Assembly: GCF_017348835.2 (NCBI RefSeq)
Contig: NZ_CP072315.1
Strand: one strand, 5' to 3'
Source of the DNA: Escherichia coli
Lineage (GTDB): Bacteria; Pseudomonadota; Gammaproteobacteria; Enterobacterales; Enterobacteriaceae
DNA: 64,000 bases
In this document: one piece after another, positions 1-64,000 of the stretch
Position numbering within the stretch: the first letter of the stretch is position 1
Layout of the letters: every line of letters begins with the position of its first letter
The notes under the pieces: generated by a model
Seen by the model: only the letters and a program-made list of their open reading frames with translations
What the model was told of the DNA's origin: nothing
Databases searched by the model: none
Translations under genes and position numbers: made by a program

Positions 1-60
1 TGGACTCACCGCGCATCGAGCCGGATGTGTCGATAACAAGGTAAACAGGCAGGCGGCGCA

Positions 61-702
61 TCACATGTAATTCCTCAGGTGCGAGACAAACGAATCTGAT
101 TCTGAAGGCTCACCAATTGCCCTGAGTTTCCAGCCTGTAGCCTCGCGTATCAGCTCGGCAAAAACCATGGAGCGCTGGCTGGCGAAGGCGGGTCCGCCAG
201 AAAGATCGAATCGTGCCATTTCAATATTACGGGCATCTACTGCCCGGATGAAGGCATTCTGAACTTTACCAAAGTGCTGCTGGAGCTTTTCACCATTGTA
301 GATCTGAACGATGAACACAATTTTCTCGTACTGAGCGTCAAGGGAATTCAGGCGCACAATAATTTGCTCATCGTCACCATCACCGGCTCCGGTTCGGTTA
401 TCGCCCGTCAGCCAGATATTTCCTGACTTATGGCGAAGGCTGTTGAAAAAGATGATATCGCCATTCACAAGCGTTGGTTTACCATTTTCCACATTGCCGA
501 GATCGGTCACCTTTCCGGCTGAATTACACAGGAAAGCGATCACATCAAGGTCGTATTCTTCTTCTTTTTTACCAAAGATCCCGCCGAGGAAACCTTTCTT
601 TTCCTCATTAATATCCCAACCCAGGCCGATAGTAACGGACGAGAGATCGTATTCATTTTTTTTCAGGCTTACGCCCTGGCCTTTGCTCAGACTGACAGAC
701 AT
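61..702 (-). CDS. terX: TerD-family stress protein (TerX-like)
   Basis: 213-aa ORF with TerD-domain hallmarks (MSVSLSKG N-terminus, GDNRTGxGDGDDE motif) shared with the TerZ/TerD/TerE paralogs in this window; sits beside vWA TerY and TerW. Confidence 0.75.
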   Translation of the reverse strand: MSVSLSKGQGVSLKKNEYDLSSVTIGLGWDINEEKKGFLGGIFGKKEEEYDLDVIAFLCNSAGKVTDLGNVENGKPTLVNGDIIFFNSLRHKSGNIWLTGDNRTGAGDGDDEQIIVRLNSLDAQYEKIVFIVQIYNGEKLQQHFGKVQNAFIRAVDARNIEMARFDLSGGPAFASQRSMVFAELIREATGWKLRAIGEPSESDSFVSHLRNYM

Positions 703-724
703 GACATCCCCTTAATTAATAAAA

Positions 725-1444
725 TTATAAGACCACGTTTACTTCTGGCGGCGGCGGTGGCAGGTCTTCAAGACCGATCACTTCTTTTTTGCTGGACTCC
801 ACTTTCTGACTGCCTACCGAAATGCTCGCACTGACCCATTTAAAGAAAGCTTTAATCGTCGAACTGTCAGCTGTATCGAGCTGAACCACGATTTCAGTGA
901 TTTCTTTGAGGACGCTGGTATCGGCATCATGCCCGGCTGCACATGCCACAACAACGCCGGTTCTGGCCGCTTTAAAGTCATTCAGGCCTTTACGCCAGTC
1001 ATCATTCGGACTTCCATCCGTCATCAGGAATACAAGGGGACGCCAGTCACCTTTAGTGTCAGCCGTCGTTTTCTGTACTTCTTTGGCAATGGAGCTGGCC
1101 GTCAGGGTAAGCGCTTCGCCAAGAGAGGTGGTGCCGCTGGCTGTTAGTGCTGGCATCTGGAAACTCAGGAGGTCTGTCAGGGGGACTGCCTGTCGGGCTG
1201 AAGAATCAAAGGTGATCACTGACACGTAAGCCGTTTCGAGTGCATACGGATCCTGTTTCAGCGTGGTAAGCAGCGTCTGAACGCCATTCTTAACCGCTTC
1301 GATAGGCTCTCCGTGCATAGAGCCGGACGTGTCGAGTAGCAGATATACGGGTAAGCGTCTCAAATGTAATTCCTTCTTAAGAGATCGGAAGAGGAGAGTA
1401 GTTTCAGGAAGAGGCCAGAGTTTGTAGATTTGATAAAACGGCAC
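725..1444 (-). CDS. terY: von Willebrand factor A domain protein (TerY-like)
   Basis: 239-aa ORF with a MIDAS-like motif (LLLDTSGSM ... MTDG); the true start may be a downstream alternative codon. Confidence 0.75.
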   Translation of the reverse strand: MPFYQIYKLWPLPETTLLFRSLKKELHLRRLPVYLLLDTSGSMHGEPIEAVKNGVQTLLTTLKQDPYALETAYVSVITFDSSARQAVPLTDLLSFQMPALTASGTTSLGEALTLTASSIAKEVQKTTADTKGDWRPLVFLMTDGSPNDDWRKGLNDFKAARTGVVVACAAGHDADTSVLKEITEIVVQLDTADSSTIKAFFKWVSASISVGSQKVESSKKEVIGLEDLPPPPPEVNVVL

Positions 1445-1789
1445 GACATCTGTCGGGTGGAGATTAAATACTCAGAAGCGGCATTAAAGAAATAAGTTAA
1501 CCACCATTGAATTACCGACATGTGAATGGCCTCTTATCAGAGAAAAAAATTCAGACCGTACTGGAATATAAATTTCTGAAAAAAACTCCGGCAAAAATAA
1601 ACTTTCTTATGTATGAAAATCATCATACATCACAGATCTGCATGAATGGAGTGTAAATCGCCCAAAGATTGATGTGTAGCACAAGAGGATGTCAAGACAC
1701 CAGGTTTTGTAGGCAGAAAGGCGCTGCTGACATTGCGGGAGGAGAATAGATCAAAACTCCGTCACGCAGATACAGAGGTGAAATATGAC

Positions 1790-1814
1790 AAAACCGGGGT
1801 TTTCACCCCGGTCT
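1790..1814 (-). terminator. Putative intrinsic terminator downstream of terW
   Basis: Hairpin ACCGGGG/CCCCGGT followed by a short T-tract on the minus strand, immediately 3' of the terW stop. Confidence 0.4.
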
Positions 1815-1825
1815 GAGATTTAGCG

Positions 1826-2293
1826 TCAGGACTTTTTAGCGCTGTATTCTTTTATCAGTTCATCAACGGAGTGCAGAGCCAGCTTCTCTACCGCTTCACT
1901 TCGGGTCGAGCCACTCAGCGCAGCCAGACGGTCAATTTTTCTTAAAATCCGCATGCGTAGCGATAATGACACGGCTGTTTTTTTATCCTTATCGAGTACG
2001 ACCTTCCCTGTGGACTCACCGGTTTTCAGTTCAGCATTCTGTGCGAGCGCTTCATTCATCCGGCGAAGGGTCTTTTTATCCAGCTGGCCCGGATTAACGA
2101 GATGGTAGGAATGACCTGCCTTGCTGTATTTGATCTCCGCAGAATATGACTCGCGTAGCTCTTTGAGTGCCCGGGTTAATGTCGGCTCTGAGCATTCCAG
2201 ACTGGTTATAATGTCGGCAGCGGAAACGGGCTTGCCGGTGCCCAGTAAGTTGGCAAGCTTAAAAATCCGGGCCTGTCTGGTATTTAATTGCAT
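1826..2293 (-). CDS. terW: TerW-like regulatory protein
   Basis: 155-aa ORF; size and position between terY and the Ter-linked module match terW of ter islands. Confidence 0.65.
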   Translation of the reverse strand: MQLNTRQARIFKLANLLGTGKPVSAADIITSLECSEPTLTRALKELRESYSAEIKYSKAGHSYHLVNPGQLDKKTLRRMNEALAQNAELKTGESTGKVVLDKDKKTAVSLSLRMRILRKIDRLAALSGSTRSEAVEKLALHSVDELIKEYSAKKS

Positions 2294-2310
2294 CGTAAGA
2301 TTTAGCCTGC

Positions 2311-3519
2311 TTAAAGGGTTAGTGGTTCAATAGGCTGAAAAATGAAGGTACTGCTCATCTTTCGAATAACCGGGTGATCGCCTAACGCTTCAACCGGATC
2401 AATGTGTTCTAAGCCTGCAAAATTTACTGACGACATCTGGCTGCGACTGCATTTGCAGGACAGGATATACTCATCCTCCAGATAGCCGGTCCGCTTACTG
2501 ACCCGTTGCGTAAAGCCTGACACAATCACGTTGTCGAACGGTAGCGTATGTAAAACGATACCGACCAGGCGGAACAAGCAGCCATGGACGTGGCGGGCAT
2601 AGTTTTCGCGTACGGCTTTTTGCGTCATGGCTTTTTCCGTCAGCTCCGTGCCCCGGGCATTAACGCCGTAAATCTTATCAGGGAAATCTTCAATCTCAGC
2701 TAAATCAACATCCAGCAGGACTGCTGATAGCTCCGGCTTTACTTCAAATGCAACAAGCGTTTCACGCGGCCATTCAGTTTCTGCCAGCACACCCGCCAGG
2801 TATGATTCGAAAAACGCGGCGTCTGTCCGGAACTGCTGCCGGGCATCTGCCTGAGCCGTGGCGAGCCGTTTTTCATGTTCTTCAGCCTCAAACTTCCAGT
2901 TTGCATACTGTTCGGCCCAGGCCGTCCGTTGTTGCTGGTACCGGTGCTGTCGAAGGGTATTCTCACGCTCCACATCAATCAGCTCCTGCTGCCACCGGCG
3001 AAGATTTTCGGCGTGGCGCTCAGCTTTAGCTGATTCCGATTCAAACCATTTACCCAGAAAACTAATGCCTTCGCTCTCGGCAGGCTTTTCCGGCAATGCA
3101 AGATAGTCTGGCTTTTCTGGACGCACCGGTGCCGGAACCTGAAAAGGCGACGTTCTGTTATGCAGGTATACTGCTTCCAGCTCTGCCCAGCTGATGCCTG
3201 TTTTAGGATCCGGCGTCAGCTCGTGAATATTACGGATTGCGGTCACCGCTGACATGAGATCAGCGGCTTCCTCCTCAAGCGCCTGTCTGAGCCCCGGGTC
3301 GGTAGCCGTCCGGTTCCCACCTCCGGAACGCGCGGCCCGATCAAGCCGGGTACGGTAACTCAGCCCGGTACCGGGCAAGCCCAGATTGGCATAGGTCCCC
3401 CGGCTTCCAAAAGAAACGGAAGCACCTCTCGGCCCGACACTCAGGCTCGGTGCACCGTTACTCAGGTTGAGGCGAACACCAGGAATAATGTTGATCGACT
3501 TTCTGAATCTGAACCCCAT
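2311..3519 (-). CDS. Ter-associated protein with DUF4236-like N-terminus, function unknown
   Basis: 402-aa ORF co-directional and tightly packed with the module; glycine-rich N-terminal segment (GPRGASVSFGSRGTYANLGLPGTGLSYR). Confidence 0.55.
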   Translation of the reverse strand: MGFRFRKSINIIPGVRLNLSNGAPSLSVGPRGASVSFGSRGTYANLGLPGTGLSYRTRLDRAARSGGGNRTATDPGLRQALEEEAADLMSAVTAIRNIHELTPDPKTGISWAELEAVYLHNRTSPFQVPAPVRPEKPDYLALPEKPAESEGISFLGKWFESESAKAERHAENLRRWQQELIDVERENTLRQHRYQQQRTAWAEQYANWKFEAEEHEKRLATAQADARQQFRTDAAFFESYLAGVLAETEWPRETLVAFEVKPELSAVLLDVDLAEIEDFPDKIYGVNARGTELTEKAMTQKAVRENYARHVHGCLFRLVGIVLHTLPFDNVIVSGFTQRVSKRTGYLEDEYILSCKCSRSQMSSVNFAGLEHIDPVEALGDHPVIRKMSSTFIFQPIEPLTL

Positions 3520-3529
3520 TATGATTTCC

Positions 3530-4489
3530 TTAATGATGCTGGGTCACGGTAAGTAATCTGATTCCATCAGCGCTTTGCTCGTTCTGTAACCCATAAAAAC
3601 GAGCTCTGTCCAGAATGCCAGCCGCCCAGCGGCGATGTGTGGCGGGTTCACACATTGCTCCCTGCGACTTAAACACGGCCTGGGTAGAGTTCAGGATCCG
3701 CAGAGCGTCAGAATGCTCACCCTGAGTGACCATCAGCGCGTTTTGAATGACCTCTATCTGACCCGGGTGAATGGCCGTTTTCCCAACAAGCCCATGTGCC
3801 ATATCAAGAGCCAGCTCTCTGGCCATTACGGCATGATCGTCAATATGCTCACATACGGGCGCGGTCAGGGCAAAATCACGCGGGCCGAAGACCGAAACGA
3901 GCATTTTGATGACGTAGCCCATCGGGCTGTCATACAGCGTCAGGTCCCGGGGACGGCGAAGCGACACAACGTTCATAAGATCGTTGCCGCCGATTCGAAG
4001 CGCAATAATGCGGTCGTGGCAGGGATGTTCCACCAGACGGGTGGCCAGCTCCCGCATCTGAACCACGTCAAAGACGTCTTCTGTTTCCAGCGTTGGCATC
4101 ATGCACAGGTGAGTCCCGCCCATGATATCCCACCATTCAGCTAACGAACTGAGGGTAAATTTCGGCAACACAAACCCGTCGACAGCGGAAAGATCATAAT
4201 GCGCTTTTAACCATCTGCCCATTTCGGCATGCCGGGGGCGAATGAACACCAGAGGCCAGTCATTTTTACCCAGGCTATGCATGCTGTTACTGAGCTCGTG
4301 CAGCAGGTGCTCCAGATTTTTGAGGGCGACGGGGATGTCTGCTTCACTGACAGCATCCTCCAGGCAAATCACCAGAGAGCGCAAACCCGGGATTTTCCCG
4401 TGCAGGACGGCATCAGCAATATCTTCCCGTGTTGCAGGCATGTATAGCGTGGCTCCCAGATTCCAGGGAGAAAGACGATTTTTCATCAA
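3530..4489 (-). CDS. HpcH/HpaI aldolase / citrate-lyase beta-like (TIM-barrel) enzyme
   Basis: 319-aa ORF; start overlaps the upstream gene's stop (ATGA at 4486-4489), indicating translational coupling; fold assignment is from sequence similarity by eye. Confidence 0.6.
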   Translation of the reverse strand: MMKNRLSPWNLGATLYMPATREDIADAVLHGKIPGLRSLVICLEDAVSEADIPVALKNLEHLLHELSNSMHSLGKNDWPLVFIRPRHAEMGRWLKAHYDLSAVDGFVLPKFTLSSLAEWWDIMGGTHLCMMPTLETEDVFDVVQMRELATRLVEHPCHDRIIALRIGGNDLMNVVSLRRPRDLTLYDSPMGYVIKMLVSVFGPRDFALTAPVCEHIDDHAVMARELALDMAHGLVGKTAIHPGQIEVIQNALMVTQGEHSDALRILNSTQAVFKSQGAMCEPATHRRWAAGILDRARFYGLQNEQSADGIRLLTVTQHH

Positions 4490-5565
4490 AGTACCTTCTT
4501 GATAATGGTTACAGCCCGATACTGGCCGAGGGTTCCCCCCATTTCTGTAACAACTATTCCCTTTTCACGAGCAAGCCCTACAAGCAAGGCAACGTCCGAG
4601 TCGTCAATAGAACGCACAAATACATGGTCCGGTACCCGACGTAATACAGCCCGGGTTGCTTCAGCAATACCGGGTTTTATACGATTGACGCTGTCCACTT
4701 TAAATTCATCGGCCAGGAACGCGATAACGTCGCGACTTGTCTGCCATAAGACCCGGGCTGACTCCGTATTCCAGCTCAGGGGAGCGAGGGATGACGGGGT
4801 TAACTTCTTACGGAAATGAGCGACGGTATCGACAAGCATCCGGCTGCATTCGAATTCACTGAGATGCTCGCAAACCATGCACCCGTGTAATCCTTCAGAG
4901 GACCACACTGACCGGGAGATCAGGCCTGACACCGGCGCACCCATGATGCCAAAAGGAATGAGCCAGTCATCATCACTGGCTGCAAGCCAGGAGCAGCCAC
5001 AGGGATCGGCCAGGACAACCAGTCGCGGCTGCTCAGGATAGCCCGGGCGATCTTTCAGTGCGCGTACAAGCTCTCCGGTAATTGCGCCTTTACCTGTCCA
5101 TCCGTCAACAAAGACAATACCGCTGGTACCATGCCGCTCTTCAATGACGTCGAGGGCTGCACCGTCAATTCCACGATCCCGGATAATGCTGATACCGTAA
5201 TGCCATGAGGTTTTCCCCATGTCACGCAGGGCCTGGTGCAGCATAACGCCGAGCGGCACGCCAGCCCTGACAAGACTGGCCAGTACAATGGGCTCATCAC
5301 CAAAGCGTTTGGCCAGAGCAATAGCGAGCTGTGTGACTTCTTTTGCAAGTCTCTCTGCGCCCCGATCCAGCGCCCGGTGAAACAAATCAAGATGCCATTG
5401 TGTTGGCGCTGGCTCCTGACTGAGCATGTCCGAATAATGTTTCTTCCCTGACTGAATCAGCTCTTCTTTTTGCTCAACCGGCGTCATCTCAATGACAACC
5501 GGCTTTAGCAGAAATTCCACGTCACCGGGCTGGTATGAGCCGGTAAATGTGTCATGTGGCTGCAT
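4486..5565 (-). CDS. Phosphoribosyltransferase-like protein (divergent)
   Basis: ATG at 5565 preceded by a GGAGAA ribosome-binding site and placed 1 nt after the HAD stop; degenerate PRTase-like motif IVFVDGWTGKGAITG. Confidence 0.55.
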   Translation of the reverse strand: MQPHDTFTGSYQPGDVEFLLKPVVIEMTPVEQKEELIQSGKKHYSDMLSQEPAPTQWHLDLFHRALDRGAERLAKEVTQLAIALAKRFGDEPIVLASLVRAGVPLGVMLHQALRDMGKTSWHYGISIIRDRGIDGAALDVIEERHGTSGIVFVDGWTGKGAITGELVRALKDRPGYPEQPRLVVLADPCGCSWLAASDDDWLIPFGIMGAPVSGLISRSVWSSEGLHGCMVCEHLSEFECSRMLVDTVAHFRKKLTPSSLAPLSWNTESARVLWQTSRDVIAFLADEFKVDSVNRIKPGIAEATRAVLRRVPDHVFVRSIDDSDVALLVGLAREKGIVVTEMGGTLGQYRAVTIIKKVL

Positions 5566-5566
5566 T

Positions 5567-6340
5567 TTAATTTTCTCCAAAAATTCGCTGTGAAATGGCA
5601 TCTGCAAACTGACTCTGACGCGGGATGCCAAACCAGCTGCACAGTTTCATAAAACGATGATCGCTCAGGCTGTCGCCCAGGCCAATTACGGGGAAGACTC
5701 CGCGTTCAGCCCGAAGTTTTTCAAGCAGCCATCTGACTGCCAGCCCTTTCTCAACCGGGGTGGGAAGCCAGGCCACGTTATTACTGTTGCGGTGGATGTA
5801 GAAGCCCTCGGTCGGAAACACCGTTTCTATCTCATCTGCAATGGCATTAAGCTCGTCAAGGCGGGTGCTGTCGCGGTGCTTCATCACCATATAAACCGCC
5901 GTTTCACCGTATTCGAAGTTCAGCCTTGCCCAGGCATTGATCCCTTTTGCGTCCATCATTTCAGTGATCAGACGCTGCATCGATGTCAGCTTTTCCTGGT
6001 AGGGAGCCAGCTGGCCAAGCATATGGGCCTTCCACTCCTCGTCGGGTTTGCCTTCAGGCGTGAGAATGACGGCCCCGTGCGTGGTGATTGCCCAGGAGTG
6101 GAAAGGGATCCGGACGCGGCTGATTTCTTCAGTTCCCCGGGCGGTAACAGGTATGAGTTCAGCCTGCTCCAGGAGCCAGTCCACCAACATGGACTGTTCT
6201 TCCGTCATAAAGCTTCGTGGATTCAGGGTGCGATCAACGGCACCGGTACGGAATGGCTCCAGGGCCAGCTCGTCCACCATTTTACGACGGGTCTGAAAGA
6301 GCGTGTCGTCAAGGTCGCTCAGAACAACGGGTTTATTCAT
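5567..6340 (-). CDS. HAD-superfamily hydrolase
   Basis: Starts MNKPVVLSDLDDTLF (HAD motif I DxDxT); ATG at 6340 overlaps the PRTase gene's stop by 8 nt; the longer track ORF 5567..6676 is an upstream extension. Confidence 0.7.
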   Translation of the reverse strand: MNKPVVLSDLDDTLFQTRRKMVDELALEPFRTGAVDRTLNPRSFMTEEQSMLVDWLLEQAELIPVTARGTEEISRVRIPFHSWAITTHGAVILTPEGKPDEEWKAHMLGQLAPYQEKLTSMQRLITEMMDAKGINAWARLNFEYGETAVYMVMKHRDSTRLDELNAIADEIETVFPTEGFYIHRNSNNVAWLPTPVEKGLAVRWLLEKLRAERGVFPVIGLGDSLSDHRFMKLCSWFGIPRQSQFADAISQRIFGEN

Positions 6341-7481
6341 AGGTAACAATCTCCACGACGGGCGCAACCTCAGCCAGGGCTTTAAGAAGCTGCGTGTCAA
6401 TACTTTCTGCGGGTGTCTCAGTACACACAAGAATACGGTCAAACTGCTGGTGGGCGACGTTATAGACAAAATTGGGGATGCCCAGCCCGTAGTTATCCGT
6501 AAAGGAAATGGCGGACTCAATGGCATAACCAACGGCGATAGGGGAGCGGGTGGTCGAACCATAAAGTGCCTGTGCTCCGGCAGCTTCGAGCCGTTCAGCA
6601 AGCAGGAACGGCTCCCAGACGAATTCCCCGGTCCCGAGAACCAGAATACGTTCCCCCTTGCGGACGGAGACCTCATGGCCGAGATCGGCCGCAGGTGCGA
6701 GCATCCCCAGTCGACCCCAGGACTGTTTTCCCAGGATGTCCCATTCTCCGCGTGAAGTTACGTTGACTTTCGGCATGTCCGGGACAGGTGCATCAGGTAA
6801 TGGGGTCCATCCCCACTGACCGCTTACAAGCGAAACCGAAGTGACGGGCAAGGATGTGCGCTCCGACAGGGCGTTGCTACTCCAGTCGGTAAGCGTAACG
6901 GCGATAACCTGTTCAATATGTTGAAGCTTGCCGGTATTACGCAGGGCAGAAAGCAGGTTAATAAAGGTATTACCGGTGGTTGCCTCGTCATCAATCAAAA
7001 CCAGCGTTCGTGCGTTGGTAACACGACGTCTTTTCTCTTCATCATCTGGCAGATAGATCAGATGATCGGTGGCGTGGCTGTGTTCTTCCTTGAACTCGCA
7101 AAGTAACGTGCCATCAACCGGGTGACGGGTAGAGGTCAGATAGACAGATTCACGATGCTGGTGGCGCACTTCATCAAACACACCGGCCCCTAGCCCAACG
7201 GCGGTTTCAGCCATACCGATAAAAAGTACGGGCCCTGTCAGCGTTGCGGGGAACTGGCTGGCAAGCTGTCTGTAGGCCTGCCGCATGACTGAGGGTGGCA
7301 CGGGAATGTGCCTGCCGAGTACTTTGCTGACAAACAGAAAGGCGCGTTTCGGGTTACGTCTTTCAGCGATATCAAACAGGTCATCGAGCGAAACATCACC
7401 CTGGTCGCGGGTTACCTGTATCGTACCGCATGAGAGGGTACGGCGATAAATCATATCTTCGAGGGTATCAGACATAAACAC
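6333..7481 (-). CDS. Phosphoribosyltransferase-domain protein
   Basis: 382-aa ORF with PRTase signature VLIDDEATTGNT; GTG start at 7481 or ATG at 7475. Confidence 0.7.
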   Translation of the reverse strand: MFMSDTLEDMIYRRTLSCGTIQVTRDQGDVSLDDLFDIAERRNPKRAFLFVSKVLGRHIPVPPSVMRQAYRQLASQFPATLTGPVLFIGMAETAVGLGAGVFDEVRHQHRESVYLTSTRHPVDGTLLCEFKEEHSHATDHLIYLPDDEEKRRRVTNARTLVLIDDEATTGNTFINLLSALRNTGKLQHIEQVIAVTLTDWSSNALSERTSLPVTSVSLVSGQWGWTPLPDAPVPDMPKVNVTSRGEWDILGKQSWGRLGMLAPAADLGHEVSVRKGERILVLGTGEFVWEPFLLAERLEAAGAQALYGSTTRSPIAVGYAIESAISFTDNYGLGIPNFVYNVAHQQFDRILVCTETPAESIDTQLLKALAEVAPVVEIVTYE

Positions 7482-7484
7482 GCC

Positions 7485-8543
7485 TTAATTCAGATGGTTA
7501 GAGAGTGATTCCGGGTAAACGATGACATCTGTGATGGATCTCACTGCAACCGGAGAAAAGGTATTTCTGGCGCTCTGGATCACCGCATCTTCAGACATCA
7601 GACCGAGCTTAAAGGCAGCAAACAACCCGGGAAGGTTCACCCCGCTGTGAAGGGTATAACCCACCCCGCCTGACGGACGCATGTTGGTTTCAAGCAGCAC
7701 CGGGTTGCCATTCACATCGTTTCGCGTCTGAACATTCACCAGCCCGTCGGCCTTCATAACCCGGGCGCAGTCACAAGCCAGTTCCCAGGCGCTTCCTTCG
7801 TTTACCAGATACTGGATAGCCCCTTCCTTACGGCGTCCCACGGCTGCGAGTATTTCGCCCTTATCCGCGAGGATATCGACGGAAAATTCCGGGCCTGGCA
7901 GGTACGGCATCAAAACAAGGGGTTTAAACGACTCAGAAGCCGATGCTGCTGCAATATACTGTTGCGGACTGACCAGACGATGTTCGGGATGATTAAAGAC
8001 GGCCATGGGCGAAGCACTGTCATCAAAGCGCCAGAATCCCATGCCATAGATACCCGTCACCGGCTTCACGCATACCGGGCTGTCCGAGAACGGCGGGGCC
8101 GCGAGGTGCGTCTTTAATTCTGCCAGCGTATTCACCCGCCAGGACGGTACGACCGGGAGCCCGTTTTGCTCCATAAACTGAGCAAAAGTAACTTTTTCGT
8201 CAGCCAGAGTTAACCAGTCGACGCCTGTTGCACCGGTAGTAAGGGTGGCTCCGGTCGATTCAATGGCTGAACGGTGTTCTTCAAACCACTGGCTGTTACG
8301 GCCAGTATGAATATGGTGGATGCCGTAGGTCTGAATGGTTTCCTGAATAAACTGAAGACGTTTTTGAGGATCTTCAGGTTCAGTCAAAGAATAATCGGCA
8401 ACGGAAAGAATTTCATGTCTTTCGTTACGGTGGGAGGCAAATACGGTAATAGCAAAATTATTTTTTTGTGCAAATGATTTTACCCCCTGAATAATATCTC
8501 GCTGGGAGGACAAACCTTCCATAAACCAAATTTTCTTGTTCAT
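7485..8543 (-). CDS. ATP-grasp family enzyme
   Basis: 352-aa ORF, first gene of the minus-strand module; ATP-grasp-like fold judged from sequence. Confidence 0.65.
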   Translation of the reverse strand: MNKKIWFMEGLSSQRDIIQGVKSFAQKNNFAITVFASHRNERHEILSVADYSLTEPEDPQKRLQFIQETIQTYGIHHIHTGRNSQWFEEHRSAIESTGATLTTGATGVDWLTLADEKVTFAQFMEQNGLPVVPSWRVNTLAELKTHLAAPPFSDSPVCVKPVTGIYGMGFWRFDDSASPMAVFNHPEHRLVSPQQYIAAASASESFKPLVLMPYLPGPEFSVDILADKGEILAAVGRRKEGAIQYLVNEGSAWELACDCARVMKADGLVNVQTRNDVNGNPVLLETNMRPSGGVGYTLHSGVNLPGLFAAFKLGLMSEDAVIQSARNTFSPVAVRSITDVIVYPESLSNHLN

Positions 8544-8865
8544 TTTTTTTAATTATCCGGAACGCCATGCAAATTTATGATTGAGAAGTGAGTCTATGAG
8601 TGTCTACGCTACATGTCAATCATAATATGATTAATAACTTCAGTGGTTATGGAGTGCGTCAGTGTTTTTTTAGTGCCTTATAACGTATTGATATTTAAAT
8701 TAAAAATAGAAAAATGAACACCATGAAAAGGATTTATTTTTGTGTTTTTGAAGAAAACTACCAAAATTTCCCTTGTCAGAGAACTTCATCATGATATGAT
8801 TTTCTTCGTCAGTTACTAAATATACCTTTGATTGTCTCGGTCATTACCATTTTAAGGAATAAAAC
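8544..8865. promoter_or_regulatory. AT-rich divergent intergenic region between the Ter-linked module and terZ
   Basis: 322-bp AT-rich non-coding stretch separating divergently oriented operons; GGAA ribosome-binding site upstream of terZ. Confidence 0.5.
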
Positions 8866-9447
8866 ATGGTTTCATTAAGTAAGAACCAGACGGTATCACT
8901 CAGCAAAGAATCTTCAGCATTAAGCCAGCTTCAATTCGGTCTCGGTTGGGATCCGGTTAAGAAAAAAGGTCTTCTTGGAGGATTGTTTGGAGGCAACGAC
9001 TCAATCGATCTCGATGCTGGCTGCGTATTAATGGACAGCACCGGTAAAACAATTGACACCATCTGGTTCCGCAAACTGGAATCCACCTGCGGCGCTGTTG
9101 TGCACAGTGGCGATAACCTGACCGGTGAGGGTGACGGTGACGATGAGGTGATTAAGGTCAACCTCTCCCGACTGCCTGCAAACGTTGAATACCTGGCGTT
9201 TACGGTAAACAGCTTCCGTGGTCAGTCGTTCAATGACGTCGAAAACGCGTTCTGCCGCGTTGTCGATCAAACCGGCAAAGAGCTGGCTCGCTACAAGCTG
9301 ACTGAGCAGGGCTCACATACCGGGATCGTTATTTCTTCGCTGCGCCGTAATAACGGCAACTGGGACTTTACCGCCCTTGGCCATGCCTGTCGCGGCCGCA
9401 CAATTGACGATATGCACTCCGATATCGTTTCAGCGGTTATTCGCTAA
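8866..9447 (+). CDS. terZ: Tellurium resistance protein TerZ (TerD family)
   Basis: 193-aa ORF with TerD domain; first gene of a terZABCDE-order cluster. Confidence 0.85.
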   Translation: MVSLSKNQTVSLSKESSALSQLQFGLGWDPVKKKGLLGGLFGGNDSIDLDAGCVLMDSTGKTIDTIWFRKLESTCGAVVHSGDNLTGEGDGDDEVIKVNLSRLPANVEYLAFTVNSFRGQSFNDVENAFCRVVDQTGKELARYKLTEQGSHTGIVISSLRRNNGNWDFTALGHACRGRTIDDMHSDIVSAVIR

Positions 9448-10604
9448 TGAACCTGACGCCGGGGGGCAATGCCCCCGTTCCAGCCCAGGAGTTGCGGGTC
9501 CGGATCACCTCGGGCGGCCAGGTGGATGCTTCGGCGTTTCGCCTGTATGCCGACGGGAAGGTGCAGGGTGATGCGGACATGGTGTTTTATGGTCAGCCAC
9601 GTAACGATGATGGTACCGTCAGCCTGGTCAGTGAAGGCCAGTACTCAACCTTTACTGTCGCGCTCAACCGGCTGAAACCTGATGTCCAGAAAATTGCGTT
9701 CACCGTGACCTGTGACGGTGGGCAGACGGTGTCCGGTCTTCGTAATCTTTCCATCGACGTGGAGCAAGGGGCTACCGGCCTGGTTAGCGGCAGTGTCGAA
9801 CTGAGCGGCCGTCAGGAAGCAGCCTTAATTCTGGGTGAATTTTACCGTCGTAATAATGACTGGAAATTCCGCTTCGTTGCGCAGGGGTTCAACGGTGGAC
9901 TTAAACCGCTGGCAGAGCATTTCGGCGTAAATATTGCCGACGAACCGGCTCCCGCAGCCCCGACTCCTCCGGTTGTAACCCCTCCGCCAGTTGAGACAAA
10001 AATCAGCCTGAGCAAGGTATCGCTGACAAAAGAGAAGCCTGCAATCAGCCTGACCAAACGGGATAACTTCGGTGAAATCCGGATCAACCTGAACTGGCAC
10101 CGGGGCAGCGGCAAATCAGGCTTTGCAGGCATGTTCGGCTCCAAAGGAATCGACCTGGATCTGGGGGCCTTTGTTGAGCTTCAGGACGGGTATAAATCGG
10201 TCATTCAGGCGCTCGGTAATGCATTCGGTAATTATCGCGATGAACCGTATGTTCAGCTCAAGGGCGATGACCGGACGGGTGATGTATCAGACGGCGAGTG
10301 GCTGCATATCAATGGACGTGAATGGAAGCATATCCGCGAAGTGCTGATTTACGCCTTTATTTATGAAGGTGTTCCCAGCTGGGACAAGACTGATGGTGTG
10401 GTCACCATTCATGTGCCGGATCAACCGCCCATTGAGACCCGCCTGACCGAAGGTGAAAACCGTCGCACATTGTGCGCCATTGCCAGACTCGTAAACGAAA
10501 ACGGCGCAATTAAAGTCGAGCGAATTAACCAGTACTTCAAAGGCCAGGACGAAATGGACCGGGCATTTGGCTGGGGATTTCGCTGGAGCGCCGGTTCTAA
10601 ATAA
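9447..10604 (+). CDS. terA: Tellurium resistance protein TerA
   Basis: 385-aa ORF; TAATG stop/start overlap with terZ. Confidence 0.85.
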   Translation: MNLTPGGNAPVPAQELRVRITSGGQVDASAFRLYADGKVQGDADMVFYGQPRNDDGTVSLVSEGQYSTFTVALNRLKPDVQKIAFTVTCDGGQTVSGLRNLSIDVEQGATGLVSGSVELSGRQEAALILGEFYRRNNDWKFRFVAQGFNGGLKPLAEHFGVNIADEPAPAAPTPPVVTPPPVETKISLSKVSLTKEKPAISLTKRDNFGEIRINLNWHRGSGKSGFAGMFGSKGIDLDLGAFVELQDGYKSVIQALGNAFGNYRDEPYVQLKGDDRTGDVSDGEWLHINGREWKHIREVLIYAFIYEGVPSWDKTDGVVTIHVPDQPPIETRLTEGENRRTLCAIARLVNENGAIKVERINQYFKGQDEMDRAFGWGFRWSAGSK

Positions 10605-10626
10605 CACAGCAACAAAGGAAACAGGT

Positions 10627-11082
10627 ATGAGCTTTTTCGACAAGGTAAAAGGTGCCATTAACTCTGGCCGGGACGAACTGACCCGCCAGGTTGGTCGTTT
10701 CAAAAACAAAAAATTTATGCACGGCACCGTTGCTGTATGTGCCCGTATTGCCGTATCGAGTGACGGCGTGAGTTCGGAAGAAAAGCAGAAAATGATGGGC
10801 TTTCTTCGCTCTTCAGAAGAGCTGAAGGTCTTCGATACCAATGAGGTGATCGAGTTCTTCAATAAACTGGTTTCAAGCTTCGATTTCGATGTTGAAATCG
10901 GCAAGGGCGAAACCATGAAATACATCCTGGCGCTGAAAGATCAGCCTGAGGCCGCTCAGCTGGCCTTACGTGTTGGTATTGCCGTTGCGAAAAGTGACGG
11001 TAACTTCGATCAGGACGAGAAACTGGCCTCCCGCGAGATCGCTATCGCGTTGGGCTTCGACCCGGCTGAATTTGGCCTCTGA
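10627..11082 (+). CDS. terB: Tellurium resistance protein TerB
   Basis: ATG at 10627 with AAGGAAACAGG ribosome-binding site gives 151 aa (MSFFDKVKG...); the track ORF from 10567 is an upstream extension. Confidence 0.85.
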   Translation: MSFFDKVKGAINSGRDELTRQVGRFKNKKFMHGTVAVCARIAVSSDGVSSEEKQKMMGFLRSSEELKVFDTNEVIEFFNKLVSSFDFDVEIGKGETMKYILALKDQPEAAQLALRVGIAVAKSDGNFDQDEKLASREIAIALGFDPAEFGL

Positions 11083-11104
11083 TCCACATCCCTAAGGGTA
11101 AAAT

Positions 11105-12145
11105 ATGGTTTCCACACACATCGGCTTCCCGACTGAAACGGTCATTGTTTTCATTGCGCTTTCAGTCGGTGCCATCTTTATTGACCTGTTTATGCACCGT
11201 GATGACAAGCCCATTTCCCTGAAGAGTGCGGCGCTCTGGTCCGTATTCTGGGTTGTGGTTGCGATGGCATTTGCCGGTTTCCTCTACATCCACCACGGTG
11301 CTGAGGTTGCCAGCCTGTTTGTAACGGGTTATGCGCTGGAGAAAGTGCTGTCGGTCGACAACCTGTTTGTCATGATGGCCATCTTCTCCTGGTTCGCCGT
11401 TCCTGATCGTTACCGCCACCGTGTTCTCTACTGGGGGATCATTGGTGCCATCGTCTTCAGGGGCATCTTTGTCGCCATCGGTACGAGCCTGCTGAGTCTG
11501 GGGCCGTATGTTGAAGTTGTCTTCGCTATCATCGTCGCCTGGACGGCGGTCATGATGCTTAAAAGCGGTGATGACGATGATGAAATTGAGGATTATTCCC
11601 AGCATCTGGCTTACCGCATGGTTAAACGCTTCTTCCCTATCTGGCCGAAGCTCAGAGGTCATGCTTTCCTGCTTAACCAGAAGGAAGTGGATGCCGAACT
11701 GGCGAAACCAGAAAACAGCGATGTCACCATTGGCCGTGGTAAAAAGGCGGCGCTGTATGCGACCCCTCTGTTCCTGTGTGTGGCCGTGGTTGAACTCTCG
11801 GATGTTATGTTTGCGTTTGACTCGGTACCGGCAATCATTGCCGTCAGTCGTGAACCGCTTATCGTCTATAGTGCCATGATGTTTGCTATCCTGGGCCTGC
11901 GTACTCTGTACTTTGTCCTTGAAGCACTGAAACAGTACCTGGTTCATCTGGAGAAGGCCGTTATCGTGCTGCTGTTCTTCATCGCGGCAAAACTGGGCCT
12001 GAATGCGACCGATCACATTTGGCATCATGGTTACAGCATCGCGGCGACAACCAGCCTGTATGTTGTACTGGGTGTTTTGGCGCTGGGCATTCTCGCAAGC
12101 GTCATATTCCCGGGCAAACCTGAATCTGAGGAAAAGGGGAGCTGA
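11105..12145 (+). CDS. terC: Integral membrane protein TerC
   Basis: 346-aa ORF with multiple hydrophobic helices. Confidence 0.85.
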   Translation: MVSTHIGFPTETVIVFIALSVGAIFIDLFMHRDDKPISLKSAALWSVFWVVVAMAFAGFLYIHHGAEVASLFVTGYALEKVLSVDNLFVMMAIFSWFAVPDRYRHRVLYWGIIGAIVFRGIFVAIGTSLLSLGPYVEVVFAIIVAWTAVMMLKSGDDDDEIEDYSQHLAYRMVKRFFPIWPKLRGHAFLLNQKEVDAELAKPENSDVTIGRGKKAALYATPLFLCVAVVELSDVMFAFDSVPAIIAVSREPLIVYSAMMFAILGLRTLYFVLEALKQYLVHLEKAVIVLLFFIAAKLGLNATDHIWHHGYSIAATTSLYVVLGVLALGILASVIFPGKPESEEKGS

Positions 12146-12193
12146 TCCCCTGAAGTGTTAACCTGAACAATTACTAATCGAAGAGGTTATTTT

Positions 12194-12772
12194 ATGAGTG
12201 TTTCTCTTTCCAAAGGCGGGAACGTCTCCCTGAGTAAAGCAGCTCCGTCAATGAAAAACGTCCTGGTGGGCCTTGGCTGGGATGCGCGTTCAACAGACGG
12301 TCAGGACTTTGACCTGGATGCTTCAGCATTCCTGCTGGCCGCAAATGGCAAAGTGCGCGGCGATTCAGATTTCATCTTCTATAACAACCTGACGTCATCT
12401 GACGGTTCCGTAACCCATACCGGTGATAACCGTACCGGTGAAGGTGATGGTGATGATGAATCGCTGAAAATTAAACTGGACGCCGTCCCGTCTGATGTTG
12501 ACAAGATCATCTTCGTTGTCACTATCCATGATGCTCAGGCTCGTCGCCAGAGCTTTGGTCAGGTATCCGGTGCGTTTATTCGCCTGGTCAATGACGATAA
12601 CCAGACTGAAGTCGCTCGCTACGATCTGACCGAAGATGCGTCCACTGAGACTGCCATGCTGTTCGGCGAGCTGTATCGCCACAATGGTGAGTGGAAATTC
12701 CGCGCAGTGGGCCAGGGTTATGCTGGTGGTCTGGCATCTGTATGTGCTCAGTACGGCATTAACGCGTCCTGA
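12194..12772 (+). CDS. terD: Tellurium resistance protein TerD
   Basis: 192-aa [16 protein letters not shown] motif. Confidence 0.9.
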
Positions 12773-12839
12773 TCGAAAAGTAACTTTTCACCCGGGGCTG
12801 TTAATGCAGCCCTCATTCAACTGTTTGCAGGAGCTAAAA

Positions 12840-13415
12840 ATGGCAGTTTCTCTCGTAAAAGGCGGCAACGTATCTCTGACCAAAGAAGCACCAACCATGA
12901 ATATCGCTATGGTTGGCCTCGGCTGGGATGCCCGTGTAACTGACGGTCAGGCTTTTGACCTGGACGCTTCCGTGTTCGCAGTAGGCGAAGACGGTAAAGT
13001 GCTGTCAGATGCGCATTTCATTTTCTTCAATAACAAAACCAGCCCTGATGGCGCGGTAGAGCACCAGGGCGACAACCGTACCGGTGAAGGCGACGGTGAC
13101 GATGAGCAGGTCAAAATCGATCTGACCAAAGTCTCAGCAGATATCAAAAAACTGGTGTTTGCCGTTACCATCTATGATGCAGAAGCGCGTAAACAAAACT
13201 TCGGCATGGTGAGCAACAGCTTCATGCGCGTTTACAACAACGACAACGGCACGGAAATTGCCCGTTTCGATCTGTCTGAAGATGCCTCAACCGAAACCGC
13301 TATGGTCTTCGGTGAACTGTATCGTCATGGCGCTGAGTGGAAGTTTAAAGCTGTCGGTCAGGGCTTTGCCGGTGGCCTGGCGGCTCTTGCCTCCCAGCAC
13401 GGCGTTAACATCTAA
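12840..13415 (+). CDS. terE: Tellurium resistance protein TerE
   Basis: ATG at 12840 after a GGAG ribosome-binding site gives 191 aa (MAVSLVKGG...), a close paralog of TerD. Confidence 0.85.
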
Positions 13416-13432
13416 AACAACGCTGAATCATA

Positions 13433-13457
13433 CCCCGGCAATGCCGGGGTTTTTTTT
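13433..13457 (+). terminator. Rho-independent terminator after terE
   Basis: Hairpin CCCCGGC-AAT-GCCGGGG followed by eight T residues. Confidence 0.75.
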
Positions 13458-13843
13458 GGTTGCGATCCGCTTTCAGGAGGGAGTAGTAGAAAGGGGACTG
13501 GAAATTTCAGAAAGCAGGTCATGTTAATTCAGACCTGAGCCTTTTAAAGGCAGGAAACGGATTTATCTCTGGTTGCTGGTTAAAGCCGGTATTCCGTGCC
13601 TTTTATCAACAGAATGCCCCTCTGATATATGTTACTTTTGCGGTTTATGAAGGAACGGGATCTGGAACATAAGATACCCGGTCAATCAAAATTCCAGTTC
13701 AACAGGTATAGAAACTTCAGCGTGATGAAATATGGTGTCACACCATATATACGCCTCACCAGAAATCCAGCGTCCTGAACTAAGCCTGGGGAACATATAT
13801 AAGCGCTGCGCTTTAAAAATAATCAAAAATCAGGAGAGTTAAT

Positions 13844-15085
13844 GTGAATCTACAATCCGGACAAAACATACCGCTTCAGCAATCTGCGATCAGGCTGAAT
13901 CTTCAGTACCCTGCCAAATCCGGCTTTAAAGGCGAACCCGATACCTGCCTCTTCCTGCTTAATGCTCAGGGAAAGGTAACCGGCGATTCTGACTTTATCT
14001 TTTATAATAATCTGTCTTCTCCTGAAGGGGCAGTAAAGCTCGTTACCGGTTCTCAGCAGTCCAGCATTGAGATAGCACTGGATCGTGTTCCGGCGAACGT
14101 CAGTAAGATTGCGATCACCGTTGTCATTGATGGTGAAGATACTATCAGTGGGCTCAGTTTATTGAGCATTCAGGCTCCTGGTATCGCTGATTTTCAGGCT
14201 GAGACTCAGGGCCGCAGTGAGAAAGCAATCATCCTGGGTGAAGTATATCGGCACAATGGCGCCTGGAAGCTTCGTGCGCTCGGGCAGGGTTTCAACGGTG
14301 GTCTTGAGCCTCTGGCCATTAGCTTTGGCGTTGATGTCGCACAGCCAGCTCCGCAGCCAGCAAAGCCTGCTCGTATCAGTCTGGAAAAGAAACTTGAAAC
14401 CAGATCTCCGCGCCTCGTAAGCCTCGCTAAAAAAGCCTCGGTCAGTCTCACTAAAAATAAACTGGACACCCTTGAGGCAGCGGTTGCATTTGTACTTGAC
14501 GCATCCGGCTCAATGAGTGGCCAGTTCAGTAAGGGCAACGTTCAGTCTGTGCTGGACCGCATCGCCGTTCTTGCCGCCCAGTTCGACGACGACGGTGAAA
14601 TGGATGTCTGGGGATTTGGAGAGAAGCACAAGAAGTATCCAAACGTCACACTGGACAACCTGGACACATATATTCAGTCCATTCGCGGGTCTGGAAAGCG
14701 TTCAGCCTGGGAGAACCTGCCGGGACTTGGTGGGACAAACAATGAGCCCCCTGTGATGGAAGAAATTGTCGACTACTTTAAGGACTCGAAAATCCCGGTA
14801 TATGTTGTATTTATTACCGATGGCGGGATCAGCAAGACCCGGGCGATTAAAGATGCAATCCGGCGTTCTGCCAACTACCCCATCTTCTGGAAGTTTGTCG
14901 GCCTGGGTGGTTCAAGCTACGGTATCCTCAAAAATCTGGATGACTTTACTGACCGCCGGGTTGATAACACCCACTTCTTTGCCATGGATGATTTCGGTTC
15001 GATCAGCGATGAAAAGTTATATGATAATTTACTGGAAGAATTCAGACCGTGGATCGATGAAACAAAAAGGTTAGGCATCCTGTAA
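13844..15085 (+). CDS. terF: TerF-like protein (TerD domain fused to vWA domain)
   Basis: 413-aa ORF with GTG start after a CAGGAGAG ribosome-binding site; TerD-like N-half and vWA-like C-half (VLDASGSM). Confidence 0.75.
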
Positions 15086-15647
15086 TACGCACAGTTTTCG
15101 CATGGTTAAAGGAGCTCTACAGCAGCTTAATACTGTAGAGCCTTTGTTCACTGGAAATCGTACAGGGAGGAGCATATGGACCGCATCAAGTACCTGAAAT
15201 GGATAGCTGAAGAATCACCAACTGATGATGAAATCGACAACTACGATAGTATCATTAGTCGGGGCGCAGAAAGGGCCGAGAAGGTTCAGTTGTCTTTAAG
15301 ACGTTAATATACGGGAGTTTAAATGTTCGCAGAAATCAAAGATAATTATTCGTTAGGTGGATAAAGAAAGGTTGCCATTACCAGCTTTCGACGAGTCGAA
15401 AATAAAAACCTTATTTATAGTGACAGGGAGTATGAGCTGACGCTTGCCAATGGAACAATAATTAAAAATGTACTTAGAAAAGAAGAGTGGGAACTGTTAG
15501 AAAGCAATTCAATTAAGGTTATATTATAACGAAAATATATTTACAGTTTTGGATAGGTTTCAAACGAGTCCGGACATTTGTACCTGAAGTATCTGACATT
15601 ACAGTTAAGTGACGATTATGCCAGCACGTCTGTTGCTGGCAGCTTAG

Positions 15648-15929
15648 CTATCGGTCTAAAAGCTGATCCATTAATAATTCTTCGTAAAGCCCAGAGGTAT
15701 CGGGCTTTATTACAATATCCGTTATTTCGAAGCGTTCAAGTACAAATTGCAGATATTCCGGAGTAACGTAGTAGGGATCAGGTTCAGCCAGATTAGTATA
15801 GAGTGGGTCTTCTGCTGCATTAATGTCATAATCAATGCACATATGAAACCACTGCAAAGGTGGATCCCAGCCTAACATCACCTGAACAATTCCCTGATTG
15901 CTTTTCACCTCATACCAGTGCTGGCTCAT
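15648..15929 (-). CDS. Hypothetical protein
   Basis: 93-aa ORF, no recognisable motif. Confidence 0.4.
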   Translation of the reverse strand: MSQHWYEVKSNQGIVQVMLGWDPPLQWFHMCIDYDINAAEDPLYTNLAEPDPYYVTPEYLQFVLERFEITDIVIKPDTSGLYEELLMDQLLDR

Positions 15930-15978
15930 ACTTAGTCCTTAAGAAAATTTGTCATCGGAAAATAACACGAAGCCTGCA

Positions 15979-16170
15979 TCATCGAGGCGCATAACCTTCT
16001 TCCCTTAACGCCTGTTGTAATTTATCAACTGCGCTTTTCATTACCCAGGCTTCTTCGTCACTCACAGCACAACCACGTAGATCGCTCCAGCTCAGACGTT
16101 TAACAAATTGAGCAAGGGCCATAGTTTCGTTCTCATCAAGCCGCAAACTCAGTGTCTCAATACCTTCCAC
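15979..16170 (-). CDS. Hypothetical small protein
   Basis: 63-aa ORF. Confidence 0.35.
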   Translation of the reverse strand: MEGIETLSLRLDENETMALAQFVKRLSWSDLRGCAVSDEEAWVMKSAVDKLQQALREEGYAPR

Positions 16171-16261
16171 AATCTAACCTCCCTTATAATGAAAAATGGC
16201 GCTTTACTTCTGACCAGATGCCGAAGCCTTGAATGCAGCCGGAACTGTCGTTGTTTCTACT

Positions 16262-16633
16262 TTACAGAAATGGAATTAAAAAGTGGTGATGCTGGGCACG
16301 TTTCTTTTCCAGCCGGGGTTTAAGCCAGAGCTGAAACTCATTCAACTTCTCAGCAGCCAAAACCGCTTCAACGGGGAAAACTTTATATTTACCCTGTTGC
16401 TGAGGTTCACCCAGCCATCGCCTGATGGCTCCGTCAGTCCATAAACGAGTCTCTTTTAGCCTAGTTACAGTGACCCATTTTCTGGACCATTCATCAAATT
16501 GTCGCTGGCGATCCCGATAACGTTGTTCTTCCTGCTGCCGAAGCCACTCGCGATCAACAGCAAATTTTCGGTATCCAACAAAGAGCCCTTGTACTTTGGC
16601 CATGTCATATTCCGGTTGCTTAGAGTTACTCAT
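16262..16633 (-). CDS. Hypothetical protein (Arg/Gln-rich)
   Basis: 123-aa ORF. Confidence 0.4.
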   Translation of the reverse strand: MSNSKQPEYDMAKVQGLFVGYRKFAVDREWLRQQEEQRYRDRQRQFDEWSRKWVTVTRLKETRLWTDGAIRRWLGEPQQQGKYKVFPVEAVLAAEKLNEFQLWLKPRLEKKRAQHHHFLIPFL

Positions 16634-16936
16634 TCAACCAAAACCTAAACGTCGATACAAACTCTGTTTCATAACCAGGGTTTTATCCTTACCGCGACAG
16701 TAAGTAACAGGGGCTGCATAAACCGGTCATTTAGTCCGTTATGCAAAAATTATTGAGGATCCGGGCTGTTAAACTGTTCTTCCTCTTTCGCTTCCGGTGA
16801 AAAGGGGAGGTGTCACCCTGCGAGCCCGTGTAGTGAAAGGGATTCGTCGTAATACAGGCCAAAGGCTAACATGACCGCAAAGGACGCCCGGGCGACCGGA
16901 TACCTGCCGGGTTGTGCGATGTAAAATCCGGAAGCA

Positions 16937-17368
16937 GTGATAACACAAACAGGCCCCTACAGCGTAAGGATTGTGATGGACGATAAAGAGCAGTTTACGA
17001 ATCTTGTGGCAAAGCATGCCTCCGGACTCACCGAAGAGCAGCTGGCCGGGTACGATGCCTGTTCCCTGGATGGTGAATGCGTCACGCCTTCATACGAGGT
17101 TTTCCGGGGGTATCGTACCCGCCACACACTGGATGAATTTCTGGAGATGGCCATATCGCTGAATGCCATCCACCCGGATGAATATTTAACGGATATGCTG
17201 CTGAAGCCTCATGAGGTGATCGGCGCTCTGGCCGATGAAGGCGACCAGCTGAACAACGCCACCCCGGTTTATTTCTTTCCGGATACCGGCGTCTATGCAG
17301 CGGCCGTTAGTGAAACCCGGGTGCTCGATGCCTGGCTTTGCTGGCCATGCTACCCGGCGAACTGGTAA
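16937..17368 (+). CDS. Hypothetical protein
   Basis: 143-aa ORF. Confidence 0.4.
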   Translation: MITQTGPYSVRIVMDDKEQFTNLVAKHASGLTEEQLAGYDACSLDGECVTPSYEVFRGYRTRHTLDEFLEMAISLNAIHPDEYLTDMLLKPHEVIGALADEGDQLNNATPVYFFPDTGVYAAAVSETRVLDAWLCWPCYPANW

Positions 17369-17439
17369 CGCGGCCGTTGGAATTGCACCGGCCGGATACG
17401 AATTTAACCGATCCCGTGGCGGGAAGGCTATCAGAGTTG

Positions 17440-17685
17440 CATGTCCTCATCCCTCAAGCCCCCTGCCAGGCCCCAACGTGCTGTCAGGCTTCGCCTGATT
17501 CCCGATCTGCGCCGATACTTCAGCCGATAACTTTTTGTTTTCTTTTTATTTTCTTCCCATTTCCTCAAAAATCGCGGGCGGCGTGGACAGGGCACCATTG
17601 CCGCATGTGGGGTCTTAATAAGGGCAGGGTGGTCAGTTTTGCTCGATGCCATGGGTAGGCCCTCCCCTTCATGGGATGAGGACAT
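17440..17685. repeat. Pair of perfect 15-bp inverted repeats flanking a non-coding segment
   Basis: GCATGTCCTCATCCC at 17440-17454 and its reverse complement GGGATGAGGACATGC at 17671-17685. Confidence 0.6.
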
Positions 17686-17840
17686 GCAAGTAAGCTAACT
17701 ATCTGAAATGACGAAGGTTCATTTGGTGAATGTCGCTTCATATTAATGTTGTGTCACTTATGATCGTATGTAGCTGGTTGCAAAGAGGAGCGATGAGACA
17801 ATAAAGTTGTATCGCTAACAAGATTTATGCTGCCACATAG

Positions 17841-17940
17841 TAACAGCCTAAAAGTTGTACGCCCTATTTAACAGCTTTTAGGCTGTTAATTTGATATTAC
17901 AGCTTTTAGGGTGTATGTTTAGGAAACAGCCTGCAAGGTG
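17841..17940 (+). promoter_or_regulatory. Four iterated operator-like motifs upstream of hipB
   Basis: ACAGC(C/T)TNNAAG-like motif at about 17842, 17871, 17899 and 17926, partly palindromic. Confidence 0.45.
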
Positions 17941-17968
17941 TATCAGAGGAAACTACTGAGGCCAGCTT

Positions 17969-18265
17969 ATGATCAATAATGATTACCCGTTAAACACGCT
18001 CAACCAGCTGCGTCCCTTGCTCATTGGTTTTCGCAAGGCGAATGGCCTGACGCAAAAAGACCTGTCCGAAAGGTTAGGCGTCACTCAACAGACATACTCA
18101 CGTCTGGAAGCCAACCCTGCCAGTGCGAGCATTGAACGGCTATTCAAGGTGTTTTCCATCCTGGGCGTAAAAATCAGCTTCTCCTCGGCAACCACCTCTT
18201 CAGAGAGGAAGCAGACGGAAGAAATGCTTAAATCAAACTCACCTGCACGACAGGAGGATTGGTAA
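17969..18265 (+). CDS. hipB: HipB-like HTH (XRE-family) antitoxin
   Basis: 98-aa ORF with HTH segment (LTQKDLSERLGVTQQTYSRLE) directly upstream of the hipA-like gene. Confidence 0.75.
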   Translation: MINNDYPLNTLNQLRPLLIGFRKANGLTQKDLSERLGVTQQTYSRLEANPASASIERLFKVFSILGVKISFSSATTSSERKQTEEMLKSNSPARQEDW

Positions 18266-18269
18266 CGAT

Positions 18270-19595
18270 ATGAGCCGGAAACAGCAACGTCTGGTAATTT
18301 GGATGAACGGCATCAAAGTCGGGTACTGGGAAAAAAGCAAAGGGGTAGACAGCTTAGAATACCTTCCTGAATGGGTTGCTGACGAACAGGGAAGGCCGCT
18401 GTCATTGTCCCTTCCTTTTACTCCCGGGAACCAGGTCTGGCGTGGAAATGTGGTACGTGACTATTTTGATAATTTACTGCCGGACAGCGAAGGCATACGC
18501 AGACGTCTGGCAATGCGTTACAAGGCCGATAGCCTGGAGCCTTTTGATCTGCTGACGGAGCTGGGAAAAGACTGCGTGGGCGCGATACAGCTGCTTCATG
18601 ACGGAGATGAACCCACTGATTTATATTCCGTGAAGTATCACCCGCTTACTGAATCAGAAATTGCGGCAACTTTGCGTAATACCACGGAGACATTGCTACC
18701 GGGCAGGCCAGAAGATAACGACGACTTACGTTTATCTATTGCCGGTGCTCAGGAGAAAACAGCCCTACTGTGGCATGAAGATCGGTGGTGTATGCCGGAG
18801 GGTAATACACCAACGACGCATATATTCAAGCTACCGCTCGGACTTGTGGGGAACATGAAAGCCGACATGAGCTCGTCGGTTGAAAATGAATGGCTCTGCT
18901 CGGTACTTCTCGGCCAGTACGGGCTCCCCGTGGCAAGAACGCAGATTGCTCACTTTGAAGATCAGAAAGCGCTGGTGGTAGAACGTTTTGACCGAAAATG
19001 GTCAGGAGACGGACAATGGATCATTCGTTTACCCCAGGAGGATATGTGTCAGGCCCTGGGCGTTTCGCCATTACGAAAATATCAGGCGGACGGCGGGCCA
19101 GGTATATCGGAAATTATGGAGGTTCTGAGTAATTCAGACCGTGCTGAGCGTGACAAAGCGCAGTTTTTTATGACGCAGATAATTTTCTGGATGATGGCCG
19201 CAACAGATGGCCACGCTAAAAATTTCAGTATTTCTATTGGGCCACAGGGACGTTATCACCTTACACCAAACTATGATGTGTTGTCGGCATGGCCGGTGAT
19301 CGGTCATGGGAACAATCAGATATCCTGGCAGAAGTGCAAACTGGCGATGGCCGTACGTGGCAGTAGCAACTATTACCAGATATATCGAATACAACGACGC
19401 CACTGGATCAGGCATGGTGAGATAACCGGCCTGAGTAAACAGCAGACAGAGGCGATGATAGAGGAAATCATCGCCAGAACCCCGGGTGTCATTGAACGTG
19501 TTAGCGGGCTTCTTCCGGACCAGTTCCCCCAGCAGCTTGCGGAAAGTATTTTTGATGGAATGAGGCAGCAATGCAGGCGCCTGGCTGAGAAATGA
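18270..19595 (+). CDS. hipA: HipA-like Ser/Thr kinase toxin
   Basis: 441-aa ORF, 4 nt after the hipB stop; N-terminal HipA-like coupling region and kinase-like core. Confidence 0.75.
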   Translation: MSRKQQRLVIWMNGIKVGYWEKSKGVDSLEYLPEWVADEQGRPLSLSLPFTPGNQVWRGNVVRDYFDNLLPDSEGIRRRLAMRYKADSLEPFDLLTELGKDCVGAIQLLHDGDEPTDLYSVKYHPLTESEIAATLRNTTETLLPGRPEDNDDLRLSIAGAQEKTALLWHEDRWCMPEGNTPTTHIFKLPLGLVGNMKADMSSSVENEWLCSVLLGQYGLPVARTQIAHFEDQKALVVERFDRKWSGDGQWIIRLPQEDMCQALGVSPLRKYQADGGPGISEIMEVLSNSDRAERDKAQFFMTQIIFWMMAATDGHAKNFSISIGPQGRYHLTPNYDVLSAWPVIGHGNNQISWQKCKLAMAVRGSSNYYQIYRIQRRHWIRHGEITGLSKQQTEAMIEEIIARTPGVIERVSGLLPDQFPQQLAESIFDGMRQQCRRLAEK

Positions 19596-19655
19596 CAGCC
19601 GCAATTTATAGTGTGCATGTTTTCAGAATAGCTGATGTAAGCGTGAGGATTCAGT

Positions 19656-19862
19656 ATGACTGAAGAACAAAAAAGAATAGAGCGGGCTATTGAGTTGGCT
19701 TGTCGTTACGGCGGAACCGATGAAATGCATCATCTGCAATGGGTCGTGGATCAGATGGTAAGAGAACTTGCTGGAGAACGTTATGCACAGATTGTAGCTG
19801 ATGCCACCAGCGGAGAAGATGGGCCTGATACTTACAAATGGAGTGTTGGGATCGCGCCTTAA
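19656..19862 (+). CDS. Hypothetical small protein
   Basis: 68-aa ORF. Confidence 0.35.
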   Translation: MTEEQKRIERAIELACRYGGTDEMHHLQWVVDQMVRELAGERYAQIVADATSGEDGPDTYKWSVGIAP

Positions 19863-19963
19863 CAGCTGTCGGTCTGGGGGTGAAAACGTATTCTTCATTC
19901 AGCGAATTCCCAGGCTTCACATTAAGACTAAAGCGGCGGCCGCAGTAACGTAAGAGAAAATAA

Positions 19964-20374
19964 ATGGCTATTTTAGCAATCATTGCAGTTATCGCCCTGG
20001 GTGGGTACGCCTACGGATTTATTAAAACCCGTGAGCTGAGCGCTTTGCGTAAAGAAATGAAACTATACGTGGATCGCATGGAAGCGGCGGAGCTGGACTT
20101 ACACGCAATCAGAAGTGTAGCGGAGCACCGGTTGCACGGTGCAGGTAAACAGTTTGCCGACCTTTACAGCCGTATCGACGGTGCAACTGTGACGCTGACA
20201 CCCGAAGATCAGCTGTTACTGGCAACGATGCCATTTAATATTCAGGATGTAGAAGACATCGTAAACGAGCGCGGTCCAAAGACAATTAGCGGCCGTCCAT
20301 TCTGGGAAGTTGAGCCAGGCCCGCATGATTATGAATATGGCCCGCAATATCCGTATTTCCCAGACCAGCGCTAG
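19964..20374 (+). CDS. Hypothetical membrane-anchored protein
   Basis: 136-aa ORF with N-terminal hydrophobic helix; ends 12 nt before the HNH gene. Confidence 0.45.
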   Translation: MAILAIIAVIALGGYAYGFIKTRELSALRKEMKLYVDRMEAAELDLHAIRSVAEHRLHGAGKQFADLYSRIDGATVTLTPEDQLLLATMPFNIQDVEDIVNERGPKTISGRPFWEVEPGPHDYEYGPQYPYFPDQR

Positions 20375-20386
20375 GAAGAGATCAAG

Positions 20387-21202
20387 ATGAGAGAGCCAAG
20401 ACCACGCCATACCTTGCAGGTCATTCGTGTACCTTCTCTGGAGGTTCAGGACCTGGGGCTGACCAGCTTTGATAGCTGGCTTGACGAGCACGGGTATGAC
20501 AAAACGAATGCCAGAAATAACCGTACCATCTGGGCGAGAGAAGGCGGATGGCATCTGAAACGTTGCAGAAATCTTGAAACTGGCACGGACGATTTCTGGT
20601 TTATCGCTTTCGATGGTAAAGGCGGGAAGATTTACCCGCTGAAAACCCAAAGAGACTACCGGGCTGCATATCGTAAGCTGGAAGCAGAAGGTTATGCGCC
20701 TGCGGTCATCGAGCAAATGACCACAGGCGCAGCATATAACCTGGCCTATCCACGTTCCATCCTAAAACAAGCTGAGACGGCCACCAGCGAGCCAATTCGG
20801 AAACCTGACGTAGATATCCAGGGTGAGCACTGCGAGCGCGTAGTGACGCAACGTAGTGGCGTGGCACAGGGTAAATTCAAAGCTCTGCTCATCGAGAATT
20901 TCGCAGGCCGTTGTGCGGTAACCGGTTGGGTTAATGGAGGTGTCCTGGATGCGGCACACATTGAACATGGAACCCGGTACAATCCGTCTAATGGCATCCT
21001 GATGACTCCAACAATGCATGCGCTGTTTGATGCCGATCTTATGGGCATAGATCCGGCCACCCTGACCGTTCATTTTAAGCCAGGCATTGAGGTGGGCGAG
21101 CTGTTTGAAGGCCGTAAAATCACACCGCTGGTGTACGATCTGGACTTAGAGCGGCTGGCCGTACGCTGGGCAGAATACCAGGGCCTTGCTCAGGACCAAT
21201 GA
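20387..21202 (+). CDS. HNH-family endonuclease
   Basis: 271-aa ORF with HNH-like C-terminal motif (CAVTGW ... LDAAHI ... NGILMTPTMHALFD). Confidence 0.65.
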   Translation: MREPRPRHTLQVIRVPSLEVQDLGLTSFDSWLDEHGYDKTNARNNRTIWAREGGWHLKRCRNLETGTDDFWFIAFDGKGGKIYPLKTQRDYRAAYRKLEAEGYAPAVIEQMTTGAAYNLAYPRSILKQAETATSEPIRKPDVDIQGEHCERVVTQRSGVAQGKFKALLIENFAGRCAVTGWVNGGVLDAAHIEHGTRYNPSNGILMTPTMHALFDADLMGIDPATLTVHFKPGIEVGELFEGRKITPLVYDLDLERLAVRWAEYQGLAQDQ

Positions 21203-21485
21203 AGGGTGACAGCCAGGTTGTGCCTAAACCTGGCAGTAAAACCTGCATGCCACAAACCTTTAAATTCTGACTCAAGAGCCTGGCACAAGATAAAAGCGAA
21301 ATGAAAAGGTTAAAACCGGTGCACCAGACCTCTTAGGTTTAATACCTGAGCCAGTATACTGGCAGTCTCAGGTAAGTGGGTATCATACACTTCAGAAATA
21401 TCCACACCGAGATAACCGCAACAGTTAAAGGGTGATGCTGCCAACTTACTGATTTAGTGTATGATGGTGTTTTTGAGGTGCTCCA

Positions 21486-21761
21486 GTGGCTTCTGTTTCT
21501 ATCAGCTGTCCCTCCTGTTCAGCTACTGACGGGGTGGTGCGTAACGGCAAAAGCACCGCCGGACATCAGCGCTATCTCTGCTCTCACTGCCGTAAAACAT
21601 GGCAACTGCAGTTCACTTACACCGCTTCTCAACCCGGTACGCACCAGAAAATCATTGATATGGCCATGAATGGCGTTGGATGCCGGGCAACCGCCCGCAT
21701 TATGGGCGTTGGCCTCAACACGATTTTCCGCCATTTAAAAAACTCAGGCCGCAGTCGGTAA
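21486..21761 (+). CDS. insA: IS1 InsA
   Basis: 91-aa [40 protein letters not shown]... Confidence 0.9.
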
Positions 21762-22183
21762 CCTCGCGCATACAGCCGGGCAGTGACGTCATCGTCTGCG
21801 CGGAAATGGACGAACAGTGGGGATACGTCGGGGCTAAATCGCGCCAGCGCTGGCTGTTTTACGCGTATGACAGGCTCCGGAAGACGGTTGTTGCGCACGT
21901 ATTCGGTGAACGCACTATGGCGACGCTGGGGCGTCTTATGAGCCTGCTGTCACCCTTTGACGTGGTGATATGGATGACGGATGGCTGGCCGCTGTATGAA
22001 TCCCGCCTGAAGGGAAAGCTGCACGTAATCAGCAAGCGATATACGCAGCGAATTGAGCGGCATAACCTGAATCTGAGGCAGCACCTGGCACGGCTGGGAC
22101 GGAAGTCGCTGTCGTTCTCAAAATCGGTGGAGCTGCATGACAAAGTCATCGGGCATTATCTGAACATAAAACACTATCAATAA
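21680..22183 (+). CDS. insB: IS1 InsB (expressed as an InsAB' frameshift fusion)
   Basis: 167-aa ORF overlapping insA in the -1 frame. Confidence 0.85.
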
Positions 22184-22226
22184 GTTGGAGTCATTACCGG
22201 AGAATTGTATCATTAACAGTCTAGTT

Positions 22227-22892
22227 CTAACGACTACCACTTTTAAGTATGTATTGAGCCAGTTTTATATTCAGGCACACCATATTGCACTCTAGCTCTT
22301 TCATCATTCTTGAAGAACTCTTAATTAAGTATTCTTCAAGTGGGCCAGCATATGCCCCTGATGTCACGATCGTTAGTTGCGTAAGAGGATGAGTCAAACT
22401 CTCAATGCCCTTCAGGATGTCATTCTGGACAGCAGCAATATAAACAGGCGAAGCCGCAATCAAATATTCATCATTCGGGCTGGACTGCATTAACTGGCTT
22501 ATAGTTGCGCAACGGTTATGCTTACCTAGTGATTTTGTGATGGCTTTCCACCAGAGATCATGCCTGAATGGTACTTGATGAAATGTCGCCTCGTAAGAGG
22601 GCACCCGATCTCGACTATTTAAAAACCCCATCCCGGCAGAGATTATCCACAACTCCAGATTTCTGGTTGAGTTTAAAATTTCCTTTGCCGTAGACCAGTG
22701 ATTACCTGAATACAAGGACAATGCCGGTACCGCCTGATTACTTCTGGCGTCGTCTACAATGTTACTCCAGGCATATGCTGCGTCGTCCGGGGTTTGTTTT
22801 GGATCTATGTCCAATGTCGGCCAGACGTGGCCCTGATGATTCTTGCCCTTTGTACAGGAAGTGATTAAGTGTACTGAGCGTTCAGAGAACAT
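22227..22892 (-). CDS. Hypothetical protein
   Basis: 221-aa ORF, second gene of a two-gene minus-strand unit. Confidence 0.45.
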   Translation of the reverse strand: MFSERSVHLITSCTKGKNHQGHVWPTLDIDPKQTPDDAAYAWSNIVDDARSNQAVPALSLYSGNHWSTAKEILNSTRNLELWIISAGMGFLNSRDRVPSYEATFHQVPFRHDLWWKAITKSLGKHNRCATISQLMQSSPNDEYLIAASPVYIAAVQNDILKGIESLTHPLTQLTIVTSGAYAGPLEEYLIKSSSRMMKELECNMVCLNIKLAQYILKSGSR

Positions 22893-22949
22893 TATCTTCC
22901 TTACATACCCATAGAACAGCTTTCTAAGAACGGTGGGCTCGCCTGAAAA

Positions 22950-23330
22950 TTACAAATCAGCCCCTTTCACGGCATCATTTTGATTCTTCGCGTCTGCCCC
23001 CAGTAAGATGACCGGTTTTCTGCATGACAGTGTTATTCCTAACAAACGCAACACAAAACCACGCCAGCCAGAGCAAATTTTTTCATTTGCTGCGTAAAGC
23101 CTATTGTTTTCTCTTTTAAGCTTCGCCCACTCGTTACAGAGGGTAACATCATCAAGCGCTGTTATATGCTTCGCCTCACCTTCGACGATAACGGTATGGA
23201 TACCGTATGCTGTAAATCTCATACTATTTTCCAGAACCCAGTTGCGGTATTCGTCGAGTCCACCTTCGGAACCGGTAGCTCTGCGCCACATTTCAATTTG
23301 CTTGTGTGATGGGTCAAGTGTACTTGTCAT
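22950..23330 (-). CDS. Hypothetical protein
   Basis: 126-aa ORF, first gene of the unit, downstream of a palindrome-rich leader. Confidence 0.45.
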   Translation of the reverse strand: MTSTLDPSHKQIEMWRRATGSEGGLDEYRNWVLENSMRFTAYGIHTVIVEGEAKHITALDDVTLCNEWAKLKRENNRLYAANEKICSGWRGFVLRLLGITLSCRKPVILLGADAKNQNDAVKGADL

Positions 23331-23972
23331 TGAAGCCTCGTCTCAGCGATAACGCTTGAAATAGCCCGCTTTGGTCATCATGAAATTAGCCATCTGACTG
23401 GCGATTTGATTGTATCTTACTCATAGTGCCCTACCTATAGGTTAAAAAGGGGCATTTTCGCTTTATAGCGTGTTCAGCAGCATCAATCCTCCCAAGAAAG
23501 GCTGGCTTATTAAGCCGGTCCATCATTTTCTGTATATCTCTCATCAATTTTTATATCCGCCCTGGAGTGCACCGTTCAAGCACACCGATTAGGCAGATAG
23601 TCACTAGTTAACTCTTTACTAGTGACTAAATTCCATTGATATACGTGACAACGTCACGTCATGAAAGCTTATAAATGCCTATTTTTCATACAATGGGATT
23701 TAATTAGGAGTAAATCCCATAGGCTTACATAAGGATGACAATTAAAAGCGTTAAATATCAACCAGATAGAATGATTACCCCCAATTAATGGGCTCATCAC
23801 ATTATTTCACTGGCTGGGGTTATTGCTGGCATATCTGAAAGTGCTAATATGTTAGTCATTAGTAATTAGTAAAGCCTTTACTAAACGCGTTTCTACGTAA
23901 ATTCTATAGGTTTTATAGTGTCCTACCTTTGCTCAAATCAAAATGTTCTGACATACCAAAATGGAGTGTAAA

Positions 23973-24791
23973 ATGACTCAAAACCAGGGTTCTGAGCCAG
24001 TACCGGCGAGCCGGACAGGGCAGCTCATCAGCGCCCGGGATATGGCCATGCAGAAATTCGAAGAAGGGATGCGGTTAATCTCGGAAGCGTCGGAACTGTG
24101 CGGTCTCTCTCTCTTCACCAGCAGAATTATGCAGCCCAACGCATTTGGTCTTCCGTCGTCACTGGATCGCACCATCGAGGAGGGGCGTAAGGAAATTGAC
24201 CGTAAAACGTGGAAAAGGCTCTTTGAAGAAACAGGTATGGACCGGTACTGGAACCATAAGCAAAAAGAAGCCTTTAACGAATCCCTTCGTACGGATCCGC
24301 CCGTCGCTTCCCTGGAGATTGTTAAGGGAACATTACAGCATGCACTGGCTAACAGACGAGACACCCTTGCAGAAGGTTTCGTTGATGTTCTCAACAAGCT
24401 TGACCGAAGTTTCAAAAGCAATGCCAGGCAATATACAATGCCAAAAAAGCTTGTTCTTCGGGGGATTTTTCCTGGTGTGAACGTGCTGAGGTACAACGGT
24501 TTCTCGCAGGACAATCACTTTTGTTTACGCGACTTTGAGAATATTGTATGCATCTGTTCTGATACTCCAACACCTGCAACCGGCGGTGGGCTGAGTATGG
24601 TCGACAGGCTGACGGCCATGAGAAATACAGAATTCACAGGCGAGGTCAGTGATGAGAATGGCTGGCGGTGTCGCCTGTTTGAGAATGGAAACGTTCATAT
24701 TTGCATCGACAGTATCTCGCTTCTGAATGCTCTGAACGATCTTATCAGCATATATTTTGCAAACCAGCTTCCGGCCGCAGGAAAAAAATGA
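23973..24791 (+). CDS. Hypothetical protein
   Basis: ATG at 23973 has a GGAGTG ribosome-binding site (track ORF starts at 23961); stop overlaps the next gene's start (ATGA at 24788-24791). Confidence 0.5.
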   Translation: MTQNQGSEPVPASRTGQLISARDMAMQKFEEGMRLISEASELCGLSLFTSRIMQPNAFGLPSSLDRTIEEGRKEIDRKTWKRLFEETGMDRYWNHKQKEAFNESLRTDPPVASLEIVKGTLQHALANRRDTLAEGFVDVLNKLDRSFKSNARQYTMPKKLVLRGIFPGVNVLRYNGFSQDNHFCLRDFENIVCICSDTPTPATGGGLSMVDRLTAMRNTEFTGEVSDENGWRCRLFENGNVHICIDSISLLNALNDLISIYFANQLPAAGKK

Positions 24792-25993
24792 TGATTGAAA
24801 ATGATAAAGAAAAAAGCCTGAACGATGCTACCCCGCCAGAGGTGCAGAATGACATCCGCAGCGAATCCACTGAAAAATCAAAGGAAATGGGTCGTTCAAG
24901 GTACTCATCTATCGCGATGATCGATTACTTCAATGCAATCGAACGTCTGTGCAAAGAGAAAGAAATTAACCCGGAAAATATCGATCTGAGCTTCAAAGTT
25001 CACTGGCTCAGAAACGCTGTTGGCGGCTCGTTTGCAAGGTCACAGGAGATGTTCGCGGAGTACCAGAAGTATGTTAAAGAGGTTCCTGAAGAGGCCCGTT
25101 ACCTGGATATACCCGATGAGGTAAAGGTTGCACTCGGCGATATTATCTCGTACATCACCTGGCACTACCGTAGAAGCTATACCGCAATACAGAATGATAG
25201 TGTTAAAAAAGCTGAAGCACGTAGCATGCAGCTGGAGGAGGAGGTAACGCAGCTGTTACAGCGGCTTGAGCAAAGCGCTACCGATATGGATGAGCTGAAA
25301 CTTGAGAATCAGGCACTACAGGGTCGATTAGAGATCCGGGACAGTACCGTCAAGGAGTTAGAAACAAGGCTGAATGTTGCCGAAGCAGAACTCGAAACCT
25401 GCCATCACCAGTTAGATAGCACACGGCATGAATTGAGCCTCGCACAGCAGTCAAATGACTCACTCTCCCAGCAACTGGCTGAACGTAAAACAGAGATCGC
25501 TGGTCACCTTGAATATCAAAAAAAGCTGAACGAAGAGATCAACACGCAGCGTTCTGATAACGCCGGTCTTTCCAGACAATGCGACCAGTTAAGTCAGACT
25601 GTGTCAGATACAAAGGCAGAGAGGGACAGGTTTGAACAGGAATTGATTGCTGCACAGAACCTTTGTACTGAGCTGAAAAGTGCACTGTCCGGGAAAGAGG
25701 GTGACCTGGTGGCGGTGAATGCCGAGCTTACTGAACTCCATAAACTAAACGAGTCGCTGAGCGCCGACCTGAATAAAGTAACTTTGGTCAGCCAGGGCTA
25801 TGAAGCGGAAGTGGCTGAACAAAGCAATGAACTCAAAACGCTCCAGGCCAAAGTAATGAAGCTGGAAGCTACCCTGGAGGCGGAGAAAACAATCTCAGAA
25901 TCCCTAAAAGGCACCATTGATACATTAACTGGTGCAATGGCAGGGGGAGGTACTGGAAAGTCAAAACAGCCGCGTAGCAGAAAAACATCATGA
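24788..25993 (+). CDS. Coiled-coil protein (KfrA-like architecture suspected)
   Basis: About 401 aa from ATG 24788; about 150-aa N-terminal domain then a long heptad-rich Glu/Leu/Gln/Lys helical region. Confidence 0.5.
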   Translation: MMIENDKEKSLNDATPPEVQNDIRSESTEKSKEMGRSRYSSIAMIDYFNAIERLCKEKEINPENIDLSFKVHWLRNAVGGSFARSQEMFAEYQKYVKEVPEEARYLDIPDEVKVALGDIISYITWHYRRSYTAIQNDSVKKAEARSMQLEEEVTQLLQRLEQSATDMDELKLENQALQGRLEIRDSTVKELETRLNVAEAELETCHHQLDSTRHELSLAQQSNDSLSQQLAERKTEIAGHLEYQKKLNEEINTQRSDNAGLSRQCDQLSQTVSDTKAERDRFEQELIAAQNLCTELKSALSGKEGDLVAVNAELTELHKLNESLSADLNKVTLVSQGYEAEVAEQSNELKTLQAKVMKLEATLEAEKTISESLKGTIDTLTGAMAGGGTGKSKQPRSRKTS

Positions 25994-26056
25994 TAAATGA
26001 AGCCAGGTTGATACACTTCTCTGCATCCCCTGGCACATAAGAACTTCTGCGGACAT

Positions 26057-26260
26057 TCAGCCCGTCCGCAGGAGTTTTCGTCCTTCAGTCAACAAATGCA
26101 CTACCTTTTTTGAGTCTCCACTTTCCAGAGCAGAAAACACGTTACCGATTCTACCAACAGCTTGTATCTGAGTGATAACCCCAGTCTTGTAATCATCTAG
26201 GATCCCTGACAGGAAAGCGTTCAGTTTTGTCTGTTCGCTTAGCGAAAGCATGTAGGACAT
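26057..26260 (-). CDS. Hypothetical small protein
   Basis: 67-aa ORF immediately downstream of the 439-aa gene. Confidence 0.35.
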   Translation of the reverse strand: MSYMLSLSEQTKLNAFLSGILDDYKTGVITQIQAVGRIGNVFSALESGDSKKVVHLLTEGRKLLRTG

Positions 26261-26272
26261 TTTTTCTCCATT

Positions 26273-27592
26273 TTAAGCAGGTGTGTCAGTTGAAAGAGGT
26301 TTGCGTGATTCTGGAAAATGAGGCAGCACCATAGTTTCAGATGCTGTGGTCGCATCCCAGTGCCACCATCCATAAGGCCCATATTCACGGTTGTAATAAT
26401 CTTTTTTGAGTTGCTTTCGGGCCAGATAAGCAGGAGTGGCCATACCAAATACTTCCATCGGGAACGGCTTATCGCTTTTTGTGTCGAGCAGGTAGAAGTC
26501 AGGGAACACCTCACTAATACTCGCATCATAACGCATGGGCTTAACGTACTGCCGGTGCTCTGCATCCAGCTTTTCTGCAACAACCGCCTCATAGGAGGAG
26601 TCCAGAGGTATCCAGTTCTCGCTAACGTGCATCAGCACAATTTGATGAGCTCTTACAGAAGGGCCTCTGCCGGTTACCACAGCTGGTGACGTCAACGCAA
26701 AGACAACTATTTTCGCCCCGGATTTCCATGCTGCGTACTCCGATGAAAATCGTTTCTTTACGCTATCCCAATGGACTTCTGAATTGAAAAAAATCAGCGG
26801 TAGCCCCCCAAAATTCCGCAGGGGTAAAAATTTAAGTGGCTTCTCATGCTTTTCAGCATCGTAGCGAGGTAAAACTGACAGGAGCATGAGACGTTTATCA
26901 CTCATCGCCTGTGATGAAAGACGCTGAATTTGCGACTGAGCGACAGGTTGTTTCGGGTCAGGTACACCAATGAATAAATGGTCACCTATGCAGGCTCTGC
27001 CGGTACGAATTTGTTTAGCGGTTTCAAGCAGACGATACCGTACCAGTGAATCGTTACGTTTCCCTGCCATTTTCGGGTACCAGACATTCAGACCAGACTC
27101 TGTCCACAAAAGACTAAGCAAGCCCAGGAGGGTCATTGAGGCCTGACCTCCTTCTGGTCGCTGAACATGGGGCAGGGGAGGCACTTCTGATTTTTCAGGA
27201 GGATCTTTCTCTGTCATACCGATACCGAGCCTTACAGCCATATCACCTTCGGTTGTAATCCGGACCACACCACTCGCATATCCTTTCAGGCCGGTATGCC
27301 GGGCATCAAGGGAGAAGAATACACAGGAAGGATCATGCTCAATGCCCGTGTTAGCGGCTTTGACGAGAATAAAGGCATCACCGTTCGGTAAAGCACGAAC
27401 ATAAAGTCGCTTTTCTCCTTTTCCACGACATCCGCAGGTGATGACTGATTTTTGACCTGAGGTGTGGTGTGCCTTTTTAAGAGCCGACTGCCACCCTTTA
27501 GCAAACTCATCCTGCGTTTGAAAGTCAGGTGAATACCTTTTGACGTTTGGATCGTCGTCGTAAGCAATCATCACTGCGAATTTTTGGCTCAT
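26273..27592 (-). CDS. Hypothetical 439-aa protein with Cys/His-rich N-terminal region
   Basis: Long ORF co-oriented with and downstream of the C5-methyltransferase gene; CGCRGKG and HDPSC motifs; no recognised catalytic signature. Confidence 0.55.
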   Translation of the reverse strand: MSQKFAVMIAYDDDPNVKRYSPDFQTQDEFAKGWQSALKKAHHTSGQKSVITCGCRGKGEKRLYVRALPNGDAFILVKAANTGIEHDPSCVFFSLDARHTGLKGYASGVVRITTEGDMAVRLGIGMTEKDPPEKSEVPPLPHVQRPEGGQASMTLLGLLSLLWTESGLNVWYPKMAGKRNDSLVRYRLLETAKQIRTGRACIGDHLFIGVPDPKQPVAQSQIQRLSSQAMSDKRLMLLSVLPRYDAEKHEKPLKFLPLRNFGGLPLIFFNSEVHWDSVKKRFSSEYAAWKSGAKIVVFALTSPAVVTGRGPSVRAHQIVLMHVSENWIPLDSSYEAVVAEKLDAEHRQYVKPMRYDASISEVFPDFYLLDTKSDKPFPMEVFGMATPAYLARKQLKKDYYNREYGPYGWWHWDATTASETMVLPHFPESRKPLSTDTPA

Positions 27593-27616
27593 AGTAGTCT
27601 CCTAAACAGGAAGTTT

Positions 27617-27784
27617 AATATCCCAACCAGAGCAACACTTCCTGAGCGTCATACTGTTCCTTTACGCCCATGTCGCTAAAGAATTCTTCGAAATCTGTTT
27701 CGGGAACGCAATGCCTGGACAGTTCTTGTAATGCTCGTTCTTTAGATACCGTCTCACCTTCAGCTGATTCGAAATACGTCATGG
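27617..27784 (-). CDS. Hypothetical 55-aa acidic protein
   Basis: ATG at 27784; MTYFESAEGETVSKERALQELSRHCVPETDFEEFFSDMGVKEQYDAQEVLLWLGY; lies between the methyltransferase and the 439-aa gene; not in the ORF track (below 60 aa). Confidence 0.3.
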
Positions 27785-27842
27785 TTGACCTCTGACATTA
27801 TTACAACAATCTTAAGCATTTAAATTGATGAAGGAGCTCAGG

Positions 27843-29270
27843 TCAGCTGACTTCGTCGTAAAACTGCCGCAAGCGCTGGGAGGCTGCAAATTCAATTCGT
27901 GACTTCAGCAGTTTGGCGACGGCCGCAAAGACATCAACGACCACGGAGTTCCCAAACTGTCTGTAAGCCTGTGTATTGGACACAGGGATACGGAAAACAC
28001 TTTCCCCGGGTTTATCGAAGCCCATTAGCCTGCTGCATTCACGTGGCGTTAGCATGCGTGGCCGACGGTCCATGTTGTATGTGTTATGGAAATCAGTTTC
28101 TCCCAGTTCATGAGACCAGCCCCGATCAATAAGAATTTCAGATCCGTCTTTCATATAGCGGCTTGAGAGGGTTCTGGTGACACTATTAACATTGGAAGGA
28201 TCTACTAGTCCAAAACCAAAACCATTGCCTTTTGCCGCATGTTTCTTTGCATAGTTGTATAAGTACTCCCAGAGTTTAGGGGAGAGGATGTATTTACTAT
28301 CTACGCTCGGATCCAGTAAATCTGAGAGAGAAGGGCGCTTGTCCGGATAAAAGTCTTTAATGTCTCTCAGAGTAAAACCGTCTTTCAGACGTAGGTCGCG
28401 GCGAAAACCAATAAGGACGATACGTTCACGGTGCTGGGGTCGGAAATGACGGCCATCGATGACTTTAGGATCATCCGCGCCCGTGCTTTCGCTGTTTGCG
28501 ACGTCGTAGCCAAGCTCATCGAGCGTTTTCATGATGATGTTAAAGGTATTACCCTTATCGTGACTCTTCAGATTTTTTACGTTTTCCAGAACAAAAATTG
28601 CAGGTTGTTTTGCCCGGATGATCCTGGCCACATCAAAGAAGAGCGTACCCTGAGTGTCGCACTCGAAACCGTGTTTGCGACCCATAGAGTTCTTTTTACT
28701 GACACCGGCGATGCTGAATGGCTGGCATGGAAATCCCGCAAGAAGAACATCATGATCCGGGATAGAGGCATCGATAAATTTGTATGCCTCGTCATCAGTA
28801 ACCTCGGGCCGGTTGCTAAGAGTGATGTCACGGATGTCTGAATTGAAGCGGTGCTCGTTCTCATCGCAATACCAGTTCGCCCGGTAAGTACGGCTGGAAT
28901 AAGTATTCCATTCGCTCGTGAAAAGACATTTACCACCGATGGCATCAAATCCGCTTCGCAGTCCACCTATCCCTGCAAACAGATCGATAAAGCTAAAGTG
29001 CCTGTCCTCATAATCAGCAGGTCGTGAAGGTATTAAAGTCTGTAGATAGCGTCCATCTGCGATACTCAGCTCACAATGCTCAGGTATGCATGTAACCTGA
29101 CGTTTAAGGGATGCACGGGACCAATTACTGCCATTTTCATCATTTAATACCTGAGCCAGATATTTCAGGTCATAAATGGTCGAAGCTGTTAACAAAGTTT
29201 TGTGGATCAGAGATGGTGTTTTATCCACATCATTCAGGTCTGTCTCAAGATCATGAGTGTAACGTTTCAT
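27843..29270 (-). CDS. DNA (cytosine-5)-methyltransferase, Dcm-like
   Basis: C5-MTase motifs I ([10 protein letters not shown]), IV (GFPCQPFS), VI (ENV) and X (QFGNSV); likely ATG at 29270 (about 475 aa), alternative GTG at 29312. Confidence 0.85.
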
Positions 29271-29481
29271 CCAAACTCTCTCAGGAATAATATCTTTGAG
29301 ATAGATTAACACGCTTAATTTGGATTATTTTTTGGTTCAGGTTCTAAATTTATTGTGATTATTCTGCCTTTAAGTTGCAAAAAGATTGGTTTTAAGCCCG
29401 CCCATGAAATAATGACTTGTTAAAATACTGCCTGTAAATAGGCTTGTGGATACATGTCTGTACTCAACAAATCAAGGTGAA

Positions 29482-30000
29482 ATGATGTTTTTTTTAACAA
29501 AGTTACTTTTGCCCATCATGATTGTTGTATTCCCAGTGGCGTCCTGGGGGAACTCAACAACTTTTGAGGCAAAGGTGGTTAAGATTGTTGACGGTGACAC
29601 CATAACTGCGTTGGATGCTCAAAACACAACCATCAAAATACGGATGTATGGTATAGACGCTCCTGAATCTAAACAGGCTTTTGGCCAAAAAGCAAAACAG
29701 GCCTTAACCACAGCTATAGCAACTAAAATCGTTACCGTGATAGACCATGGTACGGATATCTATGGCCGTATGTTAGGTACCATCTGGTTAGATGGATATG
29801 ATATCAATGCCTCTATGGTGGACAGTGGATATGCGTGGGTTTATCGGTTCGAAGATAACGCCATTGTCCCTGGCTATATCAAATATGAATCCGCAGCACA
29901 AAAGGAGGCAAAAGGGTTATGGGCAGACACCAACCCTGTCCCACCATGGCAGTGGAGACAGGCAAACGAAAAGCCCAGAAAGGTGAAAGAGAAGAAATAA
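29482..30000 (+). CDS. Secreted thermonuclease (staphylococcal nuclease-like) protein
   Basis: ATG at 29482 after an AAGGTGA ribosome-binding site; N-terminal signal-like helix; SNase-like motifs (GDTIT, IRMYGIDAPE, DxYGR, GLW). Confidence 0.7.
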   Translation: MMFFLTKLLLPIMIVVFPVASWGNSTTFEAKVVKIVDGDTITALDAQNTTIKIRMYGIDAPESKQAFGQKAKQALTTAIATKIVTVIDHGTDIYGRMLGTIWLDGYDINASMVDSGYAWVYRFEDNAIVPGYIKYESAAQKEAKGLWADTNPVPPWQWRQANEKPRKVKEKK

Positions 30001-30002
30001 CC

Positions 30003-30899
30003 ATGATGAAAGAGCCTCATCCGTTACTTCAGTTGGTACTAAACGATTCCGGTCGTCTAACCATGCCTGTTTATTATAGAGATCAACAGTATTGCCCGAC
30101 TTGCCTTACAAAGGTGTTGAAGAGTGAGGATGGAAGTTTGGCGCACCTCGGGGAAATAAATCAAAATACATGTAGACCTTCTATTTCAGTAGTTGTGACA
30201 AAAGCAATTATTGAAATGTTATGTGACGGGGAAAAAATATATGTAAATCCAATACGACACCGAGGCCGGGTGCTGGCACCCTCAGTAATTTTTTCTCCCG
30301 ACACTCACACTTTCAAACCGTTTATAAATACAGACTATCAGCCTGTGGGAGCAAACTGGAAAAGTGAAAAGGGATATAAACTCGGTCTGTTTTATCTCAA
30401 AGATCGAGCCAACTCTATCAATAAAGAGGAATTTGATTTCATTGCCGTTATAGACCCTGAGGCAATGCAGAAAGAATTTATTTCGGCCTGGTCTGAGGTT
30501 GATGAAAAAAATCCATTGGAAACGCTGAAGCAGATCTTACGATCTAAAAACAACTCTTCTTTATGGGTAAAATGGCCTGGCAAAATTGAGCATGCGCAAA
30601 AAGGAAATTACAACGAAAATTACTGGTTCGATTATCAATCTGATAATCAGGAAGTGAACTGTACGGTCTCTGTTGTAGGTATCGAAGGTAACAGTTCCGG
30701 TGAGACAATTTATAGATTGCAAACTTTGCTAAAGCGTAAGCTCAATGAATATCAACTGGTTCGGTCTTTAGGGACTATTATGCTTCTTGATAATACCGGG
30801 AATATGATTCCATCAAACCATCCTTATTTTGAAGTCATCTCAAAAGCATGTATAAATGGAGTGCGTGACTTTGTTCGTCAAAACCCGTGGGTAGTCTGA
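30003..30899 (+). CDS. Hypothetical protein
   Basis: ATG 3 nt after the nuclease stop gives 298 aa; the track ORF from 29919 is an upstream extension overlapping the nuclease. Confidence 0.5.
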   Translation: MMKEPHPLLQLVLNDSGRLTMPVYYRDQQYCPTCLTKVLKSEDGSLAHLGEINQNTCRPSISVVVTKAIIEMLCDGEKIYVNPIRHRGRVLAPSVIFSPDTHTFKPFINTDYQPVGANWKSEKGYKLGLFYLKDRANSINKEEFDFIAVIDPEAMQKEFISAWSEVDEKNPLETLKQILRSKNNSSLWVKWPGKIEHAQKGNYNENYWFDYQSDNQEVNCTVSVVGIEGNSSGETIYRLQTLLKRKLNEYQLVRSLGTIMLLDNTGNMIPSNHPYFEVISKACINGVRDFVRQNPWVV

Positions 30900-30946
30900 C
30901 GGTCAACTATAAAGCATAATATAATTAGTAATAACAAGGAACAGAC

Positions 30947-31354
30947 ATGAATGAAAACTCAGTAATCTTAATAAGTTTATTTTGGTTTTTTTTGGGATCG
31001 AGTGTTGTAGCTGGTTTTATGGATGCATCATTATATTGCTGGATTTTTGCAGCCATAAGCGCATTGTTTCTTCTTTCGGTGATACAAACACCAAAGGAGT
31101 TAACGGTATCTATTAGTCATATGACAAGCAAAACGCTGATCTCAAAGACAGATGATGGATACACATTTAGCATTTCACCTTACGGAGACGGGTACCGCTT
31201 ATCAGTCTCGCCTGAAAATCGTCACAATGGTACCCAAAGCTTTGACGGCTGGTTCCCACGTTTTTTTTCCGAACCACAGTATGCCAAATCATCTTTAACT
31301 AAATTTCTCGGTGAGTCCTTAGTATGGGAAGAAGATTCAAGTAATGCTCTATGA
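30947..31354 (+). CDS. Hypothetical small membrane protein
   Basis: 135-aa ORF with two N-terminal hydrophobic helices; AT-rich context. Confidence 0.45.
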   Translation: MNENSVILISLFWFFLGSSVVAGFMDASLYCWIFAAISALFLLSVIQTPKELTVSISHMTSKTLISKTDDGYTFSISPYGDGYRLSVSPENRHNGTQSFDGWFPRFFSEPQYAKSSLTKFLGESLVWEEDSSNAL

Positions 31355-31399
31355 GATTACTTATTATAAATTTTTCTATTAATCTCCATGGAGTGATAT

Positions 31400-31654
31400 A
31401 TGAATTTGGCCTATTTTTTATTTTTGTCTATAACTGTTATGCTTACGAGCTTTATTATTAAATCACTTGTCGTATTGGTAAAGTTCAAATTACTTCGTGA
31501 TGAACGTCTCGAATATACCAGCAATAAAAATATTGATGAGATGTACGATTTAATGAATGCGAAGGAAGAAATCCTCATAAGGCATCATAAGCAGATGTTG
31601 GCATTGCATCTTTCACTATTAATATTCGTTCTATTTATTGCTTACATTTACTAA
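31400..31654 (+). CDS. Hypothetical small membrane protein
   Basis: 84-aa ORF with hydrophobic N- and C-terminal helices. Confidence 0.4.
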   Translation: MNLAYFLFLSITVMLTSFIIKSLVVLVKFKLLRDERLEYTSNKNIDEMYDLMNAKEEILIRHHKQMLALHLSLLIFVLFIAYIY

Positions 31655-31691
31655 AAATAATTTTATTCAACATTTCAACAAAGGGTTTTCA

Positions 31692-31979
31692 ATGGAAAGC
31701 TTCGAAACTGAACAAATGATTCAATATGCTTTCTACATAAATATCGTAATAACGACTGGTTTGGCATGGTTTTGCTTGCGGTCAGGATTGCATTACAATT
31801 TTTTCAGAAAAGCAGAGAGTGCCAGAACAAAAGGGCTGAGTAGTACCTCTACTGAACACGGTCCAGCAATAGTGAGACTAAAGAAGCTACAAGCATTAGT
31901 AGATTTTATTAGTAACTGTGCTTTTCTAATCCTTTCAATTGGCACAGCTTATATTTTGTATGTTTGGAGCCACAGTTAA
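31692..31979 (+). CDS. Hypothetical small membrane protein
   Basis: ATG at 31692 gives 95 aa (MESFETEQ...); the track start at 31638 overlaps the previous gene. Confidence 0.4.
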   Translation: MESFETEQMIQYAFYINIVITTGLAWFCLRSGLHYNFFRKAESARTKGLSSTSTEHGPAIVRLKKLQALVDFISNCAFLILSIGTAYILYVWSHS

Positions 31980-32015
31980 CTCATACGAGGTAACTTCGGC
32001 AGGTAACAACTTCTA

Positions 32016-32246
32016 ATGCAGGACTTTAATAACTCTAAGGGATTCTACATGAAAAAAGACGATCTAATTACGCGTTGTAAATTACTTAAAGGCGAACGCG
32101 ATGAGTCTATCTTTACCATATTAATTGGGATAGTAGTAAAGCTGGGGCTGGTAGGCCTGGCATTCTATCTGTTGCTTGGTTCCACGATTGATTGGTCAAG
32201 CTGGAAAACTTATGCCGCCATGTTGATCTTGGGAGCATTTCTCTAA
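32016..32246 (+). CDS. Hypothetical small membrane protein
   Basis: 76-aa ORF (alternative start at 32049) with a hydrophobic helix. Confidence 0.4.
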   Translation: MQDFNNSKGFYMKKDDLITRCKLLKGERDESIFTILIGIVVKLGLVGLAFYLLLGSTIDWSSWKTYAAMLILGAFL

Positions 32247-32582
32247 AATCTTGAACCTTTTTTCACTCATTACAAGCCATGACCTAGTGCGTAGATCATA
32301 CGATCTTTAAACCTTATGTCATTGATTTATAAGTACATATAACAAAGATTATGTTAAATACTGTATGTATGTACAGCATCAACAGTTGCCCCCCTCATAT
32401 TGAGGTAATTGCTACATTCATACCACTATTCTTCTTATAGTATCGACATCCTGAATTATTGCACCCTACTGCTTTGTCTTTAGCTGTTCCGAATTAAAAT
32501 TCATTGCTCAATTTGGATCACATGACGATCAGCGTATTCCTTTGCTTTATCAAAGTTAAGTTTTTAAAACATAAGATATGTA

Positions 32583-33044
32583 ATGACAAATTCTCAATCT
32601 GATTTTCCTTTGAACGATCAAAATTTTCAGGCAGATTTGCTGAAAATCAAAAAGGTTTTCGCCGACCTTATAACGCAGGCATCAGATGGTAAGATACCCA
32701 TAAGGTCTTCTCATGTACACGGCTTACACCATTTCGAGGAGCTCTACATCCGGGCAAGAGCAGGCATGTGTTCGGTCCTGGGATATCCGGTCATGGTTGT
32801 TTCAACTATCTCAGTTAAAGAGCCCGGCACAGGCATTTTTAGAGCGCTTCTTGCAGAATTGAAATGTATTGCAGATGAACAAAATTACATTTTGAAAATT
32901 GAAAATGTACTGCCTCCCCTATTCCGCAAATACCTTATTCAAGAAGGTTTTGTTTTCCCAGGTGAACCTTGGATGTGTGGTTCCGGCTATTGGTTTAAGA
33001 ACCCACAAGTACTTCATGAAAATATTGAGTTATTATCTGTTTAA
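32583..33044 (+). CDS. Hypothetical protein, possibly GNAT-like
   Basis: 153-aa ORF; core resembling acetyl-CoA-binding motif A (KEPGTGIFRALLAEL) — weak inference. Confidence 0.4.
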   Translation: MTNSQSDFPLNDQNFQADLLKIKKVFADLITQASDGKIPIRSSHVHGLHHFEELYIRARAGMCSVLGYPVMVVSTISVKEPGTGIFRALLAELKCIADEQNYILKIENVLPPLFRKYLIQEGFVFPGEPWMCGSGYWFKNPQVLHENIELLSV

Positions 33045-33073
33045 GTCGATCTAACAATTTCACTGGAGCTAAC

Positions 33074-33481
33074 ATGTCCCCGGAATTGGTATCAGACATT
33101 GCAAGAGTGGCGCATGAAAAGCTACTTTCAATTTTAACGGAGTGCGGCATAGAGAAGACGGCAGGCACTTGCCTTTTTGCAAGCTATCTTGTGTGTTATT
33201 TAGCAAAAACTAAAGGTCTAGATGCTGTTGTCCGTGGGGGTAACGGTGCAGATGATGGCGGTATATTTATAGAGTGTGGTGGCTTTGGCCATTATTGGTG
33301 TGAGTTGAATTTCGAAGAAGTGCAATATTATATTGACATCACTTCCGAACAGTTTGGGTTTCATCCATACATAGTGAAACTCGCCAACGATATAACAGGA
33401 TGGCCTCGATATATTCCTGGTGATCAGGAAACGGTCGATAGTCATTTAGAACAATTATTACGCGACGGCTATACAGAATAG
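33074..33481 (+). CDS. Hypothetical protein with Cys-His-Asp triad-like spacing (possible papain/transglutaminase-like fold)
   Basis: 135-aa ORF with ordered conserved-looking C (GTCLF), H (GHYWC) and D (YYIDIT); 29 nt after the previous gene. Confidence 0.4.
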   Translation: MSPELVSDIARVAHEKLLSILTECGIEKTAGTCLFASYLVCYLAKTKGLDAVVRGGNGADDGGIFIECGGFGHYWCELNFEEVQYYIDITSEQFGFHPYIVKLANDITGWPRYIPGDQETVDSHLEQLLRDGYTE

Positions 33482-33531
33482 GCTGCGTATACCCTATCGC
33501 AGCCTTTCAGGCTCTTAACCCTTGTGACCTG

Positions 33532-34059
33532 TTAACGGAACCACTCAGGATGACGCTGCCGATCAACTTTGATAACCTGCGAATTAAATTCAACGACATC
33601 CGCTGGAGTAAGCATTAATTCATCAGGATTTACAATAAATGGTCTTAAAACCACTTCGCCACCGTCTTCTTTTGCACCGTAGATATTAATAAGAAAGTGC
33701 AGTCGTTGATTTCCTTCAGCATTGCGTTGCCATTCTCTAAAAGTCAAAGTTTGTTTAATATAGTTTGTTAAAAGAAATGCGAATTCAGATTCTTCCGTTT
33801 GTGAGATACCGATTTTGTTAGACATTTTTTTTAGTATCTTTCCGAGCATGGACACACAGGCATCTAGACTTAACGATGTTGAAATTTTGGTCGTATTAAA
33901 ATCCTCCTGCGAAAGTGAAATCATCCATGTATTATCTTTATGATAGTCGGTAATATAAATAAAATGAGATGTAAAAGGCGTTGAGTGATTGAACTCTCCT
34001 AAGTTCCATCCATACTGACTCACTGTATTTGAGCTAAGTTCTTTGTCGGTAATGTTCAT
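33532..34059 (-). CDS. Hypothetical protein
   Basis: 175-aa ORF. Confidence 0.4.
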   Translation of the reverse strand: MNITDKELSSNTVSQYGWNLGEFNHSTPFTSHFIYITDYHKDNTWMISLSQEDFNTTKISTSLSLDACVSMLGKILKKMSNKIGISQTEESEFAFLLTNYIKQTLTFREWQRNAEGNQRLHFLINIYGAKEDGGEVVLRPFIVNPDELMLTPADVVEFNSQVIKVDRQRHPEWFR

Positions 34060-34225
34060 AATTCATACCTTTCGATAAAGTCTGTAATGATAATTAGCTA
34101 TCTCAAAGGACCAGAACAACTCTTGAAATAACCACACTCGAAGAATTTATCATATTGAACACCCCTACCTAATAACCTTGCCGACTTAATAAATCACAAT
34201 AGCCCTCCCCTGACATTTTAAAATG

Positions 34226-34612
34226 CTACTTGAATTTTTGATAGCTTATGGTTGTTTTATGTTCTTTGTGATACGCATATGTCATCTTCTCTTTCCAGTA
34301 CCAATCTTGTAGATCCTGCAAGTCTAGCCCATTTTTCTCACGTATGCTTTCGTGTAATTCGCTAAGCGCGAGTTTATCATTAGGTTTATAAATGGCTAAT
34401 TTTTCTTCAAATAAATCCAGCCAACGTTTCCCCATCTTACGACGCAAAACAAACACCATCGTGATAAATGTAATGAAATGCACAGCAATTAGTTCCAACT
34501 TATGCGATTGCTGACCAGATAAAATTACTATTGTAACAACAGGGATGGCCGTATATAAAGCAATCAAAGCGACCATAAGTTGGTATGGTTTTTCCCGTAT
34601 TACCATGTTCAT
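34226..34612 (-). CDS. Hypothetical membrane protein
   Basis: 128-aa ORF with two hydrophobic helices; ends 41 bp from the Tn1721 inverted repeat. Confidence 0.45.
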   Translation of the reverse strand: MNMVIREKPYQLMVALIALYTAIPVVTIVILSGQQSHKLELIAVHFITFITMVFVLRRKMGKRWLDLFEEKLAIYKPNDKLALSELHESIREKNGLDLQDLQDWYWKEKMTYAYHKEHKTTISYQKFK

Positions 34613-34652
34613 GGGTAAACCAGAGGACGCTACTGCTTGCCAAAATCTTAAA

Positions 34653-34690
34653 GGGGAGCCCGCAGAATTCGGAAAAAATCGTACGCTAAG
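34653..34690 (+). repeat. Tn1721-type 38-bp terminal inverted repeat (IRR-like)
   Basis: GGGGAGCCCGCAGAATTCGGAAAAAATCGTACGCTAAG. Confidence 0.85.
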
Positions 34691-35360
34691 GTTTTCCGGG
34701 CATCCGTAAGGGCCGAAACTTCCCGTCTTCCAGTCTGCGGCTCTGCCGCCAGACGTAATCGCCGGTTAGGTTGATGTGCTCCCAGCCCAGCGGCGACAGG
34801 AATTGCAGCAGCTCGCCGTCCACCGGCTTGCCGGCCTCGACCAACCCCTGGGTGGCGCGTTCCAGGTACACCGTGTTCCACAGCACGATAGCCGCCGTCA
34901 CCAGGTTGAGGCCGCTGGCCCGGTAGCGCTGCTGCTCGAAGCTCCGATCCCTGATTTCCCCAAGGCGGTTGAAGAACACCGCCCTGGCCAGCGAGTTGCG
35001 CGCCTCACCTTTGTTCAGGCCGGCATGCACGCGGCGGCGCAGTTCAACACTTTGCAGCCAGTCCAGGATGAACAGCGTGCGCTCGATCCGGCCCAGCTCG
35101 CGCAGGGCCACGGCCAGTCCGTTCTGGCGCGGGTAGCTGCCGAGCTTGCGCAGCATCAGCGAGGCGGTGACGGTGCCCTGCTTGATCGAGCTGGCCAGGC
35201 GCAGGATGTCGTCCCAGTGGGCACGCACGTGCTTGATGTTCAGGGTGCCGCCGATCAGCGGGCGCAACGTCGGGTAGGCTTGCACGCCCTGCGGCACGTA
35301 CAGCTTGGTTTCGCCGAGGTCGCGGATGCGCGGCGCGAAGCGGAAGCCTAGCAGGTGCAT
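34686..35360 (-). pseudogene. tnpA: 3' fragment of a Tn21-subgroup (Tn1721-type) transposase gene
   Basis: 224-aa ORF ending inside the 38-bp inverted repeat with Tn3-family transposase C-terminal character; fragment continues to the Tn3 repeat junction near 35400. Confidence 0.7.
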
Positions 35361-35402
35361 CAGGGCAAAGACGTGATCGGTGAAGCCGGCCGTGTCGGTG
35401 TA

Positions 35403-35440
35403 GGGGTCTGACGCTCAGTGGAACGAAAACTCACGTTAAG
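35403..35440 (+). repeat. Tn3 38-bp terminal inverted repeat
   Basis: GGGGTCTGACGCTCAGTGGAACGAAAACTCACGTTAAG. Confidence 0.9.
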
Positions 35441-36738
35441 CAACGTTTTCTGCCTCTGACGCCTCTTTTAATGGTCTCAGATGTCCTTTGGTCACCAGTT
35501 CTGCCAGCGTGAAGGAATAATGGCCGAGCATATTGATATGTCCGTGGCAAAGCGGGGAGAGGCGTGCGATATCTTCATCATTCAGTGTTTCACCCTGCGC
35601 CCGGAGATGATCCAGGGCTGCCTGCATATAAATAGTGTTCCATAACACGACGGCGTTAGTGACCAGCCCCAGTGTGCCCAGTTGATCTTCCTGACCGTCG
35701 GTATATCGTTTTCTTATCTCACCTTTTTGACCGTGACAGATGGCTCTGGCAACGGCATGGCGACTTTCTCCCCGATTAAGCTGGGTCAGAATGCGCCGGC
35801 GGTAATCTTCATCATCAATATAATTAAGCAGATACAGCGTTTTGTTGATGCGCCCCACTTCAATGATTGCCTGAGTCAGTCCGGAAGGACGTTCACTTTT
35901 CAGCAATGAACGGACCAGCACTGAAACCTGTACTTTGCCCAGCTTCAGGGAGCCAGCGGTCCGGATCATTTCGTCCCACTGAAGGACTATTTTTCGGGGA
36001 TCTGATTGCCCTCTGGCAATATCATTCAGCACGCCATAGTCGGCATCATGGTCCATTCGCCAGAAAACCGAAGCACCGGCATCAGCCAGGCGTGGAGAAA
36101 ACTGGTATCCCAGCAGCCAGAAAAGGCCAAAGACAAGTTCGCTGGCACCTGCTGTATCGGTCATAATTTCGGTTGGATTCAGCCCGGTCTCCTGTTCCAG
36201 AAGACCTTCCAGCACAAAGATAGAGTCCCTCAGCGTCCCCGGTATAACGATGCCATGAAAGCCGGAATACTGATCGGACACAAAGTTGTACCAGGTGATC
36301 CCTCTGTTATTACCAAAGTATTTGCGGTTCGGTCCGGCATTGATTGTTCTGACTGGCGTAACAAAGCGCATTCCATCTGCAGATGCCACTTCTCCTCCAC
36401 CCCATATCTGTGCCAGTGGCAGCGTTGCCTGAAAATCAACCAGTCTGGCATTAGCGCTGGTGATAGTTTCAGCCCGCAGATAGTTCGCTTTTGTCCAGTT
36501 CAGCCGGTGTCGGGTCAGTGCAGGAACATTTGATCTGATCAGTGGTTCCAGACCGATATTGCAGGCTTCAGCCATCAGCACGGCGCTGATGCTGACGGGC
36601 AGATCATCAACTCTGGCACTGGCTTCACTAGCATGGAAAAACTCATCAGCAAATCCGGTATGGGCGTTAATTTCGAGCAGCAACTCCGTTAAATCCACCG
36701 GAGGGAGTAGATCACTGATCATTTTGCTCAGTCGTTTC
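35436..36738 (-). pseudogene. tnpA: Tn3 transposase gene, 3' portion, truncated by IS26
   Basis: About 430 C-terminal residues of Tn3-type TnpA (…RLSKMISDLLPPVDLTELLLEINAHTGF… to …HLRPLKEASEAENVA); the track ORF's start codon lies inside IS26. Confidence 0.85.
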
Positions 36739-37557
36739 GGCACTGTTGCAAATAGTCGGTGGTGATAAACTTATCATCCCCTTTTGCTGATGGAGCTGCA
36801 CATGAACCCATTCAAAGGCCGGCATTTTCAGCGTGACATCATTCTGTGGGCCGTACGCTGGTACTGCAAATACGGCATCAGTTACCGTGAGCTGCAGGAG
36901 ATGCTGGCTGAACGCGGAGTGAATGTCGATCACTCCACGATTTACCGCTGGGTTCAGCGTTATGCGCCTGAAATGGAAAAACGGCTGCGCTGGTACTGGC
37001 GTAACCCTTCCGATCTTTGCCCGTGGCACATGGATGAAACCTACGTGAAGGTCAATGGCCGCTGGGCGTATCTGTACCGGGCCGTCGACAGCCGGGGCCG
37101 CACTGTCGATTTTTATCTCTCCTCCCGTCGTAACAGCAAAGCTGCATACCGGTTTCTGGGTAAAATCCTCAACAACGTGAAGAAGTGGCAGATCCCACGA
37201 TCCTCAACACGGATAAAGCGCCCGCCTATGGTCGCGCGCTTGCTCTGCTCAAACGCGAAGGCCGGTGCCCGTCTGACGTTGAACACCGACAGATTAAGTA
37301 CCGGAACAACGTGATTGAATGCGATCATGGCAAACTGAAACGGATAATCAACGCCACGCTGGGATTTAAATCCATGAAGACGGCTTACGCCACCATCAAA
37401 GGTATTGAGGTGATGCGTGCACTACGCAAAGGCCAGGCCTCAGCATTTTATTATGGTGATCCCCTGGGCGAAATGCGCCTGGTAAGCAGAGTTTTTGAAA
37501 TGTAAGGCCTTTGAATAAGACAAAAGGCTGCCTCATCGCTAACTTTGCAACAGTGCC
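36739..37557 (+). mobile_element. IS26 copy 1 (819 bp, transposase frameshifted)
   Basis: 14-bp ends GGCACTGTTGCAAA / TTTGCAACAGTGCC; 1 bp shorter than the other copies from a change near 37198 (CCCACGATCCTCAACACGG versus CCCACGATTCATCAACACGG in other copies); no 8-bp target duplication. Confidence 0.9.
36802..37505 (+). pseudogene. tnp26: IS26 transposase gene, frameshifted
   Basis: Reading frame splits into track ORFs 36784..37314 and 37185..37505; protein diverges after KKWQIPR. Confidence 0.85.
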
Positions 37558-37680
37558 GCCCCAGCAGCATCTCCAGCTGTGAACGCTGTTCGGCTGACGG
37601 TATCAGTGCCAGTTTGTTCCACAGGCGCAACGTCGCCTTTTCCCTTACCTCTGAAATCAACCGGGTCAGCGTAGTGGCTC
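37558..37680 (-). pseudogene. tnpA: Internal fragment of Tn3 transposase gene
   Basis: Encodes …ISEVREKATLRLWNKLALIPSAEQRSQLEMLLG, an internal TnpA segment not contiguous with the 3' fragment on the other side of IS26; right boundary approximate. Confidence 0.6.
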
Positions 37681-37707
37681 CGGGGAGAATAATAGTCTAT
37701 CCCGGCA

Positions 37708-38085
37708 TTGCCAGTCGGGGATATTAAAAAGAGTATAGGTTTTTATTGCGATAAACTAGGTTTCACTTTGGTTCACCATGAAGATGGATTCGCAGTTCTA
37801 ATGTGTAATGAGGTTCGGATTCATCTATGGGAGGCAAGTGATGAAGGCTGGCGCTCTCGTAGTAATGATTCACCGGTTTGTACAGGTGCGGAGTCGTTTA
37901 TTGCTGGTACTGCTAGTTGCCGCATTGAAGTAGAGGGAATTGATGAATTATATCAACATATTAAGCCTTTGGGCATTTTGCACCCCAATACATCATTAAA
38001 AGATCAGTGGTGGGATGAACGAGACTTTGCAGTAATTGATCCCGACAACAATTTGATTAGCTTTTTTCAACAAATAAAAAGCTAA
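37708..38085 (+). CDS. bleO: Bleomycin-binding protein, Gram-positive (pUB110-type) BleO-like
   Basis: 125 aa from TTG at 37708; sequence PVGDIKKSIGFYCDKLGFTLVHHEDGFAVLMCNEVRIHLWEASDEGW… matches the pUB110 bleomycin-resistance protein as I recall it; an in-frame stop upstream suggests the native N-terminus is missing. Confidence 0.7.
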   Translation: MPVGDIKKSIGFYCDKLGFTLVHHEDGFAVLMCNEVRIHLWEASDEGWRSRSNDSPVCTGAESFIAGTASCRIEVEGIDELYQHIKPLGILHPNTSLKDQWWDERDFAVIDPDNNLISFFQQIKS

Positions 38086-38404
38086 AATCTATTATTAATC
38101 TGTTCAGCAATCGGGCGCGATTGCTGAATAAAAGATACGAGAGACCTCTCTTGTATCTTTTTTATTTTGAGTGGTTTTGTCCGTTACACTAGAAAACCGA
38201 AAGACAATAAAAATTTTATTCTTGCTGAGTCTGGCTTTCGGTAAGCTAGACAAAACGGACAAAATAAAAATCTAAATATGCTTGAACAACTTGTAACTTA
38301 AATTCATAACTGTATTTTGCCATAAAAAATGACCTCCCATAAGTTAGATTTTTGGTCTAACTTATGGGGGTCAGTTCATTCTACACTTGGGCTGCATGTT
38401 TTGA

Positions 38405-38797
38405 TTAATTATCTAATATCTCCGGATCTCCTGTAAAGGAATATAAAACTGCCTGCATGTTTTTCAAATAAAATACGGTGAATTTCCCATCATCAGCGCT
38501 ATACCAATCTCTCAAATGCGGATTTGCTTCAAGCATTGCTTCCCTTGCTTCCACGGTATCATCAATTACGGCTTCGCCGGTGAGCCGAATCCATTTTCCT
38601 TTTGCCATACCTGAGACTTCCACCTTTGAATTTGCCAATAACTGCTGATAAACTTTTTTCTGATTGGTTGTACCAAGATAGACCTTGCCATTCCTCTCCA
38701 TGGCTGCATTAAACGGTCTGACCCTTGGCTGGTCTCCTTCAACGGTTGCAAAATAAAAAGTTTTTGCTTCATTTAAAAAATCAACAACTTGACTCAT
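38405..38797 (-). CDS. Pyridoxamine 5'-phosphate oxidase-like (flavin-binding split-barrel) protein
   Basis: 130-aa ORF in an AT-rich, Gram-positive-like segment; fold assignment tentative. Confidence 0.5.
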   Translation of the reverse strand: MSQVVDFLNEAKTFYFATVEGDQPRVRPFNAAMERNGKVYLGTTNQKKVYQQLLANSKVEVSGMAKGKWIRLTGEAVIDDTVEAREAMLEANPHLRDWYSADDGKFTVFYLKNMQAVLYSFTGDPEILDN

Positions 38798-39079
38798 CCT
38801 TTTTTACCTCCATAAATAAATTTTTCTTTACTTTTCTTTGACCTAAATTCCACGTGCATTTTTTATTAGCTTAAAAGAACACTATTTCACGAAGAATTTA
38901 AACTGATACTCCCACATTGTAACATTATTTACCACCACCTTTCAATCTTTTTCAATAAATTATTGATTGCAACTTTTGAGTAAAGATACTTATTAAACCC
39001 TGCAAGTTATCCACAGAGCAACACTCGATTTTCAAGATGATATCTTTATTACACCAGACATTTTTCATACACTTCCTTG

Positions 39080-39899
39080 GGCACTGTTGCAAAGTTAGCG
39101 ATGAGGCAGCCTTTTGTCTTATTCAAAGGCCTTACATTTCAAAAACTCTGCTTACCAGGCGCATTTCGCCCAGGGGATCACCATAATAAAATGCTGAGGC
39201 CTGGCCTTTGCGTAGTGCACGCATCACCTCAATACCTTTGATGGTGGCGTAAGCCGTCTTCATGGATTTAAATCCCAGCGTGGCGTTGATTATCCGTTTC
39301 AGTTTGCCATGATCGCATTCAATCACGTTGTTCCGGTACTTAATCTGTCGGTGTTCAACGTCAGACGGGCACCGGCCTTCGCGTTTGAGCAGAGCAAGCG
39401 CGCGACCATAGGCGGGCGCTTTATCCGTGTTGATGAATCGTGGGATCTGCCACTTCTTCACGTTGTTGAGGATTTTACCCAGAAACCGGTATGCAGCTTT
39501 GCTGTTACGACGGGAGGAGAGATAAAAATCGACAGTGCGGCCCCGGCTGTCGACGGCCCGGTACAGATACGCCCAGCGGCCATTGACCTTCACGTAGGTT
39601 TCATCCATGTGCCACGGGCAAAGATCGGAAGGGTTACGCCAGTACCAGCGCAGCCGTTTTTCCATTTCAGGCGCATAACGCTGAACCCAGCGGTAAATCG
39701 TGGAGTGATCGACATTCACTCCGCGTTCAGCCAGCATCTCCTGCAGCTCACGGTAACTGATGCCGTATTTGCAGTACCAGCGTACGGCCCACAGAATGAT
39801 GTCACGCTGAAAATGCCGGCCTTTGAATGGGTTCATGTGCAGCTCCATCAGCAAAAGGGGATGATAAGTTTATCACCACCGACTATTTGCAACAGTGCC
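39080..39899 (-). mobile_element. IS26 copy 2 (820 bp)
   Basis: Both 14-bp ends present; abuts a 5'-truncated IS26 in the opposite orientation at 39900. Confidence 0.9.
39132..39836 (-). CDS. tnp26: IS26 transposase Tnp26 (Asn at position 184)
   Basis: 234 aa from [12 protein letters not shown]; contains KRIINATLG. Confidence 0.9.
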   Translation of the reverse strand: MNPFKGRHFQRDIILWAVRWYCKYGISYRELQEMLAERGVNVDHSTIYRWVQRYAPEMEKRLRWYWRNPSDLCPWHMDETYVKVNGRWAYLYRAVDSRGRTVDFYLSSRRNSKAAYRFLGKILNNVKKWQIPRFINTDKAPAYGRALALLKREGRCPSDVEHRQIKYRNNVIECDHGKLKRIINATLGFKSMKTAYATIKGIEVMRALRKGQASAFYYGDPLGEMRLVSRVFEM

Positions 39900-40207
39900 C
39901 AAACGCGAAGGCCGGTGCCCGTCTGACGTTGAACACCGACAGATTAAGTACCGGAACAACGTGATTGAATGCGATCATGGCAAACTGAAACGGATAATCG
40001 GCGCCACGCTGGGATTTAAATCCATGAAGACGGCTTACGCCACCATCAAAGGTATTGAGGTGATGCGTGCACTACGCAAAGGCCAGGCCTCAGCATTTTA
40101 TTATGGTGATCCCCTGGGCGAAATGCGCCTGGTAAGCAGAGTTTTTGAAATGTAAGGCCTTTGAATAAGACAAAAGGCTGCCTCATCGCTAACTTTGCAA
40201 CAGTGCC
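39900..40207 (+). mobile_element. Partial IS26 (3' terminal 308 bp)
   Basis: Encodes the C-terminal about 80 aa of Tnp26 with Gly at position 184 (KRIIGATLG); ends with TTTGCAACAGTGCC. Confidence 0.85.
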
Positions 40208-40416
40208 GGCTGAAGGCCGAGCAAGCCTGACAGGCCCGAAAAGCCCGGCACGGGCGTCGGCGGCGATGACGGCGGCGGCATTATCCAGGGTTGATGATGG
40301 AAGTGGAGGATATCGACAACCTCTCGCGCAACCAAGACATCGCGGTCGGACTGCAAGTGATCTTGAAGCCACGGGCCCGTCCCACCCCGACATGGACCTC
40401 GATGCCCGAACGGACG

Positions 40417-40917
40417 TTAGATTTCGAGTTCTAGGCGTTCTGCGATGAAGGTTGGATCCCAGCCGGGATTGAAAGTGTCGACGTGGGTGAATCCGAGCCG
40501 CTCGTATAGGCCACGCAGGTTCGGGTGGCAGTCGAGCCGCAGCTTGGCGCACCCCTGCGTTCGCGCGGCATGGCGGCAAGCCTCGATCAGCGCGGAGCTG
40601 ACACCCCGGCCCGCATGTGTCCGTCGCACCGCGAGCTTGTGCAGATATGCGGCCTCCCCCTTGAGGGCGTCGGGCCAGAACTCGGGATCCTCGGCCGACA
40701 AGGTGCAACAGCCGACGATGCCGTCGCTGCAACTCGCGACTAGGAGCTCGGATCTCAGGACGAAGGTCTCCGCGAATGTCCGGTCGATCCGCGCGACGTC
40801 CCAGGCGGGCGTTCCCTTGGCGGACATCCACGCCGCAGCGTCGTGCATCAGCCGCACAACCTCGTCGATATCACCCGAGCAGGCGACCCGAACGTTCGGA
40901 GGCTCCTCGCTGTCCAT
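40417..40917 (-). CDS. orf5: GNAT acetyltransferase (orf5 of the 3'-conserved segment)
   Basis: 166-aa ORF MDSEEPPNVRVACSGDIDEVVRLMHDAAAWM…. Confidence 0.85.
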   Translation of the reverse strand: MDSEEPPNVRVACSGDIDEVVRLMHDAAAWMSAKGTPAWDVARIDRTFAETFVLRSELLVASCSDGIVGCCTLSAEDPEFWPDALKGEAAYLHKLAVRRTHAGRGVSSALIEACRHAARTQGCAKLRLDCHPNLRGLYERLGFTHVDTFNPGWDPTFIAERLELEI

Positions 40918-41044
40918 TCGCTCCCCTGGCGCGGTATGAACCGCCGCCTCATAGTGCAGTTTGATCCTGACGAGCCCAGCATGTCTGCGCCCACCTTCGC
41001 GGAACCTGACCAGGGTCCGCTAGCGGGCGGCCGGAAGGTGAATG

Positions 41045-41884
41045 CTAGGCATGATCTAACCCTCGGTCTCTGGCGTCGCGACTGCGAAATTTCGCGAGGG
41101 TTTCCGAGAAGGTGATTGCGCTTCGCAGATCTCCAGGCGCGTGGGTGCGGACGTAGTCAGCGCCATTGCCGATCGCGTGAAGTTCCGCCGCAAGGCTCGC
41201 TGGACCCAGATCCTTTACAGGAAGGCCAACGGTGGCGCCCAAGAAGGATTTCCGCGACACCGAGACCAATAGCGGAAGCCCCAACGCCGACTTCAGCTTT
41301 TGAAGGTTCGACAGCACGTGCAGCGATGTTTCCGGTGCGGGGCTCAAGAAAAATCCCATCCCCGGATCGAGGATGAGCCGGTCGGCAGCGACCCCGCTCC
41401 GTCGCAAGGCGGAAACCCGCGCCTCGAAGAACCGCACAATCTCGTCGAGCGCGTCTTCGGGTCGAAGGTGACCGGTGCGGGTGGCGATGCCATCCCGCTG
41501 CGCTGAGTGCATAACCACCAGCCTGCAGTCCGCCTCAGCAATATCGGGATAGAGCGCAGGGTCAGGAAATCCTTGGATATCGTTCAGGTAGCCCACGCCG
41601 CGCTTGAGCGCATAGCGCTGGGTTTCCGGTTGGAAGCTGTCGATTGAAACACGGTGCATCTGATCGGACAGGGCGTCTAAGAGCGGCGCAATACGTCTGA
41701 TCTCATCGGCCGGCGATACAGGCCTCGCGTCCGGATGGCTGGCGGCCGGTCCGACATCCACGACGTCTGATCCGACTCGCAGCATTTCGATCGCCGCGGT
41801 GACAGCGCCGGCGGGGTCTAGCCGCCGGCTCTCATCGAAGAAGGAGTCCTCGGTGAGATTCAGAATGCCGAACACCGTCACCAT
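41045..41884 (-). CDS. sul1: Sulfonamide-resistant dihydropteroate synthase Sul1
   Basis: 279 aa from [23 protein letters not shown]. Confidence 0.95.
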
Positions 41885-42225
41885 GGCGTCGGCCTCCGCA
41901 GCGACTTCCACGATGGGGATCGGGCGAGCAAAAAGGCAGCAATTATGAGCCCCATACCTACAAAGCCCCACGCATCAAGCTTTTGCCCATGAAGCAACCA
42001 GGCAATGGCTGTAATTATGACGACGCCGAGTCCCGACCAGACTGCATAAGCAACACCGACAGGGATGGATTTCAGAACCAGAGAAAGAAAATAAAATGCG
42101 ATGCCATAACCGATTATGACAACGGCGGAAGGGGCAAGCTTAGTAAAGCCCTCGCTAGATTTTAATGCGGATGTTGCGATTACTTCGCCAACTATTGCGA
42201 TAACAAGAAAAAGCCAGCCTTTCAT
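41878..42225 (-). CDS. qacEdelta1: Truncated SMR efflux protein QacEdelta1
   Basis: 115 aa [27 protein letters not shown]…. Confidence 0.95.
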
Positions 42226-42335
42226 GATATATCTCCCAATTTGTGTAGGGCTTATTATGCACGCTTAAAAATAATAAAAGCAGACTTGACCTGATAGTTT
42301 GGCTGTGAGCAATTATGTGCTTAGTGCATCTAACG
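42223..42335 (-). repeat. About 110-bp direct repeat, copy A (start of 3'-conserved segment upstream of qacEdelta1)
   Basis: CCCAATTTGTGTAGGGCTTATTATGCACGCTTAAAAATAATAAAAGCAGACTTGACCTGATAGTTTGGCTGTGAGCAATTATGTGCTTAGTGCATCTAACG. Confidence 0.9.
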
Positions 42336-42341
42336 CCTGAA

Positions 42342-43187
42342 TTAAGCTGCGCCGCGAAGCGGCGTCGGCTTGAATGAACTGTTAGACATCATTGGCGTGG
42401 AGCCGAGCAGACTGGCGGCTTCGTGCTTCACAAAGTAAATGAACGCAGTCAACTGATCAGCGCGTGAGGCCAAGCAATCCATCCCTTGTCCAAGGTAAGC
42501 CTGCTGGGCTTCAAGCAGCACGGGCTGATGTTGGACGGGCAGGCGTTCCATTACCCAGTTGGCAGCTACATCCTTCGGCGCGATCTTGCCGGTTGCTGCG
42601 CTGTACCAAATGCGAGACAAAGTAAGCACTACATTCCGCTCGTCGCCTGCCCAATCCGGTTGTGAGTTCCATAGTTTCAAGGTGTCGGCCAGTGCTTTGA
42701 ATAGATCGCTTTCCGGGACTGAGTTGAAGAAATCTTCCGCGGCCGAACCTGCCAAGGCAAGGCTGTGTTGCCTTGCTTTAGTTAGCAGAATAGCCAGATC
42801 AACATCGGTTGTCGCGGGCTCGAAGATGCCCGCAAGAATGTCCTTGCGCTGCCACTCCCCGAATTGCAGTTCCCGTCTGGCTGGATAACGCCAAGGAACA
42901 ACATCGCCGTACACGACGATGGTAACTTCCAAGGCACGGAGAGCTTCACTTTGGCCGGGAGAAGCGGAAACTTCCAGGAAATCTACGAACAGAGCCTGCC
43001 GCACAGTCTCATCGAGCTGTGCAGTCACAGTAACCAGCAAATCAATATCACTGCATGGCTTCAGGCCACCGTCGAGTGCAGAGCCGTACAAATGCACGGC
43101 CAGCAACGTCGATCCCAGATGATGCTCGATGACGTTGAGTGCCTGTGATAGCTGTACCGAAATCTCGGCGGGCACTGCGTTGCTCAT
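42342..43187 (-). CDS. aadA16: Aminoglycoside (3'')(9) adenylyltransferase, aadA16-type
   Basis: 281 aa from MSNAVPAEISVQ; C-terminus …MSNSSFKPTPLRGAA reads into the attC region; allele assignment is from the array context and my recollection of the gene length. Confidence 0.8.
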   Translation of the reverse strand: MSNAVPAEISVQLSQALNVIEHHLGSTLLAVHLYGSALDGGLKPCSDIDLLVTVTAQLDETVRQALFVDFLEVSASPGQSEALRALEVTIVVYGDVVPWRYPARRELQFGEWQRKDILAGIFEPATTDVDLAILLTKARQHSLALAGSAAEDFFNSVPESDLFKALADTLKLWNSQPDWAGDERNVVLTLSRIWYSAATGKIAPKDVAANWVMERLPVQHQPVLLEAQQAYLGQGMDCLASRADQLTAFIYFVKHEAASLLGSTPMMSNSSFKPTPLRGAA

Positions 43188-43299
43188 GATGTCTAACTCC
43201 CAATTTGTGTAGGGCTTATTATGCACGCTTAAAAATAATAAAAGCAGACTTGACCTGATAGTTTGGCTGTGAGCAATTATGTGCTTAGTGCATCTAACG
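43186..43299 (-). repeat. About 110-bp direct repeat, copy B (5' region of the aadA16 cassette)
   Basis: Near-identical to copy A; supplies the MSNA start of aadA16. Confidence 0.9.
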
Positions 43300-43367
43300 C
43301 CGCTAAGCAGCGGCACATTTTGCGTTTTGAGCGCAGCGAAGCAAAATGTGTCCGATGGCTTGGATGG

Positions 43368-43841
43368 TTAACCCCTTTGCCAGATTTGATAGCGATAATT
43401 TATATTTGAATGAAATTCCTGCTCGAACACCACATTGAACTCTTTGGGGATTTCCGGAAAGAAAACATTGCCCTCTGGCTCGGAATCTATTGTCGAGATA
43501 TGTAGCGTGTCGGCATGGGCGATCAGACTCTTGTAGATCTCTCCACCACCAGAAACAACAACATGGTTCGTAAGAGTCTTTAGCTCCCTCATTGCTGCTT
43601 CTATAGATGGAAACACAACCACATCATCGTTAGTAGCTACCGATCCTGAGCGGCTGACAACTGCATACTTTCTATTTGGGAGAGCCCCCATTGCCTCAAA
43701 TGTTTTACGGCCGACTAAGAGCCATTGATTGTAAGTTATTGCTTTAAAAAGCAGCTGCTCACCTTTAGCGTTCCACGGGATATCCGAGCCGCAGCCAATA
43801 ACCCCATTTCTTGCTTTTGCAGCCATTAGTGATATTTTCAC
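43368..43841 (-). CDS. dfrA27: Trimethoprim-resistant dihydrofolate reductase, dfrA27-type
   Basis: 157 aa from a GTG start (V)[22 protein letters not shown]…; 474 bp. Confidence 0.8.
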
Positions 43842-43973
43842 GATACTCCTTTGGGTTAACGCCGCCATAAACGGCGACAGGGTGGCGCGCCTATTGCGCA
43901 TAAAATGGCGAAGCCATGCGCAACAGGCGCGGAATCTCTGGCGTCCGGTTTGATGGCTTTGTTATGCAAAGGA

Positions 43974-44426
43974 CTAGTCTTCAATGACGTGTAAACCACG
44001 GCGCTTTAAGTCCTCCAACGAATCCAACATTCCCCTTATTAATTCAACAGGATGCCCCTCCCAGTCTTCAACAACGCCAACAATTCTCAAGGGTTCGCAG
44101 GTTCTATAGGACTGTGTTGGATTACCGGGAAATCTTTTGTTCGTAAGATTCGGATCGTCTTCGAACGGTCCTGTTGGCTCAACTATGTATATGTAGCCGC
44201 GACCCTCGAGGCCAGACAGTGACATAGCAAGTTCAGCTCCCCAAACTGCTGGCTCCATCAAGGCTGAAAAGTAGATGTGCTTAAGAATACGACCGTCCTC
44301 GAAATGAGAGATGAACCCTGTGGTTAGCAAGTCACCAATCGCCAAATTGGCTTTGGTTCCATGATAGAACGGTCCTTGCACCTGCTTGTAATTATCATGA
44401 GAGATGGGAATCCAATCTTTTACCAT
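43974..44426 (-). CDS. arr-3: Rifampin ADP-ribosyltransferase Arr-3
   Basis: 150 aa MVKDWIPISHDNYKQVQGPFYHGTKANL…. Confidence 0.9.
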   Translation of the reverse strand: MVKDWIPISHDNYKQVQGPFYHGTKANLAIGDLLTTGFISHFEDGRILKHIYFSALMEPAVWGAELAMSLSGLEGRGYIYIVEPTGPFEDDPNLTNKRFPGNPTQSYRTCEPLRIVGVVEDWEGHPVELIRGMLDSLEDLKRRGLHVIED

Positions 44427-44522
44427 TTTAAGACCCTTAATTGTTGGGATTTGGCTGCATAACGTTTGACATGAGGGGCGGCCAAGGGCGCCAGCCCTTG
44501 GACGTCCCCCTCGATGGAAGGG

Positions 44523-45122
44523 TTAGGCATCACTGCGTGTTCGCTCGAATGCCTGGCGTGTTTGAACCATGTACACGGCTGGACCATATGGGGTGGTTAC
44601 GGTACCTTGCCTCTCAAACCCCGCTTTCTCGTAGCATCGGATCGCTCGCAAGTTGCTCGGCGACGGGTCCGTTTGGATCTTGGTGACCTCGGGATCATTG
44701 AACAGCAACTCAACCAGAGCTCGAACCAGCTTGGTTCCCAAGCCTTTGCCCAGTTGTGATGCATTCGCCAGTAACTGGTCTATTCCGCGTACTCCTGGAT
44801 CGGTTTCTTCTTCCCACCGTCCGTCCCCGCTTCCAAGAGCAACGTACGACTGGGCATACCCAATCGGCTCTCCATTCAGCATTGCAATGTATGGAGTGAC
44901 GGACTCTTGCGCTAAAACGCTTGGCAAGTACTGTTCCTGTACGTCAGCAAGTGTCGGGCGTGCTTCTTCTCCGCCCCACCACTCGACGATATGAGATCGA
45001 TTTAGCCACTCATAGAGCATCGCAAGGTCATGCTCAGTCATGAGGCGCAGTGTGACGGAATCGTTGCTGTTGGTCACGATGCTGTACTTTGTGATGCCTA
45101 ACTTTGTTTTTGCGTTGCTCAT
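44523..45122 (-). CDS. aac(6')-Ib-cr: Aminoglycoside/fluoroquinolone acetyltransferase AAC(6')-Ib-cr
   Basis: 199 aa from MSNAKTKLG; carries both -cr signature substitutions (Trp102Arg in GDGRWEEE and Asp179Tyr in TTPYGPAVY, numbering per the usual convention). Confidence 0.9.
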
Positions 45123-45233
45123 GATGTCTAACTCCCAATTTGTGTAGGGCTTATTATGCACGCTTAAAAATAATAAAAGCAGACTTGACCTGATAGTTTG
45201 GCTGTGAGCAATTATGTGCTTAGTGCATCTAAC
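45119..45233 (-). repeat. About 110-bp direct repeat, copy C (5' region of the aac(6')-Ib-cr cassette, next to attI1)
   Basis: Near-identical to copies A and B. Confidence 0.9.
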
Positions 45234-45295
45234 TTTGTTTTAGGGCGACTGCCCTGCTGCGTAACATCGTTGCTGCTCCATAACATCAAACATCG
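45230..45295 (-). other. attI1 recombination site
   Basis: 5'-conserved-segment end sequence …GATGTTATGGAGCAGCAACGATGTTACGCAGCAGGGCAGTCGCCCTAAAACAAAGTT read on the minus strand. Confidence 0.8.
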
Positions 45296-45368
45296 ACCCA
45301 CGGCGTAACGCGCTTGCTGCTTGGATGCCCGAGGCATAGACTGTACAAAAAAACAGTCATAACAAGCC

Positions 45369-46382
45369 ATGAAAACCGCCACTGCGCCGTTACCACCGCT
45401 GCGTTCGGTCAAGGTTCTGGACCAGTTGCGTGAGCGCATACGCTACTTGCATTACAGCTTACGAACCGAACAGGCTTATGTCCACTGGGTTCGTGCCTTC
45501 ATCCGTTTCCACGGTGTGCGTCACCCGGCAACCTTGGGCAGCAGCGAAGTCGAGGCATTTCTGTCCTGGCTGGCGAACGAGCGCAAGGTTTCGGTCTCCA
45601 CGCATCGTCAGGCATTGGCGGCCTTGCTGTTCTTCTACGGCAAGGTGCTGTGCACGGATCTGCCCTGGCTTCAGGAGATCGGAAGACCTCGGCCGTCGCG
45701 GCGCTTGCCGGTGGTGCTGACCCCGGATGAAGTGGTTCGCATCCTCGGTTTTCTGGAAGGCGAGCATCGTTTGTTCGCCCAGCTTCTGTATGGAACGGGC
45801 ATGCGGATCAGTGAGGGTTTGCAACTGCGGGTCAAGGATCTGGATTTCGATCACGGCACGATCATCGTGCGGGAGGGCAAGGGCTCCAAGGATCGGGCCT
45901 TGATGTTACCCGAGAGCTTGGCACCCAGCCTGCGCGAGCAGCTGTCGCGTGCACGGGCATGGTGGCTGAAGGACCAGGCCGAGGGCCGCAGCGGCGTTGC
46001 GCTTCCCGACGCCCTTGAGCGGAAGTATCCGCGCGCCGGGCATTCCTGGCCGTGGTTCTGGGTTTTTGCGCAGCACACGCATTCGACCGATCCACGGAGC
46101 GGTGTCGTGCGTCGCCATCACATGTATGACCAGACCTTTCAGCGCGCCTTCAAACGTGCCGTAGAACAAGCAGGCATCACGAAGCCCGCCACACCGCACA
46201 CCCTCCGCCACTCGTTTGCGACGGCCTTGCTCCGCAGCGGTTACGACATTCGAACCGTGCAGGATCTGCTCGGCCATTCCGACGTCTCTACGACGATGAT
46301 TTACACGCATGTGCTGAAAGTTGGCGGTGCCGGAGTGCGCTCACCGCTTGATGCGCTGCCGCCCCTCACTAGTGAGAGGTAG
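45369..46382 (+). CDS. intI1: Class 1 integron integrase IntI1
   Basis: 337 aa [40 protein letters not shown]…. Confidence 0.95.
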
Positions 46383-46559
46383 GGCAGCGCAAGTCAATCC
46401 TGGCGGATTCACTACCCCTGCGCGAAGGCCATCGGTGCCGCATCGAACGGCCGGTTGCGGAAAGTCCTCCCTGCGTCCGCTGATGGCCGGCAGCAGCCCG
46501 TCGTTGCCTGATGGATCCAACCCCTCCGCTGCTATAGTGCAGTCGGCTTCTGACGTTCA

Positions 46560-46584
46560 GTGCAGCCGTCTTCTGAAAACGACA
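46560..46584 (+). repeat. Class 1 integron 25-bp inverted repeat IRi
   Basis: GTGCAGCCGTCTTCTGAAAACGACA (reverse complement of TGTCGTTTTCAGAAGACGGCTGCAC). Confidence 0.9.
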
Positions 46585-46800
46585 AACAGCCAGAAAGGCT
46601 GTTACAGGCGATTTGATCTGCAACCTATTGGTTAAATTAATGTATCAAAAACGATGGTTTTTGTGACAGTCTTGAAAAGTCCTGACTTCTCCCGAAAAAT
46701 GACTCCCCTCATGTAACAAAACTCGTTACTGTATCAACATAACAATAACCCCATAACTAATTAGCGAGAAAAGAATGAAAATCGGCTATGCACGTAAATC

Positions 46801-47620
46801 GGCACTGTTGCAAATAGTCGGTGGTGATAAACTTATCATCCCCTTTTGCTGATGGAGCTGCACATGAACCCATTCAAAGGCCGGCATTTTCAGCGTGACA
46901 TCATTCTGTGGGCCGTACGCTGGTACTGCAAATACGGCATCAGTTACCGTGAGCTGCAGGAGATGCTGGCTGAACGCGGAGTGAATGTCGATCACTCCAC
47001 GATTTACCGCTGGGTTCAGCGTTATGCGCCTGAAATGGAAAAACGGCTGCGCTGGTACTGGCGTAACCCTTCCGATCTTTGCCCGTGGCACATGGATGAA
47101 ACCTACGTGAAGGTCAATGGCCGCTGGGCGTATCTGTACCGGGCCGTCGACAGCCGGGGCCGCACTGTCGATTTTTATCTCTCCTCCCGTCGTAACAGCA
47201 AAGCTGCATACCGGTTTCTGGGTAAAATCCTCAACAACGTGAAGAAGTGGCAGATCCCACGATTCATCAACACGGATAAAGCGCCCGCCTATGGTCGCGC
47301 GCTTGCTCTGCTCAAACGCGAAGGCCGGTGCCCGTCTGACGTTGAACACCGACAGATTAAGTACCGGAACAACGTGATTGAATGCGATCATGGCAAACTG
47401 AAACGGATAATCAACGCCACGCTGGGATTTAAATCCATGAAGACGGCTTACGCCACCATCAAAGGTATTGAGGTGATGCGTGCACTACGCAAAGGCCAGG
47501 CCTCAGCATTTTATTATGGTGATCCCCTGGGCGAAATGCGCCTGGTAAGCAGAGTTTTTGAAATGTAAGGCCTTTGAATAAGACAAAAGGCTGCCTCATC
47601 GCTAACTTTGCAACAGTGCC
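46801..47620 (+). mobile_element. IS26 copy 3 (820 bp)
   Basis: Both 14-bp ends; no target duplication. Confidence 0.95.
46864..47568 (+). CDS. tnp26: IS26 transposase Tnp26 (Asn at position 184)
   Basis: 234 aa; KRIINATLG. Confidence 0.9.
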   Translation: MNPFKGRHFQRDIILWAVRWYCKYGISYRELQEMLAERGVNVDHSTIYRWVQRYAPEMEKRLRWYWRNPSDLCPWHMDETYVKVNGRWAYLYRAVDSRGRTVDFYLSSRRNSKAAYRFLGKILNNVKKWQIPRFINTDKAPAYGRALALLKREGRCPSDVEHRQIKYRNNVIECDHGKLKRIINATLGFKSMKTAYATIKGIEVMRALRKGQASAFYYGDPLGEMRLVSRVFEM

Positions 47621-48213
47621 TTTGCACACATATGGAATCTGTAAATCATTTTGGACAAACCCGAAAAGAAATCCGTGAGTATGTAGATCTTAATAAGATT
47701 ACTGACCAGGTTAGTATCCCTGAAGATGGTGAAGTCGTTAATCTTTAATTATACATCCCCACAACTTTAATCAGGCAGTTACTCATTATGGTTTTACTGG
47801 TGACTGCCGGCCCTCTTAGCATTCGAAATTTTTTATGTCACCCGATTTAGTTCCGCGCACTTTTTGAGATTTCCGGGGTTTCAGCCATCAGCCGGAAATT
47901 ACAGAGGGCAATGGCTGAAGAAGGTTTTTCCCCGCGATAGCGCAAGTTTCCACAAAAGGGCATCGAATTTTTTGAATGCCCTTTTCTTACCCCATCCCCT
48001 CATAACTTTATGTTTTTATTAACTTCGCGTTTTCGACGCCAGCGTTGGCCAGCTGCTGCCGGCGACGTGGCCACACAACCGATTATTCAAGTTCGCTGAA
48101 TGAGTTTTTACGGGCTGTATGCAACACAAATGCTACGATAATGCCCCCGGACAATACCGGCTCCCAATAATCCGGGGTGGGTTTGTTCTGCCGGTTTAGT
48201 CCGGGGAGCAAGG

Positions 48214-48501
48214 TCACTTTGAGGGGAGATCTTCAGCAAGTAATTTTCCATGCGCGATAAGCCACCTGCGGCGTTTTGCCATCCACTGCTGAAATTCAGA
48301 GGTGCTCTCAACCTTCAGCACATCCTTCCGCTTCCAGGCCATTATGGGGCCAGCTTTTTGTGGTTGGTCGAGAAAGTCAGATATGGCTTTATCAGTCCAG
48401 TACCGCGCTTTCAATCCACTTTTACTTATCCAGTTATCGTGCCATTCAGCGCTTGCTTTAGCGCGTGAATCGGCGGCGTTGTAATAAAGCCTTACCGTCA
48501 T
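48214..48501 (-). CDS. Hypothetical protein
   Basis: 95-aa ORF downstream of the helicase fragment. Confidence 0.35.
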   Translation of the reverse strand: MTVRLYYNAADSRAKASAEWHDNWISKSGLKARYWTDKAISDFLDQPQKAGPIMAWKRKDVLKVESTSEFQQWMAKRRRWLIAHGKLLAEDLPSK

Positions 48502-48510
48502 TACTCGCTC

Positions 48511-48965
48511 CTATAATCTCAAGGCTCTGTCATCGTTATTTTTTTCATGGCCTTTATCTTTAGGCCGGGCATTACCTTTATCCTGCGTCGGCTCGGCTTT
48601 GTCTCGGCCTTTTTCGCGGGTATCATGCTGCTGCTCTTTGGCATAGCGTTTGAGTTGTTCCAGCTCAAGCGCGGCGGTTTTGAACCCTTCCCGGCTGGCC
48701 GCTTTATCCAGCTTCTTCTCATCGTCGGTGTAAATGACGGCTTCGTGTTTAGCGCGGGTGACAGCCACGTAATAAACATCTTTGGCCGTTGTGAGTGATC
48801 GGGTATCCATATTGATAAAAACCTTGTCGCAGGTCAGCCCCTGAGCACTATGAACGGTCGAAGCGTAAGCCAGCCCTAAGTACATAGGTTTGTTGGCATC
48901 AATTTTTACCAGCCGCCCTTTCTCGTTCTCCAGCAGTACCTCACCACTCTGGACGCTTTTTACCT
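48511..48965 (-). pseudogene. 3' fragment of a RecD/TraI-type helicase (relaxase-like) gene, interrupted by Tn1721
   Basis: C-terminal helicase motifs (YASTVHSAQGLTCDKVFI, YVAVTRAKHEAVIYTDD); the reading frame continues up to the inverted repeat at 48972 with no start. Confidence 0.6.
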
Positions 48966-48971
48966 TAAAAC

Positions 48972-49009
48972 GGGGGAACCGCAGAATTCGGAAAAAATCG
49001 TACGCTAAG
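48972..49009 (+). repeat. Tn1721-type 38-bp terminal inverted repeat (IRL-like)
   Basis: GGGGGAACCGCAGAATTCGGAAAAAATCGTACGCTAAG. Confidence 0.85.
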
Positions 49010-49160
49010 CTAACGGTGTTCTCGTGACAGCTCTTTGACTAGGCTTTCTAAGGCCATTCTGATAGCCCTGACTTCCTGAAAAGCCATGGCTAAAATTTGT
49101 GCGGCTAAAAGGGATAACCGATGGTAAAGTAAGTTATCCCTGTCGAGATACTGAAAAGCG

Positions 49161-50738
49161 TTATCCTCGTTTTTCCCAAAACTGTTTTGCCAGTTCGCTC
49201 AGAGCGCTAGTTAACTGAGCGACAGATTTCGCACTTTGCAAATTATTCTGCCCGGTCTGTACATTGGTATCAGCAGCATCGCGTATATTGATAATACTGC
49301 GGTTTATGTCTTCACTTACTGCTCCCTGCTGCTCGACCGCAGTCGCTATTTGCGCGTTCATGTCGGTAATTTCGTTAACGCGTTGGCCAATTCCATCAAG
49401 AGCTGTAGCTGCTTCCTCTGCGTGAGCTACACTCGTGTGCGCTTGCCGACTACTTTGCTCCATGACTGTAACAGCGGATTGCGCTCGCTCTTGTAGAGCG
49501 CTGATCATGCTTTGAATATCCGTTGTCGATTGCTGTGTGCGAGCAGCAAGACTGCGAACCTCATCGGCGACAACAGCAAAACCACGCCCCTGCTCACCAG
49601 CACGCGCGGCCTCAATTGCTGCGTTGAGTGCCAACAAATTCGTTTGCTCGGCGATCCCTCGTATAACGTCAAGAACTTTTGATATCTCGTTACTTTGACC
49701 TTCAAGCTCATGAATAACCTGAGTGGCTTGCCTAATTTCACCTTCAAGGGCAGTGATTGACTGGCTTGTGTGGGCTACCAGACGCTGGCCAGATGCCGTC
49801 TCAGTGTCTGCTCTTCCGGCCGCATCTGCAGCATGCTGTGCATTGCTCGCAACCTCTTGAATGCTTGCCACCATTTGGTTTACTGCCGTTGCTATTTGAT
49901 CTGTCTCTGCCTGCTGCTCAACTGTAAGTACATTGCTTGACTCAATATCCTTTAGTAGGCCTCGGGTGTGTTCGCTAAGCCGATTTGATGCATCACCTAT
50001 GCGACCTACTATGGCGCCTGTTTCAGCTTGCATCATTCGTAAAGCAAACTCTATTTGGCCAAACTCATCGGTGCGCCCAGTGTAGAGGGATTGACTTAAT
50101 GGGTTATTGGAAATATTCCTGGCTCTTTCAACCAGTCTTCCAAGAGGAGAGAGAATAGCCAAAACACTAACAGAGCTTAAGCTTCCTGACATTAAAGTGG
50201 CTAACAATAAGCTGCTTATTGATGTATCAGTAAGCATGCCGGCAGCCATTGCGCTTGATATAATACTACCCCATATGAGCAAGAGTATTTTCACGGAAAA
50301 GCTAGCAGCCAATTTCGGCCTCGCGGCCTTCCCGCTTCTCAATTGAGCATATAATTTTTCCGCAGCCAAAACCTGCTCAGGTTCAGGCTTGGTCCTTACA
50401 GACTGGTATTCAACAATCGAACCATTCTTAGCTATTGGCGTTACATAAGCACTTACCCAATAGTGGTCGCCATTTTTACAGCGATTTTTTACTAGCCCCA
50501 TCCATGAGCGGCCAGATTTTAATGTACTCCACATATGCTCAAATGCAGCAGGCGGCATATCTGGGTGTCTTACGATGTTGTGAGGCTGGCCTAATAGTTC
50601 TTCCTCAGTGAAACCACTGATTTTAATGAAGTCAGGATTAACGTACGTGATATGGCTTTGAGGGGAGGTAGTCGAAAGAATATTGGCATCTTTTGGGAGT
50701 TCTAAGTTTCGACCCGTCACTGGTAAATTCTGGCGCAT
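49161..50738 (-). CDS. Methyl-accepting chemotaxis-like protein (Tn1721 orfI-type) with N-terminal PAS-like region
   Basis: 525 aa from [20 protein letters not shown] signalling-domain character; the 730-aa track ORF is a fusion with antisense IS26 sequence. Confidence 0.8.
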
Positions 50739-50762
50739 AAGAACCTCAAGGGTTGGCTGTTT

Positions 50763-51582
50763 GGCACTGTTGCAAATAGTCGGTGGTGATAAACTTATCA
50801 TCCCCTTTTGCTGATGGAGCTGCACATGAACCCATTCAAAGGCCGGCATTTTCAGCGTGACATCATTCTGTGGGCCGTACGCTGGTACTGCAAATACGGC
50901 ATCAGTTACCGTGAGCTGCAGGAGATGCTGGCTGAACGCGGAGTGAATGTCGATCACTCCACGATTTACCGCTGGGTTCAGCGTTATGCGCCTGAAATGG
51001 AAAAACGGCTGCGCTGGTACTGGCGTAACCCTTCCGATCTTTGCCCGTGGCACATGGATGAAACCTACGTGAAGGTCAATGGCCGCTGGGCGTATCTGTA
51101 CCGGGCCGTCGACAGCCGGGGCCGCACTGTCGATTTTTATCTCTCCTCCCGTCGTAACAGCAAAGCTGCATACCGGTTTCTGGGTAAAATCCTCAACAAC
51201 GTGAAGAAGTGGCAGATCCCGCGATTCATCAACACGGATAAAGCGCCCGCCTATGGTCGCGCGCTTGCTCTGCTCAAACGCGAAGGCCGGTGCCCGTCTG
51301 ACGTTGAACACCGACAGATTAAGTACCGGAACAACGTGATTGAATGCGATCATGGCAAACTGAAACGGATAATCGGCGCCACGCTGGGATTTAAATCCAT
51401 GAAGACGGCTTACGCCACCATCAAAGGTATTGAGGTGATGCGTGCACTACGCAAAGGCCAGGCCTCAGCATTTTATTATGGTGATCCCCTGGGCGAAATG
51501 CGCCTGGTAAGCAGAGTTTTTGAAATGTAAGGCCTTTGAATAAGACAAAAGGCTGCCTCATCGCTAACTTTGCAACAGTGCC
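50763..51582 (+). mobile_element. IS26 copy 4 (820 bp)
   Basis: Both 14-bp ends; lies 24 bp upstream of the mcp start codon. Confidence 0.95.
50826..51530 (+). CDS. tnp26: IS26 transposase Tnp26 (Gly at position 184)
   Basis: 234 aa; KRIIGATLG. Confidence 0.9.
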
Positions 51583-51778
51583 GCGCGACGAGCAGCAGCA
51601 CCAGGAGCAGAAGCACGTCGAGAAAAAGCAACAGCAGATCGAGCAGCGCCCACGGCGGGCCGCTCGCATCGGATAAGTCGAAAAATCCGGCTAAAGTGGC
51701 CGAGCTGCACATCAGGCCGCGCGGTTTTCCTCCCTGATCGCCGGCGCGGTTTCTTCCTCCCTGAACCGCATGCAGACT

Positions 51779-51812
51779 TGCCGCCTCGGACACCCCGAGG
51801 CGGTTTTTTTTC
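51779..51812 (+). terminator. Rho-independent terminator
   Basis: Hairpin CCGCCTCGG-ACACC-CCGAGGCGG followed by eight T residues. Confidence 0.7.
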
Positions 51813-51823
51813 GCCTCGCTCGA

Positions 51824-52037
51824 GCATCGCCGCATCCGACGATGCCGAGACGACCAGGCCGCGCACGTCGAGCTGCAGCATCGCCATTGCCGACGATGGC
51901 ACCAGGTCGCCGGCGGTGGCCACCGACCTCGAGCTCGCATCGCCACATCCGACGATGCGCGCCGGCGTCGACCATCGCCAGGTCTGACGATGGCGGCCGC
52001 CCTGCCCTGGATCTCGCATCGCCATTTCTGGCGATGA
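51824..52037 (+). repeat. Five iterated about 22-bp partly palindromic sites (GCATCG-N10-CGATGC type)
   Basis: Copies at 51824, 51877, 51937, 51972 and 52016, upstream of the serine recombinase gene. Confidence 0.7.
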
Positions 52038-52161
52038 GATCCACGGAGCGGCCATTTAGACCCGCCAATAACGACCCGGCCAAGATAAATCGCATGACGG
52101 CCTTTTTGGCCGGGGGTAGCATGACCGGACACTTTGCGTATGCCCAAAGGAGCCCGCAAGT

Positions 52162-52899
52162 ATGCGCAGGACGAAGCCAGTAGCCGCGCCGATGGTGGCG
52201 CGGGTCTATCTGCGCGTCAGCACCGACGCGCAGGACTTGGAACGCCAAGAGGCGATCACTACGGCCGCGAAGGCCGCCGGCTACTACGTCGCCGGCATCT
52301 ACCGTGAGAAGGCATCCGGCGCACGCGCCGACCGGCCTGAGCTGCTGCGCATGATCGGCGACCTACAGCCCGGCGAGGTGGTCATTGCCGAGAAGATCGA
52401 CCGCATCAGCCGCCTACCTTTGCCCGAGGCCGAGCGCCTGGTGGCCTCGATACAGGCCAAAGGCGCAAGCCTGGCCGTCCCTGGCGTGGTCGATCTATCC
52501 GACCTGGCGGCCGAGGCCCAGGGCGTCGCCAAGATCGTGCTGGAAGCCGTGCAGATCATGCTTTTTCGCCTGGCCTTGCAGATGGCCCGCGACGACTACG
52601 AGGACAGGCGCGAACGCCAGCGCCAAGGCATTGAGTTGGCCCGCCAGGCCGGGCGGTACAAGGGCCGCCGTGCTGATCCGAAGCGCCGCGCCCAAGTTGT
52701 CGCGCTGCGCAAGTCCGGCTACAGCATCAACAAGACCGCCGAGCTGGCCGGGTACAGTGCGGCCCAGGTGAAACGGATATGGGCCGAGGTCAGCCAGGCC
52801 GAAGCGAAGCAGCACGGCGCGTTCGTGGAGGACGCATTGACGGAAGCCGATGCCCTGGCCGCTGTCGGCCAGGATGAGCGCCAGGAGGAAAGGGCATGA
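52162..52899 (+). CDS. Serine recombinase (resolvase/invertase family)
   Basis: 245-aa ORF with N-terminal catalytic-domain character (YLRVSTDAQDLERQ) and a C-terminal HTH; alternative start near 52192. Confidence 0.7.
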   Translation: MRRTKPVAAPMVARVYLRVSTDAQDLERQEAITTAAKAAGYYVAGIYREKASGARADRPELLRMIGDLQPGEVVIAEKIDRISRLPLPEAERLVASIQAKGASLAVPGVVDLSDLAAEAQGVAKIVLEAVQIMLFRLALQMARDDYEDRRERQRQGIELARQAGRYKGRRADPKRRAQVVALRKSGYSINKTAELAGYSAAQVKRIWAEVSQAEAKQHGAFVEDALTEADALAAVGQDERQEERA

Positions 52900-53120
52900 A
52901 GAAGCCGAACCAAGACGACGAGCCGTTTTTCATCACCGAGGAGATTGCGGCCGAAATGATCGCCGGCGGCTATGAGTTCGAGCTGCCGCCCATTCCTTGC
53001 ACCATCCGCCTACGCGACGTGCTGGAGCGCATGACCGATGCTGAGCTAGCATTGCAGCCGGGCGAGATCGCCGACCAGGAGCGTGAACGCTGCCGGCGCA
53101 AGCCGTGTTCAACCTCATGA
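52896..53120 (+). CDS. Hypothetical small protein
   Basis: 74-aa ORF overlapping the recombinase stop (ATGA). Confidence 0.3.
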   Translation: MKKPNQDDEPFFITEEIAAEMIAGGYEFELPPIPCTIRLRDVLERMTDAELALQPGEIADQERERCRRKPCSTS

Positions 53121-53213
53121 TCTGGTCATGGTATTTTTCATGGCACTGAGCCTGATAGTTCTTGCAAATTGTTGTCACTAAAGGGTTTTGTGTGCTTGTT
53201 TACAATCGAGTGG

Positions 53214-54850
53214 GAGTGACGGGCACTGGCTGGCAATGTCTAGCAACGGCAGGCATTTCGGCTGAGGGTAAAAGAACTTTCCGCTAAGCGATAGACTGTA
53301 TGTAAACACAGTATTGCAAGGACGCGGAACATGCCTCATGTGGCGGCCAGGACGGCCAGCCGGGATCGGGATACTGGTCGTTACCAGAGCCACCGACCCG
53401 AGCAAACCCTTCTCTATCAGATCGTTGACGAGTATTACCCGGCATTCGCTGCGCTTATGGCAGAGCAGGGAAAGGAATTGCCGGGCTATGTGCAACGGGA
53501 ATTTGAAGAATTTCTCCAATGCGGGCGGCTGGAGCATGGCTTTCTACGGGTTCGCTGCGAGTCTTGCCACGCCGAGCACCTGGTCGCTTTCAGCTGTAAG
53601 CGTCGCGGTTTCTGCCCGAGCTGTGGGGCGCGGCGGATGGCCGAAAGTGCCGCCTTGCTGGTTGATGAAGTACTGCCTGAACAACCCATGCGTCAGTGGG
53701 TGTTGAGCTTCCCGTTTCAGCTGCGTTTCCTGTTTGCCAGCCGGCCCGAGATCATGGGGTGGGTGCTGGGCATCGTTTACCGCGTCATTGCCACGCACCT
53801 GGTCAAGAAAGCGGGCCATACCCACCAAGTGGCCAAGACGGGCGCGGTCACCCTGATCCAGCGTTTTGGATCGGCGCTCAATCTGAATGTTCACTTCCAC
53901 ATGCTGTTTCTCGACGGTGTGTATGTCGAGCAATCCCACGGCTCAGCGCGTTTCCGCTGGGTCAAGGCGCCGACCAGCCCAGAGCTCACCCAGCTGACGC
54001 ACACCATCGCCCACCGGGTGGGTCGCTATCTGGAACGGCAAGGCCTGCTGGAACGGGATGTCGAAAACAGCTATCTGGCCTCGGATGCGGTGGATGACGA
54101 CCCGATGACACCCCTGCTGGGGCACTCGATCACTTACCGTATCGCTGTCGGTTCACAGGCGGGGCGAAAGGTGTTCACTTTGCAAACTCTGCCGACCAGT
54201 GGTGATCCGTTCGGTGACGGGATTGGCAAGGTAGCCGGGTCCAGCCTGCACGCCGGCGTGGCGGCCAGGGCCGATGAACGCAAGAAGCTCGAACGGCTGT
54301 GCCGGTACATCAGCCGCCCGGCGGTATCCGAGAAGCGGCTGTCGTTAACACGAGGCGGCAACGTGCGCTACCAGCTCAAGACGCCGTACCGGGACGGCAC
54401 CACGCACGTCATTTTCGAACCATTGGATTTCATTGCAAGGCTGGCCGCCCTGGTACCGAAGCCCAGAGTCAACCTAACCCGCTTCCACGGGGTGTTCGCA
54501 CCCAACAGTCGGCACCGGGCGTTGGTCACGCCGGCAAAACGGGGCAGGGGCAACAAGGTCAGGGTGGCTGATGAACCGGCAACACCAGCACAACGGCGAG
54601 CGTCGATGACATGGGCGCAACGGCTCAAGCGTGTTTTCAATATCGACATCGAGACCTGCAGCGGCTGCGGCGGCGCCATGAAAGTCATCGCCTGCATTGA
54701 AGACCCTATAGTGATCAAGCAGATCCTTGATCACCTGAAGCACAAAGCCGAAACCAGCGGGACCAGGGCGTTACCCGAAAGCCGGGCGCCACCGGCTGAG
54801 CTGCTCCTGGGTCTGTTTGACTGACGAGCCTGAAGGCCAACGATACCAAT
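53214..54850 (+). mobile_element. ISCR2 (IS91-like rolling-circle element); 3' boundary approximate
   Basis: Contains the ISCR2-type transposase gene; its first 305 bp are duplicated at 57498-57802. Confidence 0.75.
53331..54824 (+). CDS. ISCR2 transposase (IS91 family)
   Basis: 497-aa ORF MPHVAARTASRDRDTGRYQSHRPEQTLLYQ…. Confidence 0.85.
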   Translation: MPHVAARTASRDRDTGRYQSHRPEQTLLYQIVDEYYPAFAALMAEQGKELPGYVQREFEEFLQCGRLEHGFLRVRCESCHAEHLVAFSCKRRGFCPSCGARRMAESAALLVDEVLPEQPMRQWVLSFPFQLRFLFASRPEIMGWVLGIVYRVIATHLVKKAGHTHQVAKTGAVTLIQRFGSALNLNVHFHMLFLDGVYVEQSHGSARFRWVKAPTSPELTQLTHTIAHRVGRYLERQGLLERDVENSYLASDAVDDDPMTPLLGHSITYRIAVGSQAGRKVFTLQTLPTSGDPFGDGIGKVAGSSLHAGVAARADERKKLERLCRYISRPAVSEKRLSLTRGGNVRYQLKTPYRDGTTHVIFEPLDFIARLAALVPKPRVNLTRFHGVFAPNSRHRALVTPAKRGRGNKVRVADEPATPAQRRASMTWAQRLKRVFNIDIETCSGCGGAMKVIACIEDPIVIKQILDHLKHKAETSGTRALPESRAPPAELLLGLFD

Positions 54851-54854
54851 CAAA

Positions 54855-55739
54855 ATGCTGCGTTCACAGCGCCGCGGCAGGGATCCGCCGTGCTGGTTGT
54901 CGGAAAAGGAGCCGCTAGTGGGAAAGAGGAGGGTAAATTTTCAGCGTTGCTGGCTCCCCGTCAGCCGGATTGGGTTGCATCGCAGGGGTGTCGAAAGAGT
55001 CAACTGCGGTCCAAAGCTGTTGGACTTGGGTGAAAAGGGCGTTTATTCTTCCTATACGTGCCGCGTTCCAGGCGGCGACTATGAGGGCTATGTCGATGCC
55101 CATGTGCGCCGGCTGGAGGCGCTACGCCGGGCCGGTATCGTCGAGCGGATCGACGCCGACCAATGGCGCATCCCCAATGATCTGGTCAGCCGTGCCGCCG
55201 CCCATGACGCCGGCCGAGACAGTCAGGCCAGCGTTCGCGTCCTTTCCCCGGTCGATCTGAACAAACAGATCGGATCGGACGGCGCGACCTGGCTGGACCG
55301 GCGGCTGATCCACGGCGAGACGGCCGACCTTGCGCCAACCGGCTTCGGGCAACAAGTCCGCGAAGCCATGGACCAGCGCCGCGAGCACCATATCGAACAG
55401 GGCGACGCCACCCGCAGCCGGGACAGCCGCGTCTTCTACCGGCGCAACCTTCTCGCCATCCTGCGGGAGCGCGAGGTAGCCGGCGTCGGATCGGATATGG
55501 CTTTGAGTAAGGGCCTGCCGTTCCGCGCCGCCACGGACGGCGAGAGCGTCAGCGGCAAGTTTACCGGAACCGTGCATCTATCGAGCGGCAAGTTCGCCGT
55601 GGTCGAGAAATCCCATGAGTTCACCCTTGTCCCGTGGCGGCCGATCATCGACCGCCAACTCGGCCGCGAGGTTATGGGCATCGTGCAGGGCGGGTCGGTG
55701 TCGTGGCAGTTAGGGCGGCAGAGGGGGCTGGAACGCTGA
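54855..55739 (+). pseudogene. Truncated VirD2-like relaxase fragment of the floR module
   Basis: 294-aa ORF between ISCR2 and floR; assignment from the familiar ISCR2-virD2-fragment-floR-lysR context. Confidence 0.55.
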
Positions 55740-55955
55740 GTGCGCCCATGCCGCATTGCGAAGCAAAAGATAATCGGATAAAATGTAGCAATTCATATTC
55801 GTAAGCGTGGAGTAATCAGATGGGAAATTCCAAGTCAGCAGACAAGTAAGCCGCAACAACCAGTATTGTTGTTGCGGCGCTCTGTAAGGCTAGTCTCATC
55901 TGATTGCTGACGAGCAGACGTCGCCCGGTATTCCTTAATCGAGGGTTGATTCGTC

Positions 55956-57170
55956 ATGACCACCACACGCCCCGCGTGGGCCTATACGCTGCCGGCAGCA
56001 CTGCTGCTGATGGCTCCTTTCGACATCCTCGCTTCACTGGCGATGGATATTTATCTCCCTGTCGTTCCAGCGATGCCCGGCATCCTGAACACGACGCCCG
56101 CTATGATCCAACTCACGTTGAGCCTCTATATGGTGATGCTCGGCGTGGGCCAGGTGATTTTTGGTCCGCTCTCAGACAGAATCGGGCGACGGCCAATTCT
56201 ACTTGCGGGCGCAACGGCTTTCGTCATTGCGTCTCTGGGAGCAGCTTGGTCTTCAACTGCACCGGCCTTTGTCGCTTTCCGTCTACTTCAAGCAGTGGGC
56301 GCGTCGGCCATGCTGGTGGCGACGTTCGCGACGGTTCGCGACGTTTATGCCAACCGTCCTGAGGGTGTCGTCATCTACGGCCTTTTCAGTTCGATGCTGG
56401 CGTTCGTGCCTGCGCTCGGCCCTATCGCCGGAACATTGATCGGCGAGTTCTTGGGATGGCAGGCGATATTCATTACTTTGGCTATACTGGCGATGCTCGC
56501 ACTCCTAAATGCGGGTTTCAGGTGGCACGAAACCCGCCCTCTGGATCAAGTCAAGACGCGCCGATCTGTCTTGCCGATCTTCGCGAGTCCGGCTTTTTGG
56601 GTTTACACTGTCGGCTTTAGCGCCGGTATGGGCACCTACTTCGTCTTCTTCTCGACGGCTCCCCGTGTGCTCATAGGCCAAGCGGAATATTCCGAGATCG
56701 GATTCAGCTTTGCCTTCGCCACTGTCGCGCTTGTAATGATCGTGACAACCCGTTTCGCGAAGTCCTTTGTCGCCAGATGGGGCATCGCAGGATGCGTGGC
56801 GCGTGGGATGGCGTTGCTTGTTTGCGGAGCGGTCCTGTTGGGGATCGGCGAACTTTACGGCTCGCCGTCATTCCTCACCTTCATCCTACCGATGTGGGTT
56901 GTCGCGGTCGGTATTGTCTTCACGGTGTCCGTTACCGCGAACGGCGCTTTGGCAGAGTTCGACGACATCGCGGGATCAGCGGTCGCGTTCTACTTCTGCG
57001 TTCAAAGCCTGATAGTCAGCATTGTCGGGACATTGGCGGTGGCACTTTTAAACGGTGACACAGCGTGGCCCGTGATCTGTTACGCCACGGCGATGGCGGT
57101 ACTGGTTTCGTTGGGGCTGGTGCTCCTTCGGCTCCGTGGGGCTGCCACCGAGAAGTCGCCAGTCGTCTAA
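55956..57170 (+). CDS. floR: Florfenicol/chloramphenicol MFS exporter FloR
   Basis: 404 aa MTTTRPAWAYTLPAALLLMAPFDILASLAMDIYLPVV…. Confidence 0.95.
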   Translation: MTTTRPAWAYTLPAALLLMAPFDILASLAMDIYLPVVPAMPGILNTTPAMIQLTLSLYMVMLGVGQVIFGPLSDRIGRRPILLAGATAFVIASLGAAWSSTAPAFVAFRLLQAVGASAMLVATFATVRDVYANRPEGVVIYGLFSSMLAFVPALGPIAGTLIGEFLGWQAIFITLAILAMLALLNAGFRWHETRPLDQVKTRRSVLPIFASPAFWVYTVGFSAGMGTYFVFFSTAPRVLIGQAEYSEIGFSFAFATVALVMIVTTRFAKSFVARWGIAGCVARGMALLVCGAVLLGIGELYGSPSFLTFILPMWVVAVGIVFTVSVTANGALAEFDDIAGSAVAFYFCVQSLIVSIVGTLAVALLNGDTAWPVICYATAMAVLVSLGLVLLRLRGAATEKSPVV

Positions 57171-57197
57171 CCGACGACTGGTAGCAGGCCCGCTCCG

Positions 57198-57503
57198 ATG
57201 CGGCGCACTAACCATCGAAACCTCGTGAATGTCGGTATCCTGTCTGGCAGGATACCGCTCATTTCCCTTGTTCAGTTCATCGCCGTCGCCGAGCATCTGA
57301 ATTTTCGGCATGCGGCCAAGGCACTTGGTATCAGCCAGTCGAGCGTCAGCGCGCGTGTGAAAGCGCTGGAGGATAACCTTGGTGTCCTGCTATTTGAGCG
57401 CCATGCGCGGGGCGTTCGGCTAACAGACGCAGGCAGGCACTTCATGGAGCGTGTCACGGCGGGTGTCGATCAACTCGATCACGCAGTGAAGACCGCGGAG
57501 TGA
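57198..57503 (+). pseudogene. lysR: Truncated LysR-family regulator
   Basis: 101 aa with LysR HTH only; cut off by the ISCR2 5' fragment. Confidence 0.75.
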
Positions 57504-57802
57504 CGGGCACTGGCTGGCAATGTCTAGCAACGGCAGGCATTTCGGCTGAGGGTAAAAGAACTTTCCGCTAAGCGATAGACTGTATGTAAACACAGTATTG
57601 CAAGGACGCGGAACATGCCTCATGTGGCGGCCAGGACGGCCAGCCGGGATCGGGATACTGGTCGTTACCAGAGCCACCGACCCGAGCAAACCCTTCTCTA
57701 TCAGATCGTTGACGAGTATTACCCGGCATTCGCTGCGCTTATGGCAGAGCAGGGAAAGGAATTGCCGGGCTATGTGCAACGGGAATTTGAAGAATTTCTC
57801 CA
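57498..57802 (+). mobile_element. ISCR2 5' fragment (305-bp direct repeat of 53214-53518)
   Basis: Identical by eye to the start of the complete ISCR2, including the first 63 codons of its transposase. Confidence 0.85.
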
Positions 57803-58969
57803 AAGCCCGCGACGCAGCGCCGGCAGGCAGAGCAAGTAGAGGGCAGCGCCTGCAATCCATGCCCACCCGTTCCACGTTGTTATAGAAGCCGCATAGATCG
57901 CCGTGAAGAGGAGGGGTCCGACGATCGAGGTCAGGCTGGTGAGCGCCGCCAGTGAGCCTTGCAGCTGCCCCTGACGTTCCTCATCCACCTGCCTGGACAA
58001 CATTGCTTGCAGCGCCGGCATTCCGATGCCACCCGAAGCAAGCAGGACCATGATCGGGAACGCCATCCATCCCCGTGTCGCGAAGGCAAGCAGGATGTAG
58101 CCTGTGCCGTCGGCAATCATTCCGAGCATGAGTGCCCGCCTTTCGCCGAGCCGGGCGGCTACAGGGCCGGTGATCATTGCCTGGGCGAGTGAATGCAGAA
58201 TGCCAAATGCGGCAAGCGAAATGCCGATCGTGGTCGCGTCCCAGTGAAAGCGATCCTCGCCGAAAATGACCCAAAGCGCGGCCGGCACCTGTCCGACAAG
58301 TTGCATGATGAAGAAGACCGCCATCAGGGCGGCGACGACGGTCATGCCCCGGGCCCACCGGAACGAAGCGAGCGGGTTGAGAGCCTCCCGGCGTAACGGC
58401 CGGCGTTCGCCTTTGTGCGACTCCGGCAAAAGGAAACAGCCCGTCAGGAAATTGAGGCCGTTCAAGGCTGCCGCGGCGAAGAACGGAGCGTGGGGGGAGA
58501 AACCGCCCATCAGCCCACCGAGCACAGGTCCCGCGACCATCCCGAACCCGAAACAGGCGCTCATGAAGCCGAAGTGCCGCGCGCGCTCATCGCCATCAGT
58601 GATATCGGCAATATAAGCGCCGGCTACCGCCCCAGTCGCCCCGGTGATGCCGGCCACGATCCGCCCGATATAGAGAACCCAAAGGAAAGGCGTCGTCGCC
58701 ATGATGGCGTAGTCGACAGCAGCGCCGGCCAGCGAGACGAGCAAGACCGGCCGCCGCCCGAAACGATCCGACAGCGCGCCCAGCACAGGTGCGCAGGCAA
58801 ATTGCATCAACGCATACAGCGCCAGCAGAATGCCATAGTGGGCGGTGACGTCGTTCGAGTGAACCAGATCGCGCAGGAGGCCCGGCAGCACCGGCATAAT
58901 CAGGCCGATGCCGACAGCGTCGAGCGCGACAGTGCTCAGAATTACGATCAGGGGTCTGTTGGGTTTCAC
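57770..58969 (-). CDS. tetA(A): Tetracycline efflux protein TetA(A), 3' end replaced by ISCR2-derived sequence
   Basis: 399 aa from a GTG start (V)KPNRPLIVILSTVALDAVG…; the last 33 nt lie inside the ISCR2 fragment, giving a …RRGLWRNSSNSRCT C-terminus. Confidence 0.9.
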   Translation of the reverse strand: MKPNRPLIVILSTVALDAVGIGLIMPVLPGLLRDLVHSNDVTAHYGILLALYALMQFACAPVLGALSDRFGRRPVLLVSLAGAAVDYAIMATTPFLWVLYIGRIVAGITGATGAVAGAYIADITDGDERARHFGFMSACFGFGMVAGPVLGGLMGGFSPHAPFFAAAALNGLNFLTGCFLLPESHKGERRPLRREALNPLASFRWARGMTVVAALMAVFFIMQLVGQVPAALWVIFGEDRFHWDATTIGISLAAFGILHSLAQAMITGPVAARLGERRALMLGMIADGTGYILLAFATRGWMAFPIMVLLASGGIGMPALQAMLSRQVDEERQGQLQGSLAALTSLTSIVGPLLFTAIYAASITTWNGWAWIAGAALYLLCLPALRRGLWRNSSNSRCT

Positions 58970-59017
58970 GTCTGGCCTCCGGACCAGCCTCCGCTGGTCC
59001 GATTGAACGCGCGGATT

Positions 59018-59066
59018 CTTTATCACTGATAAGTTGGTGGACATATTATGTTTATCAGTGATAAAG
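59018..59066. promoter_or_regulatory. tet operator region (two palindromic operators) between tetA and tetR
   Basis: TTTATCACTGATAA and TTTATCAGTGATAAA palindromes in the divergent intergenic region. Confidence 0.8.
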
Positions 59067-59074
59067 TGTCAAGC

Positions 59075-59725
59075 ATGACAAAGTTGCAGCCGAATACAGT
59101 GATCCGTGCCGCCCTGGACCTGTTGAACGAGGTCGGCGTAGACGGTCTGACGACACGCAAACTGGCGGAACGGTTGGGGGTTCAGCAGCCGGCGCTTTAC
59201 TGGCACTTCAGGAACAAGCGGGCGCTGCTCGACGCACTGGCCGAAGCCATGCTGGCGGAGAATCATACGCATTCGGTGCCGAGAGCCGACGACGACTGGC
59301 GCTCATTTCTGATCGGGAATGCCCGCAGCTTCAGGCAGGCGCTGCTCGCCTACCGCGATGGCGCGCGCATCCATGCCGGCACGCGACCGGGCGCACCGCA
59401 GATGGAAACGGCCGACGCGCAGCTTCGCTTCCTCTGCGAGGCGGGTTTTTCGGCCGGGGACGCCGTCAATGCGCTGATGACAATCAGCTACTTCACTGTT
59501 GGGGCCGTGCTTGAGGAGCAGGCCGGCGACAGCGATGCCGGCGAGCGCGGCGGCACCGTTGAACAGGCTCCGCTCTCGCCGCTGTTGCGGGCCGCGATAG
59601 ACGCCTTCGACGAAGCCGATCCGGACGCAGCGTTCGAGCAGGGACTCGCGGTGATTGTCGATGGATTGGCGAAAAGGAGGCTCGTTGTCAGGAACGTTGA
59701 AGGACCGAGAAAGGGTGACGATTGA
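59075..59725 (+). CDS. tetR(A): Tetracycline repressor TetR(A)
   Basis: 216 aa from MTKLQPNTVIRAALDLLNEVGVDGLTTRKLAERLGVQQPALYWHF. Confidence 0.95.
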   Translation: MTKLQPNTVIRAALDLLNEVGVDGLTTRKLAERLGVQQPALYWHFRNKRALLDALAEAMLAENHTHSVPRADDDWRSFLIGNARSFRQALLAYRDGARIHAGTRPGAPQMETADAQLRFLCEAGFSAGDAVNALMTISYFTVGAVLEEQAGDSDAGERGGTVEQAPLSPLLRAAIDAFDEADPDAAFEQGLAVIVDGLAKRRLVVRNVEGPRKGDD

Positions 59726-60198
59726 TCAGGACCGCTGCCGGAGCGCAACCCACTCACTACAGCAGAGCCATGTAGACAACATCCCCTCCCCCTTTCCACC
59801 GCGTCAGACGCCCGTAGCAGCCCGCTACGGGCTTTTTCATGCCCTGCCCTAGCGTCCAAGCCTCACGGCCGCGCTCGGCCTCTCTGGCGGCCTTCTGGCG
59901 CTCCTGCTGCGGCGTCCGCTCGTGGGCCGTGGCGCGGGTCCGCGCGCCGGCCTCGTGCGCCTGGCGCTCGCGGGCGAGGTCCAGGGCGGCCGTCTTCACG
60001 TTCTGCCTTGCGCAGATGAGATAGATCTAGCGTGGACTCAAGGCTCTCGCGAATGGCTCGCGTTGGAAACTTTCATTGACACTTGAGGGGCACCGCAGGG
60101 AAATTCTCGTCCTTGCGAGAACCGGCTATGTCGTGCTGCGCATCGAGCCTGCGCCCTTGGCTTGTCTCGCCCCTCTCCGCGTCGCTACGGGGCTTCCA

Positions 60199-60236
60199 GG
60201 GGTCGTTTGCGGGAAGGGGCGGAATCCTACGCTAAG
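60199..60236 (+). repeat. Tn3-family 38-bp inverted repeat, Tn5393-like, downstream of strB
   Basis: GGGGTCGTTTGCGGGAAGGGGCGGAATCCTACGCTAAG, 68 bp from the strB stop. Confidence 0.7.
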
Positions 60237-60304
60237 GCTTTGGCCAGCGATATTCTCCGGTGAGATTGATGTGTTCCCAGGGGATAGGAGAAGTCGCTTG
60301 ATAT

Positions 60305-61141
60305 CTAGTATGACGTCTGTCGCACCTGCTTGATCGCGGCCGCGATAGCTAGATCGCGTTGCTCCTCTTCTCCATCCGCGTTCCAAGCTGCGGAAAGGCA
60401 CCCATAAGCGTACGCCTGGTCGAGCAGGCGACGCGGATCGACGTCCAGCGCACGAGAGAATGCGTCCGCCATCTGTGCAATGCGTCTAGGATCGAGACAA
60501 AGGTCGTCTCTGTCAGCCGGATCGTAGAACATATTGGCGGCGCCAAAGCCCACTTCACCGACCAGACCGACGGGATCTATCACCAGCCAGCCGCGACTGG
60601 AGAACATGATGTTTTCATGATGCAGATCGCCATGTAGCCCACGCAGTTCCGAGGCATTGCTCATCATTTGATCGGCTATAATCGCCGCGTGGACGTAGTC
60701 AGTTTGACAACCTGCGTTTTGATCATCGCGCGCCCGCTGAAACAAAGCTGCAAAGCGATCCCGGATCGGGAGAAGGGCAGAAGGCAGGGGTTCCTCAGAT
60801 GCGGCATACAGCTTCGCCATTAGTTCCGCTGCAATTTCGGTCGCCTGGTAGTCGCCGTGCTCGGCAACGATGTGAGAGAGCATTCGCTCCCCGGCATATT
60901 CGAGCAACATCAGATTGTTCTCACGACCGAGCAACCGGACTGCTCCCCTCCCATTGCGCCATACCAGATAGTCGGCCCCGCGCAGTTCATCAGCAATGTC
61001 TTCTATAGGTTTCAATCCCTTGACGATTGCAGGAGTCCCGTCTGGCAATGAAACTTTCCAAACGAGGCTGGAAAAGGTGTCCGCAATGAGAACAGGTTGC
61101 GAAACGTGCCAATGAGCAGGAAAAACAGGCGGCATGAACAT
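60305..61141 (-). CDS. strB: Aminoglycoside 6-phosphotransferase APH(6)-Id (StrB)
   Basis: 278 aa from MFMPPVFPAHWHVSQPVLIADTFSSLVWKV. Confidence 0.95.
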   Translation of the reverse strand: MFMPPVFPAHWHVSQPVLIADTFSSLVWKVSLPDGTPAIVKGLKPIEDIADELRGADYLVWRNGRGAVRLLGRENNLMLLEYAGERMLSHIVAEHGDYQATEIAAELMAKLYAASEEPLPSALLPIRDRFAALFQRARDDQNAGCQTDYVHAAIIADQMMSNASELRGLHGDLHHENIMFSSRGWLVIDPVGLVGEVGFGAANMFYDPADRDDLCLDPRRIAQMADAFSRALDVDPRRLLDQAYAYGCLSAAWNADGEEEQRDLAIAAAIKQVRQTSY

Positions 61142-61944
61142 CAACCCCAAGTCAGAGGGTCCAATCGCAGATAGAAGGCAAGGCGTTCGCGGTCGGGGGC
61201 TTCGATCCCCAATACATTGAATAGGACAGCGAAGGCGCGCTCTGCTTCATCTGGCGCTGCCCAGTTCTCTTCGGCGTTAGCAATCATGAGTGCCAAATCG
61301 GCATAGCGATCTGCTGTTCCGAGCCGCCCAAGGTCGATCAGACCCGTGCATTGAAGAGTTTTAGGGTCCACCATGAAGTTCGGCATGCAGGGATCACCAT
61401 GGCAAACAACCATATCGGTGCGCTCTTGGTCGAGCCGCACCGGTAGCTCTCGTTCGACACGAGCCAAAAGATCGAGCTGCGGCGTACTCTTGTCCTCGTC
61501 CGGTAAGAAGTCGGGATTGACGGCATTGCGGGACACCACATCAACGGCGCGTCCGAACATTCGCGACAGCCTGCGCTCAAACGGACATTGATCAACCGAT
61601 AGGCTGTGAACAGCGCCAAGTTGCTGCCCCATTGACGGCCACGCTTTGAGCAAATCCGCTCCAGACAGATCAGCCGCCGGTACTCCCGGAATTGCCGTTA
61701 TCACCAAGCATGCACCCTCCTGTTCCTCCTGCCAGTTGATGACCTCGGGGCAAGCCACACCTCGACCTTTGAGCCAAATGAGGCGGTCACGCTCTCCAGC
61801 GAGCTCACCGCGGCGGGAAGCAGGTGCGATTTTCGCGAAGGCATGCCCGTCACCACGTCGAAAAACAAAATCACCAGATTCTCCGCCTCTGACAGGCAAC
61901 CAGTCAGAATGCGATTCACCAAAAAAAATATTAGTTCGATTCAA
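61141..61944 (-). CDS. strA: Aminoglycoside 3''-phosphotransferase APH(3'')-Ib (StrA)
   Basis: 267 aa MNRTNIFFGESHSDWLPVRGGESGDFVFRRGDGHAFAKIAPASRRGELAGERDRL. Confidence 0.95.
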   Translation of the reverse strand: MNRTNIFFGESHSDWLPVRGGESGDFVFRRGDGHAFAKIAPASRRGELAGERDRLIWLKGRGVACPEVINWQEEQEGACLVITAIPGVPAADLSGADLLKAWPSMGQQLGAVHSLSVDQCPFERRLSRMFGRAVDVVSRNAVNPDFLPDEDKSTPQLDLLARVERELPVRLDQERTDMVVCHGDPCMPNFMVDPKTLQCTGLIDLGRLGTADRYADLALMIANAEENWAAPDEAERAFAVLFNVLGIEAPDRERLAFYLRLDPLTWG

Positions 61945-62004
61945 TGGAGGTTCCTTCAGTTTTCTGATGAAGCGCGAATATAGAGAAATATCCCGAATGT
62001 GCAG

Positions 62005-62820
62005 TTAACGAATTCTTGCGGTTTCTTTTAGCGCCGCCAATACCGCCAGCCCGTCGCGCAAGGGGCGCGGCTCGTGTGTGCGGATGAAGTCAGCTCCACC
62101 TGCGGCGGCGGCAAGCTCTGCAGCGAGTGTCGCGGCCCCGACATCCCCCGGACCACGGCCTGTGAGCGCGCGCAGAAAGGATTTGCGCGAAACAGACAGA
62201 AGCACCGGCAAATCGAAGCGCAGCCGCAATTCATCGAACCGCGCCAGCACCGAGAGCGAGGTTTCGGGAGCAGCCCCCAGAAAAAACCCCATGCCGGGAT
62301 CAAGGACAAGGCGGTTGCGTTTGATACCGGCACCCGTCAGCGCCGCGATGCGCGCGTCAAAGAACGCCGCAATGTGATCCATGATGTCGCCAGCGGGTGC
62401 CTCGCGCCGATCTGCCTGCCCGTCTTGCACCGAATGCATAACGACGAGTTTGGCAGATGATTTCGCCAATTGCGGATAGAACGCAGCGTCTGGAAAACCG
62501 CGAATATCATTGAGATAGGCCACACCACGCGACAAGGCATAGGCTTGCGTCGCGGGTTGATAACTGTCGAGCGAGACGGGAATGCCATCTGCCTTGAGCG
62601 CGTCCAGCACCGGCGCGATACGCTCGATTTCTGTGTCGGACGAAACAGGCGCGGCGTCGGGGTTGCTGGATGCCGGACCGAGGTCGATCACATCTGCCCC
62701 CTCGGCCATCAACTTACGCGCCTGCGCAATGGCTGCGTCTGGCGCCAGATACCGGCCTCCATCGGAGAAACTGTCCGAGGTTATGTTGACGATGCCGAAA
62801 ATGATGAGCGATTTATTCAT
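62005..62820 (-). CDS. sul2: Sulfonamide-resistant dihydropteroate synthase Sul2
   Basis: 271 aa MNKSLIIFGIVNITSDSFSDGGRYLAPDAAIAQARKLMAEGADVIDLGPASSNPDA. Confidence 0.95.
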   Translation of the reverse strand: MNKSLIIFGIVNITSDSFSDGGRYLAPDAAIAQARKLMAEGADVIDLGPASSNPDAAPVSSDTEIERIAPVLDALKADGIPVSLDSYQPATQAYALSRGVAYLNDIRGFPDAAFYPQLAKSSAKLVVMHSVQDGQADRREAPAGDIMDHIAAFFDARIAALTGAGIKRNRLVLDPGMGFFLGAAPETSLSVLARFDELRLRFDLPVLLSVSRKSFLRALTGRGPGDVGAATLAAELAAAAGGADFIRTHEPRPLRDGLAVLAALKETARIR

Positions 62821-63127
62821 GGGGGCTTCTATAATAATAATAATCGAGCATGAGTCTCATACGGATGCTCGGGTCGAAAGGGAATCCCCAGGCGAGTAAC
62901 CTGTTTGCGGTGATCCATTAGCTGCAGGAGCAGAATAGCATACATCTGGAAGCAAAGCCAGGAAAGCGGCCTATGGAGCTGTGCGGCAGCGCTCAGTAGG
63001 CAATTTTTCAAAATATTGTTAAGCCTTTTCTGAGCATGGTATTTTTCATGGTATTACCAATTAGCAGGAAAATAAGCCATTGAATATAAAAGATAAAAAT
63101 GTCTTGTTTACAATAGAGTGGGGGGGG

Positions 63128-63979
63128 TCAGCCTGCCGCCTTGGGCCGGGTGATGTCGTACTTGCCCGCCGCGAACTCGGTTACCGTCCAGCCCAGCGCG
63201 ACCAGCTCCGGCAACGCCTCGCGCACCCGCTGGCGGCGCTTGCGCATGGTCGAACCACTGGCCTCTGACGGCCAGACATAGCCGCACAAGGTATCTATGG
63301 AAGCCTTGCCGGTTTTGCCGGGGTCGATCCAGCCACACAGCCGCTGGTGCAGCAGGCGGGCGGTTTCGCTGTCCAGCGCCCGCACCTCGTCCATGCTGAT
63401 GCGCACATGCTGGCCGCCACCCATGACGGCCTGCGCGATCAAGGGGTTCAGGGCCACGTACAGGCGCCCGTCCGCCTCGTCGCTGGCGTACTCCGACAGC
63501 AGCCGAAACCCCTGCCGCTTGCGGCCATTCTGGGCGATGATGGATACCTTCCAAAGGCGCTCGATGCAGTCCTGTATGTGCTTGAGCGCCCCACCACTAT
63601 CGACCTCTGCCCCGATTTCCTTTGCCAGCGCCCGATAGCTACCTTTGACCACCATGGCATCAGCGGTGACGGCCTCCCACTTGGGTTCCAGGAACAGCCG
63701 GAGCTGCCGTCCGCCTTCGGTCTTGGGTTCCGGGCCAAGCACTAGGCCATTAGGCCCAGCCATGGCCACCAGCCCTTGCAGGATGCGCAGATCATCAGCG
63801 CCCAGCGGCTCCGGGCCGCTGAACTCGATCCGCTTGCCGTCGCCGTAGTCATACGTCACGTCCAGCTTGCTGCGCTTGCGCTCGCCCCGCTTGAGGGCAC
63901 GGAACAGGCCGGGGGCCAGACAGTGCGCCGGGTCGTGCCGGACGTGGCTGAGGCTGTGCTTGTTCTTAGGCTTCACCAC
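63128..63979 (-). CDS. repC: RSF1010-type (IncQ) replication protein RepC
   Basis: 283 aa MVKPKNKHSLSHVRHDPAHCLAPGLFRALKRGERKRSKLDVTYDYGDGKRIEF…. Confidence 0.9.
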   Translation of the reverse strand: MVKPKNKHSLSHVRHDPAHCLAPGLFRALKRGERKRSKLDVTYDYGDGKRIEFSGPEPLGADDLRILQGLVAMAGPNGLVLGPEPKTEGGRQLRLFLEPKWEAVTADAMVVKGSYRALAKEIGAEVDSGGALKHIQDCIERLWKVSIIAQNGRKRQGFRLLSEYASDEADGRLYVALNPLIAQAVMGGGQHVRISMDEVRALDSETARLLHQRLCGWIDPGKTGKASIDTLCGYVWPSEASGSTMRKRRQRVREALPELVALGWTVTEFAAGKYDITRPKAAG

Positions 63980-64000
63980 GGGGCACCCCCTTGCTCTTGC
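63976..64000 (-). pseudogene. repA: 3' end of RSF1010-type repA (runs off the window edge)
   Basis: Reading frame overlapping the repC start, as in the RSF1010 repA-repC arrangement; only about 8 codons visible. Confidence 0.5.

What the first reader, a model, noticed from the sequence alone, without database searches (positions are those of the whole stretch)
34653..35440. Tn1721-type end directly abutting a Tn3 end; both Tn1721 repeats in the same orientation
A Tn1721-like 38-bp repeat at 34653 with a tnpA 3' remnant is joined near 35400 to a Tn3 repeat and a Tn3 tnpA 3' fragment. A second Tn1721-like repeat at 48972 (next to the mcp gene) reads in the same orientation as the first, so the two ends cannot bound one intact transposon. 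At least one inversion or replicon fusion, probably IS26-mediated, has occurred between them.
Basis: partly seen in the sequence, partly recalled or inferred. Interest (0 to 1): 0.3.

Follow-up and report, generated by a model that had tools for sequence, protein, structure and literature searches.

The report
Nested transposon scars in resistance plasmid
This is an ordinary, already-described kind of patchwork in a multidrug-resistance plasmid: an ampicillin-resistance transposon (Tn2/Tn3 type) jumped into the tail of a tetracycline-resistance transposon (Tn1721), and a second, unrelated Tn1721 end was later carried in on a piece of another plasmid between two IS26 copies.

Summary
34653-34690 is an exact Tn1721/Tn1722 right-end repeat, followed by the last 712 nt of its tnpA. 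35403-35440 is an exact Tn1/2/3 repeat, followed by the 3' 1.3 kb of Tn2-type tnpA, which IS26 cuts at 36739. 48972-49009 is the exact Tn1721 left-end repeat with mcp, in the same reading direction.

The Tn1721/Tn3 junction is one half of a normal Tn2 insertion into the Tn1721 tnpA remnant. Plasmid pCERC5 carries the complete Tn1721::Tn2 at the identical position with the 5-bp duplication GTGTA (2 differences in 2086 nt). This arrangement is published, and at least 155 PLSDB plasmids carry most of the block.

The two Tn1721 ends come from different insertion events:
- The right end sits in IncHI2 backbone (flank TTAAA) and marks the left edge of the resistance island. In relatives, its original partner end was lost with 4.4 kb of backbone next to an IS26.
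- The left end interrupts the relaxase gene of a ~33-kb MOBF plasmid (flank AAAAC). It lies in a 3.1-kb block between two direct IS26 copies.

So capture of foreign plasmid DNA, probably by IS26, is supported. Inversion of a single transposon is not. The finding is known biology of low interest.

The parts
34226..34652 (-). IncHI2 backbone: a hypothetical gene cut by the Tn1721 insertion. The last 5 nt (34648-34652, TTAAA) are the target-site copy.
   Evidence: The gene is an intact 492-nt ORF at the empty site (...ATCTTAAA|TACCTTCC...) in the R478-like IncHI2 plasmid pCTXM9_020038. 947 PLSDB records carry this backbone stretch.
34653..34690 (+). Tn1721/Tn1722 38-bp right-end inverted repeat (IRR type), with the transposon interior to the right. 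It forms the left boundary of the resistance island.
   Evidence: Exact match with 0 expected by chance. It is identical to the IRR of a complete Tn1722-type copy. The same junction with the same backbone occurs in pSTM6-275, pEC22-CTX-M-15, p2016062-242 and pEC-14-2-9-2.
34686..35402 (-). 3' remnant of Tn1721 tnpA: 238 codons plus the stop codon, which lies inside the IR. 35398-35402 (GTGTA) is the target-site copy of the Tn2 insertion.
   Evidence: 100% identical to Tn1722 copy positions 4891-5607. Matches NF033527 Tn3-family transposase profile positions 736-954. GTGTA flanks both ends of the complete Tn2 in pCERC5.
35403..35440 (+). Tn1/Tn2/Tn3-type 38-bp inverted repeat (the tnpA-proximal end), with the interior to the right.
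   Evidence: Single exact match in the window with 0 expected by chance. The same repeat bounds the 4,950-bp tnpA-tnpR-blaTEM-1 element in pCERC5.
35436..36738 (-). 3' 1.3 kb (about 43%) of Tn2-type tnpA, truncated by IS26.
   Evidence: Window 34653-36738 differs from pCERC5 Tn1721::Tn2 at 2 of 2086 nt. Matches NF033527 profile positions 547-954. The IS26 end lies at 36739.
36739..37557 (+). IS26 copy 1: 819 bp, with a 1-nt deletion that breaks the transposase frame.
   Evidence: BLAST against the 820-bp copy gives 1 mismatch and 1 gap. The ORF is split.
46801..47620 (+). IS26 copy 3, the left bracket of the imported block.
   Evidence: It has the same orientation as copy 4. The 8-nt flanks CGTAAATC and GCGCGACG do not match.
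47621..48971 (.). Foreign plasmid fragment. It consists of 275 nt of the 3' end of an MBL-fold hydrolase gene, then a small ORF (48214-48501, -), then the last 461 nt of a MobF relaxase gene (48511-48971, -). 48967-48971 (AAAAC) flanks the Tn1721 left end.
   Evidence: 100% identical over 1351 nt to E. coli H3 plasmid A, where mobF is uninterrupted. 47896-48971 equals the backbone of ~33-kb MOBF/MPF_T plasmids. The translated fragment hits relaxase/helicase C-terminal profiles. It is not IncHI2 backbone: 221 records carry it against 947 for the backbone.
48972..49009 (+). Tn1721/Tn1722 38-bp left-end inverted repeat (IRL type), with the interior to the right.
49010..50762 (-). Tn1721 left arm: an intact mcp (orfI) gene at 49161-50738 plus 24 nt upstream, cut by IS26.
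   Evidence: 100% identical to Tn1722 copy positions 1-1791. Annotated as a PAS-domain methyl-accepting chemotaxis protein in relatives, with profile hits to match.
50763..51582 (+). IS26 copy 4, the right bracket of the imported block.
57798..60024 (-). Tn1721 tetracycline module: tet(A) on the minus strand, tetR on the plus strand, and the relic ORF. It has the same orientation and order relative to the 34653 end as in an intact Tn1721.
   Evidence: 99.9% identical to pCERC5 L007 11556-13782, collinear with the IRR fragment.

Best explanation
The window is part of the resistance island of an IncHI2 plasmid, and the finding is a set of scars from at least four ordinary events.

1. A Tn1721-family transposon inserted into a small backbone gene of an IncHI2 ancestor at TTAAA. 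Its right end (34653) has remained the left border of the island ever since.
2. A Tn2 (Tn3-type, blaTEM) transposon inserted by normal replicative transposition into the duplicated tnpA remnant beside that right end, 750 nt from the tip, duplicating GTGTA. This may have happened in this plasmid. More likely it happened in another Tn1721 copy that was later exchanged in by homologous recombination.
3. IS26 then truncated the Tn2. IS26- and ISCR2-associated modules accumulated between the Tn2 stump and the tet(A)-tetR module. Another IS26 removed the original Tn1721 left end together with 4.4 kb of backbone.
4. A different Tn1721/Tn1722 copy, which had inserted into the relaxase gene of a small MOBF conjugative plasmid at AAAAC, was cut down by IS26. 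It was brought in as a 3.1-kb segment between two direct IS26 copies, either by cointegrate formation or as a translocatable unit. It happens to point the same way as the resident right end.

Neither Tn1721 end can move in this setting. No Tn1721 tnpA or tnpR survives in the window, and the two repeats are in direct rather than inverted orientation.

Shown: the sequence identities, the positions of the junctions, the empty sites, and the complete Tn1721::Tn2. Inferred: the order of events, and the roles of IS26 and of homologous recombination.
For: Identity and orientation of all fragments:
-.

Normal Tn2 insertion:
- The predicted reciprocal junction (Tn2 far repeat + GTGTA + upstream Tn1721 tnpA) exists as a single 434-nt, 100% match in many plasmids.
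- pCERC5 has the whole 4,950-bp Tn2 flanked by GTGTA inside a complete Tn1721.
- At least 155 PLSDB records cover at least 80% of window 34300-36760. Many begin exactly at the Tn1721 repeat, with different outside flanks.

IncHI2 anchoring:
- The empty site is seen in pCTXM9_020038.
- pSTM6-275 has the same site with an uninterrupted Tn1721 right arm and no Tn2.
- In pSTM6-275 and p2016062-242 the island ends at an IS26, and the backbone resumes 4,421 nt beyond the insertion site.

Foreign origin of the left end:
- Its flank is mobF and neighbouring DNA of other plasmids.
- The 5-nt flanks differ.
- The bracketing IS26 copies are in direct orientation.
- The same mobF|IRL junction occurs in only 9 PLSDB records. 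One is an IncFIB plasmid with longer flanking DNA and different IS26 cut points.

Module shuffling between IS26 copies:
- It is visible in the comparisons with pEC22-CTX-M-15, H3 plasmid A and pFT130-2.

Recombination at Tn1721 remnants in IncHI2 plasmids:
- Published in PMC8920835 and PMC9019673.
Against: - No record with either reciprocal outer junction was found: IRL + TTAAA + IncHI2 backbone, or IRR + AAAAC + the rest of mobF. Both original complete insertions are therefore inferred rather than observed.
- The 8-nt flanks of the bracketing IS26 pair do not match. A single simple IS26 copy-in event cannot be demonstrated.
- The Tn2 lies at exactly the same position in IncHI2 plasmids and in ColV plasmids, while pSTM6-275 lacks it at the same IncHI2 site. 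This needs an extra step, either recombinational exchange or loss, that I did not test.
- The prototype sequences of Tn1721 (X61367) and of Tn1/Tn2/Tn3 were not available. 'Tn1721' rests on a Tn1722-type copy and on pCERC5. 'Tn2' rests on published naming of pCERC5-like elements and on one record's annotation (H159).
Confidence: 0.85

Rival explanations
1. A single Tn1721 resident in the IncHI2 plasmid was split by an inversion. One breakpoint lay inside the transposon and one outside it, for example through intramolecular IS26 transposition in the inverse orientation. This flipped the left arm so that both ends now read the same way.
For: The left arm (48972-50762) is inverted relative to the right-end fragment and the tet module. 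IS26-bounded inversions clearly occur in this plasmid family: in pEC22-CTX-M-15 the repC-sul2-strAB-tetRA block is inverted relative to the window.
Against: - The DNA outside the left end is not IncHI2 backbone. It is a relaxase-gene fragment from another plasmid type.
- The 5-nt flanks do not match, TTTAA versus AAAAC.
- The bracketing IS26 copies are direct, not inverted as intramolecular inversion would leave them.
- In relatives the original left side of the island was deleted together with 4.4 kb of backbone.
Confidence: 0.05
2. The arrangement is an assembly artefact: contigs were misjoined across repeated IS26 copies or the shared 30-nt core of the Tn1721 repeats.
For: The region holds four IS26 copies plus one partial copy, which are classic misassembly points. 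One IS26 copy has a 1-nt deletion that could be a sequencing error.
Against: - The three junctions of the finding (34652/3, 35402/3 and 48971/2) lie in unique sequence.
- p2016062-242 is collinear with the window at 99.99% over 31889-39899 and 39896-59051, including both Tn1721 ends.
- Nine records share the mobF|IRL junction, and at least 155 share the IRR-tnpA-Tn2-IS26 block.
Confidence: 0.03
3. The solitary Tn1721 ends arose by one-ended transposition. A single 38-bp repeat, with TnpA supplied in trans, fused replicons directly. On this view the mobF|IRL junction, the backbone|IRR junction, or both, never had a partner end.
For: No reciprocal junction was found for either end.
Against: - pSTM6-275 and pCERC5 show the right end as part of an otherwise orderly Tn1721 right arm.
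- The left arm is collinear with Tn1722 from position 1 until IS26 cuts it. That is what truncation of a normal insertion gives.
- Loss of the partner ends is fully explained by the adjacent IS26 copies.
Confidence: 0.04
4. Tn2 inserted independently into the IncHI2-resident Tn1721 at the same nucleotide as in ColV plasmids (a hot spot). On this view it was not imported by recombination or by transposition of a pre-formed Tn1721::Tn2.
For: pSTM6-275 has the same IncHI2 insertion site without Tn2. A Tn2-free ancestor on this backbone is therefore plausible.
Against: The window differs from pCERC5 at only 2 of 2086 nt across both elements, and the junction is identical. The whole IRR-tnpA-Tn2 stump, with the same IS26 cut point, occurs behind many different outside flanks. 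That indicates one ancestral event that spread afterwards.
Confidence: 0.1

Closest known systems
Tn1721::Tn2 of ColV/IncF plasmids pCERC5, p2009_36_F and pF2_14D_F (NZ_KU664810, NZ_MK461929, NZ_MK461928; described in PMC6807379)
   Same: The Tn2 insertion point in the right-hand Tn1721 tnpA remnant is identical, 712 nt of tnpA from the IRR, with the same GTGTA target. Window 34653-36738 differs at 2 of 2086 nt.
   Different: In pCERC5 both transposons are complete and Tn1721 has properly inverted ends. Here IS26 cuts Tn2 after 1.3 kb, the Tn1721 transposition genes are gone, and about 21 kb of other modules separates the stump from tet(A).
Tn1721-bordered resistance islands of IncHI2 plasmids (pSTM6-275, NZ_CP019647; p2016062-242, NZ_CP090540; pEC22-CTX-M-15, NZ_CP084901)
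   Same: The backbone|IRR junction at TTAAA is the same. In the relatives the island ends at an IS26 with a 4.4-kb backbone deletion. p2016062-242 is collinear with the window, including the second Tn1721 end.
   Different: pSTM6-275 lacks the Tn2 insertion and the imported left-end block. p2016062-242 carries an extra 8.8-kb oqxAB plus tnpR-blaTEM-1 segment. pEC22-CTX-M-15 lacks the left-end block and has the tet/IncQ module inverted.
IS26-bounded segments (pseudo-compound transposons or translocatable units), and Tn1721-remnant-mediated plasmid fusion in IncHI2 plasmids (PMC9019673, PMC8920835)
   Same: Two direct IS26 copies bracket a passenger segment (47621-50762) that is also found next to IS26 in other replicons. 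Tn1721 remnants in the same orientation are documented recombination substrates in this plasmid family.
   Different: No 8-bp duplication flanks the IS26 pair. The passenger carries no resistance gene, only plasmid-backbone debris plus mcp.

Membership tests
Tn1721/Tn1722 (Tn3-family unit transposon) | 38-bp terminal repeats identical to those of a complete element | tested here: met
   34653-34690 equals the IRR and 48972-49009 equals the IRL of a 5,640-bp copy flanked by a TTAAA duplication in pRHB14-C22_2.
Tn1721/Tn1722 (Tn3-family unit transposon) | The two terminal repeats are in inverted orientation and bound the element | tested here: not met
   Both repeats are on the + strand with the interior to the right, 14.3 kb apart.
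Tn1721/Tn1722 (Tn3-family unit transposon) | Matching 5-bp target duplication outside both ends | tested here: not met
   In transposon orientation the flanks are TTTAA (right end) and AAAAC (left end). One flank is IncHI2 backbone and the other is a mobF fragment.
Tn1721/Tn1722 (Tn3-family unit transposon) | Intact tnpA, tnpR and res | tested here: not met
   Only element positions 1-1791 and 4890-5640 are present in the window. The tnpA remnant covers profile positions 736-954 only.
Tn1721/Tn1722 (Tn3-family unit transposon) | tetR-tet(A) module inward of the right-hand tnpA remnant and IRR (feature specific to Tn1721) | tested here: met
   Window 57798-60024 matches the pCERC5 tet module in the same order and orientation as the IRR fragment, although about 21 kb of inserted material separates them.
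Tn1721/Tn1722 (Tn3-family unit transposon) | Identity to the prototype sequence X61367 | not tested
   The prototype is not in the searchable collections. Published Tn1721-carrying records were used as proxies.
Tn1/Tn2/Tn3 (blaTEM transposons) | 38-bp terminal repeat and adjoining tnpA 3' end | tested here: met
   The repeat is exact at 35403-35440. The tnpA remnant differs from the pCERC5 Tn2 at 2 nt and matches profile positions 547-954.
Tn1/Tn2/Tn3 (blaTEM transposons) | 5-bp target duplication showing true transposition | tested here: met
   Only one end is present in the window. The other end, with the same GTGTA and the continuing Tn1721 sequence, is present in pCERC5 and many other records.
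Tn1/Tn2/Tn3 (blaTEM transposons) | Complete element (tnpR, res, blaTEM, second repeat) | tested here: not met
   The window holds a single repeat. Only pCERC5 positions up to the IS26 cut, plus a 137-nt tnpA scrap, match the window.
Tn1/Tn2/Tn3 (blaTEM transposons) | Assignment to Tn2 rather than Tn3 or Tn1 | not tested
From memory, that portion is the most diagnostic. 'Tn2' follows PMC6807379 and the annotation of OV141395.
IS26-bounded pseudo-compound transposon / translocatable unit | Two IS26 copies in direct orientation flanking the passenger | tested here: met
   IS26 at 46801-47620 and at 50763-51582 both align 1-820 on the + strand.
IS26-bounded pseudo-compound transposon / translocatable unit | 8-bp target duplication outside the pair | tested here: not met
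   The outside flanks are CGTAAATC and GCGCGACG. This fits a targeted or conservative route, or later rearrangement, and so does not rule out IS26 involvement.
IS26-bounded pseudo-compound transposon / translocatable unit | The same passenger occurs next to IS26 in other replicons | tested here: met
   The IncFIB plasmid pFT130-2 has the same mobF|IRL junction between IS26 copies at different cut points.

The most novel reading that the evidence does not exclude
The two solitary, same-direction Tn1721 ends may not be inert scars. With Tn1721-family transposase supplied in trans by a co-resident plasmid, they might drive one-ended transposition and replicon fusion. The short Tn1721 remnants might also act as preferred recombination handles that repeatedly swap whole resistance modules, such as the Tn2 stump, between IncHI2, IncF and small MOBF plasmids. 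That would explain why the same Tn2 insertion point appears on unrelated backbones.
Probability: 0.07. Interest if true: 0.3.

Novelty: already known. Interest (0 to 1): 0.08.

Why it matters
The result has little value beyond annotation. It shows that the Tn1721 right end is the fixed left border of the resistance island in this IncHI2 lineage. It also shows that the Tn2 stump is a widely shared marker, and that the second Tn1721 end marks DNA captured from a small MOBF conjugative plasmid. Such junctions can serve as epidemiological signatures for tracking plasmid lineages. They do not reveal a new element or mechanism.

Tried and rejected
- I searched PLSDB for both predicted reciprocal outer junctions: Tn1721 IRL + TTAAA + IncHI2 backbone, and Tn1721 IRR + AAAAC + the rest of mobF. 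Neither was found. The best IncHI2 hits were empty sites. The two best mobF hits (a K. pneumoniae KPC plasmid and an E. cloacae plasmid) matched only as two separated pieces; in the K. pneumoniae plasmid, the one I inspected, the Tn1721-based element sits at a different site downstream of an intact mobF.
- An apparent 5-nt flank identity between the window's IRL and the IRL in E. coli H3 plasmid A proved to be a gapped-alignment artefact: GGAAAA| versus TAAAAC|.
- pEC-14-2-9-2 matched 34300-36760 at 100%, but downstream it is arranged differently. It is not the source and did not help with the right-hand boundary.
- PMC3817090 and PMC7355605 describe other Tn1721 derivatives (Tn21-oriV-ΔTn1721; Tn1721/Tn21 hybrids) but not this junction.
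- I did not resolve Tn2 versus Tn3 versus Tn1, because no reference sequences were available.

Full report
**Observation**

- The Tn1721-type 38-mer matches 34653-34690 (+) perfectly and 48972-49009 (+) with three mismatches. No matches appeared in 100 shuffles.
- The Tn3-type 38-mer matches once, at 35403-35440 (+), perfectly.

As a working reference I used a complete 5,640-bp Tn1722-type element in pRHB14-C22_2. It has IRL, mcp, tnpR, tnpA and IRR, and is flanked by a TTAAA duplication. Its IRL is identical to the window's 48972 repeat, and its IRR is identical to the 34653 repeat. BLAST against it gives two fragments:
- Window 34653-35403 equals element positions 5640-4890, at 100% identity, in reverse orientation.
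- Window 48972-50762 equals positions 1-1791, at 100% identity, in forward orientation.

No other Tn1721 transposition sequence is in the window. Both ends therefore have their interior to the right, so they are in direct rather than inverted orientation, 14.3 kb apart. At the protein level, both minus-strand remnants are C-terminal pieces of Tn3-family transposases: NF033527 profile positions 736-954 and 547-954.

**What the Tn1721/Tn3 junction is**

The Tn3-type repeat does not touch the Tn1721 repeat. It abuts an internal point of Tn1721 tnpA, 750 nt from the tip. I built the predicted reciprocal junction: the far Tn2 repeat, then GTGTA, then the upstream Tn1721 tnpA sequence. It occurs as a single 434-nt, 100% match in many plasmids.

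In pCERC5 the whole structure is intact. A complete Tn1721 contains a 4,950-bp tnpA-tnpR-blaTEM-1 transposon. That transposon is flanked by GTGTA on both sides and sits at the same nucleotide. Window 34653-36738 differs from pCERC5 at only 2 of 2086 positions.

[quoted passage not shown] So the abutment is half of a normal nested transposition, later truncated by IS26 at 36739. At least 155 PLSDB records cover at least 80% of 34300-36760. Many of them start exactly at the Tn1721 repeat and have different DNA outside it. The stump is therefore an old, widely disseminated structure.

**Where the right end sits**

The sequence left of 34653 is IncHI2 backbone, carried by 947 PLSDB records.
- An R478-like plasmid, pCTXM9_020038, shows the empty site ...ATCTTAAA|TACCTTCC... 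inside an intact 492-nt ORF.
- pSTM6-275 has the same backbone|IRR junction, followed by an uninterrupted Tn1721 right arm (tnpA remnant, orf, pecM, tet(A), tetR) with no Tn2.
- In pSTM6-275 and in the window's closest relative, p2016062-242, the island ends at an IS26. The backbone resumes 4,421 nt beyond the insertion site.

So the original left end of this Tn1721 was lost through an IS26-associated deletion. In the window, the tet(A)-tetR module (57798-60024) keeps the order and orientation relative to the 34653 end that it has in pCERC5. Both therefore plausibly descend from the same Tn1721 copy, now separated by about 21 kb of inserted modules.

**Where the left end came from**

The 1,351 nt left of 48972 are not IncHI2 DNA.
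- 47896-48971 matches the backbone of ~33-kb MOBF/MPF_T conjugative plasmids. It ends 461 nt before the stop codon of their mobF relaxase gene.
- 47621-47895 is the end of an MBL-fold hydrolase gene.
- The whole 1,351 nt is 100% identical to E. coli H3 plasmid A, where mobF is uninterrupted.

The 5-nt flank is AAAAC. The right end's flank, read in transposon orientation, is TTTAA. The two ends therefore record two separate insertions into two different replicons.

The block 47621-50762 lies between two IS26 copies in direct orientation, and their outer 8-nt flanks do not match. Only nine PLSDB records share the mobF|IRL junction. One of them, the IncFIB plasmid pFT130-2, carries longer left-hand DNA and a different IS26 cut point in mcp. 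This is consistent with a segment that IS26 has moved and trimmed repeatedly.

Comparison with pEC22-CTX-M-15, H3 plasmid A and pFT130-2 shows the same modules in other orders and orientations between IS26 copies.

**Mechanism**

Shown:
- The identity and orientation of every fragment.
- The two empty sites.
- The intact Tn1721::Tn2 comparator.
- The IS26 positions and orientations.

Inferred:
- The order of events.
- That IS26, by cointegrate or translocatable-unit formation, brought in the left-end block.
- That the Tn2-bearing version of the right arm reached, or left, the IncHI2 site by homologous recombination between Tn1721 copies. Recombination at Tn1721 remnants is documented in IncHI2 plasmids (PMC8920835 and PMC9019673).

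Neither end is expected to be mobile here, because there is no Tn1721 transposase or resolvase and the repeats are direct.

**Rivals**

- Inversion of one resident Tn1721. This is contradicted by the foreign flank, the mismatched 5-nt flanks and the direct IS26 orientation.
- Misassembly. This is unlikely because the three junctions lie in unique sequence and recur in independent complete records. p2016062-242 is collinear with the window at 99.99%.
- One-ended transposition. This cannot be excluded, since no reciprocal outer junction was found. It is also unnecessary, since IS26 truncation explains both solitary ends.
- Independent hot-spot insertion of Tn2. This is unlikely given the near-identity to pCERC5 and the shared IS26 cut point.

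**Comparison with known systems and verdict**

The structure works like, and is, a decayed Tn1721::Tn2 nested transposon. It sits at the edge of an IS26-shuffled IncHI2 resistance island, with a second Tn1721 left arm imported from another plasmid.
- As a transposon bounded by the two Tn1721 repeats, it fails every structural test: orientation, target duplication and transposition genes.
- As sequence fragments of Tn1721 and of a Tn2-type element, it passes.
- I could not align to the prototype sequences (X61367; Tn1/Tn2/Tn3), so the Tn2-versus-Tn3 label rests on published naming of the pCERC5-type element.

It is not right in its 'inversion' form, and it missed that the Tn1721/Tn3 junction is a plain transposition event. 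This is known biology, and interest is low.

Noticed in passing
window 36739-37557: This IS26 copy is 819 bp. It has a 1-nt deletion and one mismatch relative to the 820-bp copy at 46801-47620, which splits the transposase ORF. p2016062-242 aligns across it without a gap, so the defect appears to be shared rather than a one-off read error.
   Followed up: partly
window 37558-37694: About 137 nt of Tn2 tnpA (97% identical to pCERC5) lies immediately right of IS26 copy 1. IS26 therefore sits within Tn2 tnpA with about 1.1 kb deleted. The sequence then switches to a bleO / pyridoxamine-oxidase module.
   Followed up: partly
window 39080-40207: A full IS26 (minus strand) overlaps by 4 nt a partial IS26 (positions 509-820, plus strand). 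In p2016062-242 an 8.8-kb block lies at this point, carrying oqxAB plus the missing Tn2 tnpR-blaTEM-1. The window looks like a deletion derivative.
   Followed up: partly
window 49161-50738: The Tn1721 mcp (orfI) gene is intact. IS26 copy 4 cuts only 24 nt upstream of its start codon and removes the res/promoter region. The raw ORF list shows an artificial 730-aa ORF running into IS26.
   Followed up: no
window 60016-60240: The Tn1721 tet module stops exactly at the outer edge of where the internal repeat IRRI would begin (…AGATGAGATA|). About 177 nt then joins it to a Tn5393-type terminal repeat (GGGGTCGTTTGCGGGAAGGGGCGGAATCCTACGCTAAG, 60202-60239), followed by strB-strA-sul2-repC of IncQ origin. 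The identity of the Tn5393 repeat rests on my own knowledge.
   Followed up: partly
window 53213-53519 and 57497-57803; tet(A) ORF 57770-59044: A 307-nt direct repeat flanks the ISVsa3-floR-lysR segment. The Tn1721 match starts 25 nt inside the tet(A) 3' end, giving a 424-aa ORF with a replaced C-terminus.
   Followed up: no
L012 (NZ_CP088271.1) 9587-16333: A Tn1721-based blaKPC-2 element in a K. pneumoniae plasmid is inserted just downstream of the same family of mobF gene. The site differs from the one in the window. This suggests that small MOBF plasmids are recurrent targets for Tn1721-family elements.
   Followed up: no

What the first reader, a model, noticed from the sequence alone, without database searches (positions are those of the whole stretch)
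36739..37680. IS26 copy with a frameshifted transposase, flanked by non-contiguous pieces of Tn3 tnpA
Copy 1 is 819 bp, 1 bp shorter than the other copies, because of a change near 37198 (CCCACGATCCTCAACACGG versus CCCACGATTCATCAACACGG) that breaks the Tnp26 frame after KKWQIPR. It would be non-autonomous but could be mobilised in trans. One side carries the Tn3 tnpA 3' end and the other carries an internal tnpA segment, implying an IS26-adjacent deletion of about 1.1 kb.
Basis: seen in the sequence. Interest (0 to 1): 0.35.

Follow-up and report, generated by a model that had tools for sequence, protein, structure and literature searches.

The report
Dead IS26 copy inside Tn3-type transposase gene
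This is a real but ordinary broken copy of the resistance-spreading insertion sequence IS26, sitting where it deleted 1.1 kb of a Tn3-type transposase gene; the same broken allele is inherited in well over a hundred public plasmids, so it is not a sequencing error.

Summary
Window 36739-37557 is an 819-bp IS26 with perfect 14-bp ends. Its only difference from the 820-bp copies 2 and 3 is ATTCATC>ATCCTC at 37201-37204. The Tnp26 frame breaks after R133, so the second D and the E of the DDE triad are lost.

It is not an assembly error. The identical change is found in 84 complete E. coli records and 149 PLSDB plasmids, and RefSeq already annotates it as 'frameshifted'.

The flanks are tnpA nt 1704-3006 plus the 38-bp IR on the left (35403-36738) and tnpA nt 468-604 on the right (37558-37694). 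Exactly 1099 bp is missing and there is no 8-bp duplication. Seventeen plasmids keep the IS26-free precursor, with continuous tnpA joined to the same bleO junction, so the deletion reading holds.

'Mobilised in trans' is not supported. The allele does occur at four or more other IS26 sites, but never with a target duplication, and at least three of those sites hold an intact IS26 in sister plasmids. This fits IS26-IS26 recombination or gene conversion, a known laboratory phenomenon.

An intact allele, an A466C-only allele and the frameshifted allele all occur at this same site.

Verdict: ordinary, already annotated, low interest.

The parts
35403..35440 (+). 38-bp terminal inverted repeat of the Tn3-type transposon (tnpA end)
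   Evidence: Exact match to GGGGTCTGACGCTCAGTGGAACGAAAACTCACGTTAAG and to the IR of L002
35436..36738 (-). 3' part of Tn3-type tnpA (nt 1704-3006, codons 568-1001 plus stop), cut by IS26 at 36738/36739
   Evidence: 100% identical over 1336 nt to the intact tnpA of L002. 435-aa ORF on the minus strand. PGAP labels it a 'Tn3-like element Tn3 family transposase, incomplete' in pTB422
36739..37557 (+). Frameshifted IS26, 819 bp, on the G184N (IS26-v1-type) nucleotide background
   Evidence: Perfect 14-bp IRs. Differs from copies 2 and 3 only at IS positions 463-466. PGAP labels it 'IS26 family transposase, frameshifted' in identical public records
36802..37314 (+). Truncated tnp26 reading frame: 133 native codons, 37 out-of-frame codons, then a stop
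   Evidence: Translation. Pfam DDE_Tnp_IS240 positions 4-56 of 139 only
37201..37204 (+). The mutated site: WT ATTCATC becomes ATCCTC (A466C plus loss of one T)
   Evidence: An A466C-only 820-bp allele is found at the same site in two other records
37165..37174 (+). Upstream copy of ATCCTCAACA. With 37200-37209 it forms a perfect 10-nt direct repeat that exists only in the mutant allele
   Evidence: Random compound mutations create such a repeat in 1.2% of 5000 trials
37185..37505 (+). Orphaned out-of-frame ORF holding the rest of the DDE domain (second D and E)
   Evidence: Pfam DDE_Tnp_IS240 positions 58-139 of 139
37558..37694 (-). Internal 137-bp fragment of the same tnpA (nt 468-604, codons 156-202)
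   Evidence: 100% identical to L002 5001-5137
37695..38085 (+). bleO (pUB110-type bleomycin-binding protein), 5'-truncated at its junction with tnpA nt 468
   Evidence: Annotation of identical public records. Junction located
39080..39899 (-). Intact IS26 copy 2 (G184N type). It closes the bleO-pnpox segment and is inverted relative to copy 1

Best explanation
Window 36739-37557 is a transposase-dead copy of IS26, derived from the G184N 'IS26-v1' type. It is inherited vertically with a resistance module that is widespread in plasmids from E. coli, Salmonella and Klebsiella, many of them from China.

History, in order:
1. A Tn3-type transposon had already been joined at tnpA nt 467/468 to a bleO segment. 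This state survives in 17 plasmids (shown).
2. An active IS26 entered this tnpA and 1099 bp (nt 605-1703) was lost next to it, leaving no 8-bp duplication. The structure is shown. The mechanism is inferred: either intramolecular copy-in transposition or recombination between two IS26 copies.
3. The IS then acquired A466C and lost one T of the adjacent TT. This shifts the frame after R133 and removes the second D and the E of the DDE triad. All three allelic states are shown at the same site.

The copy therefore cannot move itself. [quoted passage not shown] That reaction can also copy the mutation into, or erase it from, other resident IS26 copies by gene conversion. This last step is inferred from site polymorphism in public plasmids and from published laboratory results.
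For: Structure.

Not an artefact: the exact 80-bp variant is in 84 E. coli complete-genome records, including chromosomes, and in 149 PLSDB plasmids. The same 3.7-kb context is in 241 plasmids and 109 E. coli records. PGAP independently calls it 'frameshifted'.

Precursor: 17 plasmids have IR plus tnpA nt 3006-468 continuous and joined to bleO at the same base.

Allelic series at identical flanks: intact (L014, L015, L017), A466C only (L016 and CP019268.1), and frameshifted.

Loss of catalytic residues: Pfam coverage and the DDE residues shown essential in PMC4196232.

Secondary spread without transposition: the allele is found at sul1-trunc|IS|IS6100, tnpR-trunc|IS|oqxR, oqxA|IS|pnpox and tnpA|IS|blaTEM, none with a TSD. 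At the first two sites most sister plasmids carry the 820-bp intact form (7 versus 15 and 2-3 versus 11), and the third is occupied by intact copy 2 in this window.

Laboratory precedent: gene conversion between mutant and wild-type IS26 during the targeted conservative reaction (PMC10433875).
Against: No reads are available for this particular window.

Assignment of a variant to one IS26 copy among several can be corrupted by short-read polishing of long-read assemblies. Part of the apparent site-to-site spread, and the F1 versus F3 transconjugant difference, could therefore be artefactual. pD72-IncP has a single IS26, which carries the allele, and is immune to this problem.

The two A466C-only records come from one study. 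They could be partial conversion products or indel errors rather than a true intermediate.

The deletion mechanism (adjacent deletion versus recombination between two IS26 insertions) cannot be told apart from the end product.
Confidence: 0.85

Rival explanations
1. The 1-bp shortfall is a sequencing or assembly error, and the copy is really an intact 820-bp IS26.
For: The lost base is one T of a TT dinucleotide once A466C is taken into account. Two records at the same site show the T retained.
Against: The identical compound change is in 84 E. coli complete-genome records and 149 PLSDB plasmids from many laboratories, hosts and years. It is tied to one genomic context. The other IS26 copies in the same window are clean.
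Confidence: 0.02
2. The frameshifted IS26 is a non-autonomous element that intact IS26 copies mobilise in trans by copy-in transposition. That would explain its presence at several sites.
For: The allele is found at five or more different junction pairs. Its 14-bp ends are intact. Many intact IS26 copies coexist with it.
Against: None of the sites has an 8-bp duplication. At least three of the secondary sites hold an intact IS26 in sister plasmids or in this window, so the IS was already there. A frameshifted IS26 alone gave no cointegrates. An intact IS26 in the same transposon did not rescue TU excision, which indicates cis action (PMC4196232, PMC4676283).
Confidence: 0.08
3. The two tnpA pieces were never contiguous in this molecule. 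An IS26-bounded bleO unit carrying the 137-bp tnpA remnant was inserted next to an IS26 that had separately truncated another Tn3-type copy.
For: The bleO-pnpox segment is IS26-bounded. pD72-IncP keeps the same left junction with a different right flank, blaTEM, which shows that the two junctions can separate.
Against: Seventeen plasmids carry the uninterrupted tnpA (nt 468-3006) fused to bleO at the same base. This is exactly the substrate expected for an in-situ deletion. Both flanks are 100% identical to a single tnpA allele. The two IS26 copies bounding the bleO segment are inverted, which is not the direct orientation of a translocatable unit.
Confidence: 0.08
4. The frameshift is functional. 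Either full-length Tnp26 is restored by -1 ribosomal frameshifting, or the 133-residue N-terminal product acts as a regulator or inhibitor of other IS26 copies.
For: The truncated product keeps the N-terminal region and the first D. The allele is common and persistent.
Against: There is no slippery X XXY YYZ heptamer or homopolymer at the shift site (sequence). The allele's frequency is explained by hitch-hiking with a successful resistance module. No expression or activity data exist.
Confidence: 0.04

Closest known systems
IS26 / IS26-v1 (IS6/IS26 family; Tnp26 G184N variant, Pong et al. 2019 as cited in PMC9019673)
   Same: Same 14-bp IRs. 817 of 820 positions are identical to the intact G184N-type copies in the same window, and the markers A459 and AA613-614 are the same.
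   Different: It is 819 bp, and tnp26 is frameshifted after codon 133, so the element has no transposase of its own.
Laboratory mutants IS26-FS-L and IS26-FS-R (Harmer, Moran & Hall 2014, PMC4196232)
   Same: Frameshift-inactivated tnp26 with intact ends. The expected behaviour is no autonomous cointegrate formation and a roughly 30-fold reduced targeted reaction with an intact partner.
   Different: [quoted passage not shown] It has not been tested experimentally.
IS26-adjacent deletions (intramolecular copy-in transposition), common in multiresistance regions
   Same: The IS abuts two non-contiguous points of one gene, there is no 8-bp duplication, and the missing segment lies on one side.
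   Different: Nothing unusual. Here the undeleted precursor is also available in public plasmids.
Gene conversion during the IS26 targeted conservative reaction (Pong & Hall 2023, PMC10433875)
   Same: A mutation in one IS26 ends up in both or in neither partner. This matches plasmids where both IS26 copies flanking bleO are frameshifted (L005), and sites that are polymorphic for frameshifted versus intact copies.
   Different: The evidence here is comparative, from public assemblies, not a controlled cross. RecA-dependent recombination is an equally good route.
Frameshifted IS26 copy 2 of the chromosomally integrated IncHI2 plasmid MRCP (PMC9019673)
   Same: An incidental single-base-deletion frameshift in one IS26 of an IncHI2 multiresistance region.
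   Different: A different mutation (T deletion at +376) in a different copy.

Membership tests
IS26 (IS6/IS26 family insertion sequence) | Perfect 14-bp terminal inverted repeats GGCACTGTTGCAAA | tested here: met
   Exact matches at 36739-36752 and 37544-37557
IS26 (IS6/IS26 family insertion sequence) | About 820 bp and near-identity to IS26 | tested here: met
   819 bp. The first 463 and last 354 bases are identical to copy 3
IS26 (IS6/IS26 family insertion sequence) | A single intact 234-aa Tnp26 with the DDE triad | tested here: not met
   The frame breaks after R133. D138 and E173 (D142 and E177 in the numbering of PMC4196232) are out of frame
IS26 (IS6/IS26 family insertion sequence) | 8-bp target-site duplication for a simple insertion | tested here: not met
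   The flanks are GTCGTTTC and GCCCCAGC. This is expected after an adjacent deletion
IS26-v1 (G184N variant) | AA instead of GG at IS positions 613-614 (codon 184 AAC) | tested here: met
   The nucleotide markers are present. The codon is no longer read in frame
Tn3-type transposon (Tn1/Tn2/Tn3 group) remnants as flanks | 38-bp IR and tnpA sequence identity | tested here: met
   The IR is exact. Both flanks are 100% identical to the intact tnpA of CP025845.1
Tn3-type transposon (Tn1/Tn2/Tn3 group) remnants as flanks | Assignment to Tn3 proper rather than Tn1 or Tn2 | not tested
   No reference Tn1, Tn2 or Tn3 sequences were compared. 'Tn3' follows the PGAP label only
Non-autonomous element mobilised in trans (MITE-like behaviour) | New insertions with target-site duplications at sites lacking a prior IS | tested here: not met
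   Five junction pairs were examined and none has a TSD. At least three secondary sites hold an intact IS26 in sister plasmids or in this window
Programmed -1 frameshift transposase (IS1/IS3 style) | A slippery heptamer or homopolymer at the frame junction | tested here: not met
   The sequence CAGATCCCACGATCCTCAACACGG contains no such motif

The most novel reading that the evidence does not exclude
The truncated Tnp26 (residues 1-133, keeping the N-terminal region and the first catalytic D) is expressed and interferes with the intact Tnp26 made by co-resident IS26 copies. This would damp rearrangement of multi-IS26 resistance regions. The allele would then be more than a hitch-hiker, and its copying into other IS26 sites by gene conversion would progressively quieten the array.
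Probability: 0.05. Interest if true: 0.5.

Novelty: already known. Interest (0 to 1): 0.13.

Why it matters
For annotation, this copy should be called an IS26 pseudogene, not corrected to 820 bp. The flanks should be read as one Tn3-type tnpA with a 1099-bp IS26-associated deletion.

In practice the 819-bp allele is a convenient lineage marker for the tnpA-IS26-bleO(-oqxAB) module. That module circulates in E. coli, Salmonella and Klebsiella from livestock and humans, with many isolates from China.

The allele also appears at other resident IS26 sites. This is a natural, countable trace of IS26-IS26 sequence exchange, which has so far been shown mainly in laboratory crosses. None of this changes what is known about IS26.

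Tried and rejected
1. Programmed frameshifting or transcriptional slippage. Rejected because there is no slippery motif at the site.

2. An IS26-borne outward promoter for the truncated bleO. The consensus scan of 36650-37760 found no sigma-70-like site, so this was not pursued.

3. A single templated mutation. The change creates a perfect 10-nt direct repeat with a quasi-repeat 35 bp upstream, and only 1.2% of random compound mutations do this. The idea is weakened by the A466C-only allele at the same site, which favours two steps. It is kept only as a remark.

4. Direct cross-tabulation of 'allele x context' for all records. This was not possible because listings are capped at 60 rows. The chimeric query gave only bounds: 171 E. 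coli records with the right-hand context, of which at least 55 are intact.

5. Literature search for this specific allele, using 'IS26' with '819 bp', bleO, Tn2, or HB42. Nothing describes it. Only a different frameshifted IS26 was found.

6. The transconjugant pair pHB42-F1 (frameshifted) and pHB42-F3 (intact) at the same coordinates. This is suggestive of conversion. The restored copy matches neither neighbouring IS26 at the 459 and 613-614 markers, so a polishing artefact or a distant donor cannot be excluded.

7. Scans of genome, metagenome or viral collections were not run. The plasmid and E. coli collections already answered the artefact question.

Full report
WHAT IS THERE

The IS26 terminal repeat GGCACTGTTGCAAA occurs nine times in the window, against 0 expected in shuffles. 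These matches bound four complete elements plus one lone end. The element at 36739-37557 is 819 bp. Those at 39080-39899 (inverted), 46801-47620 and 50763-51582 are 820 bp.

Copies 2 and 3 are identical to each other. Copy 4 differs from them at IS positions 459 (G) and 613-614 (GG). This is the difference between the canonical Tnp26 (G184) and the G184N 'IS26-v1' type carried by copies 2 and 3. PGAP gives the two proteins as WP_001067855.1 and WP_001067858.1. G184N as IS26-v1 is taken from Pong et al. 2019 as cited in PMC9019673.

Copy 1 has the v1-type markers. It is identical to copies 2 and 3 over its first 463 and last 354 bases. The only change is ATTCATC>ATCCTC at window 37201-37204, that is, A466C plus loss of one T of the TT at 463-464.

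From the ATG at 36802 the frame yields 133 native residues (...KKWQIPR), then 37 foreign residues and a stop at 37312-37314. Pfam sees only profile positions 4-56 of 139 of DDE_Tnp_IS240 in this product. Positions 58-139 lie in an orphaned ORF at 37185-37505. The second D and the E of the triad are therefore lost. They are D138 and E173 counting from MNPFKG, which correspond to D142 and E177 in Harmer et al. 2014, where each was shown to be essential (PMC4196232).

REAL OR ARTEFACT

An 80-bp query centred on the change matches at 100% in 84 records of the complete E. coli genome collection, including four chromosomes. A further 5722 records match only at the wild-type level. In PLSDB, 149 plasmids match at 100%.

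The whole 3.7-kb neighbourhood (35400-39100) is found at 99.9% identity or better, with at least 80% of the query covered, in 241 plasmids and 109 E. coli records. The hosts are E. coli, Salmonella and Klebsiella from chickens, pigs, humans, water and a giant panda. Wherever I fetched such a record, PGAP had independently annotated 'IS6-like element IS26 family transposase, frameshifted'.

A substitution plus a 1-bp loss that recurs identically across laboratories and platforms, in one context, is an inherited allele and not an assembly error. The reads of this particular isolate remain unseen.

THE FLANKS

I used an intact Tn3-type transposon as a ruler (L002, CP025845.1; tnpA encodes WP_001143760.1).
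- The left flank 35403-36738 is the 38-bp IR plus tnpA nt 1704-3006.
- The right flank 37558-37694 is tnpA nt 468-604.
- Both are 100% identical to the ruler and lie on the minus strand.
- 1099 bp (nt 605-1703) is absent, and the 8 bp on either side of the IS differ (GTCGTTTC and GCCCCAGC).

The right-hand piece ends at 37694, not 37680. At 37695 a 5'-truncated pUB110-type bleO begins.

To test whether the two pieces ever belonged to one copy, I built the hypothetical uninterrupted sequence: tnpA across the right junction, plus bleO. Seventeen plasmids, mostly K. pneumoniae, match it end to end. In two that I fetched, the IR and tnpA nt 3006-468 run continuously for 2572 bp into the same bleO junction.

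The end product cannot distinguish an intramolecular copy-in event from recombination between two IS26 insertions.

WHAT THE COPY CAN AND CANNOT DO

Published experiments bear directly on this.
- An IS26 with a frameshifted tnp26 formed no detectable cointegrates with an IS-free target.
- With an intact IS26 in the partner molecule, the targeted conservative reaction still occurred, but 30-fold less often (PMC4196232).
- In Tn4352B, TU excision was abolished when one particular IS26 was frameshifted, although the other IS26 in the same transposon was intact. This indicates that Tnp26 acts preferentially in cis (PMC4676283).

The copy in the window is therefore non-autonomous, and efficient rescue in trans is not expected. 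It remains a passive recombination partner.

THE ALLELE AT OTHER SITES

Among records holding the exact variant I found it at junction pairs other than the one in the window:
- truncated sul1 | IS | IS6100 (L003, CP019282.1);
- truncated tnpR | IS | oqxR-oqxB (L004, pKW21);
- oqxA | IS | pnpox, in a plasmid where both IS26 copies flanking the bleO segment are frameshifted (L005, CP019251.1);
- the same left junction but blaTEM-238 on the right, in a 30-kb IncP plasmid whose only IS26 is this one (L007).

None of these has a target duplication, and all share the v1 background.

The oqxA|IS|pnpox site is occupied by the intact copy 2 in this window. For the sul1 site, about 7 PLSDB plasmids carry the 819-bp form and 15 the 820-bp form with an annotated intact transposase. 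For the oqxR site the counts are 2-3 versus 11. These counts were inferred from span length and annotation, and were verified by sequence only in the fetched loci.

The IS was thus already present at at least three of these sites, and only its internal allele differs. That is what homologous recombination or gene conversion between IS26 copies would produce, and not transposition. Pong and Hall observed exactly such conversion in targeted conservative cointegrates, with the mutation ending up in both copies or in neither (PMC10433875).

A caveat applies. In hybrid assemblies, short-read polishing can move a variant between IS copies, so some of this polymorphism may be artefactual. One example is the pHB42-F1 (frameshifted) versus pHB42-F3 (intact) transconjugant plasmids, which differ at identical coordinates. 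The single-IS26 plasmid pD72-IncP is immune to this problem.

WHERE THE MUTATION AROSE

At the very site seen in the window, with identical flanks, public records show three states:
- the intact v1 copy (L014, L015; L017 with G459);
- an 820-bp copy with A466C only, giving Tnp26 I135L (L016 and CP019268.1, the only two such E. coli records);
- the frameshifted copy.

In E. coli, 171 records have an IS26 beside the tnpA-bleO junction. At least 55 of them carry the intact allele, and 84 records carry the frameshift somewhere.

This series suggests that the mutation arose in situ in two steps, and that this locus is its birthplace. The mutant sequence forms a perfect 10-nt direct repeat (ATCCTCAACA, 37165-37174 and 37200-37209) with a quasi-repeat 35 bp upstream. 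Only 1.2% of simulated compound mutations do this. A templated origin is therefore possible, but it is no more than a remark.

COMPARISON, NOVELTY AND SCORE

The element meets the sequence definitions of IS26 (ends, length, identity). It fails the functional one, an intact DDE transposase. It is a defective derivative of a known IS, lying in a textbook IS26 deletion scar. It is already present and annotated as frameshifted in well over a hundred public records. Frameshifted IS26 copies have also been mentioned in passing in the literature (PMC9019673).

The only mildly new point is comparative. The same dead allele can be traced across several resident IS26 sites, which gives a natural read-out of IS26-IS26 exchange.

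I rate the finding as already known and of low interest. The most novel reading not excluded is that the truncated N-terminal product modulates other IS26 copies. I give this about 5%.

SETTING

The window is nearly identical to the IncHI2 plasmid p2016062-242 of Salmonella enterica (CP090540.1). Window 24001-39899 and 39896-57051 match it with 1 and 2 mismatches respectively. The one difference is an 8.8-kb segment carrying oqxAB, oqxR, tnpR, blaTEM-1 and the first 512 bp of an IS26, which is absent from the window between copy 2 and the partial IS26 at 39900-40207.

Noticed in passing
window 39900-40207 (with 39080-39899): A 308-bp 3' fragment of a canonical-type IS26 (IS positions 513-820) abuts the end of intact copy 2. 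Relative to the near-identical plasmid p2016062-242, 8.8 kb is missing here (oqxAB, oqxR, a partial IS26, tnpR, blaTEM-1 and the first 512 bp of this IS26). This looks like an IS26 event that targeted another IS26.
   Followed up: partly
window 37693-37710: bleO has lost its own 5' end at the junction with tnpA nt 468. An in-frame TAG lies at 37693-37695. PGAP starts the gene at 37699 (ATC) and the ORF finder starts it at a TTG at 37708. No sigma-70-like promoter is predicted between IS26 and bleO, so it is unclear whether it is expressed.
   Followed up: partly
window 34686-35402: The Tn3-type IR at 35403 is inserted into a fragment of a different Tn3-family transposase gene. PGAP labels it 'Tn3 family transposase, missing N-terminus' in pTB422.
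   Followed up: no
L016 (CP019247.1) 1540-2359; also CP019268.1: An 820-bp IS26 at exactly the same site carries A466C alone (Tnp26 I135L) plus a silent G84T. Only 2 of 5820 IS26-bearing E. coli records have it. It could be an intermediate, a partial conversion product or an indel error.
   Followed up: partly
L012 (CP104327.1) 20301-21119 versus L013 (CP104331.1) 20301-21120: Two transconjugant plasmids from the same donor (E. coli HB42) differ at the sul1|IS26|IS6100 site. F1 has the frameshifted allele and F3 has an intact G184N allele. The neighbouring IS26 copies are of the canonical type.
   Followed up: partly
L009 (CP090540.1) 15192-16011 and 31751-32570 versus window 39080-39899 and 46801-47620: The same two IS26 sites carry G459 in p2016062-242 but A459 in the window, with AA613-614 in both. 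Marker mosaicism among IS26 copies therefore extends beyond the frameshift.
   Followed up: no
window 37165-37174 and 37200-37209: The frameshift mutation creates a perfect 10-nt direct repeat, ATCCTCAACA. In wild-type IS26 the downstream copy is the imperfect ATTCATCAACA.
   Followed up: yes
window 40208-46400: By identity to the annotated p2016062-242, this stretch is a class 1 integron region: GNAT, sul1, qacEdelta1, aadA16, dfrA27, arr-3, aac(6')-Ib-cr and intI1. It lies between the partial IS26 and copy 3.
   Followed up: no
rows with a 510-bp rather than 564-bp span (e.g. CP024133.1, CP122513.1): Some E. coli records have the IS26-to-bleO junction 54 bp closer together. This implies a variant with a shorter tnpA remnant.
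   Followed up: no

Follow-up and report, generated by a model that had tools for sequence, protein, structure and literature searches.

The IS26 variant IS26-v1, with the Tnp26 change G184N, reportedly goes back to Pong, Harmer, Ataide & Hall (2019), and its nomenclature to Harmer, Pong & Hall (2021). By definition, IS26-v1 departs from IS26 at three nucleotides, and two of these changes produce G184N (PMC9412624); because G184N has been reported in both v1 and v3 (PMC12540391), v1 cannot be recognized from residue 184 alone. In passages that cite Pong et al. 2019, Asn184 of IS26-v1 is reported to raise cointegrate formation (PMC8477213, PMC11137137, PMC9019673). The catalytic residues of Tnp26 are D78, D138, and E173, and residues 1-56, the N-terminal helix-turn-helix domain, are enough for binding IS26 ends (PMC8477213). 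A close described system is the multiresistance region of the IncHI2 plasmid pOYZ4 (MRCP), whose rearrangements were attributed to IS26-v1 (Front Microbiol 2022, PMC9019673). This related plasmid has 10 mixed IS26 and IS26-v1 copies, none of them with target duplications (PMC9019673), as is typical of regions with multiple IS26 copies (PMC9019673, PMC4196232). Adjacent deletions and the formation of translocatable units by IS26 are also documented (Harmer, Moran & Hall 2014, PMC4196232; Harmer & Hall 2022, PMC9602291): one IS end keeps its flank while the other meets a new nearby target, the intervening DNA is lost, presumably as a circle with one IS copy, and no duplication is left in the retained molecule.

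We analyzed a 64,000-nucleotide stretch of Escherichia coli contig NZ_CP072315.1, referred to as the window. Searches with the 14-bp inverted repeats GGCACTGTTGCAAA and with peptides located four full IS26 copies, c1 to c4, and one 308-bp 3' fragment (Table 1). All four copies have both perfect inverted repeats; the fragment retains only the right one and has no promoter, start codon, or left inverted repeat. Copies c2, c3, and c4 are 820 bp long, each with a single 705-bp tnp26, whose product is a DDE transposase of 234 aa in which D78, D138, and E173 occupy the published positions. Neither the 819-bp c1, with its 170-aa frameshifted product, nor the fragment has such a gene. Very probably this is an IncHI2 plasmid's multiresistance region, bounded by IS26, carrying the two dominant natural IS26 alleles, and put together in the usual IS26 manner. 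It shares with pOYZ4/MRCP the IncHI2 family, multiple IS26 and IS26-v1 copies, and one frameshifted copy, and the 8-bp CGTCGCGC that adjoins an IS26 in pOYZ4 (PMC9019673) corresponds, on the opposite strand, to GCGCGACG, the right flank of c4. The two regions differ in module content, in copy number (10 against four plus the fragment within the window), and in the frameshift itself, which is a single T deletion at +376 in the published plasmid, whereas the c1 lesion lies at nt 463-466.

Table 1. IS26 copies, allele-defining codons, and intervening segments in the window
Feature	Position	Strand	Description	8-bp flanks (left / right)
c1	36739-37557	+	819 bp, IS26-v1 derivative, frameshifted tnp26; 14-bp inverted repeats intact	GTCGTTTC / GCCCCAGC
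AAC "codon 184" of c1	37350-37352	+	out of frame	
bleO segment	37558-39079		1,522 bp, between c1 and c2	
bleO	37708-38085	+		
nimC-like gene	38405-38797	-	pyridoxamine 5'-phosphate oxidase	
c2	39080-39899	-	820 bp, intact IS26-v1	left end adjoins nt 513 of another IS26 / CAAGGAAG (IS orientation; conserved in relatives)
Asn184 codon of c2	39285-39287	-		
IS26 3' fragment	39900-40207	+	308 bp, reference IS26 nt 513-820, Gly184	
Gly184 codon of fragment	40000-40002	+		
Class 1 integron segment	40208-46800	-	GNAT/orf5, sul1, qacEdelta1, aadA16, dfrA27, arr-3, aac(6')-Ib-cr, intI1	
c3	46801-47620	+	820 bp, intact IS26-v1, sequence identical to c2	CGTAAATC / TTTGCACA
Asn184 codon of c3	47413-47415	+		
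c3-c4 segment	47621-50762		relaxase/helicase-like gene fragments and chemotaxis gene	
Chemotaxis gene	49161-50738	-	PAS-domain methyl-accepting chemotaxis protein	
c4	50763-51582	+	820 bp, intact IS26, Gly184, nt 459 = G	GGCTGTTT / GCGCGACG
Gly184 codon of c4	51375-51377	+		

As the IS26 reference we used c4 in place of X00011; its sequence matches exactly that of copies whose annotated product is WP_001067855.1, and its allele is the majority one. Against c4, copies c2 and c3 each show three nucleotide changes and no others: G459A, which is silent (Pro132), and G613A and G614A, which together give Gly184Asn. With c4 as reference and the v1 positions taken from secondary sources, both thus match the nucleotide definition of IS26-v1. 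The initial annotation had read KRIINATLG in the first three copies and KRIIGATLG in the fourth and the partial copy. Both strings are indeed encoded (at 37338-37364, 39273-39299 on the minus strand, and 47401-47427, and at 39988-40014 and 51363-51389, respectively), and the residue that differs is position 184 of the 234-aa Tnp26, but in c1 the string is out of frame. Its identification of Asn184 with the hyperactive IS26-v1 variant is borne out by the three nucleotide changes in c2 and c3, with the gain in activity coming from the literature and G184N being shared with v3; the SNP count, three each for c2 and c3, shows that the copies are not identical at the nucleotide level. A literature search on IS26-v3 returned no match; an allele with 459G and AA at 613-614, found in relatives of this plasmid, may be v3.

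In public sequences these two alleles predominate, and the 820-bp element is otherwise the same in both; chance is not at issue. Of the 5,826 complete E. coli replicons in RefSeq that have IS26, at least 1,662 possess both alleles, a lower bound derived from the numbers of records with the exact Asn184 segment (2,231), the exact Gly184 segment (5,257), or either (5,826); about three quarters of the Asn184-bearing replicons also have Gly184. Co-residence of both alleles is the norm, not a signal, and the mixture, already described for IncHI2 plasmids, does not set this one apart. That the alleles differ at just three positions might suggest that Asn184 arose by in-place mutation of the plasmid's own Gly184 copy, with no separate acquisition; there is no direct evidence for such an origin. 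The three changes, including an adjacent double substitution, constitute a globally distributed allele, which those 2,231 E. coli records share; PMC11137137 counts 1,385 proteins with it, and its first sighting was in a 1990 isolate. That these three changes should have arisen together more than once, independently, is very unlikely, and this worldwide distribution effectively refutes in-place mutation.

Besides the three v1 changes, c1 carries a lesion at nt 463-466 (window about 37201-37204): compared with c2 and c3, one base has been lost and one next to it substituted. The reading frame is lost after residue 133, and the predicted 170-aa product consists of 133 native and 37 novel residues, without D138, E173, or residue 184; intact Asn184 transposase genes are therefore only two, those of c2 and c3. 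No slippery motif for programmed frameshifting is evident around CCCACGATCCTCAAC in c1, where a +1 shift would be needed. A sequencing error was ruled out by the identical allele at the same site in independent assemblies, namely, p2016062-242 (L002), pAMPD03 (L003), and a Photobacterium plasmid (L007), and by the exact 70-bp allele in 149 PLSDB records from Escherichia, Salmonella, and Photobacterium. The c1 product retains the N-terminal helix-turn-helix domain with two of the three catalytic residues gone, and by analogy with truncated transposase inhibitors it might conceivably damp IS26 activity in trans on v1-loaded plasmids, a role that we regard as highly doubtful. Were it so, c1 may be a conserved, widely travelling allele, more than debris. 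A simpler explanation for the distribution of the allele is that it travels along with the bleO module, whose left junction is fixed.

The segments between the copies differ in how they are bounded. Copies c1 and c2 are inverted around the bleO segment, with the tnp26-distal (right) end of each facing inward; as the bounding copies are inverted and one is dead, this segment does not have the layout of a translocatable unit. The bleO/nimC-like module is found again in many plasmids: the order is frameshifted v1, bleO, v1, oqxAB, v1 in pAMPD03 and frameshifted v1, bleO, v1 in the Photobacterium plasmid. The class 1 integron segment, whose genes were named from the annotation of a 99.99%-identical stretch in NZ_CP090540.1 and from window open reading frames, has the translocatable-unit layout only in part, with the fragment that lacks a left end on one side and c3 on the other. 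The left junction of c3, on the intI1 side, is common to the IS26-v1 right of oqxAB in pAMPD03. Only the c3-c4 segment lies between copies that are both intact and in direct orientation, and its layout is potentially that of a translocatable unit or pseudo-compound transposon.

As had been noted from the sequence at the outset, no copy has an 8-bp target duplication: the two flanks of each copy mismatch at 5 or 6 of the 8 positions. The accompanying proposal, that the order of events be reconstructed from reciprocal flank pairs, did not succeed, as the best pair among all IS ends in the window, compared directly and as reverse complements, has 3 mismatches. With no reciprocal flank pairs surviving, the assembly order cannot be reconstructed from the window. 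Separately, 6-bp and 10-bp extensions of the inverted-repeat arms proved to be imperfect chance matches. The assignment of the copies to IS26 stands despite the missing duplications, because their loss or absence is typical of multi-IS26 regions.

The nearest relative is p2016062-242 (NZ_CP090540.1), a nearly identical IncHI2A plasmid of Salmonella enterica from Henan, China. Identity is 100% over window positions 1-25000 and 51451-64000, is reported as 100.0% over 30000-40208, where nt 459 of c2 is the only difference, and is 99.99% over 39896-55500; within 39900-51450, nt 459 of c3 is the sole difference. At both sites p2016062-242 has G and the window A, whereas the two plasmids agree in the frameshifted c1 allele and in every IS26 flank. 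The only structural difference is an extra 8,838 bp in p2016062-242 between c2 and a Gly184 IS26, containing oqxAB, rrf2, a damaged IS26, tnpR, blaTEM-1, and IS26 nt 1-512. The Gly184 IS26 that matches the window fragment is complete in p2016062-242 (L002 14338-15157); in the window, the left end of c2, a v1 copy, is joined directly to IS26 nt 513, with sequence identical to p2016062-242 on both sides. This structure is observed directly, and adjacent deletion is the mechanism that we infer for it, from comparison with one relative that is perhaps not the true parent. The event would share the features listed above for known adjacent deletions, and differs in having its target within a second IS26 (at nt 512/513) and in being reconstructed, not observed. 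A c2-anchored deletion would make the 308-bp fragment the remnant of a full IS26 and would explain why the window is without oqxAB and blaTEM-1. The junction itself has no collinear match in PLSDB or the E. coli RefSeq complete genomes, so that it could still be an assembly join.

That the only SNPs between the window and p2016062-242 fall at nt 459 of two IS26 copies raises the concern that polishing an 820-bp repeat with non-uniquely placed reads spread or swapped SNPs, in the window or in its relatives. Position 459 lies some 360 bp inside the element, counted from the nearer IS end, too deep for short reads to be anchored, and all five IS26 copies of pSH16G4909 are pure reference, as if the repeats had been filled by consensus. 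However, the frameshift confined to c1 was kept 4-7 nt from position 459 and was reproduced at the same site by independent laboratories; given its recurrence in 149 PLSDB records, copy-level resolution in the window looks good. The difference at 613-614, about 207 bp from the IS end, is anchorable by paired reads, and both alleles are abundant in nature. We consider an artefact of this kind unlikely.

The reading that we favor is assembly by IS26 itself. Segments with an attached IS26 would have joined beside existing IS26 copies by copy-in or targeted conservative cointegration, after which homologous recombination among the copies, together with inversions and adjacent deletions, would have erased the 8-bp target duplications. 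The v1 copies go with the bleO/oqxAB cluster, and the Gly184 copies delimit the 3' end of the integron and the side with the chemotaxis gene and ISCR2; this partition suggests that at least two IS26 lineages were brought together. The most recent visible event would be the adjacent deletion that brought the c2 left end onto nt 513 of the neighboring IS26, with the loss of 8,838 bp. The initial annotation also suggested that co-residence may increase rearrangement rates; in its favor there is one anecdotal point, that the only rearrangement specific to the window is anchored on a v1 copy. The initial annotation had held that the two alleles imply independent acquisitions; these are plausible, with the v1 copies tied to the bleO/oqxAB module, but they are not implied, since the allele varies at the same sites.

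Among sister plasmids, the same insertion sites, with identical 8-bp flanks, carry the reference allele, the two-nucleotide Asn184 allele, or full v1. At the c1 site, the window, p2016062-242, and pAMPD03 all have the frameshifted v1; p2010112-144 has the 459G + AA allele there, and pSH16G4909 the reference one. The same three allele states occur among relatives at the c2 site. Alleles that vary at identical sites have been either exchanged in place or mis-assigned in assembly, and this instability weakens any copy-by-copy history. It is thus possible, though we hold it only tentatively, that the allele pattern is no acquisition record and that recombination or gene conversion moves the 459 and 613-614 variants between co-resident copies. 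The 459G + AA allele is to be expected when a crossover joins IS26 to IS26-v1 at a point between nt 459 and nt 613, and the c2 and c3 sites have 459A in the window and 459G in p2016062-242 amid surrounding tens of kilobases of 100% identity. Yet linkage in the window is perfect, 459A with AA and 459G with GG, with no chimeric copy; the v1 copies stay with the bleO/oqxAB module in hosts as distant as Photobacterium; and the allele differences among relatives could themselves be assembly artefacts. For annotation of the copies in the window, we suggest the labels IS26, IS26-v1, IS26-v1 (frameshifted pseudogene), and truncated IS26 (nt 513-820). On its own, the allele of a copy is unfit as a marker of separate acquisitions, given that one and the same site can differ in allele between sister plasmids.

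IS26 copies in the window were located by their terminal repeat GGCACTGTTGCAAA and by two peptide searches (KRIINATLG and KRIIGATLG); four full copies, c1 to c4, and one 3' fragment are listed in the table. Coordinates within the element match the Harmer and Hall system, with the BsiWI and SwaI sites aligning where PMC4196232 puts them. We used c4 as a stand-in IS26 reference on two grounds: its sequence is that of copies whose annotated product is WP_001067855.1, and it carries the majority allele. The copies are not identical at the nucleotide level. In the alignment, c2 and c3 share one sequence, which departs from c4 at three positions and no others: G459A, G613A, and G614A. Each of these three copies translates to a 234-amino-acid product with D78, D138, and E173 at the published catalytic positions (PMC8477213); at residue 184, c2 and c3 have Asn where c4 has Gly, and the substitution at nucleotide (nt) 459 is silent, leaving Pro132 in place (CCG to CCA). 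The Gly184 codon of the fragment lies at 40000-40002. The mixture of two Tnp26 alleles described in the initial annotation is real, as both alignment and translation confirm.

IS26 copies and neighboring modules in window order, with further loci of the frameshifted c1 allele
Order	Feature	Coordinates	Strand	Remarks
1	Tn3-family tnpA fragments	34686-35360; 35436-36738	minus	two C-terminal gene fragments directly left of c1
2	c1	36739-37557	plus	full copy; terminal repeat and peptide search
3	bleO and nimC-like gene
4	c2	39080-39899	minus	full copy, inverted; terminal repeat and peptide search
5	IS26 remnant (fragment)	39900-40207	plus	IS26 nt 513-820
6	orf5/GNAT, sul1, qacEdelta1, aadA16, dfrA27, arr-3, aac(6')-Ib-cr, intI1
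7	c3	46801-47620	plus	full copy; terminal repeat and peptide search
8	relaxase fragments and PAS-domain chemotaxis gene
9	c4	50763-51582	plus	full copy; terminal repeat and peptide search
10	resolvase gene, ISVsa3, floR, tet(A), strAB, sul2
	c1 allele, Photobacterium plasmid locus (L007)	3075-3893
	c1 allele, locus L008	3077-3894

Asn184 had also been equated with the variant IS26-v1. IS26-v1 and IS26 are three nucleotides apart, and two of these differences produce the catalytic-domain substitution G184N (PMC9412624), which enhances cointegration (PMC8477213, PMC9019673, PMC11137137). The substitution has been reported in v1 and v3 alike (PMC12540391); therefore, residue 184 by itself does not identify v1. 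By the definition given in secondary sources, c2 and c3 match v1 in their three-nucleotide pattern, and for these two copies the equation appears right; c1 is a pseudogene.

The c1 copy is 819 bp long and carries, beside a v1-type 459A, a 1-bp deletion and an adjoining substitution at IS nt 463-466 (about 37201-37204 in the window). The frame shifts after residue 133, and the predicted product of 170 amino acids, the last 37 of them foreign, is without D138, E173, and position 184. The KRIINATLG string for which c1 was counted as an Asn184 copy is present but out of frame with the gene start. A sequencing error is ruled out, because p2016062-242 (Salmonella, Henan), pAMPD03 (giant-panda Escherichia coli, Chengdu), and a Photobacterium damselae plasmid all have the identical allele at this site, between identical 8-bp flanks, and because 149 PLSDB records match exactly over 70 bp spanning the lesion. 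No gene is annotated at the lesion in any of these records (0/149). The allele is widely spread, the 149 plasmids coming from Escherichia, Salmonella, E. fergusonii, and Photobacterium, and bleO usually adjoins it. The small IncP-type plasmid pD72-IncP has a dead v1 copy with the same left junction but with blaTEM-238 at the right. The left end of c1 cuts the second Tn3-family fragment of the window, and this junction accompanies the dead copy in other plasmids.

Since a frameshifted IS26 alone gave no detectable cointegrates (PMC4196232), the window would hold two working Asn184 genes and a single working Gly184 gene, its other two elements being the dead v1 copy and the remnant of Gly184 type. 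Targeted conservative cointegration drops about 30-fold when one of the two partners is frameshifted (PMC4196232). Only one reading is even mildly novel, namely the speculation that the widespread dead copy encodes a truncated, end-binding Tnp26 inhibitor; we regard it as very improbable, and the spread of the allele is more simply explained by hitch-hiking with the bleO module.

The window belongs to an IncHI2 plasmid whose backbone is the usual one, ter operon and hipA included, and by sequence comparison this plasmid is essentially p2016062-242 (NZ_CP090540.1). Identity is 100% over 1-25000 and 51451-64000, 99.99% over 39896-55500, and a reported 100.0% over 30000-40208, where nt 459 of c2 is the sole difference. 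The only single-nucleotide differences in the compared stretches are at 39441 (c2 nt 459) and 47259 (c3 nt 459), both A in the window and G in p2016062-242. The latter thus bears an Asn184 allele combining 459G with AA at nt 613-614, which may be an IS26 x IS26-v1 recombinant (perhaps IS26-v3) or a polishing artifact. Elsewhere in the window, a 307-bp exact direct repeat (53213-53519 and 57497-57803) comprises the start of ISVsa3 (ISCR2) and a remnant past floR and a lysR fragment, the usual layout of the ISCR2-floR module. A mechanically called 730-amino-acid ORF (49161-51353, minus), running from the chemotaxis gene into antisense c4, was rejected as an ORF-calling artifact; the annotated gene spans 49161-50738.

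The initial annotation took co-residence of the alleles to imply independent acquisitions, which is plausible but overstated. In pAMPD03 the order is dead v1, bleO, v1, oqxAB, v1, and its third v1 copy has the left junction CGTAAATC in common with c3. The dead-v1, bleO, v1 unit is present in Photobacterium too, and the Gly184 copies of the window bound modules other than bleO/oqxAB. The v1 copies thus seem to belong together, which is evidence in favor of independent acquisitions. Against a strict reading stands the finding that one and the same insertion site can differ in allele between plasmids: the c1 site is occupied by the frameshifted v1 in three plasmids, by the 459G and AA allele in p2010112-144, and in pSH16G4909 by the reference allele, and the c2 site mirrors these three states. 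Such variation among sister plasmids, together with the confinement of point differences from p2016062-242 to nt 459 of c2 and c3, makes recombination between co-resident copies, shifting variants around, a possibility to be taken seriously, if tentatively. The variation would also follow if assemblies mis-assign variants among IS26 copies, which we consider unlikely. Either way, the allele at a copy is an unreliable record of that copy's origin.

As initially noted, and as is typical, no IS26 copy in the window has an 8-bp target duplication, and no reciprocal pairs, direct or inverted, survive among the nine flanks; therefore, the order of assembly is not readable from the window. Reverse-complemented, the right flank of c4 (51583-51590), GCGCGACG, reads CGTCGCGC, a sequence known from pOYZ4 (IncHI2), where it was reported to lie downstream of an IS26 copy and served as evidence of IS26-mediated inversion; the partner sequence lies beside no IS26 end within the window.

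Relatives of the plasmid tell more about past events. After c2, p2016062-242 has oqxAB, rrf2, an internally deleted IS26, tnpR, blaTEM-1, a 63-bp IS26 scrap, and a complete Gly184 IS26, whereas the left end of c2 in the window directly abuts nt 513 of that last element (39899/39900). The 8,838 bp absent from the window (NZ_CP090540.1 106011-114848) include oqxAB, rrf2, the internally deleted IS26, tnpR, blaTEM-1, and IS26 nt 1-512, and the sequence is identical on both sides. Searches of PLSDB and of the E. coli RefSeq complete genomes did not recover this junction of an IS26-v1 left end with IS26 nt 513. In structure the loss corresponds to an IS26 adjacent deletion, a mechanism we infer from the junction, in which one IS end would keep its flank, the other would gain a new one, and the lost DNA would presumably exit as a circle that includes one IS copy; translocatable units are described as forming by this route (PMC9602291, PMC4196232). 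The element acting in this one event would be a v1 copy, which fits raised rearrangement rates as an anecdote.

We surveyed E. coli RefSeq complete replicons for exact matches to 70-bp probes centered on codon 184. The segment occurs in 5,826 replicons, with at least one exact Asn184 copy in 2,231 and at least one exact Gly184 copy in 5,257. By inclusion-exclusion, at least 1,662 carry both, a lower bound of 28.5% of the replicons with IS26 and about 74% of those with Asn184. Published work is in line with this: a related IncHI2 plasmid resembles the window in its mixed IS26/IS26-v1 copies (ten there), its lack of duplications, and its one frameshifted copy (PMC9019673). The mixture is not unusual, and co-residence of IS26 and IS26-v1 is already known and common.

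What the first reader, a model, noticed from the sequence alone, without database searches (positions are those of the whole stretch)
37681..39079. Gram-positive-type bleO plus a flavin-binding-like gene trapped between inversely oriented IS26 copies
The 125-aa protein matches, from memory, the pUB110 bleomycin-binding protein but appears to lack its native first residues (in-frame stop at 37693, TTG start). The neighbouring 130-aa gene and AT-rich flanks look Gram-positive in character. This points to capture of Firmicutes plasmid DNA by IS26-family elements, which are related to IS257/IS431.
Basis: partly seen in the sequence, partly recalled or inferred. Interest (0 to 1): 0.45.

Follow-up and report, generated by a model that had tools for sequence, protein, structure and literature searches.

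The report
Truncated bleO relic of ISEnca1 transposition
This is a well-known 1.4-kb scrap of Gram-positive DNA found on hundreds of livestock-associated E. coli and Salmonella resistance plasmids: a start-less bleomycin-resistance gene from the staphylococcal plasmid pUB110 plus a small flavoprotein-like gene from gut clostridia, brought in by an ISEcp1-like insertion sequence (ISEnca1) and only later cut by IS26.

Summary
Window 37694-38271 is 100% identical (578/578) to pUB110 and carries bleO without its first four codons, with TAA and TAG stops directly upstream. A 130-aa PNPOx-family gene lies at 38405-38797 (-). The block has 36.7% GC and sits between inversely oriented IS26 copies.

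IS26 did not capture this DNA. The block is a mosaic:
- a pUB110 fragment;
- 19 codons of an IS3-family transposase gene plus the PNPOx gene, 99% identical to a Ruminococcaceae contig;
- the last 238 bp of ISEnca1, an IS1380-family element about 94% identical to ISEcp1.

The left edge joins the middle of Tn2 tnpA, not an IS26 end. Three Salmonella plasmids keep the whole ISEnca1, and its IRL abuts the rest of Tn2 tnpA. Removing the unit and one TAATA copy restores intact tnpA. So the block is the passenger part of an ISEcp1-style ISEnca1 transposition unit that landed in Tn2. IS26 then inserted into ISEnca1 (8-bp duplication CTTCCTTG) and trimmed it.

The module (ΔTn2-IS26-ble-orf-ΔISEnca1-IS26) has been described since pOLA52. 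bleO is probably silent. The PNPOx gene keeps the ISEcp1-type outward promoter. The finding is already known and of low interest.

The parts
35403..36738 (-). Tn2/Tn3-type transposon relic: the 38-bp terminal inverted repeat (35403-35440) and the C-terminal part of tnpA (435-aa ORF 35436-36743), cut by IS26.
   Evidence: Perfect 38/38 match to the Tn3 IR. The ORF translation ends ...KEASEAENVA. The stretch is 100% identical to pTB422 and 99.9% to pOLA52.
36739..37557 (+). IS26 copy of 819 bp. A T>C change and a 1-nt deletion at 37202/37203 split tnp26 into 176-aa and 106-aa ORFs.
   Evidence: Terminal repeats GGCACTGTTGCAAA at both ends. Alignment to the second copy. ORFs listed. The flanking 8-mers differ (GTCGTTTC and GCCCCAGC), so there is no target duplication.
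37558..37693 (-). Internal fragment of Tn2/Tn3 tnpA encoding ...IILPGATTLTRLISEVREKATLRLWNKLALIPSAEQRSQLEMLLG. This is the target DNA on one side of the ISEnca1 unit.
   Evidence: Translation. Joined to the DNA beyond the ISEnca1 IRL in L061, it matches intact Tn3-family transposase genes at 100% in a single piece; 4116 records have one place covering at least 80% of the 276-nt query.
37690..37694 (.). Left copy of the TAATA target-site duplication. TAAT is certain; the final A could equally be the first pUB110 base.
   Evidence: The window reads GAGAATAAT|AGTCT. L061 reads ...GAATCTCAG|TAATACGATG beyond the ISEnca1 IRL. Uninterrupted tnpA reads GAGAATAATACGATG.
37694..38271 (+). pUB110 fragment (nt 1972-1395 of NC_001384.1). 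It holds bleO lacking codons 1-4 (remnant 37696-38085), the bleO terminator hairpin (38130-38161) and the DNA just upstream of mobV.
   Evidence: 578/578 identity. NF000027 at 297.9 bits, profile positions 10-134. Terminator-like site. About 290 Enterococcus plasmids match 38113-38271, which lies upstream of mobV in the two Gram-positive loci examined.
38272..38330 (-). First 19 codons (MAKYSYEFKLQVVQAYLD...) of an IS3-family orfA-type transposase gene, cut off at the junction with pUB110.
   Evidence: Colinear with Ruminococcaceae bacterium AM07-15 (L007), where the ORF continues to 131 aa and hits Pfam HTH_28 and HTH_Tnp_1. The junction sequence ATTTAGA matches 6 of the 7 outermost bases of the ISEnca1 IRR; only 4 of 1574 donor positions score as well.
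38405..38797 (-). Intact 130-aa gene of the PNPOx / FMN-binding split-barrel family, called orf63 or nimC in the literature. A hairpin follows it at 38336-38368.
   Evidence: Pfam PF01243 at 39.7 bits. PDB 2IG6 at E = 3e-36. 564/572 nt identical to L007. Closest homologs are all Clostridia.
38842..39079 (-). Right end of ISEnca1 (IS1380 family). The IRR ACGTGGAATTTAGG ends at 38842 and the outward promoter TTGAAA-18-TACAAT lies at 38945-38916. IS26 cuts the element at 39079/39080.
   Evidence: 99.6% identical to annotated ISEnca1 in L006. Promoter-like site with the same hexamers and spacer as the ISEcp1 promoter (PMC9330008). ISEnca1 is about 94% identical to ISEcp1.
39080..39899 (-). IS26, 820 bp with intact tnp26 (Asn184 form), inserted in ISEnca1.
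   Evidence: 240-aa ORF. Same insertion point as in L061, where the 8-bp duplication CTTCCTTG flanks it.
39900..40207 (+). Partial IS26 (positions about 513-820) abutting the full copy. It carries GG at 40000-40001 (Gly184 form).
   Evidence: Alignment; terminal-repeat positions.

Best explanation
The 1.4-kb AT-rich block is the trimmed remnant of one ISEnca1 transposition unit of the ISEcp1 type. ISEnca1 is an IS1380-family element about 94% identical to ISEcp1. Like ISEcp1, it can move together with DNA downstream of its right end (IRR), because the transposase uses a surrogate right end further along.

Inferred history:
1. ISEnca1 sat upstream of a PNPOx-family gene in a gut Firmicute, with an IS3-family element downstream. 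This placement is shown.
2. The unit (ISEnca1, the PNPOx gene and 19 codons of the IS3-family orfA) moved into a pUB110-type plasmid just upstream of mobV. This step is inferred from the IRR-like ATTTAGA at the junction.
3. A longer unit that read through 578 bp of pUB110, as far as codon 5 of bleO, transposed into tnpA of Tn2 on an enterobacterial plasmid. The insertion, with a TAATA duplication and a restorable empty site, is shown; that transposition took place in an enterobacterial host is inferred.
4. One IS26 inserted inside ISEnca1. This is shown by the 8-bp duplication in pF18S044-1. Another IS26 entered Tn2 tnpA and deleted about 1 kb of it.
5. IS26-mediated rearrangements then removed the rest of ISEnca1 in the pOLA52 lineage and in this window.

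Functional reading:
- bleO has lost its GTG start, its first four codons, its ribosome-binding site and its native upstream DNA. It is most likely a silent passenger, which annotation pipelines nevertheless report as bleO.
- The PNPOx gene is intact. It still lies 119 bp (from the -10 hexamer to the ATG) downstream of the ISEcp1-type promoter retained in the ISEnca1 stump, so it is probably transcribed in E. coli.
- Inverted IS26 copies cannot excise the block as an IS26 translocatable unit. It travels as a hitch-hiker on IS26-rich resistance regions, classically next to Tn6010 (oqxAB).
For: **Identity of the segments.** pUB110 578/578. Ruminococcaceae contig 564/572, covering 38270-38841. ISEnca1 end 99.6%, with IRR ACGTGGAATTTAGG at 38842-38855.

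**Insertion in Tn2.**
- The left edge is inside Tn2 tnpA.
- Three Salmonella plasmids have the complete 1655-bp ISEnca1, with its IRL directly abutting the N-terminal part of Tn2 tnpA, then tnpR and blaTEM-1. They are CP082383.2, CP082444.1 and NZ_CP030182.1.
- Joining the window's left flank to the DNA beyond the IRL, minus one TAAT(A), gives an open tnpA frame. That sequence is 100% identical in a single piece to intact Tn3-family transposase genes; 4116 records have one place covering at least 80% of the query.

**Order of events.** The IS26 inside ISEnca1 is flanked by CTTCCTTG on both sides in L061, and the window has the same IS26 junction.

**Single origin.** Gram-negative records share the Tn2::bleO junction, while staphylococcal matches start four bases later. 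No Gram-positive record listed among the spread rows spans the pUB110/IS3 junction.

**Internal junction.** It coincides with ATTTAGA, which matches 6 of the 7 outer IRR bases; 4 of 1574 donor positions do as well.

**Consistency with ISEcp1 behaviour.** ISEcp1 units use poorly matching surrogate IRRs and make 5-bp AT-rich repeats, including TAATA (PMC6061673).

**Expression signals.** The promoter TTGAAA-18-TACAAT at 38945-38916 equals the published ISEcp1 promoter (PMC9330008). No promoter-like site lies upstream of bleO on the + strand.

**Prior description.** The module is described in the literature as ΔTn2-IS26-ble/blmS-orf-ΔISEnca1-IS26 (PMC5645526; PMC7823714; PMC6387526).
Against: - The surrogate right end at the bleO edge matches the IRR at only 4-5 of 14 positions, no better than about a quarter of pUB110 positions.
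- The IRL of this ISEnca1 copy reads CTGAGATTCTACGT, two bases off the published CCTAGATTCTACGT. It could not be checked in an independent insertion, because all three records derive from the same event.
- The fifth base of the duplication is ambiguous with pUB110.
- Steps 1-2 are inferred. No record with the unit inside pUB110 was found in the rows inspected.
- The Ruminococcaceae contig carries its own 33-bp ISEnca1-like IRR remnant, 32 bp further upstream. That contig is therefore not a clean progenitor.
- bleO silence is inferred from sequence only. PGAP annotates a 128-aa CDS from ATC 37699, and read-through from tnp26 of the upstream IS26 is possible.
Confidence: 0.8

Rival explanations
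1. IS26, or its Gram-positive relatives IS257/IS1216, formed a cointegrate with a Firmicutes plasmid and carried the segment into Enterobacteriaceae. The two inverted IS26 copies mark the capture boundaries.
For: pUB110 is typically bracketed by IS257 in staphylococci. In E. faecium pE211-2 the PNPOx segment is bracketed by IS1216 and ISEnfa1. IS26 family members form cointegrates (PMC6952201). IS26 copies flank the block in the window.
Against: - The foreign DNA does not reach the left IS26: 136 bp of Tn2 tnpA intervene, and the junction is Tn2::bleO.
- The right IS26 sits inside ISEnca1 with its own 8-bp duplication.
- The block contains no IS257/IS1216 terminal repeat.
- The E. coli version extends 16 bp beyond the IS1216 cut seen in Enterococcus, so it does not derive from that form.
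- The 8-mers flanking the IS26 copies do not match.
Confidence: 0.05
2. The mosaic was assembled by illegitimate or microhomology-mediated recombination in a Gram-positive host, for example at the 2-nt AT overlap at 38270-38271. ISEnca1 then moved it only once, from that host's DNA into Tn2. In this view only the final hop, not the internal junction, is ISEnca1-mediated.
For: A 2-nt overlap at the pUB110/IS3 junction. No intermediate with the unit inserted in pUB110 was found in the rows inspected. The overall IRR match at that junction is only 6 of 14.
Against: The junction coincides with ATTTAGA, the outer part of the IRR. Only 0.25% of donor positions match as well. Stepwise growth of transposition units is the established behaviour of the closely related ISEcp1.
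Confidence: 0.15
3. The bleO remnant is a working bleomycin-resistance gene in Enterobacteriaceae, translated from ATC 37699 or TTG 37708 and transcribed by read-through from IS26. On this reading, its wide distribution reflects selection.
For: - 95% of the coding sequence is intact at 100% identity.
- PGAP and AMRFinder call it bleO.
- It is present in 166 of 5426 complete E. coli genomes.
- With an ATC start, the residue aligned to Sh Ble Pro9 is kept.
Against: - No ATG or GTG start, and no Shine-Dalgarno sequence at a useful distance from TTG 37708.
- Two in-frame stops lie directly upstream.
- No promoter-like site upstream, and a terminator-like hairpin at 37623-37638.
- The N-terminal strand that bleomycin-binding proteins exchange between subunits is missing. 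This rests on my knowledge of the Sh Ble and BLMA structures, not on a test here.
- The near-identity of all copies reflects recent spread on IS26-rich plasmids next to oqxAB and similar genes, not selection on bleO.
Confidence: 0.2

Closest known systems
The pOLA52-type module ΔTn2-IS26-ble(blmS)-orf63/nimC-ΔISEnca1-IS26, upstream of Tn6010 (oqxAB). It is also present in pHXY0908, pHNSHP45-2, pHNYJC8 and many IncHI2, IncF, IncX1 and IncR plasmids.
   Same: 99.9% identical to pOLA52 over 4.5 kb (window 35401-39899) and 100% identical to pTB422 over 5.2 kb. The junctions, IS26 positions and gene order are the same. Described in PMC5645526, PMC7823714 and PMC6387526.
   Different: - In this window the right-hand IS26 is followed by a partial IS26 and the sul1/orf5 end of a class 1 integron, not by oqxAB.
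- The left IS26 carries a frameshift, shared with pTB422.
- The PNPOx protein has His94 instead of Pro94.
ISEcp1 transposition units, for example ISEcp1-blaCTX-M and ISEcp1-blaCMY-2.
   Same: - An IS1380-family element about 94% identical to ISEcp1, with the same IRR.
- The same outward promoter, TTGAAA-18-TACAAT.
- Passenger DNA downstream of the IRR, with a poorly matching surrogate right end.
- A 5-bp AT-rich duplication (TAATA).
- Stepwise pick-up of DNA from successive hosts.
   Different: - The element is ISEnca1, first found in Enterococcus.
- The passengers are Gram-positive DNA with no proven resistance function.
- The IS itself has since been destroyed by IS26.
pUB110 ble (BleO) as found in S. 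aureus/Bacillus plasmids and in SCCmec type II.
   Same: Identical DNA over 578 bp, including the terminator and the DNA upstream of mobV.
   Different: It lacks the GTG start, codons 1-4, the ribosome-binding site, aadD and all upstream DNA. It is not flanked by IS257/IS431.
Nim 5-nitroimidazole reductases (NimA to NimJ) and other small PNPOx-like split-barrel flavoproteins.
   Same: A Pfam PNPOx_N fold family member of small size, matching PDB 2IG6, which was deposited as 'NimC/NimA family protein'.
   Different: No match to any other PDB chain carrying a Nim name at E ≤ 10 (2IG6 is the only such hit), and no NCBIfam resistance model. The 'nimC' label is annotation only.

Membership tests
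BleO (pUB110-type bleomycin-binding protein) | Sequence match to the curated BleO model above its cut-off | tested here: met
   NF000027 at 297.9 bits against a cut-off of 275. DNA is 578/578 identical to pUB110.
BleO (pUB110-type bleomycin-binding protein) | Full-length gene with its native start codon and N-terminus (134 aa, GTG start) | tested here: not met
   The alignment covers profile positions 10-134 from the TTG start. Identity with pUB110 begins in codon 5, and TAA and TAG stops lie at 37690-37695.
BleO (pUB110-type bleomycin-binding protein) | Confers bleomycin/phleomycin resistance by sequestering the drug | not testable with these tools
   Needs an MIC measurement with the cloned fragment. 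Sequence signals argue against expression.
ISEcp1-type (IS1380-family) transposition unit | An IS1380-family element with its IRL at one end and passenger DNA downstream of its IRR | tested here: met
   In the window only the IRR-side 238 bp remain (38842-39079). The complete 1655-bp ISEnca1 with its IRL is present in L061, L063 and L064 in the same context. The transposase hits Pfam DDE_Tnp_1_4.
ISEcp1-type (IS1380-family) transposition unit | A short AT-rich target duplication flanking the IRL and the distal end, with the empty site restorable | tested here: met
   TAAT(A) on both sides. The reconstructed site is an open tnpA frame, 100% identical in a single piece to intact Tn3-family tnpA; 4116 records have one place covering at least 80% of the query.
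ISEcp1-type (IS1380-family) transposition unit | The distal end resembles the IRR (a surrogate IRR) | tested here: inconclusive
   4-5 of 14 at the bleO end, which is not distinctive. At the inner pUB110/IS3 junction, 6 of the 7 outer bases match, as at only 4 of 1574 positions. Published ISEcp1 surrogate ends are also weak matches.
IS26 pseudo-compound transposon / translocatable unit | Two IS26 copies in direct orientation bounding the segment | tested here: not met
   The copies at 36739-37557 (+) and 39080-39899 (-) are inverted.
IS26 pseudo-compound transposon / translocatable unit | A matching 8-bp target duplication outside the pair or around each IS26 | tested here: not met
   The flanks are GTCGTTTC/GCCCCAGC and CTTCCTTG/CAAACGCG.
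Nim (5-nitroimidazole reductase) family | PNPOx-like split-barrel domain | tested here: met
   PF01243 at 39.7 bits against a cut-off of 28.1.
Nim (5-nitroimidazole reductase) family | Detectable sequence relationship to Nim proteins | tested here: not met
   The only PDB hit below E = 0.01 is the structural-genomics entry 2IG6. No other Nim-named chain appears at E ≤ 10, and no NCBIfam model matches apart from a sub-threshold TIGR03618 hit.
Nim (5-nitroimidazole reductase) family | Reduces or inactivates nitroimidazoles | not testable with these tools
   Needs MIC measurements and an enzyme assay.

The most novel reading that the evidence does not exclude
The real cargo of this widespread module may be the small PNPOx-family flavoprotein, not bleO. 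It is the only intact gene and the one wired to the strong ISEcp1-type promoter. It was mobilised from gut Clostridia by ISEnca1. It might reduce or detoxify nitro-heterocyclic or quinoxaline-di-N-oxide feed additives (nitroimidazoles, carbadox, olaquindox). That would explain its persistent linkage to oqxAB on livestock plasmids, the variation at codon 94 (His, Pro or Leu), and the fact that all 8 differences from the Ruminococcaceae copy are non-synonymous.
Probability: 0.08. Interest if true: 0.55.

Novelty: already known. Interest (0 to 1): 0.15.

Why it matters
This matters mainly as a clarification.

1. The 'bleO' that AMRFinder and PGAP report on hundreds of E. coli, Salmonella and Klebsiella plasmids is a start-less remnant from one ancestral event. 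It occurs in about 3% of complete E. coli genomes. It should not be counted as a functional bleomycin-resistance determinant without testing.

2. The module is a concrete, datable example of Gram-positive DNA reaching Enterobacteriaceae on an ISEcp1-like element. ISEnca1 is about 94% identical to ISEcp1, and the DNA came from both a staphylococcal plasmid and gut Clostridia. This is relevant to where ISEcp1 came from and to how IS1380-family elements ferry genes across phyla.

3. It shows IS26 acting as a late editor rather than as the capturing agent.

Tried and rejected
- **GAGAAT microhomology.** I considered a shared GAGAAT between pUB110 (GTGAGAATGTTAC) and the window (GGGAGAATAAT) as a recombination microhomology. 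Rejected: the window's GAGAATAAT is simply Tn2 tnpA sequence.
- **IS1216 remnant.** I looked for a degenerate IS1216/IS257 end at 38272-38287, where E. faecium pE211-2 has IS1216. There is no convincing match. The 16 bp are instead colinear with the IS3-family orfA of the Ruminococcaceae contig.
- **Independent ISEnca1 IRL.** I tried to confirm the IRL and the duplication length from an independent insertion. All three records with this IRL share the same Tn2 context, so this was not possible.
- **Clean progenitor of the PNPOx gene.** A scan of species-representative genomes gave a best hit of 95% aa identity in Ruminococcaceae bacterium AM07-15, but that copy is itself next to IS remnants. 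The next best hit is only 69%.
- **Gram-positive intermediate.** No Gram-positive plasmid listed (a spread sample of 881 matching records) carries the pUB110/PNPOx junction.
- **pOLA52 paper.** Norman et al. 2008 is not held in the library, nor is the Partridge 2018 review.
- **Not run.** I did not run structure prediction. Pfam and PDB sequence matches were enough for fold assignment.
Full report
**What is at the coordinates**

The window around 35.4-40.2 kb reads, from left to right:
- a Tn3-type 38-bp terminal repeat (35403-35440) and the C-terminal part of tnpA on the minus strand;
- an IS26 copy at 36739-37557, in + orientation;
- 136 bp of GC-rich DNA (37558-37693);
- an AT-rich block (37694-39079, 36.7% GC against 51.2% for the window);
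- a second IS26 at 39080-39899 in the opposite orientation;
- a partial IS26 (39900-40207);
- then the orf5/sul1 end of a class 1 integron.

One is a 125-aa ORF from TTG 37708 to 38085. The other is a 130-aa ORF at 38405-38797 on the minus strand.

**The bleO half**

The 125-aa product scores 297.9 bits against NCBIfam NF000027 (BleO, cut-off 275) and aligns to positions 10-134 of the 134-residue profile. At the DNA level, 37694-38271 is 578/578 identical to pUB110 (NC_001384.1 nt 1972-1395). It is equally identical to an IS257-flanked pUB110 copy in a Staphylococcus warneri plasmid.

pUB110 bleO starts GTG AGA ATG TTA CAG TCT ATC. In the window, identity begins at the second base of codon 5, and the frame upstream reads GAA TAA TAG. 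The native start, the first four codons, the ribosome-binding site and everything upstream (aadD, rep) are therefore absent.

The pUB110 piece continues past bleO through its terminator hairpin (38130-38161). It stops at 38271, in the DNA just upstream of mobV. About 290 Enterococcus plasmids share 38113-38271, which lies upstream of mobV in the two Gram-positive loci examined.

**The other half**

The 130-aa protein is a PNPOx / FMN-binding split-barrel family member. It hits Pfam PF01243 at 39.7 bits (cut-off 28.1). It matches PDB 2IG6, a Clostridium structural-genomics entry deposited as 'NimC/NimA family protein', at E = 3e-36. It matches no other PDB chain carrying a Nim name, even at E ≤ 10, and no NCBIfam resistance model. 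The 'nimC' label used in the literature is therefore nominal.

Window 38288-39079 is 99.6% identical to E. faecium plasmid pE211-2, where the segment lies between IS1216 and ISEnfa1. A scan of species-representative genomes found relatives only in Clostridia. The best hit is a 202-kb contig of Ruminococcaceae bacterium AM07-15, at 95% aa identity. Its DNA is 564/572 identical to window 38270-38841.

That alignment shows that 38272-38330 (minus strand) is the first 19 codons of an IS3-family orfA-type gene. In the Ruminococcaceae contig the ORF is 131 aa and hits HTH_28 and HTH_Tnp_1.

Window 38842-39079 is the right end of ISEnca1, an IS1380-family element about 94% identical to ISEcp1. Its IRR, ACGTGGAATTTAGG, is the same as that of ISEcp1. 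The stump retains TTGAAA-18 nt-TACAAT at 38945-38916, which are the hexamers and spacer of the characterised ISEcp1 outward promoter (PMC9330008).

**How the block got there**

The 136 bp between the left IS26 and bleO encode, on the minus strand...IILPGATTLTRLISEVREKATLRLWNKLALIPSAEQRSQLEMLLG. This is an internal piece of Tn2/Tn3 TnpA. The foreign DNA is therefore joined to the middle of tnpA, not to an IS26 end.

A chimeric query (PNPOx gene plus more ISEnca1) found Salmonella plasmid pF18S044-1 (CP082383.2). In that plasmid, bleO and the PNPOx gene are followed by IS26 and then by the rest of ISEnca1. That IS26 is flanked by the 8-bp duplication CTTCCTTG, and the window has the identical IS26/ISEnca1 junction. 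So the right-hand IS26 is a later simple insertion into ISEnca1.

Beyond the ISEnca1 IRL, the Salmonella plasmid continues TAATACGATGTTGCATAAGCC... This is the N-terminal part of Tn2 tnpA, followed by tnpR and blaTEM-1. Two further Salmonella plasmids show the same arrangement.

I joined the window's left flank (...GAGAATAAT) to that sequence, minus one copy of TAAT. The result is an uninterrupted TnpA reading frame. It is 100% identical, in a single piece, to intact Tn3-family transposase genes; 4116 plasmid records have one place covering at least 80% of the 276-nt query.

The duplication can be read as the 5-bp TAATA, because the A at 37694 is shared with pUB110. That is the length and AT-rich character reported for ISEcp1 units (PMC6061673). 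The unit is ISEnca1 (1655 bp) plus about 1.15 kb of passenger DNA. It therefore inserted into Tn2 as an ISEcp1-style transposition unit.

Gram-negative records share the Tn2::bleO junction, whereas staphylococcal matches begin four bases later. This points to one ancestral event.

**The inner junction**

The pUB110/IS3 junction at 38270-38272 has a 2-nt overlap. It coincides with ATTTAGA, which matches 6 of the 7 outermost IRR bases. Only 4 of 1574 positions in the donor sequence match as well.

This fits an earlier, shorter ISEnca1 unit that landed in a pUB110-type plasmid and later 'read through' to a new surrogate end inside bleO. ISEcp1 units are known to grow in this way. The step is inferred: no Gram-positive record listed among the rows shown contains the junction. 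The surrogate end at the bleO edge is not distinctive (4-5 of 14), although published ISEcp1 surrogate ends are also weak matches.

**Role of IS26**

- The left IS26 lacks a target duplication (GTCGTTTC against GCCCCAGC). It separates tnpA codon about 218 from codon about 567, which is the signature of an insertion followed by an adjacent deletion.
- The two IS26 copies are inverted. The block is therefore not an IS26 pseudo-compound transposon and cannot leave as a translocatable unit.
- In one Salmonella plasmid (L064) the bleO-PNPOx segment is inverted relative to the ISEnca1 remainder. This shows IS26-driven rearrangement at work.

**Function**

bleO:
- It has no ATG or GTG start.
- TTG 37708 has no Shine-Dalgarno sequence.
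- The ATC at 37699 that PGAP uses to call a 128-aa CDS is a rare initiator.
- No promoter-like site precedes the gene on the + strand, and a terminator-like hairpin lies at 37623-37638.
- The residues aligned to the N-terminal arm of Sh Ble are partly or wholly missing. In solved bleomycin-binding proteins this arm is exchanged between subunits. That point rests on my knowledge of the Sh Ble and BLMA structures and was not tested here.

I infer that bleO is most likely silent or non-functional (about 0.75 to 0.8).

The PNPOx gene is intact and sits behind the retained ISEcp1-type promoter, so it is probably expressed. Its substrate is unknown.

**What is already known**

The module is 99.9% identical to pOLA52 over 4.5 kb and 100% identical to pTB422 over 5.2 kb. 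It covers at least 80% of the query in 384 plasmid records and in 166 of 5426 complete E. coli genomes.

Published descriptions give the structure as ΔTn2-IS26-ble/blmS-orf(63)/nimC-ΔISEnca1-IS26, upstream of Tn6010 (oqxAB) (PMC5645526; PMC7823714; PMC6387526). Many papers simply list 'bleO' among resistance genes (for example).

The best matches to the wider window (27000-51000) are large E. coli and Salmonella resistance plasmids of about 144-289 kb.

**Verdict**

The origin is confirmed and refined: pUB110, plus a gene from gut Clostridia, plus ISEnca1. The capture mechanism is corrected to an ISEnca1 transposition unit in Tn2, later trimmed by IS26. The feature is already known, and interest is low. 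Its practical value is the caution that enterobacterial 'bleO' calls refer to a start-less relic.

Noticed in passing
window 37202-37203 (IS26 copy 36739-37557): This IS26 is 819 bp. A T>C change plus a 1-nt deletion splits tnp26 into 176-aa and 106-aa ORFs. The same lesion is in pTB422, which is 100% identical over 34653-39899, so it is probably real rather than an assembly error.
   Followed up: partly
window 39900-40207: A partial IS26 (3' 308 bp) directly abuts the outer end of the full IS26 at 39080-39899. It carries GG at 40000-40001 (Gly184 in Tnp26), whereas the full copies here have AA (Asn184). Two IS26 variants therefore coexist.
   Followed up: partly
window 38516-38518 (codon 94 of the PNPOx gene); L002, L005, L007: Codon 94 is His here and in pTB422, Pro in pOLA52 and E. 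faecium pE211-2, and Leu in the Ruminococcaceae contig. All 8 nucleotide differences between the window gene and the Ruminococcaceae copy are non-synonymous.
   Followed up: no
L007 2892-2956: The Ruminococcaceae contig has only the last 33 bp of an ISEnca1-like element (IRR ACATGGAATTTAGG). It interrupts an ATPase-like ORF and lies 32 bp further upstream of the PNPOx gene than the ISEnca1 end in the window. This suggests either a second independent insertion or a deletion.
   Followed up: no
L006 2795-3501; L060 7882-8600: In E. coli plasmids (one a tet(X) plasmid), the ISEnca1 IRR also abuts an MBL-fold metallo-hydrolase gene about 58 bp away. This looks like a second gene mobilised by the same IS in Enterobacteriaceae.
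   Followed up: no
window 38113-38271: The retained pUB110 DNA includes the palindromic region upstream of mobV (ACCGAAAG...CTTTCGGT). This probably lies in or near the MOBV oriT/RSA site. It is 100% identical in about 290 Enterococcus plasmids and in Lactococcus, Ligilactobacillus and Mammaliicoccus plasmids. I did not examine whether the breakpoint at 38271 relates to the nick site.
   Followed up: no
L062 2600-2986 (= window 37699-38085): RefSeq/PGAP annotates the truncated bleO as an intact 128-aa CDS (WP_063102497.1) starting at ATC. AMRFinder reports it at 100% identity. This is why it appears routinely in resistance-gene lists.
   Followed up: yes
L064 (CP082444.1) 1-5300: In this Salmonella Johannesburg plasmid the bleO-PNPOx segment is inverted and separated by ISVsa5 from the rest of ISEnca1-ΔTn2-blaTEM-1. 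This is consistent with an IS26-mediated inversion of the same ancestral structure.
   Followed up: partly
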